Of a DNA stretch of 64,000 bases, positions 1 to 64,000 are shown in pieces. The notes beneath the pieces were generated by a model. The model was not told where the DNA came from, searched no databases, and saw only the letters and a list, made by a program, of their open reading frames with translations. The position numbers and the translations under genes were made by a program. The stretch's first letter is position 1. The number at the start of each line of letters is the position of its first letter. Origin of the DNA: Klebsormidium nitens. Lineage: Eukaryota; Plantae; Klebsormidiophyceae. The stretch lies in assembly GCA_000708835.1 (NCBI GenBank), contig DF237379.1:1-64000 (forward strand), written 5' to 3'.

Positions 1-89
1 TAGAAGCAGGAATGGTTTCAGAACAGTTAGGAACAGGAAAGAAAGAACGGTCAAAGAGGAACGCACCTGAATAGAAAAGATGAAAGAAG

Positions 90-1159
90 CTAATGCAAGC
101 AGGCCTCGCGCTCGAACTCTCTCAATTGTGCGATCGGAATATCTTCCTGTAGGCCCAAGTTGCGGGAAACAGCCAGCTTCTGAGAAAGTTTGTCGCGGAT
201 GTAGAGGCCCATGGCGGTGTCGGAACGCCAGCGCCCGTGGCGCTTGATCAGACGGTCAGAAACCTCGTTCGTGGCCGCGCCCGTCGCGCCCCCGCGGCGG
301 CCCGAGTGGGTACCGTACAACTTAGGATCCAGCCCGAGTAAGCTAGCAGCTTCTTTGAACCAACTCAAAACAGTGTTGTAGCAAGGGGGGTTGTCCTTAA
401 GGCGATGGACGGGGACGCAAGGAAGGGTGGCGCGAATGAGAGAACCGGGGCCCGACGAGTGGTAACGGCCGACACTAAGGAGGCGCTGGATCAAAGCTAC
501 CGGGCAATAGGGACCACCAAGACGGGCGACGAAGACTGTGTCGCCAGTGCGATACTGATCCGTTTTGCTATCGGGAATGAAGATTTCCATGTGGGAAGAG
601 CCTACGAATTTGACGTGCTGCCACTGGATCGCAACGAGGTCGTCATAACGGAAGAGAGAAACGTAGCAGAGAGTGACGGAAGCAAGTTTCATCAGCTGGT
701 ACAGCGAAGCGGACGGGGAGCCCCAAAGGTCGAAAAGGCGACGAATCTGAGACGCTAGAAAGGGGCGCTTCTGGTTAAGCCCGGCGATCTTGATACGGCG
801 TGCTGCCTCGCGCGCCATCCGAACCAGGGGATGATTAGTAGGAGAAGGGAGGCCAGCAGAGGTGTGGTTAAAATAGACAGCACCGGAGAAAGTCTTAAGG
901 GGGGCAGGGGTGTTGGCGGTTCTAAGAAGTTTCATCATGTAAAGGGCTACTTGGAGGGGATTGGAGGGCAGTGCTGAGACTCCTTTTTTCTGACACCAGT
1001 CCTTGTAGCGACGCCAAGGCCCCGCGTACAGGCGATAAGTCCCCGGGGCGCGGCCCACGAGAGAGGCGTCGTGAAGATCGACTGACAGGGCAGCTAGTTC
1101 GGGATCGAAAGACTGGAGACCCGCCGCGTCCAAGTCCCAACTTTCGAAGTTAAACCAGT
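90..1159 (-). CDS. Tyrosine recombinase of the DIRS element
   Basis: Phage-integrase catalytic pattern: R in LFRYDDL, K in SKTDQY, HSGRRGG (HxxR), HGRW, MGLY. No ATG near the start; the frame is open up to a pyrimidine tract plus CGCAG at 1160. Confidence 0.9.
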
Positions 1160-1220
1160 CTGCGAAAGATAGAGAAAGAAAGAATCAGAACCGAAATAGG
1201 ACGGAGAGGGAGAAGCGTAC

Positions 1221-3259
1221 CTAAGACGTGAAGTCGCAGTCGAGGACGAAGACGTCAGAATCCGGAACACCCGTGCCCGACCACCGATCGCGCGACGCAC
1301 AGCCCGGGACCAGCGCTCCGCGAGCGGACGGAAAGAAAAGCTGCCCCCGAACGAACGGCGCAAAACCGCGTCCCGACGCGACGCTACCGCACAGCAGGGG
1401 CCACCACGGGGCAGAACGCCAGCCGAGAACGACGAGAGTTACACGAGCGCGACACGCGCGCGCGTGCCGGATGGTAGCAGCAACTAGAGTGGGAGGCGGG
1501 AAGCAGTAGTTGCGTGCTGGGGGGCCCCAATCTTGAGTAAACGCATTGGCTGCTGCTGGTCCCGGACACCAGTAGAAAGAATTGAAGCAGGGAAGCTTTT
1601 TGTTATGTTCGCTGGCGAAGCGGTCGACTGTGAACGGGCCGAAGAGCTGAGAGACGGAAGAGAAGGTCTCGGGAGACAGTCCAAAATCGTCTACATCGCG
1701 TATCTTGCTCAGGTAGTCCGCGCGCGCGTTCTGCTCTCGAGGAAGCCATTCAGGGCGAAGCTCAATGCGGTTTTCAGAGCAGAAACCGAAAAGCTCCAAA
1801 CAAATGGACTGGAGGTGGTCTTTGGCGGAGCCCCCTTTGGAGAGAATGGAGAAAACGTTCAGAGCATCGCCTCGAGCGATGACACTGCAGTCCGACAGGA
1901 GAGGTTTGAACGCACGAAGCAGACGGAGCAGGCCACTTAATTCGCGCCACGTGGAAGAAGTGATCCCGTGAACTTCGTGGGGTTCCCAAGGACCGTGAGC
2001 TTCGTGTTTGGCGGAACCGATCTCCAGATGACCTCCCCAGCCGTTGCCCCCAGCGTCATAGTAGAGAACCCGCAGGAGAGAATGCTTACGCCAGATGTCG
2101 CGGCTATGAAAAAGAGAAAGACGGGATTGCCAAAACTGGAGCTCGCTTAACGCTGCGCTGTCCAAACTGACTTTGCTATACCAGGAAGAACGGGAGTTAA
2201 GAGCCCGATGGAGGAAGCGGGAAAAAAGCCCAGAGATCGGGCCCGTAACGAGGGAGAGGGATTGAATGAGGCCGGTAACGCGAGCGACTGTTTTTGCGGG
2301 GACAGCGCGAGGAGAGCGAAGGCAAGACTGGATTGCTGAGCTGAGCTTTGCTTTCTGGATTGCGGTAAGACGAAACTGACCGAAAAGCGTGTCTACCACG
2401 AATCCGAGAAACTTGACAACGTGAGAAGAGGACAGCTGGCACTTATCAAGTGACACAACTAGACCGGCGGCAGCGAGGTCGGCGAGGACGGAGGCTTGGA
2501 CACGAGCAAACTCCACAGAATCGCGACAGGCAAAGAAGAAGTCGTCAATATAATGGACCAGCCTGTAGCCCCGCTCGCGCCAGGACTTCGTGAGTTGGCG
2601 CATCACCATGGTAAAAACGTAGCACGCCGGCGCAAGTCCGAAGGGAAGCTGCGTGAACACGTAGAACTGGCCCTGCCACTGGAAGCCAAGGTACTTCCAG
2701 TGGGGTTCGTAGATGTCAATGTGATGGTAGCCTGCTTTCAGATCGATTGTGAAGAGAAAGTCCAGAGGCTGGCAGAGATCGGAAATCATACGGATTGATT
2801 CGTACTTGAATTTGGTGATCTTCAGGAACTGGTTCAGGAAGCGGAGATCGAGTATGAGCCGCAGTTTGTCCTCAGCTTTGGGGACGACGCCTAAGGGGCT
2901 GACGAGGAAAGGTTGTTCTGAGACTGGCATGATTGTCCCCGTGACTTTGAGAGTACGAACCGCCTCGGAGACGAAGTCAGAGTGCTCGAAAGCTGAGGGA
3001 TGGTTGCGGAACAGCTGGGGCTCGAGGGGGGGACTGGAGATCCAAGGCAGTTTGTAGCCAGTAAGAAGAATTGACATAACGAAGCTAGAGGTAACAAAAG
3101 CCCGCCAAAACTGGACGTGTCGACGAAGACGGTGGCGCAGCCAGGGTTCGGGGGCCTTAGATGAAGACTTCGCAGCAGCAGCCTTTGGAGGGTCCTTAAA
3201 GCCTTCGAACTCCGCAGCATCTGTAAGGTCTGCGAGTTTGTGAAGAGATTCGCCCGTGG
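1221..3259 (-). CDS. DIRS pol: reverse transcriptase, RNase H and C-terminal DNA N6-adenine methyltransferase-like domain
   Basis: RT motifs LRLILDLRFLN, IDLKAGYHHI, LPFGLAPA, YIDDF, FLGF. RNase H motifs YDAGGNGWGG, WRELSG, RGDA, NARADYLSK. MTase-like VDRFAS...NAFTQDW...YCFPPP. The track ORF extends to 3581 only by reading through a T-rich tract. Confidence 0.92.
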
Positions 3260-4555
3260 CTGCGAAAATAGAAACAACGAGAACATAAGTAAAACAAGAA
3301 GCGGGCGAGAGCGAGAACGAGAAGAAAGAAAAATTGTCTGTCGAGAACGAGAACGAGAAGCGAAAATAATACTGAACAAGAAATAAAAAATAAAAAATAA
3401 TAATAATAATAAAATAAACGAAACAAATGAAAAACGTGGCATCAGCCAGAAGCGTAGTCATTCCCTGAAGTTCCTCAGGGAAAATCTGGCAGCATCCTTG
3501 CCAGCAGAATGCAAGGAATCGTAAGAGGAAGTCAGACGGTCCCCGAGGCTGACGTAAAAGGGGGAGGTCGGCAAGTATCACCGTCCCCGAAGGATTGGCC
3601 TATCCGGAGAAGCAGGACCAAGCTGGTGTGGTAAATCTGAAAGGAGAAAAAGATGTAGAGAAACAACAAAGTTATGGCTCACAACAACTCGTACAGCAAT
3701 GGAAGCTAGTCTCCCAGTCTGTATGATCAGTGCCACGAAAGATTCTACTGCAAGGAGAAAACGAAGATGTTAAGGATGGGAAAAGAGAGAGGTACAGAGT
3801 CGCACACAGGCTGTAAATAACATGGCATATAGTTTAGAAGAATTGTTTGTTAATTAGAAGGAAAGAGAAAGCTAAGAGCGGGAAACATTTTACAAAGGGA
3901 TCAGAAGATGGAACAGAATCGTGTGTATGAAACGAAAACAAGGACGAGAGAGAGAGAAACGAGAACGAGAGTGAGACCAAACGAAAAGAAAGAAAGGAAA
4001 ATGAAATGGAGCCAGACAGGTAAAGAAGTGGAAGGAGAAATAAAAGACAGAAAACCGAAGAAGTGAAATAACTCCAGAGATCCAGAGCGGACAAGGACTA
4101 GTGAAACCAAGTAAAAGGAAGAAAGACTGAGCATAGATCAGAGAAAACGATAGTAGCAGAAGAAAGAAGAAAAAGAAGAACTATAGAGAAAAAGAGTGGG
4201 AGTAAGACACTGCTGAAATCACGCCACAAAGAGATGCATAGATAAGATAGATGCAAGCGAACCATTATCATGGTAAACAGTTATGTTAGGATCACTTGCT
4301 AGAAAGAGTACACCAAGAAGGTTTCGCAGATATCCAATAGTTGTAGCTACAGGGGTACAAGAGAAGTGAACAGAAGTCACCTAAGAGTGAAACCAATGTC
4401 TACAACAAACTATCGTTATCGACCAAATCTTCTATTTGCAGAAACCATTACTGCCAAAGTCCTGGAGTGTACCAGATGTCCTGTGCAAATTGTCTTGCCT
4501 ACTCCATCCTGAAACTGAATTCTGCCAGAAACTGAATTCTGCTAGATGCTGGATG

Positions 4556-5548
4556 CTACGAGTAACCGCGACCAGCATTCGCTGCGGAGCTGGCTGCGAA
4601 GGGGCAGGAACCTTGGACATGTCCGATTTGACCACACGACCAGCACTGAAGGCTTGAGCTGCGGCTGCTAGAAATGTTGGCCAAGGAAGGGCGAGGGGCA
4701 TGAGGAACAGCAGGGGGAGGAAGGGCTAAGCCAGGAGCAGGGGAAGGGGAACGGTTGGTAATGGGGGGAGGCAGGTACTGGCTCTGGTAGATCGGAGAAG
4801 GAACAGGATTGGGGAGGGGAGCTGGCATGGGGGAGGGAACGAGAATTGGCTGAGGAGGGTGAAACCAACCAGGTTGGGGGGAAGGGGAACGGTTGCGGTT
4901 AAAGAAGCTGCTGCGTCCAGGGTTCTGTGGGAAGGCTGACTTTTGCTCCTTGGCAGGTTTCGCGAGTTCTTCTGAGGCTTTGCGTTTCTCCGCCAGGGAT
5001 TTCTTTGCACGGGTTGCCAGGCTGACTTCAGCAGGATCCTTGGACGCCTCCTCACGCAAAAGGACCATTTCGGATGCAACCTCCAAGCCCTCAGAATCCC
5101 AGTCCATCAAAAACTGAATGCCACCAGCCAAAGCGAGCTCACCTTCGTCACACTGGCCCCTGAGGTTCTCGATCTGGTCCTCAGACAGATGAGCCAGCGG
5201 CGAAGTACCGTCCAGATGAGCTTCGAAGGTCTGCTTCGTCTGAGAGAGTGCTTCCTGAGCCTTTTCCATCGGTTGCATGATCCTCTTGACCTCGGGGTTA
5301 GAGACACGATCTGACTTCTTTGGAGCAGACTTCGCGAGCAGCTGTGCTTGGAGGGAGTCAATCTTCTCCGATTGCTTCGCGAGAGTGGCCTCTTGTGCAG
5401 ATGCATGTGCTGAGAACTGATTGGTCATCTGCTTGAACATGGCTTCTGTACGAAGAGTTGCTTCGCGAGCCTCCTGAGCAATCCGTTCCGCAGCGCTGAG
5501 ATCTGCATTCTGACTAGGATTCTGCGAGGTCCCCTCAGGACCTGCCAT
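4556..5548 (-). CDS. gag-like ORF1 of the DIRS element
   Basis: ATG at 5548 (MAGPEG). Coiled-coil N-half, Pro-rich linker, C-terminal zinc knuckle CWSCGQIGHVQGSC (CX2CX4HX4C). Confidence 0.8.
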   Translation of the reverse strand: MAGPEGTSQNPSQNADLSAAERIAQEAREATLRTEAMFKQMTNQFSAHASAQEATLAKQSEKIDSLQAQLLAKSAPKKSDRVSNPEVKRIMQPMEKAQEALSQTKQTFEAHLDGTSPLAHLSEDQIENLRGQCDEGELALAGGIQFLMDWDSEGLEVASEMVLLREEASKDPAEVSLATRAKKSLAEKRKASEELAKPAKEQKSAFPQNPGRSSFFNRNRSPSPQPGWFHPPQPILVPSPMPAPLPNPVPSPIYQSQYLPPPITNRSPSPAPGLALPPPAVPHAPRPSLANISSSRSSSLQCWSCGQIGHVQGSCPFAASSAANAGRGYS

Positions 5549-5741
5549 GCTGAGAGATGCAGAAGGACGTTCGCAGAGAAATGAAGCGAGAAACAAGACG
5601 AAAGCTGCTGGAAAAAACTTCTAATCGTGCATGGCTGCTAGGGTTGACGGAGGAAGCAAGCTCTAATGACGGGAGAGGACAATGCACGAAGAATAAGAAG
5701 GAGAGAGGGAGAGAAGGAAAGAAGAAGACGAAGAAGGTACA

Positions 5742-5902
5742 GCAAGGAGGCGCCGCCCTCCTTGCGCTGTGACTTGAGTTGCAGAGCGACAGATTGAAGA
5801 AGCTGTCGCGATGACGCGGCTTTAAGAAGCCGCGGTCAGGGTTAGGTTAGTGCTTGTTTAGCAGAAAACCTCGGTTTTCGACTCACTACGATCGTCGAAA
5901 AC
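5742..5902. repeat. Cluster of five short inverted repeats (hairpins)
   Basis: gcaaggagg/cctccttgc (5742-5765), gcgacag/ctgtcgc (5786-5809), cgcggctt/aagccgcg (5815-5834), gaaaacc/ggttttc (5864-5879), gttttcgac/gtcgaaaac (5874-5902). Confidence 0.65.
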
Positions 5903-5914
5903 TATCAATTTTGG

Positions 5915-6410
5915 CCGCCGGACCAGGCAGACCGACCGACCGCCGGACCGCTGTATCAGGTTCTGGCTGTCGGACCAGGCAGACCGACCGACCGCCAGAC
6001 CATATGTCATGCTGTGCAACCCTGGCCGGACCGGTCCAGCGGTCGGTCGGTCCGACAGAATTTCACCCGGGCCCGCCCAACCCAAGCTGTCCACCGGTAC
6101 TGTAGTATACTGGTATACAGACGGTCGTCCGGACCAGCCAGACCGACCGAGCGTTGGACCGGGGTAAAAGCATAGGGTTCAAGGTCCCTAACCCCAATAC
6201 GTCCCGCCAAGGCCATACCCTACCCACCCTAACCGCCCAGCTAACCCCACCAAGGTCACTGGGAGGCTTACGACAAACCAAAAACCTAAGGGATAGTGAC
6301 AAACCCTAACCCTAATTCGTCCCGCCAAGGGCTCACCCGTACCCACCCTAAACCCCCCGCTAACCCCACCAAAGTCACCCGGACGGTCGGTCGGTCGGTC
6401 TGTGACCTCC
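5915..6410. repeat. Repeat block with (GACC)n motifs in both orientations, telomere-like CCCTAA units and a ~65 bp imperfect direct repeat
   Basis: ggaccaggcagaccgaccgaccgcc occurs twice (~5920, ~5972), with reverse-orientation ggtcggtcggtc at ~6042 and ~6385. aaaccctaaccctaa at 6301-6315. cgtcccgccaagg...ctaaccccaccaa.gtcac at ~6200 and ~6319. Confidence 0.65.
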
Positions 6411-6949
6411 CCCGGAGTCCAGCCAATGCCGAAAATCACCGATATAGTATGAATTAAATACACGATTAATTCAGAAAATCCCTGAAGTTCCGCCGCCGGA
6501 TCAAAAGCACCGGAATAGGAGACCGGAGCTTAAAATCTCCCTTGTGGACCCAGATTAGCGGGCCCCTGGAAAAAACCAGGCTTGAGGCCTGGGACTCCCC
6601 TAGTCCGTACACGGCAATGAAAATCAAAAGCTGGTATTCCAAGGAAAGCGGCCAGTTCGATCCGCTGCAGGCTGTCCTCTGAGCCGGCGTTCCAGTGGGT
6701 CGTGCATGAGTTGGATCCTGCATCAATCTCGTCAAACCAGATGTACGGAGTTACTCAGGGAAGGCTGATGTCAGGCTCGAAATACACGTGCACATGCATG
6801 TACTGTGGCCCGGCCTGTGCAGCTTGTGCAAGCAATCTTCCGCGCTACAGTCTTCAACCTTTCGCAGCGTCTCGATCGCGTTCGTCATTCCAGATCACGA
6901 GCGGCAATGATGTTACGGTCCTGGCTTTCCAGATAGAAGCGCCAGGGTT

Positions 6950-9900
6950 TCTGCCAGTTTGACGTTGACGCCGCTCATTGCCCAGCTTTTGAAGCATCCG
7001 AATAATCATGGTTGTTGAGTCGTGACCATTATTTGAGCAGCGAGCCAATCTGGACATACCGTCGCAGTGCCGCAGGGAGGTGATACAAGTCCGTGATTCT
7101 CATGTAGACTGAACTTCACATGACAGCCCAGCTTCCCACCGCTCTCTGAAGCGTACTTTCAGCCTCTCGAAGGTTGGAAACTGCTAGGTTTTGGTCGGCC
7201 GCTGTGGGCATCCAGAAGGGTGAGTCTTCAGTAGTTGGTCGCTTTCGGACACGTGCTTAGTCAGCAGTCGCTGCTTCGCTGAAGTGGTCAAGCAATGAGA
7301 GAACGTTTCTCGCTTCTCGCTAGAGAGACCATTTGTGAACAAAAGTACCCTGATGCTGTTTTAGCCGTCCCTGCTTTTCTTCTGCGATCATGCATGTGCA
7401 ACTCAAAGACTCGTCTGGTATGGACTCGTGCACGATCATCAGGGTTTGCAACTGTTTTGGGTTGGGTACAAAACGCGCGGCTCTCCGTGATGTCGCCCGA
7501 AAGGAAGTTTGTCTAAAACTCCTGACCCGGTTAACCGTTTCAAATCAACTTGAAGAGCAGTGAATTCGATCTTCCGCTGGATCAATTGAAAGCTTTTCAG
7601 AAACCACTTGCAGCCTTCCATAACATATGGCGCGAACGTTTGCCTTTTCAAATGGTTTGTCAAACACTTTCCCGGTTGTAAACAATCTATCAAGAGGATC
7701 ATACATAGACGTTCGCCGGTTTATATCGTCTTGCTCTTCGTTCCTCGAGTTGGGTGCGGCGGAGATCATCTATGTGTCGACGTCCGGTTGTGAAACATCA
7801 AGTCAGCGTCACAAGCTGAGCTGCCTCTTACTCAAAATTGGCGCGCCTCCGAGGTGTATACCCTCTTGACCGTATAACAGTATAATTTTGCTGTTCGTCA
7901 ACCCGTGCGAAATTTTGGAAGGATCGCGCACGTTGAGGTTTCTCTGTTACGTTTGCACCTGATCTCCTTGTTGTGGCGCCAAAGCAATTGTGGACTTGAG
8001 GCACCATGACTCCAGCCGGGAGCGAATGGCAGTCCTGCCGTTCATTATATATAGGGGCAATCGGGCGAATATCCATAGCGTGATCATTGCAGGCCCAATG
8101 CCACAGCGCCCTCCTACCCTTCTAACTGCAGAAAGAGAGTTGTTGTCGTATGTGAATCATTGAATTCTTCTGTATTCCAATTCCATCAGGGAGTCCTCTT
8201 TGCGTACGGATGGATTGTGGGCTCAACGAGTCAACTAGTAAGCATTAGCGCAGCCAAGAGCGACTGGCACTCCGGCCGCCTTCAGAACGGGGTCAGAAAT
8301 GTGCGAGGCTCGATCATCATTGCTGAGATGCTGCAGGCCTACCACGTCGGCTTTACAAGTCGGGCTTTGCATTCGCTCAAGATCAAGCTCCACCCAAACG
8401 TATCGGTTGGACGTAGCAGGCCAATGGCCTTCTTTCGTGGATTCGGTACTGTGATGCGTTTGCACTTGCAATCAGGATGAATCGTAGGCAATGTGCAAGG
8501 CGCCTAGTAGAAAGACGCGTCTAGCAGCGGTTGATGTTGATACTTTGCGACCCCGCAGATACAAGCTTTCTTCTACTTGTGCTCCGTTTAGTTTCTTCAT
8601 ACTTTCTAGAAATTTCTTGTTATGGGCGGCCAGTATGTAGGCTGTTTGGCGATACAGTGCCCGGTATATAGCGCCAATGCTCCAACAACAATCTTTATGA
8701 GCGGCCGGGTTGGCATCTTCCCAGAAACCGACCCGCCAAACCAGCGTTGGAAATTGGCACTGCAAGGGAAAGAAGCCACATATCGTGTTCAATCATTTAG
8801 TTCCTAACTTGTGTTGGGCACGCACCGCTTCTTCTCGACCCGTTAAAACGACGGTTTTGCATCGGTATCCTGCAAACATTTCATATTGAAGTGAAATTTC
8901 CTGAGTCCGTACACGTCGGCAAGGAACGAGAATGACTGGTAATGAAAAAGAAAGCACCAGAGACTTTCATCGAGTAAGTTCAGCTTTTGAGCCCGCTTGA
9001 AGGAGGGCGGTGCCTCCACTTGCCTTGTTGCAACGCCCTTTCTTCATTTTCGCCTACGAGCGGCAATGATCGGACGTTCTGCTCCTTGCTTCCGGTCGTT
9101 GTACGGAACGCCAGTACGAATCCCTCTGTTGAGTCGACTTTGATGCCCCTCATTAAGGCTTACTTCCGTTCGCGTTCAAGGGTTTGTCGACTCTATGACC
9201 ACGCTTGAGCAGCAGTGACATCTCAACAAACCGTGGGCCACGGAGTCGATACACGCCCGTGCTTGCCAAACTGGACCTTAACATTAAGGCAGTGCTTCTC
9301 GGCGCTTTCCAAGACCTAGCTCCATGGCACTCTGGGATGGAAAGCTGCCAGGCCCTGGTCGTGACGTGTTGTGGGCACCGAAATCGGTTGTGGGCTTGGT
9401 CGCTTTCGGGCCTGTTTTTCGCCAGCTTTGATCAAGTAGTCAAGCACTGATGGGAATGTTCTGGCTTCTTGAGACAGAGGCCATTAATGCTCGTGGAATC
9501 CTGACGCTGTTTACGCACTTGCCTCGGCCTCCCAAGGGTATGCATATGCACCTCGATTGGAGTAAGGAGTCAGAAGCAGCAGGATTGAAACTGGTCTGGC
9601 TTGAGTGAAAAGGAGCCTTGACCTCACAACCCCAATACGCGATACGTGGGTTGTGTCTAGAACGCCAATGCAAATACAGCATGATGCAGACACGTGAAGA
9701 ATTCGGAGTGGATCACCAGCTGGAGTGTACGTTCGAAGAACGCTTGCGGTTTACTGGAAGTTTCGCGACCAATTCGACCTCAGTAGATCCAGATGCGTTG
9801 CGCGTTTTCCTCACTTTGCACGCTCCCCCGAGTCAAATGAGATTTCTTTGAGTGCTTCTTGTCTTGGTTTCTTGGTGCCCACAATATGCTGTGCGAGGAA

Positions 9901-12900
9901 AGGACGTAAATTTTCCTGGCTGTGACAAAAAGTCAACAAGACTTTCCAACACTAACATGAGCTGCCTCCTGCGTGCAATTGACCTCCCGTCTTACCGTTG
10001 CAGAGAACCAAGCTATTGCTGTCTGTTGAATGCTTTGATTTTCCTAAGCGTTGCGCTCGTTGAAAGTATCTTTATTCATCCTTATTCTTTCGTCATGCGG
10101 AAGGAGGGGACTTGAAATGATGAGCATTGCCGCAGCCGGGAACCTTTCGCAGTCTGGCCATCTCAGAACGGGGCCAAAGCAACGTCCTCGTCATTACCGT
10201 GATGCTGCAAGCCTGCTACATCCGATTCATGTATCTTGCACCCTCACAAGCTCTATTAATGTATTGTCTCGAAGACACTCAATGAGCATAGCAGGCTCCA
10301 TTTTCGTGCCTAACGCCGGTGCATTTGGTACTTCGCTGCGGCTTCATTTCCAATGAGGAGGATTCGTGGGCACTAAAGGCGCCAGCTGTCGACACTTGAA
10401 CGTGTCGCGGCGGTTGCTGTCGACCCTTTGCAACCCCTCAAAAATACATAAAGCGTCCTCCGGCTGTTCTCCTCTTTTTAAAATTCAAGGGGTTTCTCGT
10501 CTTGGGCGGCCAGTAAGGAAGCTGTTTGGCGCTGCACTGCAGGTTGTGCCACCGGAGCTGTCGGGATTCGTTTTGTAAGAGTTTTGGTTGGTGTTACCTC
10601 GTCATCCGCAGCGCGACGTAGCCCTGATGTTGCTCATTCGCTTTGCTTCTGAGCTGCAACAATCGGTGGACATAACCGTTTGCAAGGAGATCTTGCCCGT
10701 CTTCTTAGGTTGGAATTCAGAGCGCTTCCGCCCCTGTTAAACCGTACTGTGTTTCTGCCGCTCTGGAATGAAATCTTCCAGAACTGGTCGTGCCCCTTTG
10801 TGGGCACTATAATTGGGTGGTCGTTTGGTGGAAATATTCGGACGCATTGTCTGCCAGAAGCCACTGACGCTGTTCACGCACGTGACTTGGGCCTCCCACA
10901 GATATGCACGCGCAATGCAGAGGAGCTTTCCACGTCAGAGAAGCAAGCTTGAACAGCAGGTTTGTATCTTTGGTAAATCAAAAGCCCAGCCACATTGTTG
11001 CCACGTGAGTACATGCGCTCTGTATGAGACCGCTTAACGCTGGATTGGTGTGGAGCCTTCACATTCAAACACCGGCCCAATGGATGAAACATGAATCTAA
11101 TGAACGCTTGCAGCCCACTTTAACTTCCGCGATGGCCATGCCGTCAGATTAGATTGATGTAAGAGGCGAAGCCCTTGTCTTGACCACGATGAACTTCACC
11201 GTTTGTGATGTGGTTCTCGTTCTGTTCTATTCCCGCCCGATTTGGGCTTGCGGAAAGGACGTGCTGATAACCTGCTTTTGAAACAGAAAGTCAATAAATA
11301 TCTCAGCGCCTCGGATTCGAGCTGCTTCTTTTCCGGAAGAGGCCCTTCTATCCTTTCTGCAAAGATAAGCCAACTAATACTGGTCGTCTGTGTTGAGTCG
11401 CTTCGATTTTGTGAACATTGCGCACGAAGTCTTCAAATCATCACCTCATTCTCCTCGTCGTGCGGAAAGAAGCTGTGCTCGAAGCATCACCGCAGCCGGG
11501 AGCGACCCGGGCAGTCTGGCCTTTCTAAACGCGGGGCCATATCGTCGTTGCTGCCGTGATGCTGCAGGCCCACCTATCCGTTTTTGAGACGTCTCTGCAC
11601 CCGCCCAAAGTCTTTCACCTTCGGTCCAAAAGTAATTGGTCGACTGTTATACAAAACAGCGGACCCAAGCTGGCGCCTTCTCTGCTTCTCAATGCGGTTG
11701 AAGTTGCGGCCTGAACCGTCCGATCAAGGCGCCAGCGAAAAAAAGGCACCTCAAGCCGGTTGATAGTGATAGTTTGATTTGCGACCATTTGCTTTCGTAA
11801 AAGCACGCTTTGTTTGGTCTACGCAATCGAATCATTTTGGGGGCTCCCTTCTACTAGGCGGCCAGGATGGACGCTTTCTGGCGCTGCATGCACTGCAAGC
11901 ACTACGCCAAATGTTCATTTTGAAGTTCTATGAGCTGCGCTCAGAATTATCCAACTATTCTCCCACCGCTAAACTAGACTCTGGGTTCCGAAGGCATTTC
12001 GATCGAAAATCGAGAATCTGCAATGAGAAAGCGGGAAGCCCAAGCGATCAGGCATGATTAGAATAGTGGGAGTAGCCGTCTACCAAAATCACGCTTCTAC
12101 TTCCGATGTCTCGGAGGGTTTCCCGGCCGCGCGCCGGGCTCATACGCTGTGACCGCGCGATTGTGTGGCCAGCAAGGACGAAACGGCGCTTGCGTGGCAA
12201 TCAGCGTTTGGACTCATCCAATCGCATCTCGCATGCACGGAAAGTTCGACTCAAAGAAGCACTTCCGGGCGTGTACTGCGACTCAGTCCTTCTGAGCATC
12301 CTGTCCGCACTGCAAACGTACGTTTACCATTCACGATTTCGTTCTGCATATGAGGCTTCATGTTACGAGCGGCGAGGATTTTAGAATTCTGGCTTATAGG
12401 ATCATGAAGGAAGGCCAAATTTGTGGCACTTTCGGCGCTGATGCCGCTCATTTGGCTTGCTTTCGTACGCTTCCAAGGACTCGTCGACTTGCTGACCACC
12501 TTTGGATCAGCACTGACATGTGCACTTGTCGTGGGCAGAGAGTTGATTCGCTCCCGTGCTTGGAAGACTGGACTCCACTTTAAGACAGTGCTTCTCGGCG
12601 CCTTCCAAGCATCCTGATGACGCTCTGGAACGGAAGCTGCAGGGCCCTGGTCGTGACCTGTTGTCACGAGCACTTGGTTTGGGCGGTACGTTTCGGTCGC
12701 TTCGAATTCGCGGGCCTGTCCTTGGCCAGCTCCAGTCGTTGCAGCTTTGATTAAGCACTGATGGACACGTTCTGGATTCTCGAAACAGAGGCCAGTGCTC
12801 CAAAAACTCCTCCCTGACGTTGTATACGCACTTGCCCCGGCCTCCGAAGGGCATGCATATGCAACTCGATGATTCATAAGCAGCAGGTTTGTAACTGGTC

Positions 12901-15900
12901 TAGTTTACTTACATAAGAACCTTGCTCTCGTTATACGCAGTCCGTGGGCTCTGTCTAGGACGCCTACTCCTGATGCAAATGAACGCGAAAGCATTCAGGA
13001 ACGATCTCCGAATAAATATTGAAAAAGCACTTGCAGCCCACCAGACATTGCCCAACGCTTTTCGATGTCAGAGGCTACGGATGCGTTGCGCGCATGTCCC
13101 TTTACTGTTTCTGAACGCTCCACTGGCACTAATGAAACCAAGTTTTCTGTGTGCTTCTCGTCTTCTTCGTCGTTGCCCAGCTTAGTCTGCGTGCGGCAAG
13201 GACGTTTAGAATCCGGGTGTGAAACGACAAGCCAACAGGTAGGCGCTACCCCTCGGATCTGAGCTGCAACATGCCTTATGCACGGGATCCGACTTGGCTC
13301 TCCTACCAGGATATCAAGTTAATGCCGTCTGATGGACCCTTGTCATTCTTCTGTACTTCGTCACGTCATTTTTTTCATCGTGCTAATGAATTGTGGGCTC
13401 AACGAATCAAGTAATAAGCATCACCACAGCGCGGAGCGACTGGCAGTCTGGCCTTCGATTCAGAACGGGGTCAGAGACGTGCGACACTTCGATACTACTG
13501 TGATGCTGCAGGCCTACCACTTCGGCTTCATAAGTTGGGACTTGCGCTCGCTCAAGCTCACTCTTCATACTCGTCGGGAATAGCAGACTCATCCGCCTTC
13601 TTTCGGGGGATTCGATCCTTCGATGCGGTTGCACTTGCAATCTGGATGACTCGTGGGCAGTCAAGGCGTTTGATGAAAAAGACGTGTCGGGGCGACTGCT
13701 GCCGAAACTTTAGCGACTCACGCGCAAAGACAAGCTTTTTCTGTTTGTGCTCCTTATCCTCCATGTTACGAGGACTTTCTTGTTTTGGGTGGCCAGGATG
13801 CAGGCTGTGTGGCGCTACACTGCACGGTAGTGCCAATGGTCATCATGGAAGAGTATCGCTGCCGGATTGGAAATCGACCCGCCAAACCAAAGGTGGAAAC
13901 TGGCACTCTCCGGTGAAAAATCCAGATCTTTCCAATCAATTATTTCCAACTTGTGCTGGGCACGCACCGCTTCCTCTCGACCCTTCACAGTACCGACGGT
14001 TCTGAACCGAGAATCTGCAGGGTTTTGAATTTGAAGGGGATCGGCCTGAACCTAATTGCCCCTCAATCCTCAATCCACGTCGGCAAAGAAAGAGAAGGAC
14101 TAGTGATCGAAAGAAAGCGCCAGCAATATTGAGAAGTAGATTCGCTTTTGAGCCGGTTTCTAGGGGGACGGTGCTTCCTTTTGGCGTTTTACAACGTCCT
14201 TAATGCATGTTAGCCCACAAGCGGCAATGATGTTCTGCTTCTGGCTTCCGGTCGCCAGAACAGAGTTCTCCGGTGAGACGTTGATGCCGCTCATTGAATT
14301 GGGCTTGCTTCCCAATGGCGTCCAAGGACTAATCGACGCTATTACCACCTTTTGAGCTGCACTTACGATTCCCTTCGACGTGGGCAGGGACTTGATCATC
14401 ACACCCCTGCTTTCCGGTTACTGGACTCCGCTACACGACAGCGATTATGGTGCTTTCCAAGAATCTCTATGTCAACCTGGAACGGAAAAGTGCCCGCCCT
14501 GGGTCGTGCCCTGTTGTGGGCACTCTGATTCGGCGGTGGATTTGGTCGTTTTTGGGCATCTTCTTAATTGGCCAGCGGCAATCGTCGCTGCTTTGTAAAA
14601 TCGAGGGTTAGCATTAATGGAGAGATTATGGCTTCTCGAGACAGAAAGCGATTGTCCCAAAGTCTCTGACGATGTTTACGCACGCAACCTGTGCTCTCAA
14701 GGAAATGTACGCAGGGGTTCAGAGGAGCTTCTGTAACGGAGAAGCTTTCTTAAGCGGTTCGACCGCAGTCTGCTTATCAAACGCCCAATGGCGGTACGCC
14801 ACAGTATCCGCCGGGGGTTTATGCCTGAGACGGGCTAATCCTGTTTCAAACCAACGTGTAGAGCAGTCAAGTTAAGTTCCAGGCCAATCAATCAACAAAA
14901 TATCTTGACCTCTTGCAGACCATTCTACGTCCCCAACGGTCACTAACGTCAGAACACGTTGATGTTTTCGGCGAAGCTGTTTCCTGAGCACAAAGAATTT
15001 CAACAAGCCGATTGCCGTCTGCTGTGTGCTTCTCGTTTGTTTCTATTGTCGCCCACGCTGGGCTAGCGGCAAGGAGGTGCTAATAGCTGACTCTGAGGCA
15101 CCAAGTCACGACAATATCGGCACTGGATTGAGCTGCCCCTTTTCAATCTCCTAACTAAAGATTCGTATCGCCTCGATTGCTGGCGATGCTTCTCGATTTT
15201 GCTTTGATCTGAGCTTTGTTTGGGTTTGCTCTTCTTATCCTTCTCCCGGGCGGCCAGGATGAAGGCTGCCTGGCGCTTTACTACAAGTAGGGCCAGAGCT
15301 CTGATCTCAGTTACGAGCTGCAATCAAAATCAAAGCCGTTTTCTCATCATCGAACCATATCCTACGTTTCGGACCTATATTTCTACTAAAGATGCCGGAG
15401 CCCATCTTCGAGCAGGCATGATCGTAGCCAGGAGATATCTGCTGTTACAAGGATTAAGGACTCACTTTAGATTTCATCGAAAAGCGAACAGGCTGAGAAC
15501 GTGTGGTTTGCAAGCAGCCAGAACGAAGCGCTGCGGCGCAGAAAGTGCGAAAAAGATTTTCGTCTGCTGTGCCTAGATTTTTAGCTGCCGGTTTATGACC
15601 ATTTCTTCGCCTGCCACTCTCCTGGACAGGGGCCTACTAGTTCGTGCCACGAAAGCTTTCATAACAAGACTTGCGTCCACCCGTACTGTCTCTACCGATT
15701 TTGCTTCCGATTTCTTCTTCCATGTTGCTCGTCAGAGTGGTGATGTCAGAAATGTAAGGTGGGCGCCGTACGTCGCCCGCGGAGGGATCCCCCTGCAGCC
15801 GTCACCGCGCGCGCGGCCGCGGGACTGATATTGTGCTGCACCGGCCATTTTAACGCCCTTAGCTGGGCATCGCAGTGCTATGCGGGTTTTGGCTGCGAGC

Positions 15901-16400
15901 TTTCAGGATCAAAGCAAGAATTAGCTCTAGCAAGAAGCAGGGCCGCGCGGCGGCCGCGCGGCGAGGTCGCTGGCGCCCGCTTCCGACTTTAGGCAGAGAG
16001 CGAGAACGCCATACTTCCAATACTTCTTCGAGGAACCAGCCTTACCATCATGTTGGAGCTTTCTAGGCAAAATGAAGCACGATCGTCCATCCTCTGGCAG
16101 TCTCGAAAAGTGCATCCGATCGTTATACCGTTGTACTGTGGATTGACCCGCCAACGCTCAAACACTTTGATTAGATGGTGAAGCAGGTCTACCCTTACAA
16201 GTCGCGGAGTACTATACAAATTGACTGCAAGCATTCGTAATTCTAGTTCTAAGCAGTTTGCCTGTCCGACTCTCGATCTGACCTTTATCTGGGCTGGCGC
16301 ATTCGGAGCACGAAGGGATCGCGCTTGCGGCATCTGATGATCTCTTTTCATGAAAAAGGGAGATTCGTGTCTGCTGTGTGATGAAACATCCGTCAAGCCA
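6950..16400 (+). pseudogene. Tandem array of ~6 decayed copies (1.3-2.2 kb units) of an unidentified plus-strand gene
   Basis: Recurrent homologous blocks in the same order: LQAYH/MRLHLQ, GGQ.GCLAL (8625, 10505, 11857, 13788, 15249), PPNQRWKLAL (8733, 13879), FW(L/I)LETEA and LTL(F/Y)THLPRPPKGMHM (9501, 12814). Differences between copies in these blocks are mostly synonymous in the plus frame. All copies carry stops or frameshifts. Outer boundaries approximate. Confidence 0.65.
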
Positions 16401-16810
16401 CTTCAATTATTGAGCTCAACATCAGGACTGACTAAATTTATAGGAGCTCAAACAGAATAAGCAGAACTGCCTCCGAGAGCATGCGCCATCAAGCCATGCT
16501 GTCAAGGACAGTAACCCAGACAGATGGAAGCCCGCTTTCCGTTTGTAGGACGACACCAGATTCGTAATGGCAGACCTGCTATACCCATATGCTAGTGGAT
16601 TTGACCGTCTAGTGGCTGAGCATGCAAGAACCCCATTCTTATCCGTGTCACTAGTTTCGGGTGCTCTTGAATCTAGAAGGACTGGACTTTAGTATACTCA
16701 AATTGCTAAGTACTGGTTGGCAGTCCACAATTGTTGTCCATTTCCCGGACAATTTGTTCATGTTGGTCGATGTCCACGATAGAAGGAGGCTAACCAAATC
16801 TCAGAACCTT

Positions 16811-19280
16811 CTATTGTTTCTGACGTGAGAAGGCCATCCGCAACGGAGTAAAGGACACGTTACGCAGGTGGAAGAAGTAAGGTGCATCCTTGTAATTTGC
16901 CGTGCCAGACCACGTCCCATTGTTGATCGGTGTTCCATCCCAGACACTGGCGTACCTGAAATGAAGAAACAATTTACTGTCCACCAAAGTCCGGCTCAGA
17001 AGTGACGATGTGGTTTGAGACTGGGAAGGTTCTTTTGGGGAGCAAAAGCATTGGAGGTCATCCGTTTGGACAAATGAGATGGTGGGATGCTATTTGAGAG
17101 AGCTTGACAGCGGATACAGGGCTGAGATGAACGATATTCACGACAGTGGTCGGTTGGAAGAGCGATCGAAGAATCAAGGATGCTTGTTCCTTACAGATAG
17201 GAAGGCTTGCTGGGGTACGGAGAACCCCGCTCACGAGTCACGTTGCGCACTATACGGCCGTCGATCAGCCACCTGTACAATCAGCAAGGCGTTTAAGAAA
17301 TAGCCAAGTCAGGGAATGGAACTTCTTTGAGGGCTGCATGTTCAACCAACCTTCAAGATTCTATTGATTCGCTACAAATACTCAGTCGCAGTATGAAGTT
17401 TTCCTTATGGTCTTCGCATTCAAAGTGTGATGACCAGAGAAATTGTGAACCTAAAAAGGAATACATGTCCAGGTGATCTCTCTGCTTACTTGATGGTATT
17501 TCGACTCCACTCAATTTGGTAATGATGGAAGTCCTCCGAGCAGTCATACTCGAGTGGTATCTGGTGCTCGTGTCCTCCCTGACCTGCGTGCCAGTTTGCG
17601 AAGGACTTCAACCAGGTATACAAGCCAGGAGGATTCTGAAAGAGCAGCTGATGACGTATCCCTGCATTCAGCCGTAAGGGAGCTACAGAAACGAGGGGGA
17701 TGTTAACGAAAGATCAAAGGAATGTGATTGAAAGTTGCTACTCCCGCTGAAACAGTATTGAGGAGCATCTTCTGATCACGAGAAAGTGGAAGATGTCAAC
17801 AATGGCTCTTACCATCGGCAAAGTGGTTCGTTTGGACATTGGTTTTGTCCATTCCCCTGAATTCAAAATCAATCTGCAAGGAAGGACAAAGACATGCAGT
17901 CGGTTTGTAAAAGCATCTTGGACTCGGACGGTTGAGCACCTAATGCGATCCTGGAAGCAATCAAAGTGCTTACCAAAGACTTCGCGGTCAAACAGGAAAG
18001 CGCAATGCTCAATTAATTTATGTTACACTTTCGTCCTTCTCAGGGCGGACGTTGCACAACTTAGAAAGATCATACATTTAGTATCACTGTTTTGTCAAGA
18101 AGAGTGTCGCAGAGCTGGCGGTGCATACCAATATAGCAGTGCCACTGGCAGTGTAGCTCTAGCCTTGATAGCCTCGGGTCCTCAGAGATTGTGCATTTTT
18201 CTGAACATCGCTTTTTCAAGGCGCTGATGGTCGATCCTAGAAGCGGTTCAAATCCGATTGTAAGGGCAGATTTTTGGAGTGAGGATGTATAGGACTTGCC
18301 TCGTCTTGATCGACGCTACCCTCCAGCGAGCTGGTGTAGATACACGAAATTATGCCATCTGTATCTCCTGGAGTGGAGTAAACCAAACGTTTCGAGTCCG
18401 AAACCTTCAATTTGCGTCTCTTTGGTTCTTTGTCCCCACATGCGAAACCACGAAAACAATCAGCTTGAAGGCTCGAAAAAGTTTCGGCACAGAATTCTTC
18501 CAAAATGCCAACTGAGCCAATCAGAATGCTACAGCCTCACCTTCTGGACATTTGAGCCAGGCGCTGTACGTGCCGTACCTTCGCCTCACTGGCGTGTGGA
18601 TGCGAGCTGCATAGCCCCCAACATCCTGCAATGCAAGAATCAGGAGAACTGAGACATTGCGAGAAATTCCTTTAGCCGACCTCTCGAATCCAGTGCCCTT
18701 TCAGTCAATTTCAAGGATCAACCGTCAGCTGCACCGATGAAATCGTAGGCATCTGCCAATGAGTGGAGCTGAAAGGATGATTACTCTGATAACAATTGGC
18801 AGAGTAAGAGGTATTCGCCTACCATTTTGATTGAGATGTCGGTTCCATTGTCAACGACGTTGCTAGGATCTGCACTACATAATTGGGAGGTGGGATGCAC
18901 GGATTCTTGTGACAAACGAGTACTTTTTCCAATTGCTGCTCCAGAACGTACAATCCTCTGAGTCAGCACCGTGGTAATCTCAGGTTCATCACACATATCT
19001 GCGTATTATGGCAACCTGACGCGCAAGATACAGAAGATCGACCAAGCTCTTGGTTGATTACCATTTCAATCAGATAGTTGCTGCTTCTTTTTGAAAAGCA
19101 CTCAGTTTACTTACTGTAATCGATCACAGACAACCGGAGTTTTCTTGTATAGCCGGTGTTGAAAATGCGGAATCCTCTGCTGTTGGTCTCGACGCTCTTC
19201 GTTACAAAGATCAAGCAAAGAGCTCCGAAGAACAAAGCTGCAACCATGTGGTTGCATGAGACTTTCGCCGTTGAAGCCAT
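16811..19280 (-). CDS. GH16 endo-beta-glucanase of the EG16 type (XTH-related, no XET C-terminal extension), 8 exons, ~290 aa
   Basis: Exons 19280-19115, 18998-18823, 18625-18541, 18367-18300, 17873-17813, 17583-17490, 17272-17195, 16955-16811 join in frame. They give YGTYSAWLKCPEG, SSLEGSVDQDE|IDFEF, VQTN, DCSEDFHHYQIEW, WLIDG, LYASVWD and DAPY, all EG16 hallmarks. Exons 1-2 are less certain than 3-8. Confidence 0.9.
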
Positions 19281-20780
19281 CCTTCTTGGTTCAGCGAAAG
19301 GATGCTGTCTGGTAACAACAGTTAGACTGTTTTATATCGACTTTGCTTTCCAAGAGAGGACGTAGTCTGGTGATCGGCGCTCGCAAATTGCTGAAGGCGC
19401 CGAGCGTCGACCAACTGGGGTGCAGATCAGATTGCTTTGGTTGCGCTTGCTTTAGCTTCAATTGCTGTAGGTAGTCTTCTTCCTTACGGCAGCGCTGTCA
19501 GCTTTCTTCGTCCTCATGAATCCAGCAGTACAAGGCCTTCGGATTCCCTTATAACTCTAAGTAAAGTGGAACTTTCAGAGGTTTGTGGTGAGCGGACACG
19601 TCAGTGCGACCTCCTGCTGAAATTGTTGGATCATGTTGCCGCTTGAGCAGAGAGTGCCAATGCTTACTGCCAATAGATTGACTGATCGAGCTACGATTAC
19701 CTTCGAGCTTTTTACCTTTTGTAAGAAAGCATCCCCAAAGCATCATGATAAGCTCCCAATAAGCTCTTGCTCTCAGAAGCTATAAAGCTTCGACGTTGTG
19801 ATCGATGCGTCTTTTTGACTCCACGTCTGCTAAGCTGCATCAAGGCATGTCTGGCAAGGTAGAGCGCACAACAGAATGTGGCAGAAGCTCCACATCGAGA
19901 GCTCGAGAGCTCCGACCAGCTGGCGCTCACTAAAACCCAGATCAGACTTCAATACATTTCGTGCATGCACGATCACAACGAAGTTTGTAAGTTCGTATTT
20001 TCGCGCTCAAATTTACCACTGTAGGAATTTTGGGGTGAATCCTGCGGCATGGATTTTTGATCATTTGCCGCGCGCCCGGCCGCGTCCGCGACGATCCATG
20101 GCAGGCCGGCCCGCTACTAAGACAGATCGCGCGGAGCCTCAGAGGCGGCCGCGCCCGCGCCCGCCGCGCCAAAGGGTTGGGGCGGCCGCGTCAGCTTCGG
20201 CCGCGCCTTTAGGGCGATATAAAACTCTGTTGCGGAAGTTAAAGTTGGAACCCGATTTGGCCCGTACACCGTACCGGTACGGTATGCAATTCACTCTTCC
20301 CCATAGCCTATGAATGGTATACCGAACATCTCTCGAACAGGGCTATTATGCCGGGTTGATGTGTTGATTAGGGCCTTGTTCATTTACGAAAGTCCCCAGG
20401 AGAAGGGCAGGGTTTGAAGATGGTGAAGGGTGGGTCTGGTCAAGCTGGCGCGTTTCTCAGACGTTTCTCAGTTTATTGCTTGGGGTTTAATTTTTATCCA
20501 CGTTCCCGAGCACTATTTTTGGTCAAATTGAGTCGAGGAGAAGGGTACCTACAAGCCTATAAGTCCCTTGAATCCAAAATTCAAATCCGTATCCAAATTA
20601 ATTTGCATGCTCGATTCGCTTCAATTGTTCGATGCAATCGTATTGAAGAGGGCGTCAAGTCGCCGCGGATTGCAGCGACACGATCAGTGCCAAATGTGCT
20701 TTGCGGTCGCTGCGGCAGAGTTTGCTGACGTATTTCGCAGCCATACGGTAAGCTCGGGTCCCAGTTTTAACTTTTAGTAT

Positions 20781-21196
20781 TTAAGGTAGAAGTATGGCAT
20801 TCAACCGCCTGCAGAACCCTGGGTCACGTTTGGGGTCATAGAATGTTCCNNNNNNNNNNNNNNNNNNNNNNNNNNNNNNNNNNNNNNNNNNNNNNNNNNN
20901 NNNNNNNNNNNNNNNNNNNNNNNNNNNNNNNNNNNNNNNNNNNNNNNNNNNNNNNNNNNNNNNNNNNNNNNNNNNNNNNNNNNNNNNNNNNNNNNNNNNN
21001 NNNNNNNNNNNNNNNNNNNNNNNNNNNNNNNNNNNNNNNNNNNNNNNNNNNNNNNNNNNNNNNNNNNNNNNNNNNNNNNNNNNNNNNNNNNNNNNNNNNN
21101 NNNNNNCATAGAATGTTCCAAACTTAACCAAAATTCTATGACCCCAAACGTGACCCAGGGTTCTGCAGGCGGTTGAATGCCATACTTCTACCTTAA
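20781..21196. mobile_element. Non-autonomous foldback DNA transposon (MITE) with 60 bp perfect TIRs and TTAA flanks
   Basis: 20785-20844 is the exact reverse complement of 21133-21192. TTAA at 20781-20784 and 21193-21196. Termini are GG...CC. Confidence 0.75.
20850..21106. other. Assembly gap (257 N)
   Basis: Run of N, flanked on both sides by the same 13-mer catagaatgttcc. Confidence 0.99.
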
Positions 21197-23762
21197 ATAG
21201 GTATAGCCGGCCCGGCATCCCTCTGGCTGGCACTGTGACTGGGCAGGCTGGCTGCAGGCAGCTGCAAGTTCACAGCTCATGGCATTGCATGGTGATTTGT
21301 ATCCTAGAAGACGTCGTCTTGGCAGCATGCAAACAGTGTCAGGAGGTGTTTGCAGCACAACAAAATGGGTGTCTGGACGGCAGAACTGACGTTGGAGAAC
21401 CCTGTTGCAGTATACGCCCCTGAGGGGGGCAGAAAAGACTTGGAGCTCTGTCTGGCCTCCGTCTGCGCGGCCCCCGAAAATGTCAGCTGCATTGCCGGCG
21501 CAAAGGTCGGGTGTCCTGTGCTGGTCAACAATTTGGATAGCGTGTCGCCAACCAATAGTCGCCCCCCTGTTTATTCTGTCCGTGTGACGAGCTCAAAAAG
21601 GAAAGGCGCCATGCCACGCGTGATTTGTTATCTTGGGGGGACGGCCACCGGGGTGCAAACCTTGCTCGTGTGTGAAGCGGGGACGGAGTTCAGTCTGGCG
21701 ATGCAGGACCCGGCAGATTTGACTGCGGCCTGGCAGCCGAAGGAGCAGACAATGAGGGTGCATTTGGTTGGGAGCGAGCGGATCACCAGCAATGCCAGTG
21801 GCTTGCTTGGCTTCCTGAATCTCAGGATCTGAAGGTGACTCTTGTGCGACTTTTCTTTGCAATCATTGATTTAATCATTGCTGGGATTGCATCTCTTTAG
21901 AATAAGCTAATAAGATACAGCCAGGACTTGCGAAGTTGGGCATAAGGATCAGTAGTTGAACAGCAGGTCAGTTCAGGCACATGCAGCTTCGCAACAGTTT
22001 GCAATGGCTGGGAAGTCCCTCAACACCTACATAGCGGACTTCTAAACGTACTAAAGTACAGCCATTGTGTTCTCTGCAGGAGTGGTGACAGGCTAGATCA
22101 TGGCTAGCTAGATTCAAGCGGATAGTATGCCTCACAATGTAGAACGGTATGTATATATTTGAAGACAGTTTATCAGGCCATTGTCTTCATGTTTGATAAT
22201 TTGAGCGGCTGGTATTGAGGATTCGGGTGACATATAGGTTGGAGTCTATAGTAGACCTTAGGCCTACATCTAGAATAGGGCACATATATGCATCAGCCAG
22301 CATAGCGCGTGATCGAGGGGGCTCGTGAGGGAAGGCAATAAGGGTCTCTTGAATTGCAGTGCCAGTGCATTACTTTGCATGAGTGGAGCCTACAGTTCAT
22401 TGCTGAAGTAGCAGACTTCAGCAATTCGTCTTCGAAGTCACACAACCAACCGAACACACAGTAGCTGATTTTGTGTATCCAAAAAACGGGGCTTTGAATC
22501 TGGGATTGTCACAGACTGCTGTACAGCATGCGTTGCTAAGGTAAACTTCAAGGCCCAGCGTCTCAAGACCTTAGACGACTACTAGATTGCGATCGAAAGA
22601 ACCTTGCTGTTCACTTCTTCAGGGGGCATTACACTCATGAGCAAGCTTAAAAGATCAGCTATTAATTAGCTGAGATTGAAAGTGCTTGTTTCCTTGGCCG
22701 TATATTTTTCATCAAAATATGTGTCAGGGTGATTGATCATGCCATCTTTGCCTTTGTGAGCGTGTGGCAATCTGGGCCGGCCTCGATCGATTATGAACTT
22801 ACAATGGCAATTGTCCAGACTTACATATAGAACTTTCGATTCACTTCAATGGGTGACCGTCATGCACGTGCCAATGATGCATATGCAAGCGTTTATCATT
22901 TTAGCGCAACTAGATGATCAAGGTACTCATGTAGCGCCTAGCTGTCCACTGTGATCTTATAGGCCGAGTAGCCAGGGCGCGGCGGCAGGGCCATACATTA
23001 CTATACTTGCCGGCGCGCGGCTGGCATATGCAATATGCTGCACATGTTGTTTTATACGTACGTACGTACATTACGCCAGAGTATTCAATGTACCAGGCCC
23101 GGCCGCGCGGCCCTAGCTCGGGTCATTTGGTACCAGGTGCGTTCTGCTTTCTGTGGCGGTAATCGGACTCCCAGGCCGGTACCCGTCCGACAGGCGGCCG
23201 GTGGCGTTCCAAGTGAACTAGTAGACAAATTGCAATGGGCATCGATCCACGGCGGGCCGCGGCTAATCGAATGATCTCGGCCTGCCAGTTTGAGCATGTA
23301 TAACATCGTTTTTGGGAGCCACAAGCAGGCTAGAGTTCCAATAGCCGGGCTGACTTTGAGCTGAGCTTTAGCGGAATCGTTACACTAAGCTGGCGCATTA
23401 CCCCTTTTTTATTACGGCAAATTCCCTGTATATATGTATGCCATGATGTGGCCAGTGCCGCATGATAACCAGCATGGCATGCAATTAAGCGGAGCAAGGT
23501 CTCAGGTACGAATACCGTGTTCTTCTCTGGCTTTTTCTGCAACAATGTGAGCGGCGCCGGAAATCGACTCAATCGAGGCAGTCCACACACCTGACCTGAA
23601 CAGATGCGCACAGAAGCAATCCCCCTTAAATCAGACTAGAAGTCGGACATGTATGTGACACAGGACTTTCACAACCAATATATGTTGGAGTAGACAGCCA
23701 GTTACCCATTTGAAAAGCATCTGTCTGGAGCACAGATCCCTTCGCTTTCCGCTGGGAATCTA

Positions 23763-26700
23763 CTAGACCCAAACCTTGATAGACCGATTATACCGTGGTC
23801 GCATCGGCGGCGCGGAGCTCGCGCGACTGGTGCGCCGTTCTGCCGTCCTGTACACGTAGGGCGACGAGGCCCTTCTGAACGGCAGTTTCGCGCTCGAATT
23901 GGCGCCGTCCGATTGGGCACGTGCCTCTGCAAAGTATCCGCCTAAGTCCTCCACTTTCGCAGGGAACCCAGGAAGCGGGCGCCCGTCCATGAGCACCCGG
24001 AGGCCGACCGGAATTCCGCTGAGAGCGGCGGCGGAGTCGGCCTGGCTTGAGCGCCGAGAGGAGAGCCGGCTGTGCGTGGGGGCGGAGTCCGCCCGGCTCT
24101 GCCTGCCAGACGGGATTCCGCCATGGGTCGCAACGGAATCCGTCCTGCTCGGACGCCGAGAAGAAGCCCGGCTTCCATAAGGTGACGGAAGGCGACTCTC
24201 GTGTCTTCCCTGTCCGTAGGCGTTTGCGGAGATTGCCCTTTGGCTGCTCGCATTTGGCGGAACTCCACGACTAGACGCCGGTCCACCTCTTTCCCATTTT
24301 GAGAATCGGGTGTCCGCACCTGGCTGGCCCTGGATCGAGCTGGGGCCCCGTTCTGGAACCTCATCCAGCGTCTCCCTCCGTCCGCCCGCGTTTTCCCGGC
24401 CGTCATTCTGCCGCTGGCCGGAGTCACTGCCCTCGCTTCTTAGATTCAAGTCGCTTCGCCTTTGGCCGTTTTGGGGAGCTTCGTCTGACGAGTGTCGCAA
24501 CGAAGAATGCCCGTAAGGAACCGCCTGCTCCTCAGCGCCGACCCACCGTCTTTGTGAGTTTCGGGCGACCATGCCCTGCCGCTGCCCAGGGCCAAGGTCG
24601 CTCCAGGGTTCCGGCCACGTGCCAACCCGGCCGTTGGCCTCGTTTCTGGGGGGAATTGTAGTAGGGGCGTCGGACGGGGGCTTTGCTTCGTCTACGGACG
24701 GTCGTGGTCGTCCGACGGACGGCGCCACCCCTGAGCGGGGGCTCAGGTTGGCAGGAGATTCGCCCCCCTGGAGCTGCAGAAGCGTGGTCGCACAAAAGCT
24801 TAGCCTCAGACTTCGACCTAAAGGTTTGCTTCCAAGACTTTAGTATCTGGAGTGCGAAGCGCACAGCTTTCGCACTTAGGAAATATCGTCAATGGAAGCT
24901 GCATCGGGCAGCCTGCAAGTGGGACTCTCGAGTGCCCTTAGCACCGCGCCCTTGTCCGGGACCCATTTCCACAAGAACAAAATTAAAGAAAGGACATCTC
25001 TCCCGCAACCGGCACGTAAAAGAGAAGCAGAAGAGCAAAACCATTTCAAACTCTTTGCCGGTGTTAAGAGCCACTTGACATCTTTTGATCTACTTAGACG
25101 GATCTTCAATATCTCAAGTGTAAGGCATCCATTGTCAGGATTAGTTCCGCAACAAAAAGGGCTGATTGAAGGAGTTCAGAAGCAAAGACGGAACAGTAAA
25201 CCGACGCCCGTGTGTTTTTCGCTGACCCCGCCAGGTGTTTTTGGCACAGGGACCCAAACCCCCCTGCGCGAAATTTTATCGCCGAGAGGTTGAAAGCATC
25301 AAGCAAGCACCATGTACCCACGAACAGAACGAATCAGCCAGCTGTCGCAGGTACTTCCCGGTCAGGGTGGCAGTGTAATCCTTCAGAACTCCATTTTCAA
25401 GCACGCAAATGCACACCAAACAAAAATTCACAGCGAGGAGAGAACCCAACAAAGAACATTTCATTAAGGCCGAGAAGAAATGTAACGAAGAGCGCACCAT
25501 GTACTCGTGCATGGCCTGTTGGCGCGCCAGCTGTCGCAAGTACTTCCCCTTGAGGTGCTTGTAGCGGCCCCGCTGCTCGGTCAGCCGCGCGGCCGCCTCC
25601 GCCAGTTGCGCCTGGAGCGCCGCGATCTCCGCAGCCTGCGATTCTATGCGGCCTTCCGCATCGGGACTGAAGACCGGGCCCTGGGAGCTCGCAATCTGCA
25701 GTACGTTCGCAGGCTTAAGTGTTAGATAGTCTTGGTGGCCACTTTCTTGAGAACGAGGAAACGAGGATAAGGGGAGAGGCAGGGTCAATTGGACAAACGC
25801 GTTTATATCCGGCTCTCGGCATCAGGACGAGAGAGCGGGCCCTGGGAGCTCGCAATCTGCAAACAGTCAGCGGACGACAATTCTGTCAGCAAACCTTTGT
25901 GGCCAGGTGCATAGGTCTGGGGTACAGACGACACAGGAGAAAGAGGTGACGAGGACAAAAGCCGGCTAATGGCTTCGAGGTGAGCTCTGGGGCTCGCAAA
26001 GCGCAGACAGTTAGTGGATAATGCTCTGCAATCCAGCGGGTTTTGTGGCTGCACCCGAGGCAAGACGAGAAGGAAACAGGACTGGAGGCGGCTTAGCACG
26101 CTCGAATCTAGGCAAGCCTTGGCGTCTTAGGGTGGAGATTGAAGTAACTGGCGTTCTGCAGTCAGTGTTAGCCCATAAACAACCGCACCTTGTCCAGAAG
26201 CTTGGACCTGTCGTCCTCCAGCACTTTGACCCGCAACTGAAGCTCCCGGTTGGACTCCCGTAACTCCGCCACCTGGACGGGTAAGTCACAACACAAATAA
26301 GGTGAGGTTGTTTATGGGACCCAGCCAGAGCAAGAAGGTAAGTCACAACACGAATAAGGTGAGGTTGTTTATAGGACCCAGCCAGAGCAAGAAAGAAAAC
26401 AAGGGTTTACCATAACAAATTAGCGGTTTTGAAAAGGACAAAGGGCGGAGAGAGGCTCATACACGCCCCTAACGTTTCCAAGCGTTGTTCTGCCAGAGGT
26501 AATCTGTCAAGGTCCGCTAAGACGCCTGTGATGAACTACCAGAGGAGCGCAAAGGCTGGGCCAGGAGTTCTGTACGCTTCGCTCGGCAAGATTTCATCTG
26601 TAATGATGGGGAGAGGAGCGGGAAAGGATTCTATTTCAGAAGGTTCTACATCTACTCCACGCAAGAAAAATGCTCGACTTACAGAAGGCTCATCGAAAAG

Positions 26701-29700
26701 CAAAGTGTCTAGCAGAACTTTTCCGCTGCGCTGAATCCTGAGCCAGCCATAAGCCCTCACCTTCAAGCGCAGAGACGCGTTGTCCTCGACGAGCTTCGCC
26801 TCGTCATGTGACGCCCTCTGACTAGCTTGCGCTGCCGAAACAGCGCCCACCAAGCCCTGTTTGCTAGGCGTCCCCTCCTCCCCAGTCGGACGCTTATCGC
26901 TCCACACCCGCGCCTGTCCGGAGTCCGAACTCTGCCGCTCCCCGGGACTTAACCGGGCGCTTTCATACGGCGGCGGAACCGTTGACCCTGCGTTCTGCCC
27001 CGCTAACCCGTCATTAACCGCCCCAGCTAACGCCCCAACCGACTCCCCGACCGTAGTTCCAGTGTGCATTCCCACAGTTTCAGATTCTCTCGTCGCTTCC
27101 CTGCTTCCGAAAGGTGCCGTCCCAATCCTTTCGCTCGTTGAACTGAATCCTCCGTGCTCGACGCTAATTGTCCTTTCTTCCCCAAAAGGCCCCTGCCTTT
27201 CTTCCAGCAAGCGGACCTTTTCTCTCAGTCTTGCAATCTCCGCCTCGAGCGTCCGCCGAACGCTTTCCGCCTGACGCCCGTTTCCGGACGGCGCCGCCTG
27301 CACGCCCGTCCGAACTCGTTCTTCCGTCCCACTTCCTGCGTGCTTACCCAAGACGTTAGCCCCTGGCCCCTCCATTTCCGAGCGTCTCTCGTTCTTATGG
27401 ACTTGAACCCCTCGTGGCTGATCAAACCCCCGCGCATCTTCGGACACCTCCGGACCGTCACTCTCTCTCCGTCCGTCCGACAACACCCGTTCCTCAGACC
27501 CCTCCAACGATCTCTCCGACCCGTCACTCGCCGCAACCGTTCCTTCCGACTCAAAATTCCGTTCCTTATTTGCCTCCGCTTCTCTCTCCGTTGACCTTTC
27601 CCAGCGAGCGCTTTCTTCTCCCGCCATACTGTACTGCTCCAGGATATCCTGAACCTCTGCGATCATCTTCTCCTTCTGAACCGCGTCCCAATCCCCCTCC
27701 GATTTTCCCCCCACCTCTAGTTCCAAACGCTCCACCTTCTGCGTCAAAGCATCTACCTGCTCCTGTTTGGCCCTCAGGAGAAAGTCGCCTTGACTTCCTA
27801 TCACCTCCATGCCCGCATGGCTCCTCGCCAGCTCTAGTTGCAACAACTCCTTCTCATCTAGTAGCTTCTTTACAGTGCCTTCCAACTCCCCTACCTTCTC
27901 CTCTTGCTCGTTCAACAAAACCGTCAACCGCTGAACCTCCGCCCCCCGCGCCTGGGATTCATCGACCAGTCTGCGCGTATCTTCATTCAGCGCCTGTGCA
28001 AAACTCTCTCTCTCGTCAATCAACTCCAGCACTTTTCCGTTCAACCGCTCAACCCTGGTCTCTTCCCTCCTCATCGCGTGCTCTGTCTCCGCTTCTCGCG
28101 CCTTTGCTTGGTCTTCGAACCGCCTCTTCTCTCCCCGCAGTTTGTCATTCTCAATCCACAACCCTCTCACCGATTCGCTCCCCCGCTCTCCACATTCCGG
28201 ACACTCTTCGATCCCTTCTGACGTTTTAGCTCCTGACTGTCCCACCTCTACCCGCTTCTCGAACCCTCTCTTATTTCTCCCGAATTCTTCTCCGCCCCTT
28301 TCGGACGGCCCCTCACTCTTGTCTGTCGCTCGCAACCGCTGTCGAACGCTTTCGGACAGCTCTCTCTCGTTCCACAGCTGCTGCTTAAGCTCCCGCACTT
28401 CGTTCTCCAGCCGTCCGATCACTTCGTCCCCTGTCCGGACTCCATTCTCCAGCCGTCCGATCGTTTCCTCCTGCGTCCGAAGGGTCCGAACTGCGGTTTC
28501 GAGCCGTTCGATCGTGTCGTCCCGCGTCCGCACTTCGTTTTCTAGCTGTTCCATCGTCTCCGTCCGCGTCCGAACCTCGTTCTCCAGCCGTCCGATTGTA
28601 TCTTCTCGCGTCCGAAGCGTACGAGCCCTCTCCTCCGTCCGATTTCGGTATTCAGCGTCCTCCCGAGCCCGTTCCGCAGCTGCCACGTGCATGTGCTCCG
28701 CAAGACCCGCTAACTCTTCCTGGATCTCCGCCTTGTAATGCGCCAGACTTGACTCTTGCTCGCGCAATCGGGACTCGAGGTCTGCGACCTGTAAGCAGGA
28801 GAGAAGAAGGTTACTTGCTTTTCTAGCCAGCTTTCATCTTCCCGTGATTTCTCTTTGTTTGAAATGGTCAATTCCGCTGGGAAATGCCGGCAGGCCAGTG
28901 AACAGTCGGAATTGTGCAGAAAAGATGACCTCGACAAGTAGCCTGCCTTACCGTACGAGGACGAGAAGTAACCAGGCTTGTTGTTGCAGCGACCAGAGGA
29001 AGATCCTTTATGCTACGAAGGGCCAGAGAACGGTGCTGCCTTAAAGAGGTCTGTGCGCTAATCCGTCAGCTACTCTGCGTCCTTCGTCAAGCAGAGAGAC
29101 CGTTGCTTTCAGCCTGCCAGGATTCTCCTGCTTTCTCCGTTGAGCAAAGCAGCGAAACGAAGAAGCAAATGAAGCGTAAGAGCACATCCTCTTTCCTACG
29201 GAACTCAGAACGGGACAGACGTTCCTCTTCGAGCAACTCCCCGATCGTCCCTACTCATTGTCGTGATGATGACGCCCGTTACAAGAAAGGGTATCCGTCC
29301 CACCCGTTTCATGTAGTCCACCTTTACTCTTTCCAAATCCACCACCTGCGCTCGAAGCCCCCGTGCATCTTCAACCGCCTTCCCTTTCTCCACTCTCACC
29401 CCTTCCAACGCTTTCAATTCCACTAGGAGCACCCTTTCTCTCGCCAACGCTTCGTCTCTCTCCCTTTTCACCCCTTCCAACTCCCTCTTTTCCGCCACCA
29501 AATTGCCAATCTTCTCTAGTGCATGATCCCGCTCCGCAACCAAATTTTCAAAGTGCGCATGCCATTCTTCCAGCTCTCGACTCATTTGAGCCGTCCGTTC
29601 CTCCAGCCGCCTGCCCATCTCAGCCGTCCGTTCCTCCAGCTCGCGGCCCATCTCAGCCGTCCGTTCCATCGCCTCTTCGACCTCGTCTGCTTCCCGCTCA

Positions 29701-32700
29701 AACTCGCGCATCACCGCCCGACAGCTTTTTGAAACCTCCTCGGAACTCTTTCCCTTCCCTCTCCCCGCTCTCAATCCTTCCCCGCCTGGCAGAGCTCGGC
29801 TGACGTCATCTTGACTCTCAACGTTGGAGGCTTTCAGAGTCCGGAGACGGGTCCGCTGGAGTTCGAACGTCCGTTCAAGCAGCCTGTCGGACAGCTCCCT
29901 GAGAGATTCGGACAACGATTCGACACGTGCCTCGGCGGCGTGAAACTCGTTCCGGCGCTTCTCATGGTCCGCGTCTAGTTGCTCCTGGAGGCGCTCCCGC
30001 TCCATCTGCAAGAGGTCGTCATGATGACGTCAGCGCGGTCGGAGCTCACTCCCGTACTTCACGACCCTGTGCAAAGTGCGTCCAGTCGACTGGAGCAGCA
30101 CGTTGCTCGTGTCCTAGTGCACCTAGAGGCACTCCCATTCCATCTGCAACAAGTGTTGTCAGGCCGACGTCAGCAACGTCGTCTCACTTCCAGAGGTTCG
30201 ATCTAGCTCTACCAGTGACAACACAACGATTACGGCTTCTTGTCATCGAACTAGAACGTATTGCCGATGTTCGTTCCTTGGTCGTCGAGAAGAGCAGGTT
30301 GATCATGTTCCTGTGTGTGCAGGTGTTGCAAGGCTTCTGATTTATTGGTTTGCATTGCGGTTAGTCCCAACCGTACCTGGTGCGCTTGCTCCCGCCCCCG
30401 CAGCCCCTCGATCTTCTGCGCACCCTGACCATTTGCTTCTTTCAAAAAGTCGACGACTCCTACACCCCTGGTCAAAGCGCTCAATGTGATGACTAGCTTT
30501 ATCGCTAAGTTGACCCTTCTTAACCTCCTGGTCAAACGGCTTGACACATGGTCTGCTTTCAAGAACACCTGGTGAGCCAGCTGAGCCGCCCGCAGCTCCT
30601 CATTCCCCCGCTGCATCTCCACCATCTGCTACGCAAACGCTGACAGCCTGCTTCCTATTCTTTTGGGTTCAGGAGTGACAGCGTGGTTAGGTCTTACACA
30701 CTGCGCCAGCTGTCCCGCCTGCAGCCCCTCGTTTCTCCGCTGCACCCCAACCATCTGCTTCACAAAGGCGCACAGCCTGCTTCCTGTTTTTCTGTGTTAA
30801 GGATTGACAGCATGGTTAGCGTCCAAACCTACCTGATGAGCTTTCTCCCGCCCCCGCAGCTCCTCGTTCTCCCGCTGCACGCCGACCATCTGCTTCACAT
30901 ATGCCGACAGCCGCGCCTCGTACGCGGCTGCCGCACGGACTTCCCGCTCGCTCTGCTGGTTCCGCAGGGCCTCGACTTGCTCCAAAGCCCTCCTCACCTG
31001 CAGGCACATCAAACTGCTTTAAATCCAAAAAAGAGAACGAGGCTTGCCAGATTGGGTTGGAATTTAGCCGAGATTGGTTTCGCAGAGGACCGCGGCCTTA
31101 TCCAATCGCCAAAGTATTACTGCCAGCCTCCTGTGGACAGCAATCTCATCGTTACTTATGCTGGTCGATCGAATTTGAAAGTTCCGGTAGGCAAAGCACG
31201 TGTATCCCGCCCTGCAACTTCAAAGTCACCGTCCCCATACGTCCACTTGAACCCGCTATCTTGTTCTTAAGCACCAGATCTCTGGTATTTGACCTTGCCA
31301 CCAGAAAAAAAAGCTCACCTGCTGCTGCAGCTCTTCGCACTGGGTCCGGTATGCCGCCTCCCGCACCCGCAACTCTTCCACAGTCGAGACGCGCCTTCCC
31401 GGTTCGGACCCGTCAGCGTCCGAACGGTCTGAATGATCCAAATCGTCCAACGGACCCGCCTCGTGAACAGCGCCCAAATCCGGTGCCGACGACGATGCAC
31501 GTCGTCCTGGCGTTTTTTTGGACGATTCAGCGGACGGGCGTAAACCGTCGGCTCCGCTGACCGACTCCGTTGCAGAAGTCCCTGAAGATTCAGAGTCCCC
31601 GTCCTCATTCCCTCGCGAGTCCGCCGCTTTTGCTTCTGGCGATCCTCGGACGCTGCTTTTGCTGGTTCGGACCCCAACTTCTCTCATAGAAATACTCTCT
31701 TCACCCTTTTGGACGACCCTTCCACCTGATCGGACACTCTCTTCATCTGTCCGGACTCCTTGTTTGCATAATCGGACGCCCTCTTCTCGTGTTCGGCGGC
31801 CCGCAGACTCTCCCGCCGACTCGTCCTCCGTTCGCACCTCATTCCCCCACAAAAACCCCCACCCCTCATCCCACCGATCCCCATTCACACCATCCTTCTC
31901 CCTCAGCCTCCGGACAGACTCTTCCACAATCGCCGACAGCGCCTCGATCTGCGCGCTCGCAATCGCCGCCGCCTCGGCGCCCTTTCTCTCCACCTCTAGT
32001 TTCTCTTCCCGGGTCACCTGGAGCTCCAGCTCCAGCCGCGCCACCGTTTCCAGCGCCGCTCGCTCGCCTTCCATTACCGCCGTCAACAGCAGCTTCGCCT
32101 CCTCTAGTTGCTCCGCCTTCACCTGGGCCACCTCTTCCCAGCTACCAGGGCTCCGCGGTCTCAAATCCTCTGAAAAAGTCGCATCGTCCAAGACTTCCGA
32201 CGCTTTGCCCGAGCCCGTGACACCTGCATTTTGCGGCTCCGCAGCAGCTGTTCGTTCTGCTGGCATCTCCCCGTTGCTGACCGCCCCACTCTTGTCGGTT
32301 CCGCTGTTCGATAGGACTCTATTCAGAGCCACAAAAGCTTCGTCTTCTGAAACCGTTGGCGCTTTCTGAGAGCGCCGCCGCAGAGGCGTGCTGTCCTGCG
32401 AGTTCGACTCACTCTCCGTTTCCCAATCGCTCGTGTCCGATTCCGTCCGATTACTCTCTCTTCCTGCCCGGCCCACTTTCGGATGCCTTCCGAAAGTTGG
32501 TTCCCCGAAGTCTGCAGAAAGCAACGGCCCGCACTCCCGCAACTTCTGGACGGTTTCCTGTTCGCGCTCGATGCTCAGGGCCAGCTCCGCTTCGAGTGCC
32601 CTGATTCTGCCCCCTGTTTCTCGCGCAAGCAGAGAATTGTTTTCCGCAGACGACGCTTCACTGGACGCCAGCGGAGCCTGGGAAAAGAGTGCGCACGATG

Positions 32701-34262
32701 GGTTACGCTAGGCGATGTAAGAAGGACACTGATCGTATAAAAGTTCGGCAGCACAGGGAAGGTGTCCTACTACTGACAAGGGCGTATAATAGTAGGGGGC
32801 TTCAAGCAGCCAATTTCAGCTGTCTCGGGCTGAAGTAACAACAACTGGAAGAATCACAGGCATGTCAAGGCTGGCAAACCTCGCTCAAGAGGAACACTGC
32901 TTTGTGAGAAGGGTAAAGCAGCGCTGGAATTCCTACAGAAAACGTTCTTTATTCCCAGGAGACCACTGTAGAGGCACAAGTCTCCAACATCAAAAGCAAT
33001 TGATAAAAGGTTTGCAGGTGCTTTCACTGATAGTGCGCCTCGATCAGTCAGCTCCGAAGATACCCTCCCTCAAGAAGTGCAGCCTGCACTGCGTGTGGCC
33101 GTTGTATCTAACCGAACCCACATAATCCGTCGACATGGATCAGAACTCAAACTCTAGTTAGCGAGTGGTGACTCCGATCGAGTCCCCAAAGCATCAGTAC
33201 TTTGACAATAGTACTTTGAATTACGCAAACCAGACTCCAAACGATCAGAAGCATCTGACTTGCTGAATCTCTCGTTTCATCTCCGCCGACATGATTATAA
33301 TCACTCGTTTCTTCTCCGCCGAGATGTAATCATGAGTCTTGCTGACCATTACATGAAGGTTTTCGATTCAGCTTACCTGACCACTGTCGTCATTCAGCGT
33401 CCTTCGAACAGAGCCCTCGTCCTCCGCTGACTGCTCGTAAGAGGTGGTCGTCGGCGCTACTCGGCCTGCTCTCTCATCTTCTCTCGCCTCCAGTTCGGCG
33501 ATGCGCAGCTGCGACCGCCGCTGATGCTGCCAGCCCCGCTCTTGCACTCCATCCACCTAAAGAAGTATTCGGCGAGTTGCAACAAGAACAAAGAAGGCAA
33601 GGCTGCTCAATGGTGACTTCTAATGGAACAGCCTTCATCTTTTCGCTCTGCGGCTCAGGTAACAACCTAAGAAAACCAGATGTTTAGACTGTATCTGTTA
33701 GGAAGTGTTGGAAAAAAGGTTTACATCAAAATGAGGGAACTTCGTGGGCTGCAATCCTCTCGTCTGAGTAGGACTAGGGAGGATCGGAGGGCTACTCACC
33801 ATGCGAGATGATAGTGCGGTCTTTGTCAAAATGGGTTCACTGGAGCCATGAGCTGAGACCATGCTATAACGGCCTGAGTTTTGAGAAGCAGAGGTGAAAA
33901 AAGGAAGGGGGCCCTAAAGAGCTTGCCTTTTACCCCCAAGTTAGCCCCCGGAGTTTACCCCCCAAGACCCTAATACACTCCACTATGATGTTCAACAATC
34001 TTCATTCAGAGCTTAAAGTGTAAGGGCAGCGGGTTCCAAATCATCCGAAAGAATTCCCCATCAGGATCACTTCCCACCAGACTCTCGGTCTCCTAAAACT
34101 CAGGAATTCATGAATTGATTTATTTAGGAACAAACAAGTTTCCAAAACCTTTGGACTCACCTCCGCTTCTGTTATCAGTGACTCTACTAGCTCGCGGTAT
34201 GCCCTGCCACTGGCATCGCGGGGTCCTCTCAGAGCCGCAGCAAGGGCCTCGCCTGACATCAT
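23763..34262 (-). CDS. Large coiled-coil protein with Ser/Arg-rich disordered C-terminus (~1,930 aa, 9 predicted exons); family not recognised
   Basis: Exons 34262-34161, 33556-33377, 32677-31319, 30997-30833, 30005-29346, 28788-26761, 26272-26189, 25695-25498, 24773-23763. All have GT/AG boundaries and lengths divisible by 3, and encode E/R/L-rich heptad sequence. The first exon and possible missed small exons are uncertain. Confidence 0.75.
26280..26393. repeat. 57 bp tandem duplication (2 copies, 2 mismatches) abutting an intron acceptor
   Basis: gtaagtcacaacac(a/g)aataaggtgaggttgtttat(g/a)ggacccagccagagcaagaa repeated at 26281 and 26338. Confidence 0.9.
28395..28622 (-). repeat. Coding tandem repeat, 5 x ~14 aa (42 bp) double-heptad units
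   Basis: RTREDTIGRLENEV / RTRTETMEQLENEV / RTRDDTIERLETAV / RTQEETIGRLENGV / RTGDEVIGRLENEV, two units preceded by an extra RTL. Confidence 0.85.
29583..29668 (-). repeat. Coding tandem repeat, 3 x 11 aa (33 bp)
   Basis: ERTAEMGRELE / ERTAEMGRRLE / ERTAQMSRELE. Confidence 0.85.
30199..30258 (-). pseudogene. rps14: 60 bp fragment resembling organellar ribosomal protein S14, inside an intron
   Basis: Translates to RSSSMTRSRNRCVVTGRARS, matching the conserved S14 segment (R.SS.TR.RNRC..TGR.R). The flanks do not continue the match. Confidence 0.55.
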
Positions 34263-35652
34263 CGCTCACATTCTTGCTGACATCATCTGATTCGTGACAG
34301 ACTGCTTTTGACCTCGAGAGATTTTCGTTTTACACCTAGGCAAACCTGCAGGTCAAGCAACTTCTCATGTTATGAACTGGAGGGCAAAAGTATCCGGTCA
34401 TCTACAAGAAGGTCGCCCAGTTCTGAGAACAAAAAGCAAGATAAGGCTTCATGGTGACAGTTTCAGAAGCAGGAGGCAGGTAGCCTCTCGTTGATCAGTG
34501 AGGGGGGTAGATGAAAGGAAAAAAGTTGCAGCAAGAAGGGTACTGTATGACTGTCTTGATGGGCCCCTGAAGGTAGATGCAACCAGACGCTGTTGATCCG
34601 CTCAAAGAAAGGACTGAAGTGAAAGGCAACTATCTAGAAGGGGCACTCAAAAGCAGGGGCTACAATTGCGTTTGGTGAGCAGTCTGTGAAGAGACACGCC
34701 ATGATCAAGTCAGTGCTGCCACCACATTCGGTAGACCCGACACGATCCTGTAAGCACCTAGCTTCGAGGAAGGAACTACCGCAGGCAGTAGCATAGTTTG
34801 TCCGCTCCTTCCCCCTCAGATTTTACCACACTATCCTCTCCAATATTACTACCTTTCAAAGCCCCAAAATGGCATCGGTTCCCAGGTGGTGTAGCATCTC
34901 AACCGCGATCGCCCATATTACCAATGCATTTGAGGCTGTGAAAAGGCCAAAAGGCAATGCCCTTCAAGTTGAAGGCTTGGGAAATATGTAGCTAGATTCC
35001 CGCAGTCAAGAAAATTCAGCAACGCGAGCTTGCTTGCAACTGACCTGCCAGCCCTCAAGGCAGCCAGACACCAACGTGACCAAGGACAGTTGCAACTTGC
35101 ACCTGGCCCAGGATCTTTTCAAAGGGGTTAGCACAGTCTAAAGTAGCTAGCCCACTGTGCAGGCAACCTGATGTCATATATGTAATACCTGTTGAGGGAT
35201 TTTTGATCAGGACCTTTGCCTATCTAGGTAGCCCAATGGGATACTAGATAGGTAGCCTGCTCAGGCTGTGCCTAAATGTGCCATGTGCGGAACGGTTCCG
35301 CCGGAACTGCCGGAACTACTTCTAAGTCAAACCCCGATCCTAAACCTCCCGCCCCATACCTCCGTAGCGGCCGGCCGCGAGCCTTGCCGCCGGCCAGTAC
35401 ACCAGTCTATAGTGCCAGCATTGAACTTTTGCGCAAGTTGGTCCATTTGCCAGCTCGGATCTGACCATTAATTGCGCCTGCGCCTGCGCGACTACAGTAG
35501 CTTGGGGCACGTTGGAGGGTGGCCTCTTGAAGTCAGTTGCTTTATTCTCAGGTCTTCGAACTTAAGCAGAACGTTTCCTAATAGGAGCTCGAGCTGACAA
35601 TCAGGACACTTGGAGACGGCTCTCCAAGCTCGACCTCCAAACCCCGAGACAA

Positions 35653-38600
35653 ATGGAACCCCTTCCTCTCTTCCGGTACTTCGTGAAGATGCAGACGGCT
35701 CTCAAAAAGATTGTGCAAAGTGGTCTGCTTCTAGGAAGCATCAAAACCGACGGGGAGTTTGACACGCAATATGACTCCAGTACCTACAGCGAGAAAGAGC
35801 GCCTTCTGGCAGGCGCAGTCAGGAAGCTCTACGGAGGCCTTTCTGAGAAGAATGTTTTCTGCTGTGGAGGATCGGTCAAGCTGCCAGAACATGACCAAAA
35901 GTTTCTAATCGTGAAGCTTTTGGATGGGGACCCCTGTGGATGCGCGCTCTCGTCGTCTTTTGACAATGCCCAAACCGGTGAGTTTGACCAACTTCAAGAG
36001 GGGACTGTCAAGTCCTGCTAACAACGAAGGGGGAAATGTGGCTTAGATATATGATGAAAAGTCCACTGGCAACGTACAAAAGGAGAGCAACATCTAGATC
36101 CGATGTCTTCTCATCTTCGCAGATTTCTCCCGCAAACGTTGTTCAAAAGCTAACAATTTTGCAAACTCATGCATGCTGTCAGTAGCTCATGCATGTTAAA
36201 GACTACAGCCGTAGTTTCATACGGAAGTAAACCCCTTTCGAAATTAATGCTTAAAAAGCTGCTGATTGCGTAGACTTCTCACCATTCGTTTAACTTCCAA
36301 AATGTTCACTCCCTGGGACCTGCAGTGCAAATCCTGCGCTTGCATATTTCTTTGCATGTGGCTTGGCAAAACCGGCAGACCTTCCGCATGAGTCAAGTTT
36401 TTCTGAAGAAGATCAAGCCATAGACGCATTCATCTGGTAGTAGCTAACCTCTTGAGCTGGAGACACTGCTAAACGATGATAACTCACTGCGGATATTCAA
36501 CTTACGGTGCAGGACCGAAGACTACTCTTGCTGAGAGTATTACGAACCTCATCCTCAAAAGTGTGATTGAGAAGAGCACCGTCGCAGGATTTGGAGACCT
36601 AAAAGAAGGAGCAAACGTGGTCGATTACACCATCAGAAAGGCTTGGGAAGCGTACTTTCACCTGGATTTTGACTATCCCAACAAGCCAGACAGCAGAAAG
36701 TATATTCCAGGATTGTCGAGGGTAAGAAACTCAAGAATACGTTTAAGTTGAGTGTTTGGAACCATTTTAATTACGCTTTTGCTTTTGAACCTCAGTGTTT
36801 GAGCCTCTGTTCTTTCGTCTGCAACCCTTCTTGTTGACGGCACCAATAAGAATTCGGCTTAGCGGCTTGGAGGAGAGAGTGTCTCTTGTGTAGTGAGGGC
36901 AGGTTGCATGCCCCGGCCTCACGTGCTTCCGGCCCTCAAACAGGCCTTGAAAACTGCTTGTTTGCCTGACAGTCAATAGGAACTGCAAGAACAGCCTTCG
37001 ATCGACGTTCCGCTGGGCCCCAGACTTTTGACGTGTTCTTCTCACACAGGTCAAAGAAAGCTCTAGATCTCCGAGAAAGGAGCTCAGACAAAGCAGAAAA
37101 GCACACTCTTTTCTGTAGAGATATCTTCACTCCGGCCTCAAAAGAGAAAAGTTTAAGGAAATTTACGAAGCTCCAGAGTTAAAAACTCAGCGCTTCACTC
37201 CAATGCTACTGTGAGGCCGCCACGCAAACGGGATTGCGCCGGCAGATCATACCTGCTGTCACAGCGGACCGTCAAAACAGTGCAGTGCATCTTTTCAGGA
37301 GGGTCTCGTCCATATGGGACATGGGGGCCAAGATCGGCTGGATCGGTTAAAGGGGCGAGCAACGGTCGAAGCGGTCTCAGCAGAGCTACTAGAGACGAGC
37401 CAAAAGAAACGGAGCGCGGAGGATCCGGAGTACTACACAACGACCTTCACGGCCAGAGTAAGTGAAGTTAATAGCCGTCGTTAACCATCTTGGTAAGCTT
37501 TCCACATTCAAGCTTAATTGTAGGTCTGCTTCTTGTTCCGTCATATCGCTTTTTCAGTGATGCCAATATTGTCTGCAGAGTCATGTTGAATCATGAACCT
37601 GCTGCTTGAGTCTAACCTGCACACATATTTGAGAGTGCCTGTCGATTGGCAGAACTCTCGCAAGCCAGGTGACAAGAGGCTTGATCTTTCCGCAGGTCGC
37701 AGAAGAAGGTCGCTCCCTGAAGACAACGGTCACCGCGGGCAAGGTGAAGGAGCCCCAGAAGTCTAGAGTTTACCTCGCTTACTACGACAAGGATGCCCTA
37801 GAGCTATCTTACGAGTGCGAATGCGGAGAAAGAGCGGCGAAGACCACCCCAACCTGGTGTGACCACGCCGTGGCCGTTCTCATCAAGATGGTTGACCCAT
37901 ACGCGGGCGAAGCGCGCCCGGAATTTCACTATCACAAGGTAGGGCTAAAGACGCTCCTTTTGAAAAGCAAGCAGCAGCGTTTGAATGCTGGCAAACGTCT
38001 CTTCAAACTCCTAACGCTAATGCATGCAAGGCATGGTTCTTAAGGAAGCCTTAAGCAGCTTTCATGAGCAATTGCGCTGCATTAAGACAACCAGCGACAA
38101 TCTACCGACGCTCACTACATGAAGATCGTGGATCCAGAAAACCATCTTCAGTTTGAAGGCTCCCCAGAGCTTCTGATCTTTCGAGCGCGTCTACATCGCG
38201 CTTTCCTTCCAGTGGTCCAGGGGCTCTATAATTACGGCACAGACCTCACTTGAATCACCAAATCCGATAGAGATCACTCTCTTTTTGCAGGCTCTCTTTC
38301 TGCAACCCATCATGGAGCACATCAAGGAGCGCATGAACCATGGCGCTCGAATCTCTCTCCTGCCTTACAAGATCAATGTCTATGGGGAGGGCGGCTTCTT
38401 CAAGCCCCACGTGGACTCCCCCCGCGACGTGGAGAACATGGTCGGGACGCTGGTGGTCTGCCTGCCGTCGGAGCACGAGGGCGGTGAGTCGCTACATGCG
38501 AGCAACTCCGGTGAAGATCGTCATGTCGTTCGCGGAATCGTATATAAGTGAATTACTTGCGTTCAAGGATTTGCATTAATTGGCGGACCGGAAACCTTAA

Positions 38601-40061
38601 ACAGCCTGAAAGAGACTTCCCAGCCATCTGAGTTGTAAAAATGTCCAGTTTTCTTCTACTTTTAAGATCTTCAATCCGGCGGACGTGATGCACCTCTACT
38701 TGATCTTCAGTCTGGCAGATTACACAAGTTTTTCCAAGGTTTGTCTCAGTCAATTTTTAGACCTACCTGCATCCGAAACGGACAGCGTGTGGTTATGTAC
38801 CCAGCCTGAAGTTGGAACCTGAGTTTCCTCACGCTCCGTTGTCATCTGCGAAGACTTTTTTTTTCATAAACTAATCACTGTTGTCGCTGACGATCCAGAT
38901 TTCCGACCCCGTTAAGATGCTCTCGTCTCCCTTTCAGGAGAGCTTGTCGTCTCTCACACGGGGGTCAACCACGTGTTCGACTTTGCCCCCCTCTCGGGTG
39001 ACCGCGAGCGAGTCCAGTGGGCCGCCATGTACGGCGACTGTCTGCACGAGGTCAAGGAGGTGAAGAAGGGCTACCGGGCTACGCTCACCTTCAGCATCAT
39101 CCAAGAAGGAAAAGCAGGGAAGACGGACGACAGGATATGGGATCCTCGCCCTTTGAAATATGCTCGTTCGCGCGATAACTTGGCGGAGACTGGTTACAAG
39201 GTCACCTACCCCTCCTCATCAACCAGATACGAGTATCCAGAAATTGAGGTGCGTAACCAATTCTTCCCCTTGATCTAGCTTTTTCTGGTCACAATTGTCG
39301 AAGCTCCTGCCAGATGTTGCTTCCTTCAAAAACCCGTCTGTGAGCAATAAGACGTCCCTCATGCTGTCGTTAGGCGCGAACGATGATGGAAGGAGATATG
39401 CGGACGGGTCATTACAAGAGGATTCGCTGAGACCTCCTTGCATTGATGTTGTTTTTGACAATTTCAAATATGCAAGCAAAAACGCCCTAGCTAGTTACTA
39501 TTTTTCTGCTTTCAGGAGGAGTTCAGCGACGGCCCCTGGAACAAGCTGGAGGCAGAGCGGGAGGCGCAGGCCATCGTGGAGTCCCTTCGAGCGCTCGACC
39601 CGGCCCCCAAGTTCGTCACCATTCTTCTCAGCCACGACTACACGCAGGCCAACTTGCTCCGCCCCGACATTCTCAAAGGGACCGACTGGCTGCTGCACCA
39701 GGCGCTCACCCAGACATTTCCGGTGGAAGTGCTGACGGTAGTGACGCGCGACCATTGGACTATTCCGTACAGTTCTGATGAAGACTATAACGGGATGAGG
39801 GGCGCCTCCAGGTTTTCGTGCTACGCTTTCACGAAGGAGGACCTGGCTTGGCTGGTGGGGGAGGGGCCCAAGCCGGCGTACAAGTGGGAGGCGGCCGCGG
39901 CCGCGGGCCGGACGCTGCTCGTGGCGCCGACGGCCGCGCAGAAGAAGAAGCTGGAGCAGCGAGAGAGTGGCTACTCGGGGAATCAGTACGTGGAGGGCGC
40001 GGAGTCGCTGTGCGTGTACTTTGAGGCAGCGCTGGTGATTGAGCTGGCAAAGAACGTTTGA
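35653..40061 (+). CDS. 2OG-Fe(II) dioxygenase (P4H/2OG-FeII_Oxy_3-like) with internal SWIM-type zinc finger, 7 exons, ~660 aa
   Basis: Exons 35653-35977, 36513-36721, 37299-37457, 37696-37938, 38291-38483, 38938-39248, 39516-40061 join in frame. Motifs: FCCGGS, AGFG...VVD..IRKAWE, YKINVYGEGGFFKPHVDSP (HxD), GTLVVCLP, GDCLHEV (distal His), GYRATL (2OG-binding Arg), ILLSHDY, YSGN. Confidence 0.85.
38620..38756 (-). mobile_element. Fragment of a group II intron-encoded protein (C-terminal Zn/HNH endonuclease domain) inside a spliceosomal intron
   Basis: KLTETNLGKTCVICQTEDQVEVHHVRRIEDLKSRRKLDIFTTQMA fits the CxxC...EVHH(V/I)R...F..QMA pattern of organellar maturase En domains. It stops before the expected NRKQ.PLC part. 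Locally AT-rich. Confidence 0.7.
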
Positions 40062-40837
40062 TGGACGAATTGAAGTAGTATACTCTAGGCGGATAGAGAC
40101 GTGGAACAGAACTTGCAACGGGCTCGTTGACTCAGCTCATGAATAAAGAACTGACCTCTGCTCGGCCAAAGGTGATCTTGCCATTACTGTGTTGACGAAT
40201 CGTGATTCCTGAGCCAGCAAAAGAAGACCATATTTGCGTGTTCCGTATATCGGAAAGGTTTAGTTGCATGCTCTGATCTCGGCTTCGTCATACTTCAGAA
40301 TTGCGAGCGATGACGCATGCAATCATGTGCTTGCGGCAGCAGGCATGGACCAAGCAAAATTGTACTTGCGGAGCTGCCGGCCGGTTGAAATCCTGGCTTC
40401 AATGTCTCATTAAGCTTGCATGTACATCCTTTCTATGGTTAGCCAGCCGGCCCGACACGTACACAGCTTGAGCATATGAAAGTATGTGCATCGTCGCCGT
40501 CGGGTCTGCATGTGTGCGCAAGCACGGCGGCCCAGATCACATATCGGTTGTGCGAGCCAGAATGGACGTGCAACAGCTCAGGAGACGGACAGAAATGCAC
40601 GAAAACCATGTGCATGACCAGTCATTTGCCGCTTTACGTACCAGCTTGATACGGGACACTACTAACATGATACACTGAGTCAAGGAGGTGTTCGATATTG
40701 GAATATCTGCAATTGTTCCGGACTTCTGCGAAGGTGGTCCAAGTGCTGCTCGTACCCCGTTTTCTGTATATGATACAAGTGATCTGACATCAAACAGATA
40801 TTTTCGCCAAAGTGTCGTGCTACGAACCCAATGCTAG

Positions 40838-43494
40838 TCAACTTTTGCTCTTAACGTTCCTCGCCAATCGTTCCCGAGAGACTGCCTTCCGTTTCGAACT
40901 ACCTTTGGTCAGGTCCGCCGCTGCCGAACCTGACGTGGTATCCTTTTCAGGTCCCTTTGCGGCTGGTAAACCGGCTGCTTTCGCATCCGTTGCTCCTCCG
41001 GAACCTTTACCCCGTTGACTCTTCGCGTCTCCTTTGGCGGCGCCCTTCGGAGCTGCTTTTGAAGCCGTTTTCGAAACCCCTTTTTGCCGGCCCTTTGCAT
41101 CGTCCGACCAAATTGCCCTCTCAACGTCCGAAGGCGTCCATGGCTCGCCCGTTGACTTACACCCGAGATCCTGCAGTGAAATGAACCGGCTGTTTCAACT
41201 TCGCACCGACGCGCATGGTCCCCAGCGGACACAAACGGAAAAACAAAGCATGTGTCCCTTAGGCATTTTCAATCTGGTGGTGAGAGTAGCTTGCCAGATC
41301 GTTCCCCAGCAAACCACCGAAGAGGATACTGATAGCATCGACTAAGAAGGACTTTTCTTCCAAAAAAGCTGCTGATCAAGCGAGACTTGGGCAGTCGCAA
41401 ACACCACTTGGGCAACTCGAAAGTCCGTGCAAACCCTGCAAAAGTGACCTTCGGCAACAAGATCGGGCAGAAGAGTATAACGCCAAGAAAGAAGACTCAG
41501 GTCAAGAAAGGTTGGCAGCAGGACGTGAAACTTTGCGACTTCCATGTGAAACGGCTTTCGCGAACAGCAAGACCAGAACGAGGACATAAACCGATGAACG
41601 ACTCTCTCTTTGTTGTCTTCCTCTTAAGACCGTCAAAGATCGGAACTTAGCTTCAGTAAGATTGACTATTTTTGGGCCCTCCCCCGTCATGCAGTTCAAC
41701 TCTGCCGCCTCTGTGGCGATAGTTTGCCCCTTCAGAAGGACCTAAACACGCTCAGCAGTGGGAAATAGAAAACGTTTCCAGCCAAAAGCACGATACTACC
41801 AACAGTCTCTCCGTTCCTTTCAACAGCCTCTCTGCTTCGGCGGCCAGGCTTTCCAGGCTCTAGTCGATTTAGTGGAATCTTTTCGCCGTCAATCAGTCTC
41901 CTTGACAGCTTACGAGACGCCGTTCAGTGGAATTCCTCCAGTAAACTCCAAGTTTTCTAAGACAAGATGATCAAGAGTGCAGAACCAGACGAGAAGATCT
42001 TCCTTTAACGATTTGCTCACGTCCCACAAAGGTCTTATCTTTGCAATCGTGACCAATCAGCCAAAGGTTCCAAAAATGTCTTCTATAAAAAGTCAGCCAG
42101 AGACATCCCAAAAAGTAAGTGTAACGTTTTTGCCAGAGGCGAGCCACCAAGCTCTTAAACGCAAAGGCCGCACCTTCGCTTTCGCTGTCAGTGCTTCCGC
42201 CAGTTCCGCATACTTCTTGGGCGTATAGTCCTTGGTTCCTTTCAGCGCCGCCGCAAGCGCCTCGTCCGACATGAAAGGCGCCAGATTAGGAGAGTGCGCC
42301 GCAAGCACGGCGCTTGCCGTCGCCGGTCCAATGCCCTTGAGCTCCGACAGAATCTTGATTGCTGACTGGACGTCCGGGAGCGCCGCAAAAGCCCGTTTTG
42401 AGGTTTCGATGATGTCAGTCTCGGCGGCATCTTTGGCGTAGCCCAGCAGTCGCGGCCTGTAGGAGGATTGGATTATAAAATTGGGCCACGAAGTCAAGGG
42501 GTGTACAGAATTTGCTTTAAAGCTCGGCAAACGGGGGGTAAAACCGAGGTTCTTTTTTATGCGACGATGGGGTGAAGAACCGTTCAGATTGGCCAAGACG
42601 ACAGCGTTGACCTTTTGTTCGACTGACCCACGAGGTGGCAACACGACCTTCTGTCCAAGCAGGACAGACCCTGGTCCAGATCCTTCTCCCATTGACTGCA
42701 AGAGAGCTTCTTGGATCTACACACAGGGTTGTTATCAAAGTGATGCGAAGATTACCTCGTATGAGATGTCTGTGGCCACTTCTACTTCCTGAGAGAGTAG
42801 TCTGAGTTGCTATGCAAAGGTGAGGGTGAAGTCAACACAAGGAAATCAAAATTGGTCGCGATATTGCGCCCCAGATGCCTCATGAAAATTCCAACAAATC
42901 GAGAAGTCAAAAGAAGAAAGAGGGGGTGCGACCAACGGCATGACAAATCCAGTGGGACACTAGATGAGAGTGGGGCACTGTTGAGGGAAAGACTTTTGGA
43001 TGCGTGCAGTTCTTTCTGAGGGAACGATGTGGCATGCACAACAGTCATAAAAACTTCTCCTGGGCTTTATGTTGCAAAGGGCCAGCAAACAGCGCTGCCC
43101 CCAACTGTGCCCTCATTGCTTTTCACCAGCTTTTGGGGCGCCCAAACTCTAAGCGCGCTCCAGTGAGGACTGTCTAGATGGCACGAAACTTTTGAAGCGC
43201 AGAGTCGAGTGACATGTAGGCAGCCCCAGGCATATTAAACCAATCATTTCAAATCCAGTCTCCTGCAACTTACCTCCACTTTCCACGGGTAAGTTTCCAG
43301 TCGACGATCTTCACTAGCTCGTCCTTTGTGACATAGCCTGCATTCCCCCGTTCTTTAAGAGTCTTCACCAACTCAACTCTGTAAAAGTCGTCCAAGTCCA
43401 CAAGGCGCTCCTTTCCTAGCCCCTGCAACCTAGCAGGATACTCATCTAGAGCTGCCTCCCACAATGCAGAGTCACTGCTCTCATACAACGCCAT
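40838..43494 (-). CDS. Conserved helix-hairpin-helix protein (HhH-GPD glycosylase-like fold; resembles, from memory, the family of Arabidopsis At3g12210) with a Lys/Ala-rich tail, 3 exons
   Basis: Exons 43494-43274, 42456-42174, 41170-40838. Motifs WKLTRGKWRPRL, LKGIGPATASAVLA (HhH), APFMSDEA, WTPSDVERAIWS. Confidence 0.85.
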
Positions 43495-46106
43495 CAACGG
43501 GCTGGACTACATGCAATTGTGATGCTGCCAACGTGGAACTGCTTTCCAGCTGAAAACCGAAGCCCTGGACCGCGCAGTTGGTCACAACAGTATGCCGCTT
43601 TGAGATGGGCTGAGTTGAGAGGTGCTTTTTTTGTGCTGGCGCCCCAGCTTGGGTTTACGTCAAGCGTTTGAACATTGGCACATTCCAGCTTCTTGACCTT
43701 ACTTCTGAACCTTCGAGCCCTGCTGCAAGCCTCTTGCCAACCGAATGCCAAATAGCGGGCTTGACTAGGGCTAGGGTGCGCAAGCAGCATTGCACAATTG
43801 TGCGGCATTGAATTTGTACTAGTAACTGTAGTATACAGGCTCAGCAGCATTGTACGCTGCTAACTGGAAGTTCCCGTTACCGAGAGCTTCAAACTAGCCA
43901 TTACCGCTCGCTACCTTTGGGTACTCTGAAACAGATCTCCAAAAGATCTTAGATTTGTGGCTCCACGTCGCGCGCCGTCAGCATCGAACGCCTAAAGTAG
44001 TTCCCTCAGTCCCAACGAATCTGATCGGATGGTCATGAAGCCATCACGTGCAAGGAGTCGCGATGCGGGTTCACTTTTGCCTGGCGCTTTTGCAGTTTCA
44101 ACAGAAAGTTTGGTCAAGTACCCAAGCGGGTTAACTTCGTCTGTTCGCAACCACTCCCGCCACGACGTCAACAATCCTGCAACCAGGCAAAACTCATCGA
44201 GCAGCTCTTCGATTCGTCAGCATTGGCAGTACGGTAGGTGTTGGAAGGAGCTTTGTGCAAGCGGCGGTGTGGTTACTAAACTGCGGGTTCCTGCCTTTGG
44301 CTAGCCCCCACATTGTGTCCTTGGGTAGCTTTGCAAACCGCAAGGATGCAGTCCACCATGGCTGCCCTGTCGCAGCGGGTGAACCTTGGGGCGGGCCTGG
44401 CAAGAGCTGTGCCGCAAGCGCAGGCTTCCTGCGAGGTAATGTCTCTTCTGTCTTCATGCGAACAGTACACGCTGTGGACATAGTAGACAGCTTCTGCTGA
44501 AAGTGGTTTTGGCAGGTTCTGATCTCGCTTGGGACCAAGACTATGAACCTAGATCTGGCTCTTGCATTGGGAAATTGATGTGTCTGTACAGCACTTCTGT
44601 CCCTAGGTCTCCGGTTCAGTCAGGATCTCAGATGTGTTGCTTGTGGTGCTTACCTGTGTGAGATGCTTTGCTGAATCCGCACTGAAGAGTTGATCAGGAA
44701 GCTGGCATTAAAAGCCAGTCCGGTTTTCCTGTTGCAGGGTGCTTCGCCCGTTCGCCGATGGTCTCACAGCAATAGGAGGATTGATGCAGGTAAAATATCT
44801 CCCTCTGGCAAGTGATTGAGTGTGCTGTCTCTGCTTTCTTGAGAGCGAAGGTTTCCACTTGAGACTGTGATATCCTCTTCGAGGAGTCGGACAATGCTCG
44901 AGGTTTTGTCATTTCTGAAGGTGATAGCTCTTTCTATGCCTTGAGCATTTAGAGGTTCAGTTTCTGTCTATTCTCTCACCTTTCAATCTGCTGGGCCCTT
45001 TCGCCTGCGCCACTCCCCGATTGGTGTCTGTCTTCGCCTCTCATGAATCCGTTCTGTTTGCAGTTTCTGCCAAGGGGCTTGGCTTCCATACATCCTCGTC
45101 TCTCCAGGGTGCAAAGGTCAGGATTCTTCGCTTTGAACTTGTACACCTCCAGCCAGCCGGGTGAAACTTTTGGCTGCCTCGTCTTTCGTTTTGTTAGTTT
45201 TTCCATACCTGCACGCGCGATTCAACCACTTGTAAGATCTGAGCCTGTTTGAGCTTGATGCAAATGACTAGCGAGGCAGAGCTGTGTAGGATTTACAGCG
45301 CCCCGTAACAGTATACTAGAATGCTGATTCAGAAGGAGGACAGGTCCAAAGCTCTGGCCGTTAACATCGGAGTTCGTACTTCCGTTAATTTGTTAGATGT
45401 CATTTTGCCCCTTTTCCGTGGTCAAATAAGAAGAGGTGTCGGCATTGCTACCTCATGAAAGTCTTCAGATCAAGGCGCTTATGCCCTCCGTTGATTCTGA
45501 CCTCCGAGCATCTGCCATGGTGGCACTTGGCACAACCCTTCAGTACTGTATGCATGTCATTTTTCTGGGATTTTTTGTGGCCAGCCTTGTTGCAGTCTCC
45601 AAGGGGACGGTCAACTACATTCGCTAGTCTTTTAGGGTTGTGTGAGCTCCCGCTTCTTGTACTATATCATAGTCCCCTGGTTTGCCTGCTTCTCGTATCT
45701 TGTCAAAAGTCCTCTAGTTTGGCATCTGTTTCAACGCATCTGCTGTTGCAACCAAAAGAAGCTCAACAGGTTCATGCAGCCGCCAGTCTGATGCAATTTT
45801 CTCAGAGTTTAGGGGCCTTCAAGCAGCAACTGACATATTTCTTTTCCATAAGTGCCTGCGCTGTCCTATTCATGTTCACTCAGCCGCTAAAACAGGGCGA
45901 TCTTCCTTGAAAAGGTTCCAGATCCCTAAAAGAGGGGCAAAGCAAAGTTTGTTAATCGGCGATATTCATCTCGCACCAATCATATTGTGTTTTCCACATG
46001 CTCCCCATACTCTGATAGGCACGATGCTTTGAAGAAGGTGTGGAATGAAGAGTCTACACCACTTGCTCATCGGGGCTCATCGATCTGTTACTGTTCCTTT
46101 TTCCAG

Positions 46107-49100
46107 TTGGACAGTTCACCCTCAGGCCAGCGGTTGAGGGGTCCAAAGGCAGTCAGAGCTATCGCGGCCCCTATTGCAGCGCCGGACCTTAGTGATCCTG
46201 AGGAAAGGGAACGGTTGGCGAAGGAGTATGGTTTTGAGCAGATTGGGGCGCCAATTCCAAAGGGCGTGACGCTCAGGCAGGTGCAGAACTCGTTGCCGCC
46301 AGAGGTGAGAATCTCTTAGCTTGATTAGGGTTCAAAAATCTGAGGATCATCGTCGCTTGCTGGCGTTACTTTTCTGAATTGGAAAAGTTTGCATTTAAAA
46401 ACCAGACTTGGTTCATGGGACTAGACTTGATTCATGAAGAGTGGATTCTGCTTGTTAGAAGATCATGGTGAAGCAGATGCAGCTCTGTAGACTCCTTGGG
46501 GTCAACAGGGGTTCGAATGTGCTCTTCTAAAATACCCCCAATTTTGGTGTGGCTAGATGAAACATGCATGCATCAATCCAAGGCATCCTCTGCACATTTC
46601 GGCGCTCCTTTCTTGGCTCGTGGCGGTCTTCACTGGGGTAGTGGTTTTCCACATGAAGAGGATGAGTGTACGCAGTGAAGGGCTGGGTTGAATCCTCTGA
46701 GAACGAAGGGTCACTCAGCGTTCAACATCATGCCAACGGGTGCTTCTTGAAAGAACTCGCCTGAAGGCGGCCTGCTGACTGGCACCAATCCAGAATCAGA
46801 CCGCACTTAACCGCACTATGAAAGGGCCAATGAATGGTCACAGGACTTTTCCTCGCTTCTTTGCGCACTTTGGTGTATCACAAGTAAGCCTTTTAGCAAA
46901 GCTTCTTACATCTGCTACTGACATCTGCTAACAACTGCTAAGCAGTTCAATCCTCCATTCCCCAGGTTTTTGAGATCAACGAGCTGCGCTCGTACAGCGC
47001 CGTGCTGCTCACCGCGTGCGCGGTCGGCGCCAGCGTGTGGATGATTGCCAACTCCCCCTGGTACCTGCTTCCCCTCGTCTATGCCTACACCTCCGCCGCC
47101 TGGACCGGGGTGAGTGGCCTTTGAGTCTGGTTACTTCCCACTTTCCTTTTCCAGTTTCAATGCAGGCGGAGCCATACGTTATTGGGATTGTGAAAAAGCT
47201 CTGGAACCTTCGAATTGACAAAAGTAGAGCAGCCCCCTCGCCTGTCTCAATCAGAATGCTCATCAGCTCCTCCTTTCGTATCAGAAAGTTGAAGGGGAGA
47301 AAGTTGAAGAGCTTACGTTTTTGATTGGTCATGCCAGCTTCATGTGGCATTGATATCTTTCCAAGTCGGGCAACTGCACTGGGTTTGGCGAGGGGCATCC
47401 TCGTATTGGAATGTTGGATGGTGGAAATACACGTTCCTGGTGTGTCTCTGTGGTTTTTACGGTTTCTTTGCACGATTCTGTGATCCCCTCTGGATAGTCG
47501 ACCCTGACGTCGCCTTTGTTCTTTGCAGCTCTTTGTCATTGGCCATGACTGCGCCCACAAGTGCTTCTCAAAGAACAAGTTGATGGAGGATATAGTTGGC
47601 ACCCTCGCGTTTGCGCCCCTCCTCTACCCTTACGAGCCATGGCGCTTCAAGCACGACCGCCACCATGCGAAAACCAATATGTGAGGGGCCCGGCAGGACA
47701 GAAAGTTTTAGTCCATGTTTTTCCATTAGAGGCGACAGGCTTATGCAAGGAGCACTTTCGCAGGACACATCCATGCAGAGCAAGTCCGTGCTGTGGGGTG
47801 GGTTCAGTAGTGATGTCACTTCAGATTCTCACTAAGTTAACAAGCGGTGCATGACGCTTCTGTACACGTCTCCGTTGGCAGGGCAGTGGGGCTGTCGAAC
47901 AGCTTTATTCGTATCCCGTTTGCTTGCACCGACGCCTCTGGTCTCCTATCCCACTACATGGAATCATGCTCTGGCGATCATCAATACTGACGGGCTTTTG
48001 CTTCCTCTTGTCAGGCTCGTAGAGGACACCGCCTGGCATCCGATTGTGCGGGAAGACTGGGAGAAGTTCCCCGGAATTGCCCAGCTGGGCATGAGGCTAG
48101 CCATGGGGCCGCTCCGACCATGGGCTTCTATTGGACACCAGTACGCAGCCAGCCTTCCGTTCTTACGCTTCCTGAATATCTTCTTCCTGGACGTTTTGAG
48201 TTGTTAAAGTCGCTTCGTTTGTTCCTTGTCCTCCCATTGGTTCAGTAGTAGGTTGATTGGAGTGACCCGTGATGAGTGTCAAACCCTGCAACAGGGAATG
48301 GTGCAGACGAGTCTCGAACGCTTAATGGCATGGTGCAAAGATCGTTCTTAACTCGTTTCCGTTGTCGTGAGGTGAAGTGGCTACAGGCCTTCAAAGGAAT
48401 TGAGTCGGAAAGAGGCCGAGGTCGCTTCCTAACCGACAATCAGGGGCTTCACAATGTCAAGGGGACCAGACTTCCATTCTGTTTATCCAAGGAGAGGCGA
48501 GGGTTCTTTTGTCTTTACCCGTGACTGCTTGAGTGCGTCCGAACCGCGACTTTTGGCAAAGAAAGGCTGATAATCGTCTCCAAGATTGCCCTGTTCTTAG
48601 TCAGCTGCGGACAGGCAGGCTAGTTCCGGTTGTCGAGACATGGATGGTCAACTCCCCTGGACCGAAATCTATTATCACCAGCAGCTTCAATCTTCTAACC
48701 AACCCGTCTCTGTGTTTCCTTAGGATTCTTTGGCACTTCGACCTCAGAAAGTTCACCGCCAGCCAGCAGAACCGCGTCAAGATTAGCTTGGCGGCCGTCA
48801 CTGCTTTTGCCGCCATCGCCTTTCCGCTTATCGTTGCCCAGGCGGGTATCATGGGCTGGGTCAAATTCTGGCTGCTCCCGAACCTTGGTTTCCACTTCTG
48901 GGTAAGTCGGACGGGGCCTGGTTTTTTGATTGTCAAGAGCCTGAGGTAATTTCATGACTGTCGAGGGCCTGATTCGAAAGGGGGAAGCTGGCTTTCCTTT
49001 TATTTTTTGGATTCTTCGGCTGTGCGGTCCAGGCTGGGCTTCGACTTTGGAGTTAATCTGAATGGCACAGTCTTTTCGATCCAATTTTTGTTGGAGGTTT

Positions 49101-50926
49101 CTTTGAAAGTGACAATGTTTCGGCCAACTCGACGACTCTGCTCATTGCTGCTTTCCTGATTGAGCTACCGCTTTCGAGTTGGCACACGTTAAGAATGAGG
49201 AGATGCAGACTCTTGCCTTGACTTCGAGAGACTTTTTCAATGCGTTGGCTGCCTCCCAAGAACTCCACACTTAGTCTTTCCTCATCTTTTCCCACGTGGT
49301 TCTCAAGGCGGTCTGTAAGCTATTGGTCAGTAACAGTGATTGTTCAGTAACAGTGGTCCCAAGTACTGTCCCACGTACTGGTCGAAAGTACGTACGTTTG
49401 CGACAGCTGGCCATATCTGATGGTTTTCCTGCCCCGCAGATGAGCACTTTCACGATGGTCCACCACACGGCGCCCCACATCCCGTTCAAGGCCGCTGGCG
49501 AGTGGGACGGTGCCGCAGCGCAGCTCGGAGGCACCGTGCACTGCGACTATCCCAGATGGTGCGCCGTGCTGCTCTTTTTGCGTGTAGCTTCGAAGCTTCA
49601 GCATTTTTGCGTTTGCGCATTGCTTCCACATGCATAGCCGCCGTGACTGAAACGCTTTTGTAAGGATGCGGTTTTCCCTTCTTCGTCATTCCGAGGTCAG
49701 CCACTTCAATCTTCGTGTTTGGAGGGCGTTTGAGACAGACGACTTGCTATTGGAAAACTGGGAAACTGGTCGTTGAGGGTTAGTCTACTCCGCGAGTTCA
49801 CTTACAAACTTGGCAAGCGACAAAACTCTTAGCATCTGCTTTGAGGGCGCTCCTCAGAGGCACGCTGTCGTTGACATTGAGCTTCAGGGCACATTGACAG
49901 CTGTCTGATGGTGCATGGGTACCACATGGTTAGGGTCTCTCCATGGCATCAATCTGAGACTTCAGTTTCAGGATCTATTGCCTTTTTCGCTCTGGGAACG
50001 AGCGACACATGCTCACTCCGACCTTCAGCCTTTACCACCAAGCACGTGCCGGGTTTCTGATGTGTCTTCATGTCTGCAGGGTTGAGATTCTGTGCCACGA
50101 CATCAATGTACACATTCCGCACCACATCAGCCAGAGGATTCCGTGGTACAACCTGCGCAAGGCTAACGAGTCACTGCGGGCAAACTGGGGACAGGTGGGA
50201 AGGCGGCGCACAGTTTTGTTTTTCTGCACTTGGCTTTTTGAGAGGATTCGCGCGCATTAGGCCTTTTTGGGGTTTGAAAGTGGAAATTGAGGAAGTTGGT
50301 GTGTGGTTTTCTCTTTCCGTTGCGTCATGATCCAATTCAGCAGTCGGCCTCTGCCCCCCATGTCGTTAGAGAGCATATGTGGTGTTTCAAAGGGTCCCTG
50401 ACGAGGTAAAGAGCCCAACTTTTCAAAAAGGCTTTTAGTGACGAGTGCTCATGTCGGAGAGATTGGACTTTCCGTCAGTTGCCTTAAGGCTCACTCGAAC
50501 AAAGACCTTCGATTGACGGTCCACTCAGGTGCAAATTGAAAGCCGACCCAGAAACACTGCCGGTTCTGCTTAACCCTGCATGCCTCGTGACGGGTCTTGT
50601 ACAGATTACAAATGCTCTGCGTGAGCTCTCGGTGCTTTCTTTCTGCTTTGTTACCTTCTAATCTGTATAAACTAGGTGAGCGCGAAAAGCTGCTTGCAAG
50701 GGAGGAATATCTTCGTAGAGATACTCCAAACACAAAAAGCAGCCGTGATTCAACTGACTGATTTCCGCTATTGCAGTACTTGAACGAGGCGAAATGGAAC
50801 AAGACGCTGATGAAGTCCATCCTCAGCGTGTGCCACATCTACGATGAAGAGAAGAACTACGTCGCTTTCGATGAGGGTGCCAAGAGCGAGGATCCGATTT
50901 TCAAGGTCGTAAGAACCGTGCTTTAG
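46107..50926 (+). CDS. FAD6: Plastid omega-6 (delta-12) fatty acid desaturase; transit-peptide exon(s) upstream unresolved (possible ATG at 45517)
   Basis: Exons 46107-46304, 46966-47109, 47529-47680, 48015-48140, 48724-48901, 49440-49558, 50080-50194, 50777-50926 are in frame. Three His boxes HDCAH, HDRHH, HIPHH, plus [10 protein letters not shown] and [16 protein letters not shown]. Confidence 0.95.
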
Positions 50927-52076
50927 AGATCTTTCCCTTGGGGGGAGGTATTGTTGAACCAAACGAGTTGCAACCTCGCTTGTGGAAGCATTCAGAGTCA
51001 GGAAGTTGATAGAAAGAAGCAGCCACGAATTAGAAATTGTGTTGAAGTCAGTTTAAGCTTGTGTAAACTCCCTGCAAGTTGCACGATTGAGTTCAGAAGC
51101 ATGTATTTGTAACTTGCACTTGACAAGGTTAGTTTGCGGGTTGAGGTAGGTCGAATAACGAGAATTCTCTTCTCCAATTCTTTGCTCGGTCATTTTCCTG
51201 AGCTTGTTACAGAGTAAGTAGGTTCAAAGCTTCCAACCAATTGTTTAGAGGCGTTTCTTTCTCGGTATGGTTCCTGCCCGGTCAATCGCTCTGATCTTCA
51301 TGTGGTGCCTTTTCTATGTTCAATTCAAGTCAACGGCTGTGTCTATGCATTCATGGACGGTAAACCACATAAGCTTGGGGTTGAGACTCATATAGATAGT
51401 CAGTTTTGTCGCATGAGTGGGGACGTTGAATGGTCATGTACAACTTCGGTTCATGCAAGATTTGGAATCAAGCTGTCAATTGATTTAATCGTTTCCGACA
51501 TCTATATTTTGAAGTCAGTGGAGTTAACTATATTTAGAAGCCACGGGCCCGGGGTTTGACATCTTGAAACTGTTTGTTCTCTCACGTCGAGTGACTAAAG
51601 CTTCAAAGGCTTATGCATGATGTGTATGGTCACAATCTAACACCGTTATATATGGCCCGCGCATTGGACAGGGCGAGACATGCAGGCCAACAACGAGAGC
51701 ATTTCCATTGTGATAAAGTGAGATAATGCTTAAGTATTGAAAGTCTGAAGGATCGGTACTACAGGGCCGCGGGTCTGCAAATGACTGAATGCCAGTAGAT
51801 ATGTAAGAAGAAAGAAAAATGTCTCCATTGAGTTATCATTGTAGACTTTCCCAGGTAAGGTATGTAGGAATCTAAGCTAATACACTGAGAGATGAGCAAT
51901 CGAGCGCAACCGGCCTGTAAGTTAGCAAGTGCAATAGATCGTGAGCCGTAGGTTGGTTGTTCTTCCATCGAACGGCTCGGAGTCCCGCATGCTATGGACT
52001 CAGCCTTTTTGAACTTAGAGTTCCCACCGTCGATGGTGTTCTGTACCCAGTAGCAGCTTTCTGTCCGTCGATTCGG

Positions 52077-52121
52077 CGAAGTTTCGAGACGTTTTGCCGC
52101 CTTGAAAGTTCTAGAGGTCTC
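52077..52121 (+). promoter_or_regulatory. Candidate heat-shock elements upstream of HSP70
   Basis: Two alternating nGAAn arrays: GAAgtTTCgaGAC (52078-52090) and GAAagTTCtaGAGgtCTC (52104-52121), ~450-490 bp upstream of the HSP70 ATG. Confidence 0.5.
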
Positions 52122-52566
52122 AAGTCGACTCCACAGGTCTCCAGACCCTGCCGACAATGCTGTGTCAGCAAGTGCAGTCCGCTAGAGATGCACATGACCA
52201 ATTCAGAGCAAAGGAGGGGGTGTGAAGGAAGGTAGAATGCCCCCCCGCTTCAGAATTGTCTGCAACCGACACTGATACGTAAAGCAGATCTCACTTCGAC
52301 GCGATATCTTTCGAATGCATGTTCCAGTCACAGTGACAGGGCTGTCGTCTACTGAAGCAAGAAGAAGCCTGCGCGTCGAATAACAAGCCTGTCGCTAGGA
52401 GCAAGCATCTCCGCAGAGCTCTGTGAAAGGGGTGGGTTGTGCGAGGGGATTCCTCATTCCAGCGACTTTCTGACGCGCATCTGACAAGCGTACGAGCCGC
52501 CTTCTAACGCGAGCGAAAGCAGGGAGTACAGCAAAGCAAAGCTAGCACAGGCAAGAAGCTGCAGCA

Positions 52567-55500
52567 ATGGCAGGAAAGGGAGAGGGTCCCGCTGTCGGGA
52601 TCGATCTTGGCACCACATACAGTTGTGTTGGTGTGTGGCAGCATGATCGTGTTGAGGTATGCAATTCCTCCACCATCTTTATCCGTTATGTTGTGTAGAT
52701 CCTTCTGGAGGCTTGTATCAGTAGTGCTGTCAATAGATCTGCCATTTGATCAAAGATTCTCGGCAACTGGTAACGGATAGTATTGTTCTTCTATCTTTAT
52801 CTGTCTTTGTCTTGACGCTTTGAGCTTTCACTGCTCATCTCTTTGCTGTTTGTCTTCCATCTGTGGTTGATTGTCTTATTGTGGATCAGTATATCTGACA
52901 ATAGTTCTTTGGTTCTTTTGCAGATCATTGCCAACGACCAGGGAAACAGGACAACACCCTCCTATGTCGCCTTCACAGATACTGAGAGGTTGATTGGTGA
53001 TGCCGCCAAGAACCAGGTTGCCATGAACCCCACCAACACCGTGTTTGATGCCAAGCGGTTGATTGGCAGGAAGTTCTCTGATCCCTCTGTTCAGAGTGAC
53101 ATCAAGTTGTGGCCTTTTGAGGTTGTTCCTGGGGCCGCTGACAAGCCCATGATCAACGTCATGCACAAGGGGGAGAAGAAGCAGTTTGCTGCAGAAGAGG
53201 TGTCCTCCATGGTGTTGGTGAAGATGAAGGAGATTGCCGAGGCCTACCTGGGAAGCACAATCAAGAACGCCGTTGTTACAGTCCCCGCCTACTTCAATGA
53301 TTCTCAAAGACAGGCCACGAAGGATGCAGGTAAGGGTGCTTCTCTTACTTGAATGGCAGCTACGCACAGATCTGCTTATTGCGGGTCAAGTGCTGCAACT
53401 CGCACTCTTCTTCAGCATGTTGGAGAACAACTACTTGCTTCCTGCTCTTGGCAGTTCCCTCCATCTTGATAAAGCGATTTTGTTCTGGCAAATGATTGAG
53501 TGATGCTTGTGAGCAAAGGGTTGACCAAGAGATTGTTGGTGCATACTTTTGAGCTCAGGTCAACATCTCTAGTTGTAATCTGAGGTGATATCATGTAACA
53601 TGTAAGTTTTGCTGAGATCTATGTATCTTGTCTCCTCTCTGATGGACACCGCTGCTTGCTTAGTTATTCACAATCTCCAAATCGCTTTTGCAGGTGTCAT
53701 CGCTGGTCTGAACGTCATGCGTATCATCAACGAGCCGACGGCAGCCGCGATCGCCTATGGCTTGGACAAGAAGTCTACCAGCCAAGGAGAGAAGAACGTC
53801 ATGATCTTTGATTTGGGGGGTGGTACATTCGATGTGTCCCTGCTGACAATCGAGGAGGGTATCTTTGAGGTCAAGTCCACGTCAGGAGATACACATCTGG
53901 GAGGAGAGGATTTCGACAACAGGATGGTCAACCACTTTGTTCAGGAGTTCAAGAGGAAGTACAAGAAGGATATTAGTGGTAACGCCAGGGCTCTGAGGAG
54001 GCTGAGGACGTCATGCGAGCGCGCTAAGCGGACCCTGTCTTCTACAGCTCAGACCACCATCGAAATCGACTCACTGTTCGAGGGGATTGACTTCTACTCA
54101 ACCATTACCAGGGCCAGATTCGAGGAGTTGAACATGGACATGTTCAGGTACGTCTCCTGTTGAGCTGACTTAGGGTTGTTCAGTACGTTCCCAAATTCCT
54201 TTCCTAGCAGGTTTTACAGTTGCTGAATACTCTGCAGTTTGAATGTTTGAAAGCTTCGCCTTGTACACTGTTTAGATCTGTTGTTGTTTTCTGCTTGTGT
54301 TGTGTCGATATTGTCTGGCTGATTGCAAGCCCGTAGTTCTTGTGGTGAAAGTGCTTTTTCTGAGAAAGTCTCCCTGTCCTGGGAAAGTTCTATCTGGTGG
54401 TAATTTTGGTTCGGATGGTGGTCCGGTTCAATCTGTTTCATGTAGTGTGCATGGCTTACAAGTTGCCTTCTTTGCCGCTAGTTTGTACTTTTTTACATGT
54501 TATTGATGTTATTTGAGGTGACTGCTTCTATTTGTGATTGTGCTTTAAGTGCAATGTGACGAGTTCCCAATTCTGACCAACCTACTTTCTTTCTCCAGGA
54601 AGTGCATGGACCCCGTCGAGAAGTGCTTGAGGGACGCCAAGATGGACAAGGCCCAGGTGCACGAGGTCGTCCTGGTCGGTGGCTCCACCCGTATCCCCAA
54701 GGTCCAGCAGCTGCTCCAGGACTTCTTCAATGGCAAGGAGCTGTGCAAGAGCATCAACCCCGACGAGGCTGTTGCCTACGGTGCTGCCGTCCAGGCCGCT
54801 ATCCTCAGCGGTGAGGGCAATGAGAAGGTGCAGGACCTGCTGCTCCTCGACGTCACCCCCTTGTCCCTGGGTCTGGAGACCGCTGGCGGTGTCATGACCG
54901 TCCTGATCCCCAGGAACACCACCATCCCCACCAAGAAGGAGCAGGTCTTCTCCACCTACTCTGACAACCAGCCCGGCGTGCTCATTCAGGTATGGCACTT
55001 TGTCCTTATTCGTAAACCGTGGATCTTAGAAGCTGCAGGAAGGGTGCCAGTTCATTGTTGGGGAGGCTTACTCAGATGTCAGGGCTGCTTGCCCTGTTGT
55101 TGGTATCTTCTGGGATTGGGTTCTGCTTATGCAGCTATTAGGGTTTTGAGATGACCCTTCACCTTGGCCGCTATTGTGGTTTCATAGGACTTGTTCTCTG
55201 CTGTGTTTTGGCCTGTTGATTCTTAAGAAGAGTCCTGTAATAGGCAACTCAGCTGGTGGCATAAGTAGCTGGTGGTGATTTTGATAGCCATGACTGACCT
55301 TCTGACCTTTTGATAAATCTTGCAGGTCTATGAGGGTGAGAGGTCAAGGACAAGGGACAACAACCTCCTGGGCAAGTTCGAGCTTTCTGGCATCCCCCCC
55401 GCTCCCCGTGGTGTGCCCCAGATCAACGTCTGCTTCGATATTGATGGTGAGTGAACTTTTACTGTTGGCCAGATTTTCTGAGCTTGAGCTCACGCGTGGA

Positions 55501-56969
55501 CAGGGGTTGGTTGTCGAGCTCGTGTTATATGCTTTTGAGTTCCTTTTGAGGTTTGATGCTTTGTCTTTCTCTAGGTTGTGGTCAATGAAGCTTCGGATTA
55601 GATTACTGACCAGACATAGTCTCTGTCTTAGTTTGGGTTGAGCTTGGTTCTCAAACTTTCCCTTCTGTCATGCAGCCAATGGTATCCTGAACGTGTCTGC
55701 TGAGGACAAGACGACCGGACAGAAGAACAAGATCACCATCACCAATGACAAGGGCAGGCTGAGCAAGGAGGAGATTGAGAAGATGGTCCAGGACGCTGAG
55801 AAGTACAAGGCAGAGGATGAGGAGCACAAGAAGAAGGTAAGTGACCACTTCGGGTCTCCGTTCCCACTTGTTCTTTTGCCCATTTGCTGGAGCTCGTACA
55901 TGGCAATATACATGGGCAAAGGGCAGGGAACGGAAGGCCCTGTATGTGTATACGTTGTACTGGGGGCACTGGTTTTGCTGTCAGGTACTCCGTTGCAGGA
56001 AGTTTCTTTTGATGTTATCAGATGGCTGGTCCAGCTGGTGGTTGGGGGGGAGACTATGCAGACTGGTCAGATGCTTAGGTGAGCGGAGTTCTACTTGATG
56101 TGAGTTCCTGGTTATTTTTGTCTTGTGAAAGTGAAAGCTTACCCGTTTTGTCTTCTTGGACACAGGTTGAGCACAAGAATGCCCTTGAGAACTATGCCTA
56201 CAACATGAGGAACACCATCAAGGACGACAAGATTGCCGGCAAGATCGACGCCGCCGACAAGGAGAAGATCGAGACGGCTGTCGATGGTGTCATCGAGTGG
56301 CTCGACCATGTAAGTGCACTTGTCATGTCGCTATTCTTTAGCAAGTGTGTTTGTTCTTTGTTTGAAGTTGCCTTTGAAGACACCTCGCTATCTTGTGCTG
56401 ACACAGGCGGGAGTCTTGTGTTTCGCCTTTGAATTTCGGATCTTGCACGAGATGTCTTTTGGAGTGCACTAGGCACCCTGAACGAGGGCTGTAGGATTTT
56501 TCACTGTCTAATTCCCGACGTGGGAGTTTGCTCGAGAGTTGAGGTTTTCTGTCTTATGTATAAGCCAGAAACTTGTCTGTTTGCATGTTTGGAGGTGTAC
56601 CTACCTTGGCTCGAAGGGTGTTTGATTGTGTGTGATCAGAGTGTTAATCTTTTCTCTCCCCTGAGATATTGGCCGAAAATCTGCTTGTTTGGCGATGTAC
56701 TTGAGTTCAGAAACGTGTTTCTTTGTTTTCTGATCAATGTATTGATCTAGTTCTTGTTTTTTGACATCCTGCAGAACCAACTGGCGGAGGCTGACGAGTT
56801 CGAGGACAAGATGAAGGAGCTCGAGGGCATCTGCAACCCCATCATCTCCAAGATGTACCAGGGTGGCGGTGCTGCCCCTGGCGGAGGTGCTGAGTACGAT
56901 GATGGTGCTGATGCTGGCGCCCATGCCGGCTCCACTGGTCCTGGCCCCAAGATCGAGGAGGTCGACTAG
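52567..56969 (+). CDS. HSP70: Cytosolic heat shock protein 70, 8 exons, ~653 aa
   Basis: Exons 52567-52656, 52924-53329, 53694-54147, 54599-54989, 55326-55446, 55676-55836, 56166-56309, 56775-56969. Motifs [35 protein letters not shown]; cytosolic C-terminus GPKIEEVD. Confidence 0.98.
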
Positions 56970-58050
56970 ATTCGCTGTTAGACGCAGACTGTAGTGTTTG
57001 GGTAGAGTCATGAGTATGGACTGATTGCAAGAACGTAATAAGCGCGCGCACAGTGACAGCTTTTGCACTGTACGGACAGTTGCCTGGCCCCATAGTAATT
57101 GTTGCAATCCACAGTCGCAAGGTGTTGTGACCGTCCACCTCTTCATGTGATTGTTGCTTGTCTAGGTCCGGAACTTCGTTGGGATACGATTCATGTGCAT
57201 GCGATGGGATTCCGCCCCATTCGGTTGTGCGCAGCTGAAAAGCATTTTTAGCTGCCGCATTGAATTGCCCTTGCCGTTAGAGTTGTTCTAGAGATCATGG
57301 AATGCCGGGTATTCTTAATGTAGTTCTCGAATGCAGTGAAGCTTTTCAAAAAGCTTCAACCGTTTCAGAACTGCATGATACTGCTTGAATAATTGCCAAT
57401 GCATCAGGACAGGTGTAGCATACTTGATGTAGATTCATGCAAGAAAGTGTATTCGAGCCTGGAACTTAGCATATGTTGCTGACTGTGGATCTGGTAATCG
57501 TTGCATCTACAACGTTTCAGCTTCAGTATAGTACTGGTGTACATCATGAGCTGAAACAATTAGTGTGAGGGTGTGCGGCAACTCAAACGTCTGGCAAGTT
57601 CAAGTGGGCGTAGGGCATGCATGGACACCCCAAGGCCACCGACGGCGATGGGGCCCCGAAATAGCCGAACTTGCAATCGGGTCCGTTGAAAAAGGACTCA
57701 GATGCACGGAGTAGGCATTTCCGGAGCTTTGAAATCGGACGCCCACTTTAAGAGCAATCTTTCCTGTAGACTACCCCGGTACTCAGTCTGGGTGTGTGCC
57801 CGGGCTTCATTTTTTGAGCACGGACCTCCTGTTTACATCATCAGGTACCAAGCTAGTCTGTCTTTTGAAGTGGCAGACACTTCGCTTGCTAGAGAAGCAC
57901 ATCCTTGTAAACTGTTCGATTGCACCATTCATCGACTACCCAAGCGTGTCCCCTGTTCCCCGAGCATGTTCCCGGTGAGGAAACGTCAAACATGCAGTGG
58001 CTAATTCTACGTCACTACAATAATGTACAGTCCTAACTGAAAATCGAAAC

Positions 58051-60239
58051 TCAAGTAGGCCCATCAGGCGGCCCCCTGCCATCCACGAATGGTGCATCAG
58101 GCAACACGGGCCCTCTCCGTCGCTGCACTGCGTCCGGCAACTTTGGCGCTGGCACACTAGCGCCGTCCTTTGACCCCACAACATCCGGCTGCATGTCTTC
58201 AAAGCTCAGATCGAACGACCGAATCTGCTCGCCGTCACTGTCAAAGTAAAACTCCTTGTTCTCGTACTCGGTCTGGATGTCGAACTCGGGCTTCACCCGC
58301 CGGACCGGCACGCTGACGCTGTAGATGGTCCCCAGATTGGGATCCGTCGTGATGTTCAGGTCCACCTTGTCCTCCTGCAAACAGAGGCGAAAGTCGTATA
58401 AGCCATTTGGAAAAAGGGCGTCCGCTATGAAAGGCAGTGGCATCAGAGTCTTGAAAGTGGCAACAAGCACACGATTGTGTTCAGAACGTCAACGGACGGT
58501 ATCAAGACCGTGATCCCTGCCTTCAGCTAGCGGCCAAGAATGACGAGTTCCACTCTCTCTGGTCGCCGGTACATCACAAACTCGAGTATGCCCTCATCTA
58601 TCATTTGCCAAAGGCACAAGTCAAGACCCGCCCTCAGTCGGAATGGCAAACAGGCTGGACCACAGTTTCATGATGACGCACCAGGTGGCAAATCGTACTC
58701 AACCTGATAAGTCAGTTCGTGTTTTGCGTGCTGACCATCGACCTCTAAAGCGTACGGACCCATTTGCAAATATGCAACTCGTAAAGGTAACTTCAGCCTG
58801 TTGACATTTGACTGCCCTCTGACCACCCTCTAAAGACGCATGACTATGGTTTAAACAGTTCTCTTATTCCGGCTTCTGGAAGAGATCCGGGGCTTCAAAG
58901 GGCCCAAAAGGCCCCTGAGAAACCAGCTGAGTATCTTTAACTGCAAAGATCAGCCACGTTTCGAACGTACTGGCGCAGTGCACCATGCATTTCCTAACCA
59001 GATTCAAAACTAGGGGGGGGAGGAAACGACTGCTACCCAACCCTCGATGCACAAGTTGCGCACTAGCTGGGCTCTCAGCTGTCAATGCCCATAGCCTCTG
59101 ACAATTGCCCAACAAGCCCCTTTTCATTTGAAGAGTTCTTGCTCATACAAACAGGCCAAGCACGGTCTTCTCGACGAAGGACAGCCTGTTAGTGACTACG
59201 AATCTAAATAAATGTGGCCAGCTTTTCACCTGCTCAATCTCCACAAAGTTGGACAGCGACTCCACGATCGCCTTCTTGATCTGCGACACCGACGTGGGCG
59301 ACACGCTGCAGCGGTCGGCCACCAGAATCATTCGCAGCCGCTGCTTTGCGCGCTGCCGCGGGGCCTCCTGGACCTGCACAAGCGTGAAATGTCTCTTTTG
59401 TCGGCTTTTGTGGAAGTTGAATCCTTCAATTGTTGATTTTTTAAGTTATGGACTTGTGAGAGAAGACCGCTCAAAGCTGGACATTTGATGGTGCCGACGT
59501 GGCATTTTCTGGATGTGCTCTCACCCCAACCCGTGCGACAGCAACTTGCTGAAATCGGTGACTGAAGTGAACCAGAAAGAGATGCTTTAGGGTCGTACAT
59601 CCTGGCAGCCTGACCGCCTGGATTGCATCCATGCTTCTGGACGGGATTGTGAAAAAGCCAACATAAGTCACAGTGCACAGGAATCCTCCCTCAGCATTTC
59701 TTAAGTTCGTTACAGACTTGAGAGCAGATCATAAGGTATTCCACCAAAGGAGCCAGCTTCGGAAAGACCAAGACAAGGTGACTGCACAGAGAAGCTGCAG
59801 CAAACCGTTGGCGAGCCCAGTACCATGCAGAACCAAGCCCACAGCCGGCTCAAACAAGCTGGCTCTATGCAAGGATTGTCACAATGAAGCACAGATGGAA
59901 GTAGTCCAGAGTACAAACCTGGGCTGGGGGGAAGAAGATCTCAAACGCCGCAACTAGCTTCTCCCAGAAGGACCTAGGGGGCCGGTCCTCCTCTAGCGCC
60001 GCTTCCGCGACCTCAGGCTTGGGCTTTGCAGCCTTGCGCCCAGTGCTGGCCTGTGCTGGGGAATGCTTTCCGGAGACAGAGTGTGGGGGTTCGGGGTTTC
60101 TGGGGAAGTGCAGACACTTGAGGCCGGAGTGTGTGGCGAAATGGATCCTCAGAGGATGCCGGAGGGAGGGCAACCCATCCTGCAAATAGGCGGCGGAAGA
60201 GTTAGCGGTGCAGACTGGAAGTACGTAAGTGGCATACAT
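58051..60239 (-). CDS. MinE: Plastid division topological specificity factor MinE, 3 exons
   Basis: Exons 60239-59919, 59373-59230, 58374-58051. Transit-peptide-like N-terminus, then AKQRLRMILVADRC, LSNFVEIE and LGTIYSVSVPVRRVKPE, typical of plant MinE1. Confidence 0.92.
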
Positions 60240-61930
60240 GGCGAGTTGTCTTGACTTGAAGCAACTTAGCAAGGCCTAGGGCGACGTCATATTCTGGTAG
60301 ATAAATGACTGCAGGGACTCGGGTGGCACACTGGAACACGGCCCTACTTTGCTCAAGAAGATTCCTCACTGGAGTTCGTCATAGTGATGTATATTGAGGG
60401 TGAAATGTGTTGCGTCCAAGCAACAAGAAAGGCACCGCAAAAGAGGAAAGTCATCAAGCTGATGAGTCCTGGTCAGCAGAGCGTTCGCGCCTCACTATTG
60501 CTGACGCAGGCTGATTGGTAAATACAAATTCCTTCAAGCAGATCAGTTAAAACCGGCTTCATTGGTAAACCCAAATGCAAGTGGCAGTTCTCCTAGGAGC
60601 TCGAAAATAACCAGCGGAAGCAAGACCTGCCAAGGAGGATTGCAAACTAGGGGAGATCAGAAGTTAACCTTGCAATCTGTTCATTTGTTGGTGCGCAAAG
60701 GCCGACAAGGACCAGCGCTCAGAACCCGGGGGGGACTACATATTTTCCTCTGAGCATCCTGAAAGGCCTTTCCCAAAACTGAAAGCAATGAATGCACAGG
60801 CGAATCCTTGCTCCCCACTTACCAACAGCAACATGTTACCGCGTCATATTCAAGCGTCCAAAAGTCTCCTCCATCAGAATGTGGGACCACAGAGGATGAA
60901 TTTGGGATTGCTGAGGATTTCATGAAATGACAAAGAGGTATTACCAGGGAGGGACCTTCCTTCAAGGCTGCAAGTAACAAGCTCGAAGCAGGTTGCTCAG
61001 CACTTACCGGCTTGTCGGTTCTTGCTTGTGTGCCATGCACCCGGTTGCTGCAGGAAGCAAGCCCCCCCCGGGCACAGGTACTTGCTGACATGTCAACGCT
61101 TCACACTTCCGACTTTGCAAGCTGACTTTGGATACTACAAAGAAGTTTTCTCTCAGGTTGGCATAGGCCTTTCCACTCTCTACTGGGCTTAAGGAATTTC
61201 TGCAAAGTCCGAAAATCGCGAGTCGCTACTTGTCGAAGGGGTCTAATCCAAATCTGGGCACCCTTGGTTAATACACCTAAAAACGTCCTCTTTGATCAGC
61301 CCCTTTCAAATGCGCATAGCTCTTGGCCCGGCTTGCTCTTTCAGGCATTCTTGCTTCTCGATCACCTTTCTGATGGAGACAGCTGCAGTGCACAAATCTT
61401 CCGAAGCAACTGCCAGAGGACAGAGCGCGTTCTCGCCTTCTCTGCAAAGAAGCCACATTGAACTTGAAGACTGTTCAAATTCCAACATCCCCGCGCAAGC
61501 AAGTTCCTTTTCAACGGAAACTCGACACTAAACTTAGTTCCGAAGTCCCTGGCGGAGCAGCGGAGCAGCGGAGCAGGCGAGCACCTCTGTGCTAACAACA
61601 GATCTCCTCCTGACTGCAATTCTTTGTTCCGCTGAAACCAAACTTTGACCAAACGGAAACAGCTGGTGTCAAGCCACCTCTTCAAAAGGAAGGGCCCGAG
61701 GCTGAGCAACTCAGCAAGCTAGCGCATAGCCTTTAGCTGAGCAACCCAACGAGTACGGAACAAAAGAAGCAAACAACAAAAGCCTGCATGATGTGAAGGC
61801 GTTGTGAGACGCCTCCTGTTTCCCCTACCTTCAAAACTTACCAAATAGCCAGCAGCCAAATACAGGTACAACTTCTGATACAGCCCCGCTTGTCATCAGT
61901 TCTGACGTGGAGCATTAGCACGACAAGAAA

Positions 61931-62392
61931 ATGGCCACCACTAGTAGAAGGGACAACCCCCGGCGGCCGGGCCCAGGGGCCGGCAAGGGTCCCCAGGGTT
62001 TACCAAACCCGTTCAACCGGGGTTTTCAAAACCCTTTCAACCGGGGAAACAACGAGGGGGGAGGCAGGCTGCGAGCGAGCAGGAATGCCGTGAGGCAAGC
62101 GCTGCTCCGGGAAGGCAGGAGGAAAGGGGCGCTGGGGGCTGACGTGAGAGCAGTGGACGGCCAAGCGGACAGCGACTGGGGCGCCATGTTTGAGTTTGAC
62201 CCGGACCTTGTAGCTGCTTTTGACAAGAACATGAGAGTGAGTTCTCGTATGCAGACGAGTCTGTTGCGCAAGCGCTGTGCAAAGTGCAATGCCACACTGC
62301 TGGATACGGATGAATGGAAGTGCGGCGGCGCTGCTGGAGAACCGGTGGTGCTGTCCAACTTGGTGGTGTTGTTTTGCGGGAGCCCGGTTTGA
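61931..62392 (+). CDS. Unassigned ORF with a duplicated NPFNRG motif and a CxxC-containing segment; possibly a decayed Helitron Rep N-terminus
   Basis: 153 aa ORF with ATG. CAKCNATLLDTDEWKCGGAAGEPVVLSNL loosely fits the Helitron CxxCxA....E..CC..G.V.L..L pattern. Weak evidence. Confidence 0.3.
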   Translation: MATTSRRDNPRRPGPGAGKGPQGLPNPFNRGFQNPFNRGNNEGGGRLRASRNAVRQALLREGRRKGALGADVRAVDGQADSDWGAMFEFDPDLVAAFDKNMRVSSRMQTSLLRKRCAKCNATLLDTDEWKCGGAAGEPVVLSNLVVLFCGSPV

Positions 62393-62790
62393 GGAGCAAA
62401 ATTGTAGAGCTGGTCGCGCACTGGAGAATGAGTGCTTAGACACATGGTTTTCAATCTCGTTTTCTGCAAACAATCAGGTCTGGACGCTAGTTACCCGATG
62501 TGCTGTCAGCCTCAGTGGTGGGAGATGCATCATTGTTTCCTCCGCATCGCACAGTTTCTTCCCCTTGATTTTGGCCAGAACACAAAACCGTGTTTTGGGG
62601 ATGGGTTTTGGCAACCCGCACGCCCCATCATGGCCCCTTACAGACGGCGATTCCCTGTTTGTCCCATCGATTGGCAAGTAACTGTCGTACACATTGAATG
62701 TATGGGACTTTTCAAGTCTCTGCCGAGTGACCAGCGGATATTTCATTGTCCTACACGCGCTGGTGCTGTTTATTTTGGAAGTATCCTTGT

Positions 62791-63006
62791 TCATTCACTC
62801 TCCCAAGCCTTGTTTATTAGTTCCTCCAGCACATGATATATTAAAGCCTTTTGCCTCCATTTCAGTTCTTCAAGCACATGTTCAGCGTTGACAACGTCCT
62901 GGCACCTCTGCCTACCCCCCTCCGACGGAGCCTCTCTCGTAACTTCGGCCTTTTCACGAGGGTCTTCACTCAGTTCGTAGGTAAGTCCCACTACTTCGTA
63001 CACGTC
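62791..63006 (-). CDS. Possible terminal exon of a minus-strand gene entering from beyond the window
   Basis: cttag acceptor followed by a charged helical-looking frame (VYEVVG...LEELKWRQKALIYHVLEELINKAWESE*). No family recognised. Confidence 0.3.
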   Translation of the reverse strand, partial: DVYEVVGLTYELSEDPREKAEVTREAPSEGGRQRCQDVVNAEHVLEELKWRQKALIYHVLEELINKAWESE

Positions 63007-64000
63007 TAAGAAGATGCATCTCAAGTTTTGAGTCTGTTATGCTTCAAAGCAGAGAGGGTGGAGAGCAGTAGCCTTTGCCCCGTTCCCTCAAGACAGTAGC
63101 TCCGGCAAGCGCCCACTACTTTACATCCAAGATTCTGAAGACAATGACTTTAATCTCGTATGTAAGACAGAGTGTACCGGTTTGATTTCTATTATGCACT
63201 GGTTCGCTTAGCTTGAGTCTCTGGCGGCATCAGCGCCGCCACAAAATTGTTTGCGGTGGCATTCTCATAACACACCCAGCGACCCTGATCAATCCCACCG
63301 AAAGTTGGATTCAAAAACGATGAGCAGGCCATCCAGTATCGGTACAGCGACCTGTTTATCGGATACCTAGTGGAACTCTCTGCTCGACACTCGACGGATT
63401 AGCTGTTAGCGAGGTTTATTCCATTATGAGAACTGGCTGCGGGAAGAGGATGACCGTTGTATCAGGTCTGGTCTTTCAGAAAGCTTTTACTGGGCTAGAA
63501 GGGACTTTGAATCTTCTGACGACCGAAATGCACCTTTGACTTGTTAGACTCAGCGTGGGGCTTTGCAAGAGGAAATCAGACGTTGCTATAAACTCTGCCA
63601 AACGCATTTGGTTCTGATGACGGTAGTTAGTGAGGACTCCGCATCACGATTGAAGCTTTGGAGAACTTGACTATGACCTTGACTGAAAGTCTCGGTGACA
63701 AATTTCTTTCATCCTCATTATCCTTTGGTGGTTGAGAGTGGTCTCGTCTGCTTTTCGCTAACACCTGAACCCGACCTCTACGTACTTTGGGCGTACTGAT
63801 TTGGAACTCTCCCGGGGTCTGCCCGCGTTCGTTTTATCTGGTCACGTCTGATGGCGACAACACCATGTTGAAATATAGTCATCGTTAGCCTGGTTATCAA
63901 GACCCGAGTCGTCTTGAGACTCAAAAAGCATCAGCAGGCTTACCAACGGGTCCGACTCGGTGCTTTCTCGGACAGGTTTGACGAGCACCCGTTCGAGTTT

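Follow-up and report, generated by a model that had tools for sequence, protein, structure and literature searches.

A PAT-like tyrosine-recombinase retrotransposon of Klebsormidium nitens whose pol and recombinase genes may be expressed by alternative splicing from a gag exon

The element and its genes

The minus strand of window positions 1-5600 (the window is the whole stretch of DNA analysed, 64,000 nucleotides of the Klebsormidium nitens genome) carries a PAT-like tyrosine-recombinase retrotransposon of the DIRS order, in an apparently intact copy. Its genes lie in the order gag, pol (reverse transcriptase (RT), RNase H-like region and Dam-like methyltransferase) and tyrosine recombinase (YR), all on the minus strand (Table 1). 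The 3′ end lies past window position 1, i.e. it is cut off by the window edge; a search for split direct repeats (A1-B1 ... A2-B2), which in the PAT group take the place of inverted terminal repeats, found no internal copy of the 5′ region within window 1-7000.

Table 1. Genes, spacers and candidate splice signals of the element; a slash marks the proposed exon-intron boundary.
Feature	Positions	Strand	Details
gag ORF	4556..5548	-	330 aa; ATG 5548; stop TAG 4558-4556
gag-pol spacer	3261..4555	-	1295 nt; T-/C-rich, non-coding
pol exon (RT, RNase H-like region, Dam-like methyltransferase)	1221..3259	-	~679 codons; phase-1 start; TAG 1223-1221
pol-YR spacer	1160..1220	-	61 nt; TAG/GTACGC to TTTCGCAG/
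Tyrosine recombinase (YR) exon	90..1159	-	~356 codons; phase-1 start; stop TAG 92-90
Candidate pol 3′ splice site	3260..3290	-	branch-like CTTAT (A 3286), pyrimidine tract, TTTCGCAG ending 3260
Favoured candidate 5′ splice site AAG/GTGAGC	5137..5145	-	exon end 5143, first base of gag codon 136; phase 1
Alternative candidate 5′ splice site CAG/GTCCTG	5536..5544	-	exon end 5542, after ATG GCA G; phase 1
Possible leader intron	5551..5886	-	336 nt; GTA/GTGAGT at 5886 to acceptor-like ctctcag ending 5550
Donor-like CAG/GTGCGT	61..69	-	23 nt after YR stop; exon end 67; third tctat..cag motif before it

The class assignment rests on domain matches and on motifs. The RT in pol matches Pfam RVT_1 (E 1.6e-19; 70.9 bits vs. 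a cut-off of 29.6) and contains the YIDD motif. A tyrosine recombinase replaces the DDE integrase, as in the DIRS order: the YR matches Phage_integrase at E 1.9e-4 and 21.7 bits, under the curated cut-off (27.1), its translation shows the H-x-x-R, H/W and Tyr motifs, and relatives carry precomputed PF00589. The Dam-like methyltransferase in pol, which distinguishes DIRS1/PAT from Ngaro/VIPER, is matched as PF05869 at E 7e-5 and 23 bits, under the cut-off of 28.1, with precomputed PF05869 in close relatives. The region after the RT gave no Pfam RNase H match at E ≤ 0.01; it aligns end to end with relatives, and PF13456 or PF17917 is annotated in some of them. Gag has a helical N-terminal half, a Pro-rich middle and, near the C-terminus, a CCHC zinc knuckle (CX2CX4HX4C; PF00098 in the relative P0165), and its AlphaFold model (mean pLDDT 58.6) places helices at residues 16-73, 85-112, 123-170 and 177-195. 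Such a CCHC Gag, together with a YR that lies downstream of the methyltransferase on the same strand as pol, is characteristic of the PAT group.

The ORFs of pol and YR are of full length, contain no stops and keep their catalytic motifs intact. Pol is 79-82% identical to its closest full-length K. nitens proteins over 97-100% of the query, and 33-42% identical to DIRS-like Pol of other eukaryotes; identity to relatives is 70-73% for YR and 56-62% for Gag (13-sequence alignment). Many of the related database proteins are fragments with frameshifts. A metagenome scan with a two-family alignment as query returned relatives at 25-35% identity among the matches listed, a GTDB scan returned DIRS elements at 30-42% identity that represent eukaryotic contamination in metagenome-assembled genomes (MAGs), and a scan of viral sequences for copies found nothing.

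The element departs from the typical DIRS1-like layout of overlapping or abutting ORFs with their own starts, because gag and pol are separated by a long spacer, pyrimidine-rich as the first-pass annotation had described it (67% pyrimidine, 42% T), and because no start codon lies at, or close to, the points where the conserved parts of pol and YR begin. The claim that neither gene has a usable ATG stands for YR, which has no upstream in-frame ATG, whose frame is closed by TGA 1187-1185 and whose first ATG does not come before residue ~80; for pol it needs qualification, since an in-frame ATG (3461-3459) lies 67 codons upstream within the stop-free run (ORF 3581..1221), in low-complexity sequence that is not conserved among relatives. 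Also ahead of pol are 13 spacer ATGs and, at 3286, one ATG that is out of frame. Approximately half of the relatives have an in-frame ATG 0-70 codons upstream of pol, and the P0013 family has a Met exactly at the pol start; ATG-less pol and YR are also found in relatives at ~80% identity.

Candidate splice signals and their conservation

In both pol and YR the conserved protein sequence starts immediately behind a pyrimidine tract with TTTCGCAG at its end. For pol, the AG of tctattttcgcag has its last base at 3260, which would put the exon start at 3259; for YR, the AG of tctatctttcgcag has its last base at 1160, which would put it at 1159. The first-pass annotation had reported this near-identical pair, its common phase and the tctgcatctctcag that precedes the gag ATG, and all three are borne out. 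The distances from the putative exon starts through the stops (3259..1221, 2039 nt; 1159..90, 1070 nt) are both 2 mod 3, and both candidate acceptors are thus phase 1. Branch-like sites lie 25-26 nt upstream of both acceptors; that of YR is CTGAT, with its A at 1185, 35 nt from the donor-like site after pol and 25 nt from the AG. The pol-YR spacer is AG-free, and a 78-nt AG-free zone precedes the pol acceptor.

Because the sense strand of the element is CT-rich throughout and look-alikes are common, resemblance to an acceptor is by itself cheap evidence: 17 of the 53 best-scoring AG sites in 128 kb (both strands) fall within the element. What goes beyond chance is the similarity of the pair, which ranks second when the ~41,900 pairings of the element's AG-ending 14-mers are compared, in combination with the location of both sites at conservation boundaries and their shared phase.

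We compared copies at the protein level, using ORF-called relatives from two sub-families (~80% and ~57% identity); the Logan and JGI relatives come from contigs that may be RNA- or DNA-derived. The ORF-called relatives read through the junctions, with an invariant Ala followed by a G-initial codon and with unrelated sequence upstream; the Ala and G-initial codon are what a conserved GCAG/ would give. At the pol junction, 11 of 11 have the Ala four codons before a conserved Glu-Ser-Leu-His, the next codon being G-initial, while residues on either side vary and the translation ahead of the junction is unrelated junk. At the YR junction, all YR relatives have Ala-Asp, and Arg-Arg-Leu-Val-Gln-Leu of P0003 is the +1 frame reading of cgcag/AC TGG TT. 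The codon that ends pol is TAG, CAG or GAG in relatives, usually followed by Val; AG/GT is therefore kept although the stop is not. The first-pass annotation had contrasted copies that keep the acceptors with copies that carry upstream ATGs; the relatives show kept junction residues with unrelated sequence ahead of them, but about half also have some in-frame ATG ahead of pol. None of the ORF-called database proteins joins a gag exon to pol or to YR.

Two candidate donors could serve these acceptors. The favoured one, AAG/GTGAGC, is the top consensus match among all GT sites from 5900 to 3261 (8 of 9 positions). Gag residues Asp134-Glu135-Gly136 are invariant in 13 of 13 sequences and are followed by nothing but Glu or Lys, matching the GGT GAG or GGT AAG codon pair that would keep GTRAG; Glu to Lys is the one single-base amino-acid change that would do so. 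This donor falls within the predicted Gag helix 123-170 of a low-confidence model, and we rejected a domain border at this point, since the model shows none there. The alternative, CAG/GTCCTG, agrees with the consensus at 5 of 9 positions and its intronic part is not conserved; the Met-Ala-Gly start of Gag is kept in six of the eight relatives with an N-terminus, and the following ~15 residues vary. As any NGT codon gives a phase-1 GT, a match in donor phase says little by itself. An additional intron of 336 nt just upstream of the gag ATG is possible from its boundary sequences, and would hold the leader's only upstream ATG (5631-5629). In a desaturase-like host gene of the window, the donors (GTGAG) and acceptors (Yn-CAG) are of the same type as those of the element.

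The spacer between pol and YR had been described as intron-like, and its bounds and donor-like AG/GTACGC are indeed present; no in-frame join of pol to YR results from it in this copy. We rejected the spacer as a fusion intron for this family: the GTACGC follows the pol stop, in phase 0, which does not fit the phase-1 acceptor. More probably, the GTACGC site is an exon-bounding signal, and the donor-like site downstream of the YR stop suggests that the YR exon may be bounded by a 5′ splice site too, although the window ends 66 nt beyond this candidate. We likewise rejected fusion or readthrough from pol into YR as a conserved route. YR and pol share a frame in the window copy, P0054 and P0176, and are in different frames in P0003 and P0007, so such a route is not conserved; moreover, two in-frame stops lie between them in the window copy, whereas the spacer is stop-free in P0054 and P0176.

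Gene models at NCBI join these regions in several ways. The partial K. nitens model P0005 starts within ~2 codons of the pol acceptor and joins pol to YR; P0006 uses the gag codon-136 donor; and in P0002 and P0004 the pol acceptor is linked to late gag. Since three or more different donors are used, the models look ab initio rather than RNA-based. We rejected them as evidence on the donor, because the donors differ and conserved pol sequence is skipped: P0005 omits a C-terminal pol motif that stays conserved down to relatives at 40% identity.

How Pol and the recombinase may be expressed

On balance, we consider it rather probable that Pol and YR are made by alternative splicing from a gag exon, a reading consistent with the matching phases of the candidate splice signals in the window and with the junction residues conserved at the protein level in two sub-families. 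Three genes would be expressed from one transcript. Unspliced RNA would encode Gag and would also serve as the template for reverse transcription, and as the unspliced RNA is what is copied, new copies would retain the introns. Some of the transcripts would be spliced from a phase-1 donor in the 5′ part of gag to either of the two near-identical phase-1 acceptors; a join to 3260/3259 would give the Pol mRNA and a join to 1160/1159 the recombinase mRNA. Pol and the recombinase would both start from the gag AUG, and if the favoured donor is used (135 gag codons upstream of the join) they would also carry an N-terminal piece of Gag; the gag-pol spacer and the rest of gag would be intronic in the spliced RNAs. 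Pol and YR would be delimited as cassette exons by the donor-like sites found just past their stop codons. The core of this scheme, one phase-1 donor spliced to pol or YR with unspliced RNA as template, had been proposed in the first-pass annotation and is partly supported: it fits the sequence tests, with either of the two candidates as the possible donor.

More tentatively, and with considerable doubt, the element could be viewed as a small alternatively spliced gene, with an exon 1 that comprises the gag AUG and ~135 Gag codons, followed by mutually exclusive pol and YR cassette exons, both expressed as N-Gag fusions. Each cassette would be bounded by an acceptor and a donor, and the two would exclude each other since a 61-nt spacer, which leaves just 35 nt between donor and branch site, would be too small to be removed as an intron.

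Pol and the recombinase might instead be translated by unconventional means from full-length or internally started RNA, through ATG 3461 for pol, non-AUG or internal initiation, reinitiation, or stop-codon readthrough from pol into YR; the acceptor-like appearance would then be a by-product of CT-rich spacers abutting coding sequence. We regard this as unlikely. The abundance of acceptor-like sites in the element agrees with it, as do the variably placed in-frame ATGs ahead of pol, the common frame of pol and YR in this copy and the stop-free spacers of P0054 and P0176, but the stretch upstream of pol is unconserved and the out-of-frame and spacer ATGs precede pol, the in-frame stops and the varying YR frame speak against readthrough as above, and it leaves unexplained both the invariant Ala with its G-initial codon at the two junctions and the near-identity of the sites. 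That splicing takes place but yields conventional polyproteins is a less probable account: a donor at the gag end, GCG/GTTACT (exon end 4567, phase 1), would give Gag-Pol, and a second intron near the pol end would add YR. A phase-1 GT does lie two codons ahead of the gag stop, the C-terminal Gly-Arg-Gly-Tyr of Gag is conserved, and P0002, P0004 and P0005 contain joins of these kinds; yet this donor agrees with the consensus at just 5 of 9 positions, each of the three NCBI models takes a donor of its own, the skipped pol motif is conserved down to 40% identity, and the only GT right after pol, in phase 0 past the stop, permits no in-frame Pol-YR join here.

Decay of the copy is very unlikely to account for the missing start codons, with the resemblance of the sites arising from a chance match or local duplication. 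Terminal-repeat integrity is outside the view of the window, along with the 3′ end, and the fragmentary, frameshifted state of many related proteins would suit a dead copy; against this, all three ORFs are complete and stop-free, and the ATG lack is common to relatives at 80% identity, which marks it as a family trait rather than decay of this copy. We give hardly any credence to spliced-leader (SL) trans-splicing, in which the acceptors would receive a leader that resolves a polycistronic transcript. A pyrimidine tract and AG do precede each ORF, as in trans-splicing organisms, but because the exons have no in-frame AUG near their start, the leader would need to bring one in phase 1, and we know of no report of SL trans-splicing in streptophyte algae; the window had no match to an SL RNA family, a result that is uninformative on trans-splicing.

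Relation to known systems and significance

The classification of the Pat1-like/PAT group of DIRS-order tyrosine-recombinase retrotransposons is summarised in PMC4157794 and PMC3266345. The Klebsormidium element resembles this group in its order of gag, pol with RT, RNase H-like region and Dam-like methyltransferase, and sense YR, and in the CCHC zinc knuckle of Gag; it differs in that pol and YR have no start codons, in the 1.3-kb gag-pol spacer and in the splice-site-like signals that bound each ORF. In contrast, a 39% identical relative, L081 (host contamination in a MAG), has gag-pol as a single 1005-codon ORF, followed downstream by an ATG-initiated 327-codon ORF, presumably YR. In the literature searched, older key papers aside, we met no relevant work on introns or splicing for DIRS, PAT or Ngaro elements.

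The closest parallels to the proposed scheme lie in other systems. Among retroviruses, env of avian leukosis virus takes its AUG and initial codons from gag, and pol of foamy viruses has a spliced mRNA of its own. As with retroviral sub-genomic mRNAs, unspliced RNA would here double as genome and as gag mRNA, downstream acceptors would be served by a donor that lies at the gag start or within it, and a downstream protein could start at the gag AUG. Unlike in retroviruses, the genes that would need splicing are those of enzymes (RT and recombinase) rather than env or accessory genes, the two alternative acceptors are in one phase, and the element lacks LTR/integrase machinery. Plant Ty1/copia (EVD) and BARE elements produce sub-genomic gag RNAs by alternative splicing (PMC5580714, PMC3735527). 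In the Klebsormidium element, too, splicing may set the ratio of structural to catalytic protein while the unspliced RNA is copied, but the roles would be reversed: spliced RNA supplies extra Gag and unspliced RNA Pol in copia/BARE, whereas here unspliced RNA would yield Gag and spliced RNA would be the sole source of Pol and YR. In the ORF IV mRNA of rice tungro bacilliform virus, splicing links a short leader ORF in frame to a distant one; the proposed scheme likewise would provide a downstream ORF with a start codon by in-frame splicing from a 5′ exon over several kilobases, although that virus is a plant pararetrovirus and has one acceptor rather than two.

Introns are expected to be lost from retrotransposons through the reverse transcription of spliced RNA, and the known ways of making several proteins from one RNA are overlapping ORFs (DIRS), frameshifting (retroviruses) and gag-only splicing (copia). 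If our reading is true, an element that makes its RT and recombinase only from spliced RNA would represent a different solution to this problem. N-Gag fusions, if they are made, could carry Pol and the recombinase into the same particle or RNP, and splicing would then do what retroviruses achieve through frameshifting. Such elements would be mis-annotated as intron-bearing host genes, as the "reverse transcriptase" models of K. nitens are, and annotators of transposable elements who expect ATG-initiated ORFs would label active copies dead.

Organization of the element and its surroundings

The ORF listing for the minus strand of window 1-7000 gives three long stop-free frames in one orientation (table below). 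The pol frame matches RVT_1 (E 1.6e-19) and a Dam-like methyltransferase (E 7e-5) in Pfam, and the third frame, YR, matches a tyrosine recombinase of the phage-integrase type (E 1.9e-4); the gag frame contains a CCHC knuckle despite having no Pfam match. The order gag, RT/RNase H/MT, sense-oriented YR, combined with a zinc-knuckle Gag, is the Pat1-like layout of the PAT group in the DIRS order (PMC4157794, PMC3266345). By both characters the element appears PAT-like, with its 3′ end beyond window position 1 and any split direct repeats outside the view. The window holds no second copy. In protein searches run with each exon on its own, the closest proteins are Klebsormidium nitens "reverse transcriptase" models with 79-82% identity; nothing in the sequence resembles human DNA. 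Eight NCBI K. nitens models of this family (P0001, P0002, P0004, P0005, P0006, P0010, P0014 and P0030) are named "reverse transcriptase" or "DNA adenine methyltransferase"; their introns disagree with one another, and in some of them conserved parts of Pol or YR are left out.

The interval 5900-6402, directly upstream of the leader of the element, holds several copies, some direct and some inverted, of a GACCGACCGACC-rich motif of ~41 nt; the copies match over 19-41 nt. These repeats could be the 5′ terminal repeat region of the element, a target of the recombinase, or host satellite. Elsewhere, GC skew is strongly negative (-0.22 to -0.28) over a 6-kb stretch (26000-32600) that contains several long ORFs, none with a convincing Pfam match and one with a weak, sub-threshold ZapG-like match.

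Features of the element and neighbouring sequence (a slash marks the candidate splice point)
Feature	Position in window	Strand	Detail or basis
gag ORF	ATG 5548 to TAG 4556	minus	330 aa
pol frame	open 3581 to TAG 1221	minus	ORF listing
YR frame	open 1184 to TAG 90	minus	ORF listing
pol acceptor-like site	AG ending at 3260	minus	tctattttcgcag then CC; sequence reading
YR acceptor-like site	AG ending at 1160	minus	tctatctttcgcag then AC; sequence reading
Leader donor-like GTA/GTGAGT	5886	minus	GT-site scan
Second candidate donor, ATG GCA G/GTCCTG	exon end 5542	minus	5/9 consensus positions
Donor-like CAG/GTGCGT	67/66, 23 nt after YR stop	minus	third tctat..cag motif directly before GTGCGT; window 61-92
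~41-nt motif, direct copies	5909-5949, 5961-6001, 6120-6160
~41-nt motif, inverted copies	6031-6052, 6379-6402
118-nt tandem duplication	6186-6264 and 6304-6383		telomere-like CCCTAA units
Long ORFs of the 26000-32600 stretch, examples	26536-28767, 31256-32542	minus

Paired acceptor-like sites and other splice-like signals

The first-pass annotation had placed near-identical 3′ splice sites in front of pol and YR, and on re-reading of the minus strand its coordinates and motifs are all correct. Both sites are indeed phase 1, because each leaves two codon bases in the exon. Splicing is predicted to yield the junction codons G/CC (Ala) in Pol and G/AC (Asp) in YR. Branch-like yUnAy motifs stand 25-26 nt upstream (CTTAT, with its A at 3286, for pol; CTGAT, with its A at 1185, for YR), and the AG-free zone extends 78 nt upstream of the pol site and 61 nt upstream of the YR site. 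The string TTTCGCAG has just two minus-strand occurrences in the whole window, which are these two sites; looser TTCGCAG matches elsewhere in the window lack a pyrimidine tract. When the AG-ending 14-mers of the element are compared in ~41,900 pairs, the pol/YR pair ranks second in similarity. With a sense strand this rich in pyrimidines, the element abounds in acceptor look-alikes and contains 17 of the 53 best ones on the two strands of the window. The most similar AG-ending pair, near-identical ttttctccttgcag and ttttctcctttcag, lies in the gag-pol spacer (3637-3764), the two copies 111 nt apart with GTGAGC between them; it may stem from a local duplication or mark a small exon, whether decoy or additional.

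The donor-like site at 5886 could pair with an acceptor-like site directly before the gag ATG, removing a 336-nt leader stretch that contains the only upstream ATG. Taken together, the splice-like signals suggest a cassette-exon structure for pol and YR, each with a splice site at either end. They appear to be of the host's ordinary type, judging by eye from three or four sites in a fatty-acid-desaturase-like gene on the plus strand (~46000-50300), where GTGAG donors and Yn-CAG acceptors stand at the ORF breaks. The ORF fragments of this multi-exon gene encode the histidine boxes HDCAH, HDRHH and HIPHH.

Junction residues and candidate donors among relatives

Scans of sequence collections for the DNA of close copies gave distant DIRS elements among the matches listed, or none, and copies were compared at the protein level through mechanical ORF calls from JGI, ENA and Logan; such calls read straight through spacers, and their translations therefore report on the junctions. 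Pol relatives were anchored on a conserved Glu-Ser-Leu-His near the N-terminus. Downstream of this anchor the sequence is conserved in both sub-families (~80% and ~57% identity to the window copy), and upstream of the junction it is unrelated and of low complexity. An Ala stands four residues before the anchor in 11/11 ORF-called relatives that have upstream sequence, and the following codon is G-initial in all 11 (Ala in ten, Val in one); the next two residues vary freely, and no family-A relative has a Met at this position. This is the pattern that an invariant GCAG/ in phase 1 would predict. At the YR junction, all relatives read Ala-Asp-Trp/Val-Phe, as gcag/AC would give, and P0003, a related database protein, ends in Arg-Arg-Leu-Val-Gln-Leu, the +1 frame reading of cgcag/AC TGG TT. 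P0003 shows the same junction nucleotides where YR is in another frame than pol.

Across every GT site from 5900 to 3261, the sole strong consensus match is AAG/GTGAGC (8/9 positions; exon end 5143). It would split gag codon 136 behind its first base, in phase 1, and is therefore compatible with both acceptors; a phase match alone is weak evidence, because a GT in phase 1 comes with any NGT codon. In a 13-sequence gag alignment Asp134-Glu135-Gly136 is invariant, and the next residue is Glu in 11/13 and Lys in 2/13, which would read as GTGAG or GTAAG if the Gly codon is GGT; of the amino-acid changes that a single base can make in GAG, Glu to Lys alone leaves GTRAG intact. The Met-Ala-Gly start that carries the 5542 candidate is kept in 6/8 gag relatives, and the next ~15 residues vary; a Pro, Glu or Gly codon comes next, depending on the copy, so the intronic side of this site would not be constant. 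The codon-136 donor is favoured over that at 5542, but the choice is not settled. Residue 136 lies inside a helix (123-170) of the AlphaFold model of Gag (mean pLDDT 58.6), so this donor marks no domain border.

Expression of pol and YR: alternatives and interpretation

YR is out of frame with pol in P0003 and P0007, and in frame in the window copy, with two stops between the two ORFs, and in P0054 and P0176, with none. The frame relation varies between copies, which rules out Pol-YR fusion or readthrough as a conserved mechanism. GTACGC directly follows the pol stop. In relatives the last Pol codon is TAG, CAG or GAG, usually followed by Val, and in the 57% family Pol ends before Gly-Lys, Gly-Glu, Arg-stop or Trp-stop, all of which fit GTAAG or GTGAG; the stop is thus not kept, but a 5′ splice site directly behind pol seems to be. 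The donor-like GT that the first-pass annotation took to bound a 61-nt spacer is phase 0 in the window copy and lies behind the stop, so removal of the spacer cannot fuse Pol to YR here. Its donor-to-branch distance of 35 nt would make the spacer hard to splice; one might speculate that poor splicing keeps the pol and YR exons mutually exclusive.

Alternative splicing from an upstream donor is the best-supported reading, given the junction residues, the frame variation and a phase-1 donor. Unconventional translation without splicing is unlikely; pol does have an in-frame ATG (3461-3459, 67 codons upstream, within a stop-free CT-rich run), which qualifies the earlier claim that no usable ATG exists. 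Conventional Gag-Pol polyproteins, made through a donor at the 3′ end of gag, are more doubtful still. That the window copy has decayed is quite improbable. SL trans-splicing onto the two acceptors is scarcely to be expected. We consider it reasonably probable that the gag 5′ exon is spliced alternatively to pol or to YR, and that unspliced RNA would serve as both gag mRNA and template.

Such an arrangement has analogues among viruses: rice tungro bacilliform virus makes its ORF IV mRNA by splicing, foamy viruses have a spliced pol mRNA, and retroviruses have env mRNAs, of which that of avian leukosis virus uses the AUG of gag. No account of DIRS, PAT or Ngaro elements that depend on splicing for expression turned up in a literature search that lacked several older key papers, an absence that is provisional. 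Plant Ty1/copia elements and BARE make sub-genomic gag RNAs through splicing (PMC5580714, PMC3735527) and are likewise analogues of the splicing proposed here. A 39%-identical DIRS-like element in a metagenome-assembled genome (GTDB contig L081) has the ordinary layout, with gag-pol as one ORF and a downstream ATG-initiated 327-codon ORF, presumably YR, whereas the window element lacks an ATG at its pol and YR starts. DIRS-like retrotransposons 37-42% identical to the window Pol occur on contigs L081, L082, L084, L086 and L090, from assemblies labelled Sansalvadorimonas, Stappiaceae, Poribacteria, Nitrosopumilaceae and Nitrospirales (bacteria or archaea); they are almost certainly eukaryotic host DNA that was binned in.

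In conclusion, the paired acceptor feature is real and well-defined, and it probably reflects a splicing-dependent expression strategy in a family of PAT-like retrotransposons.
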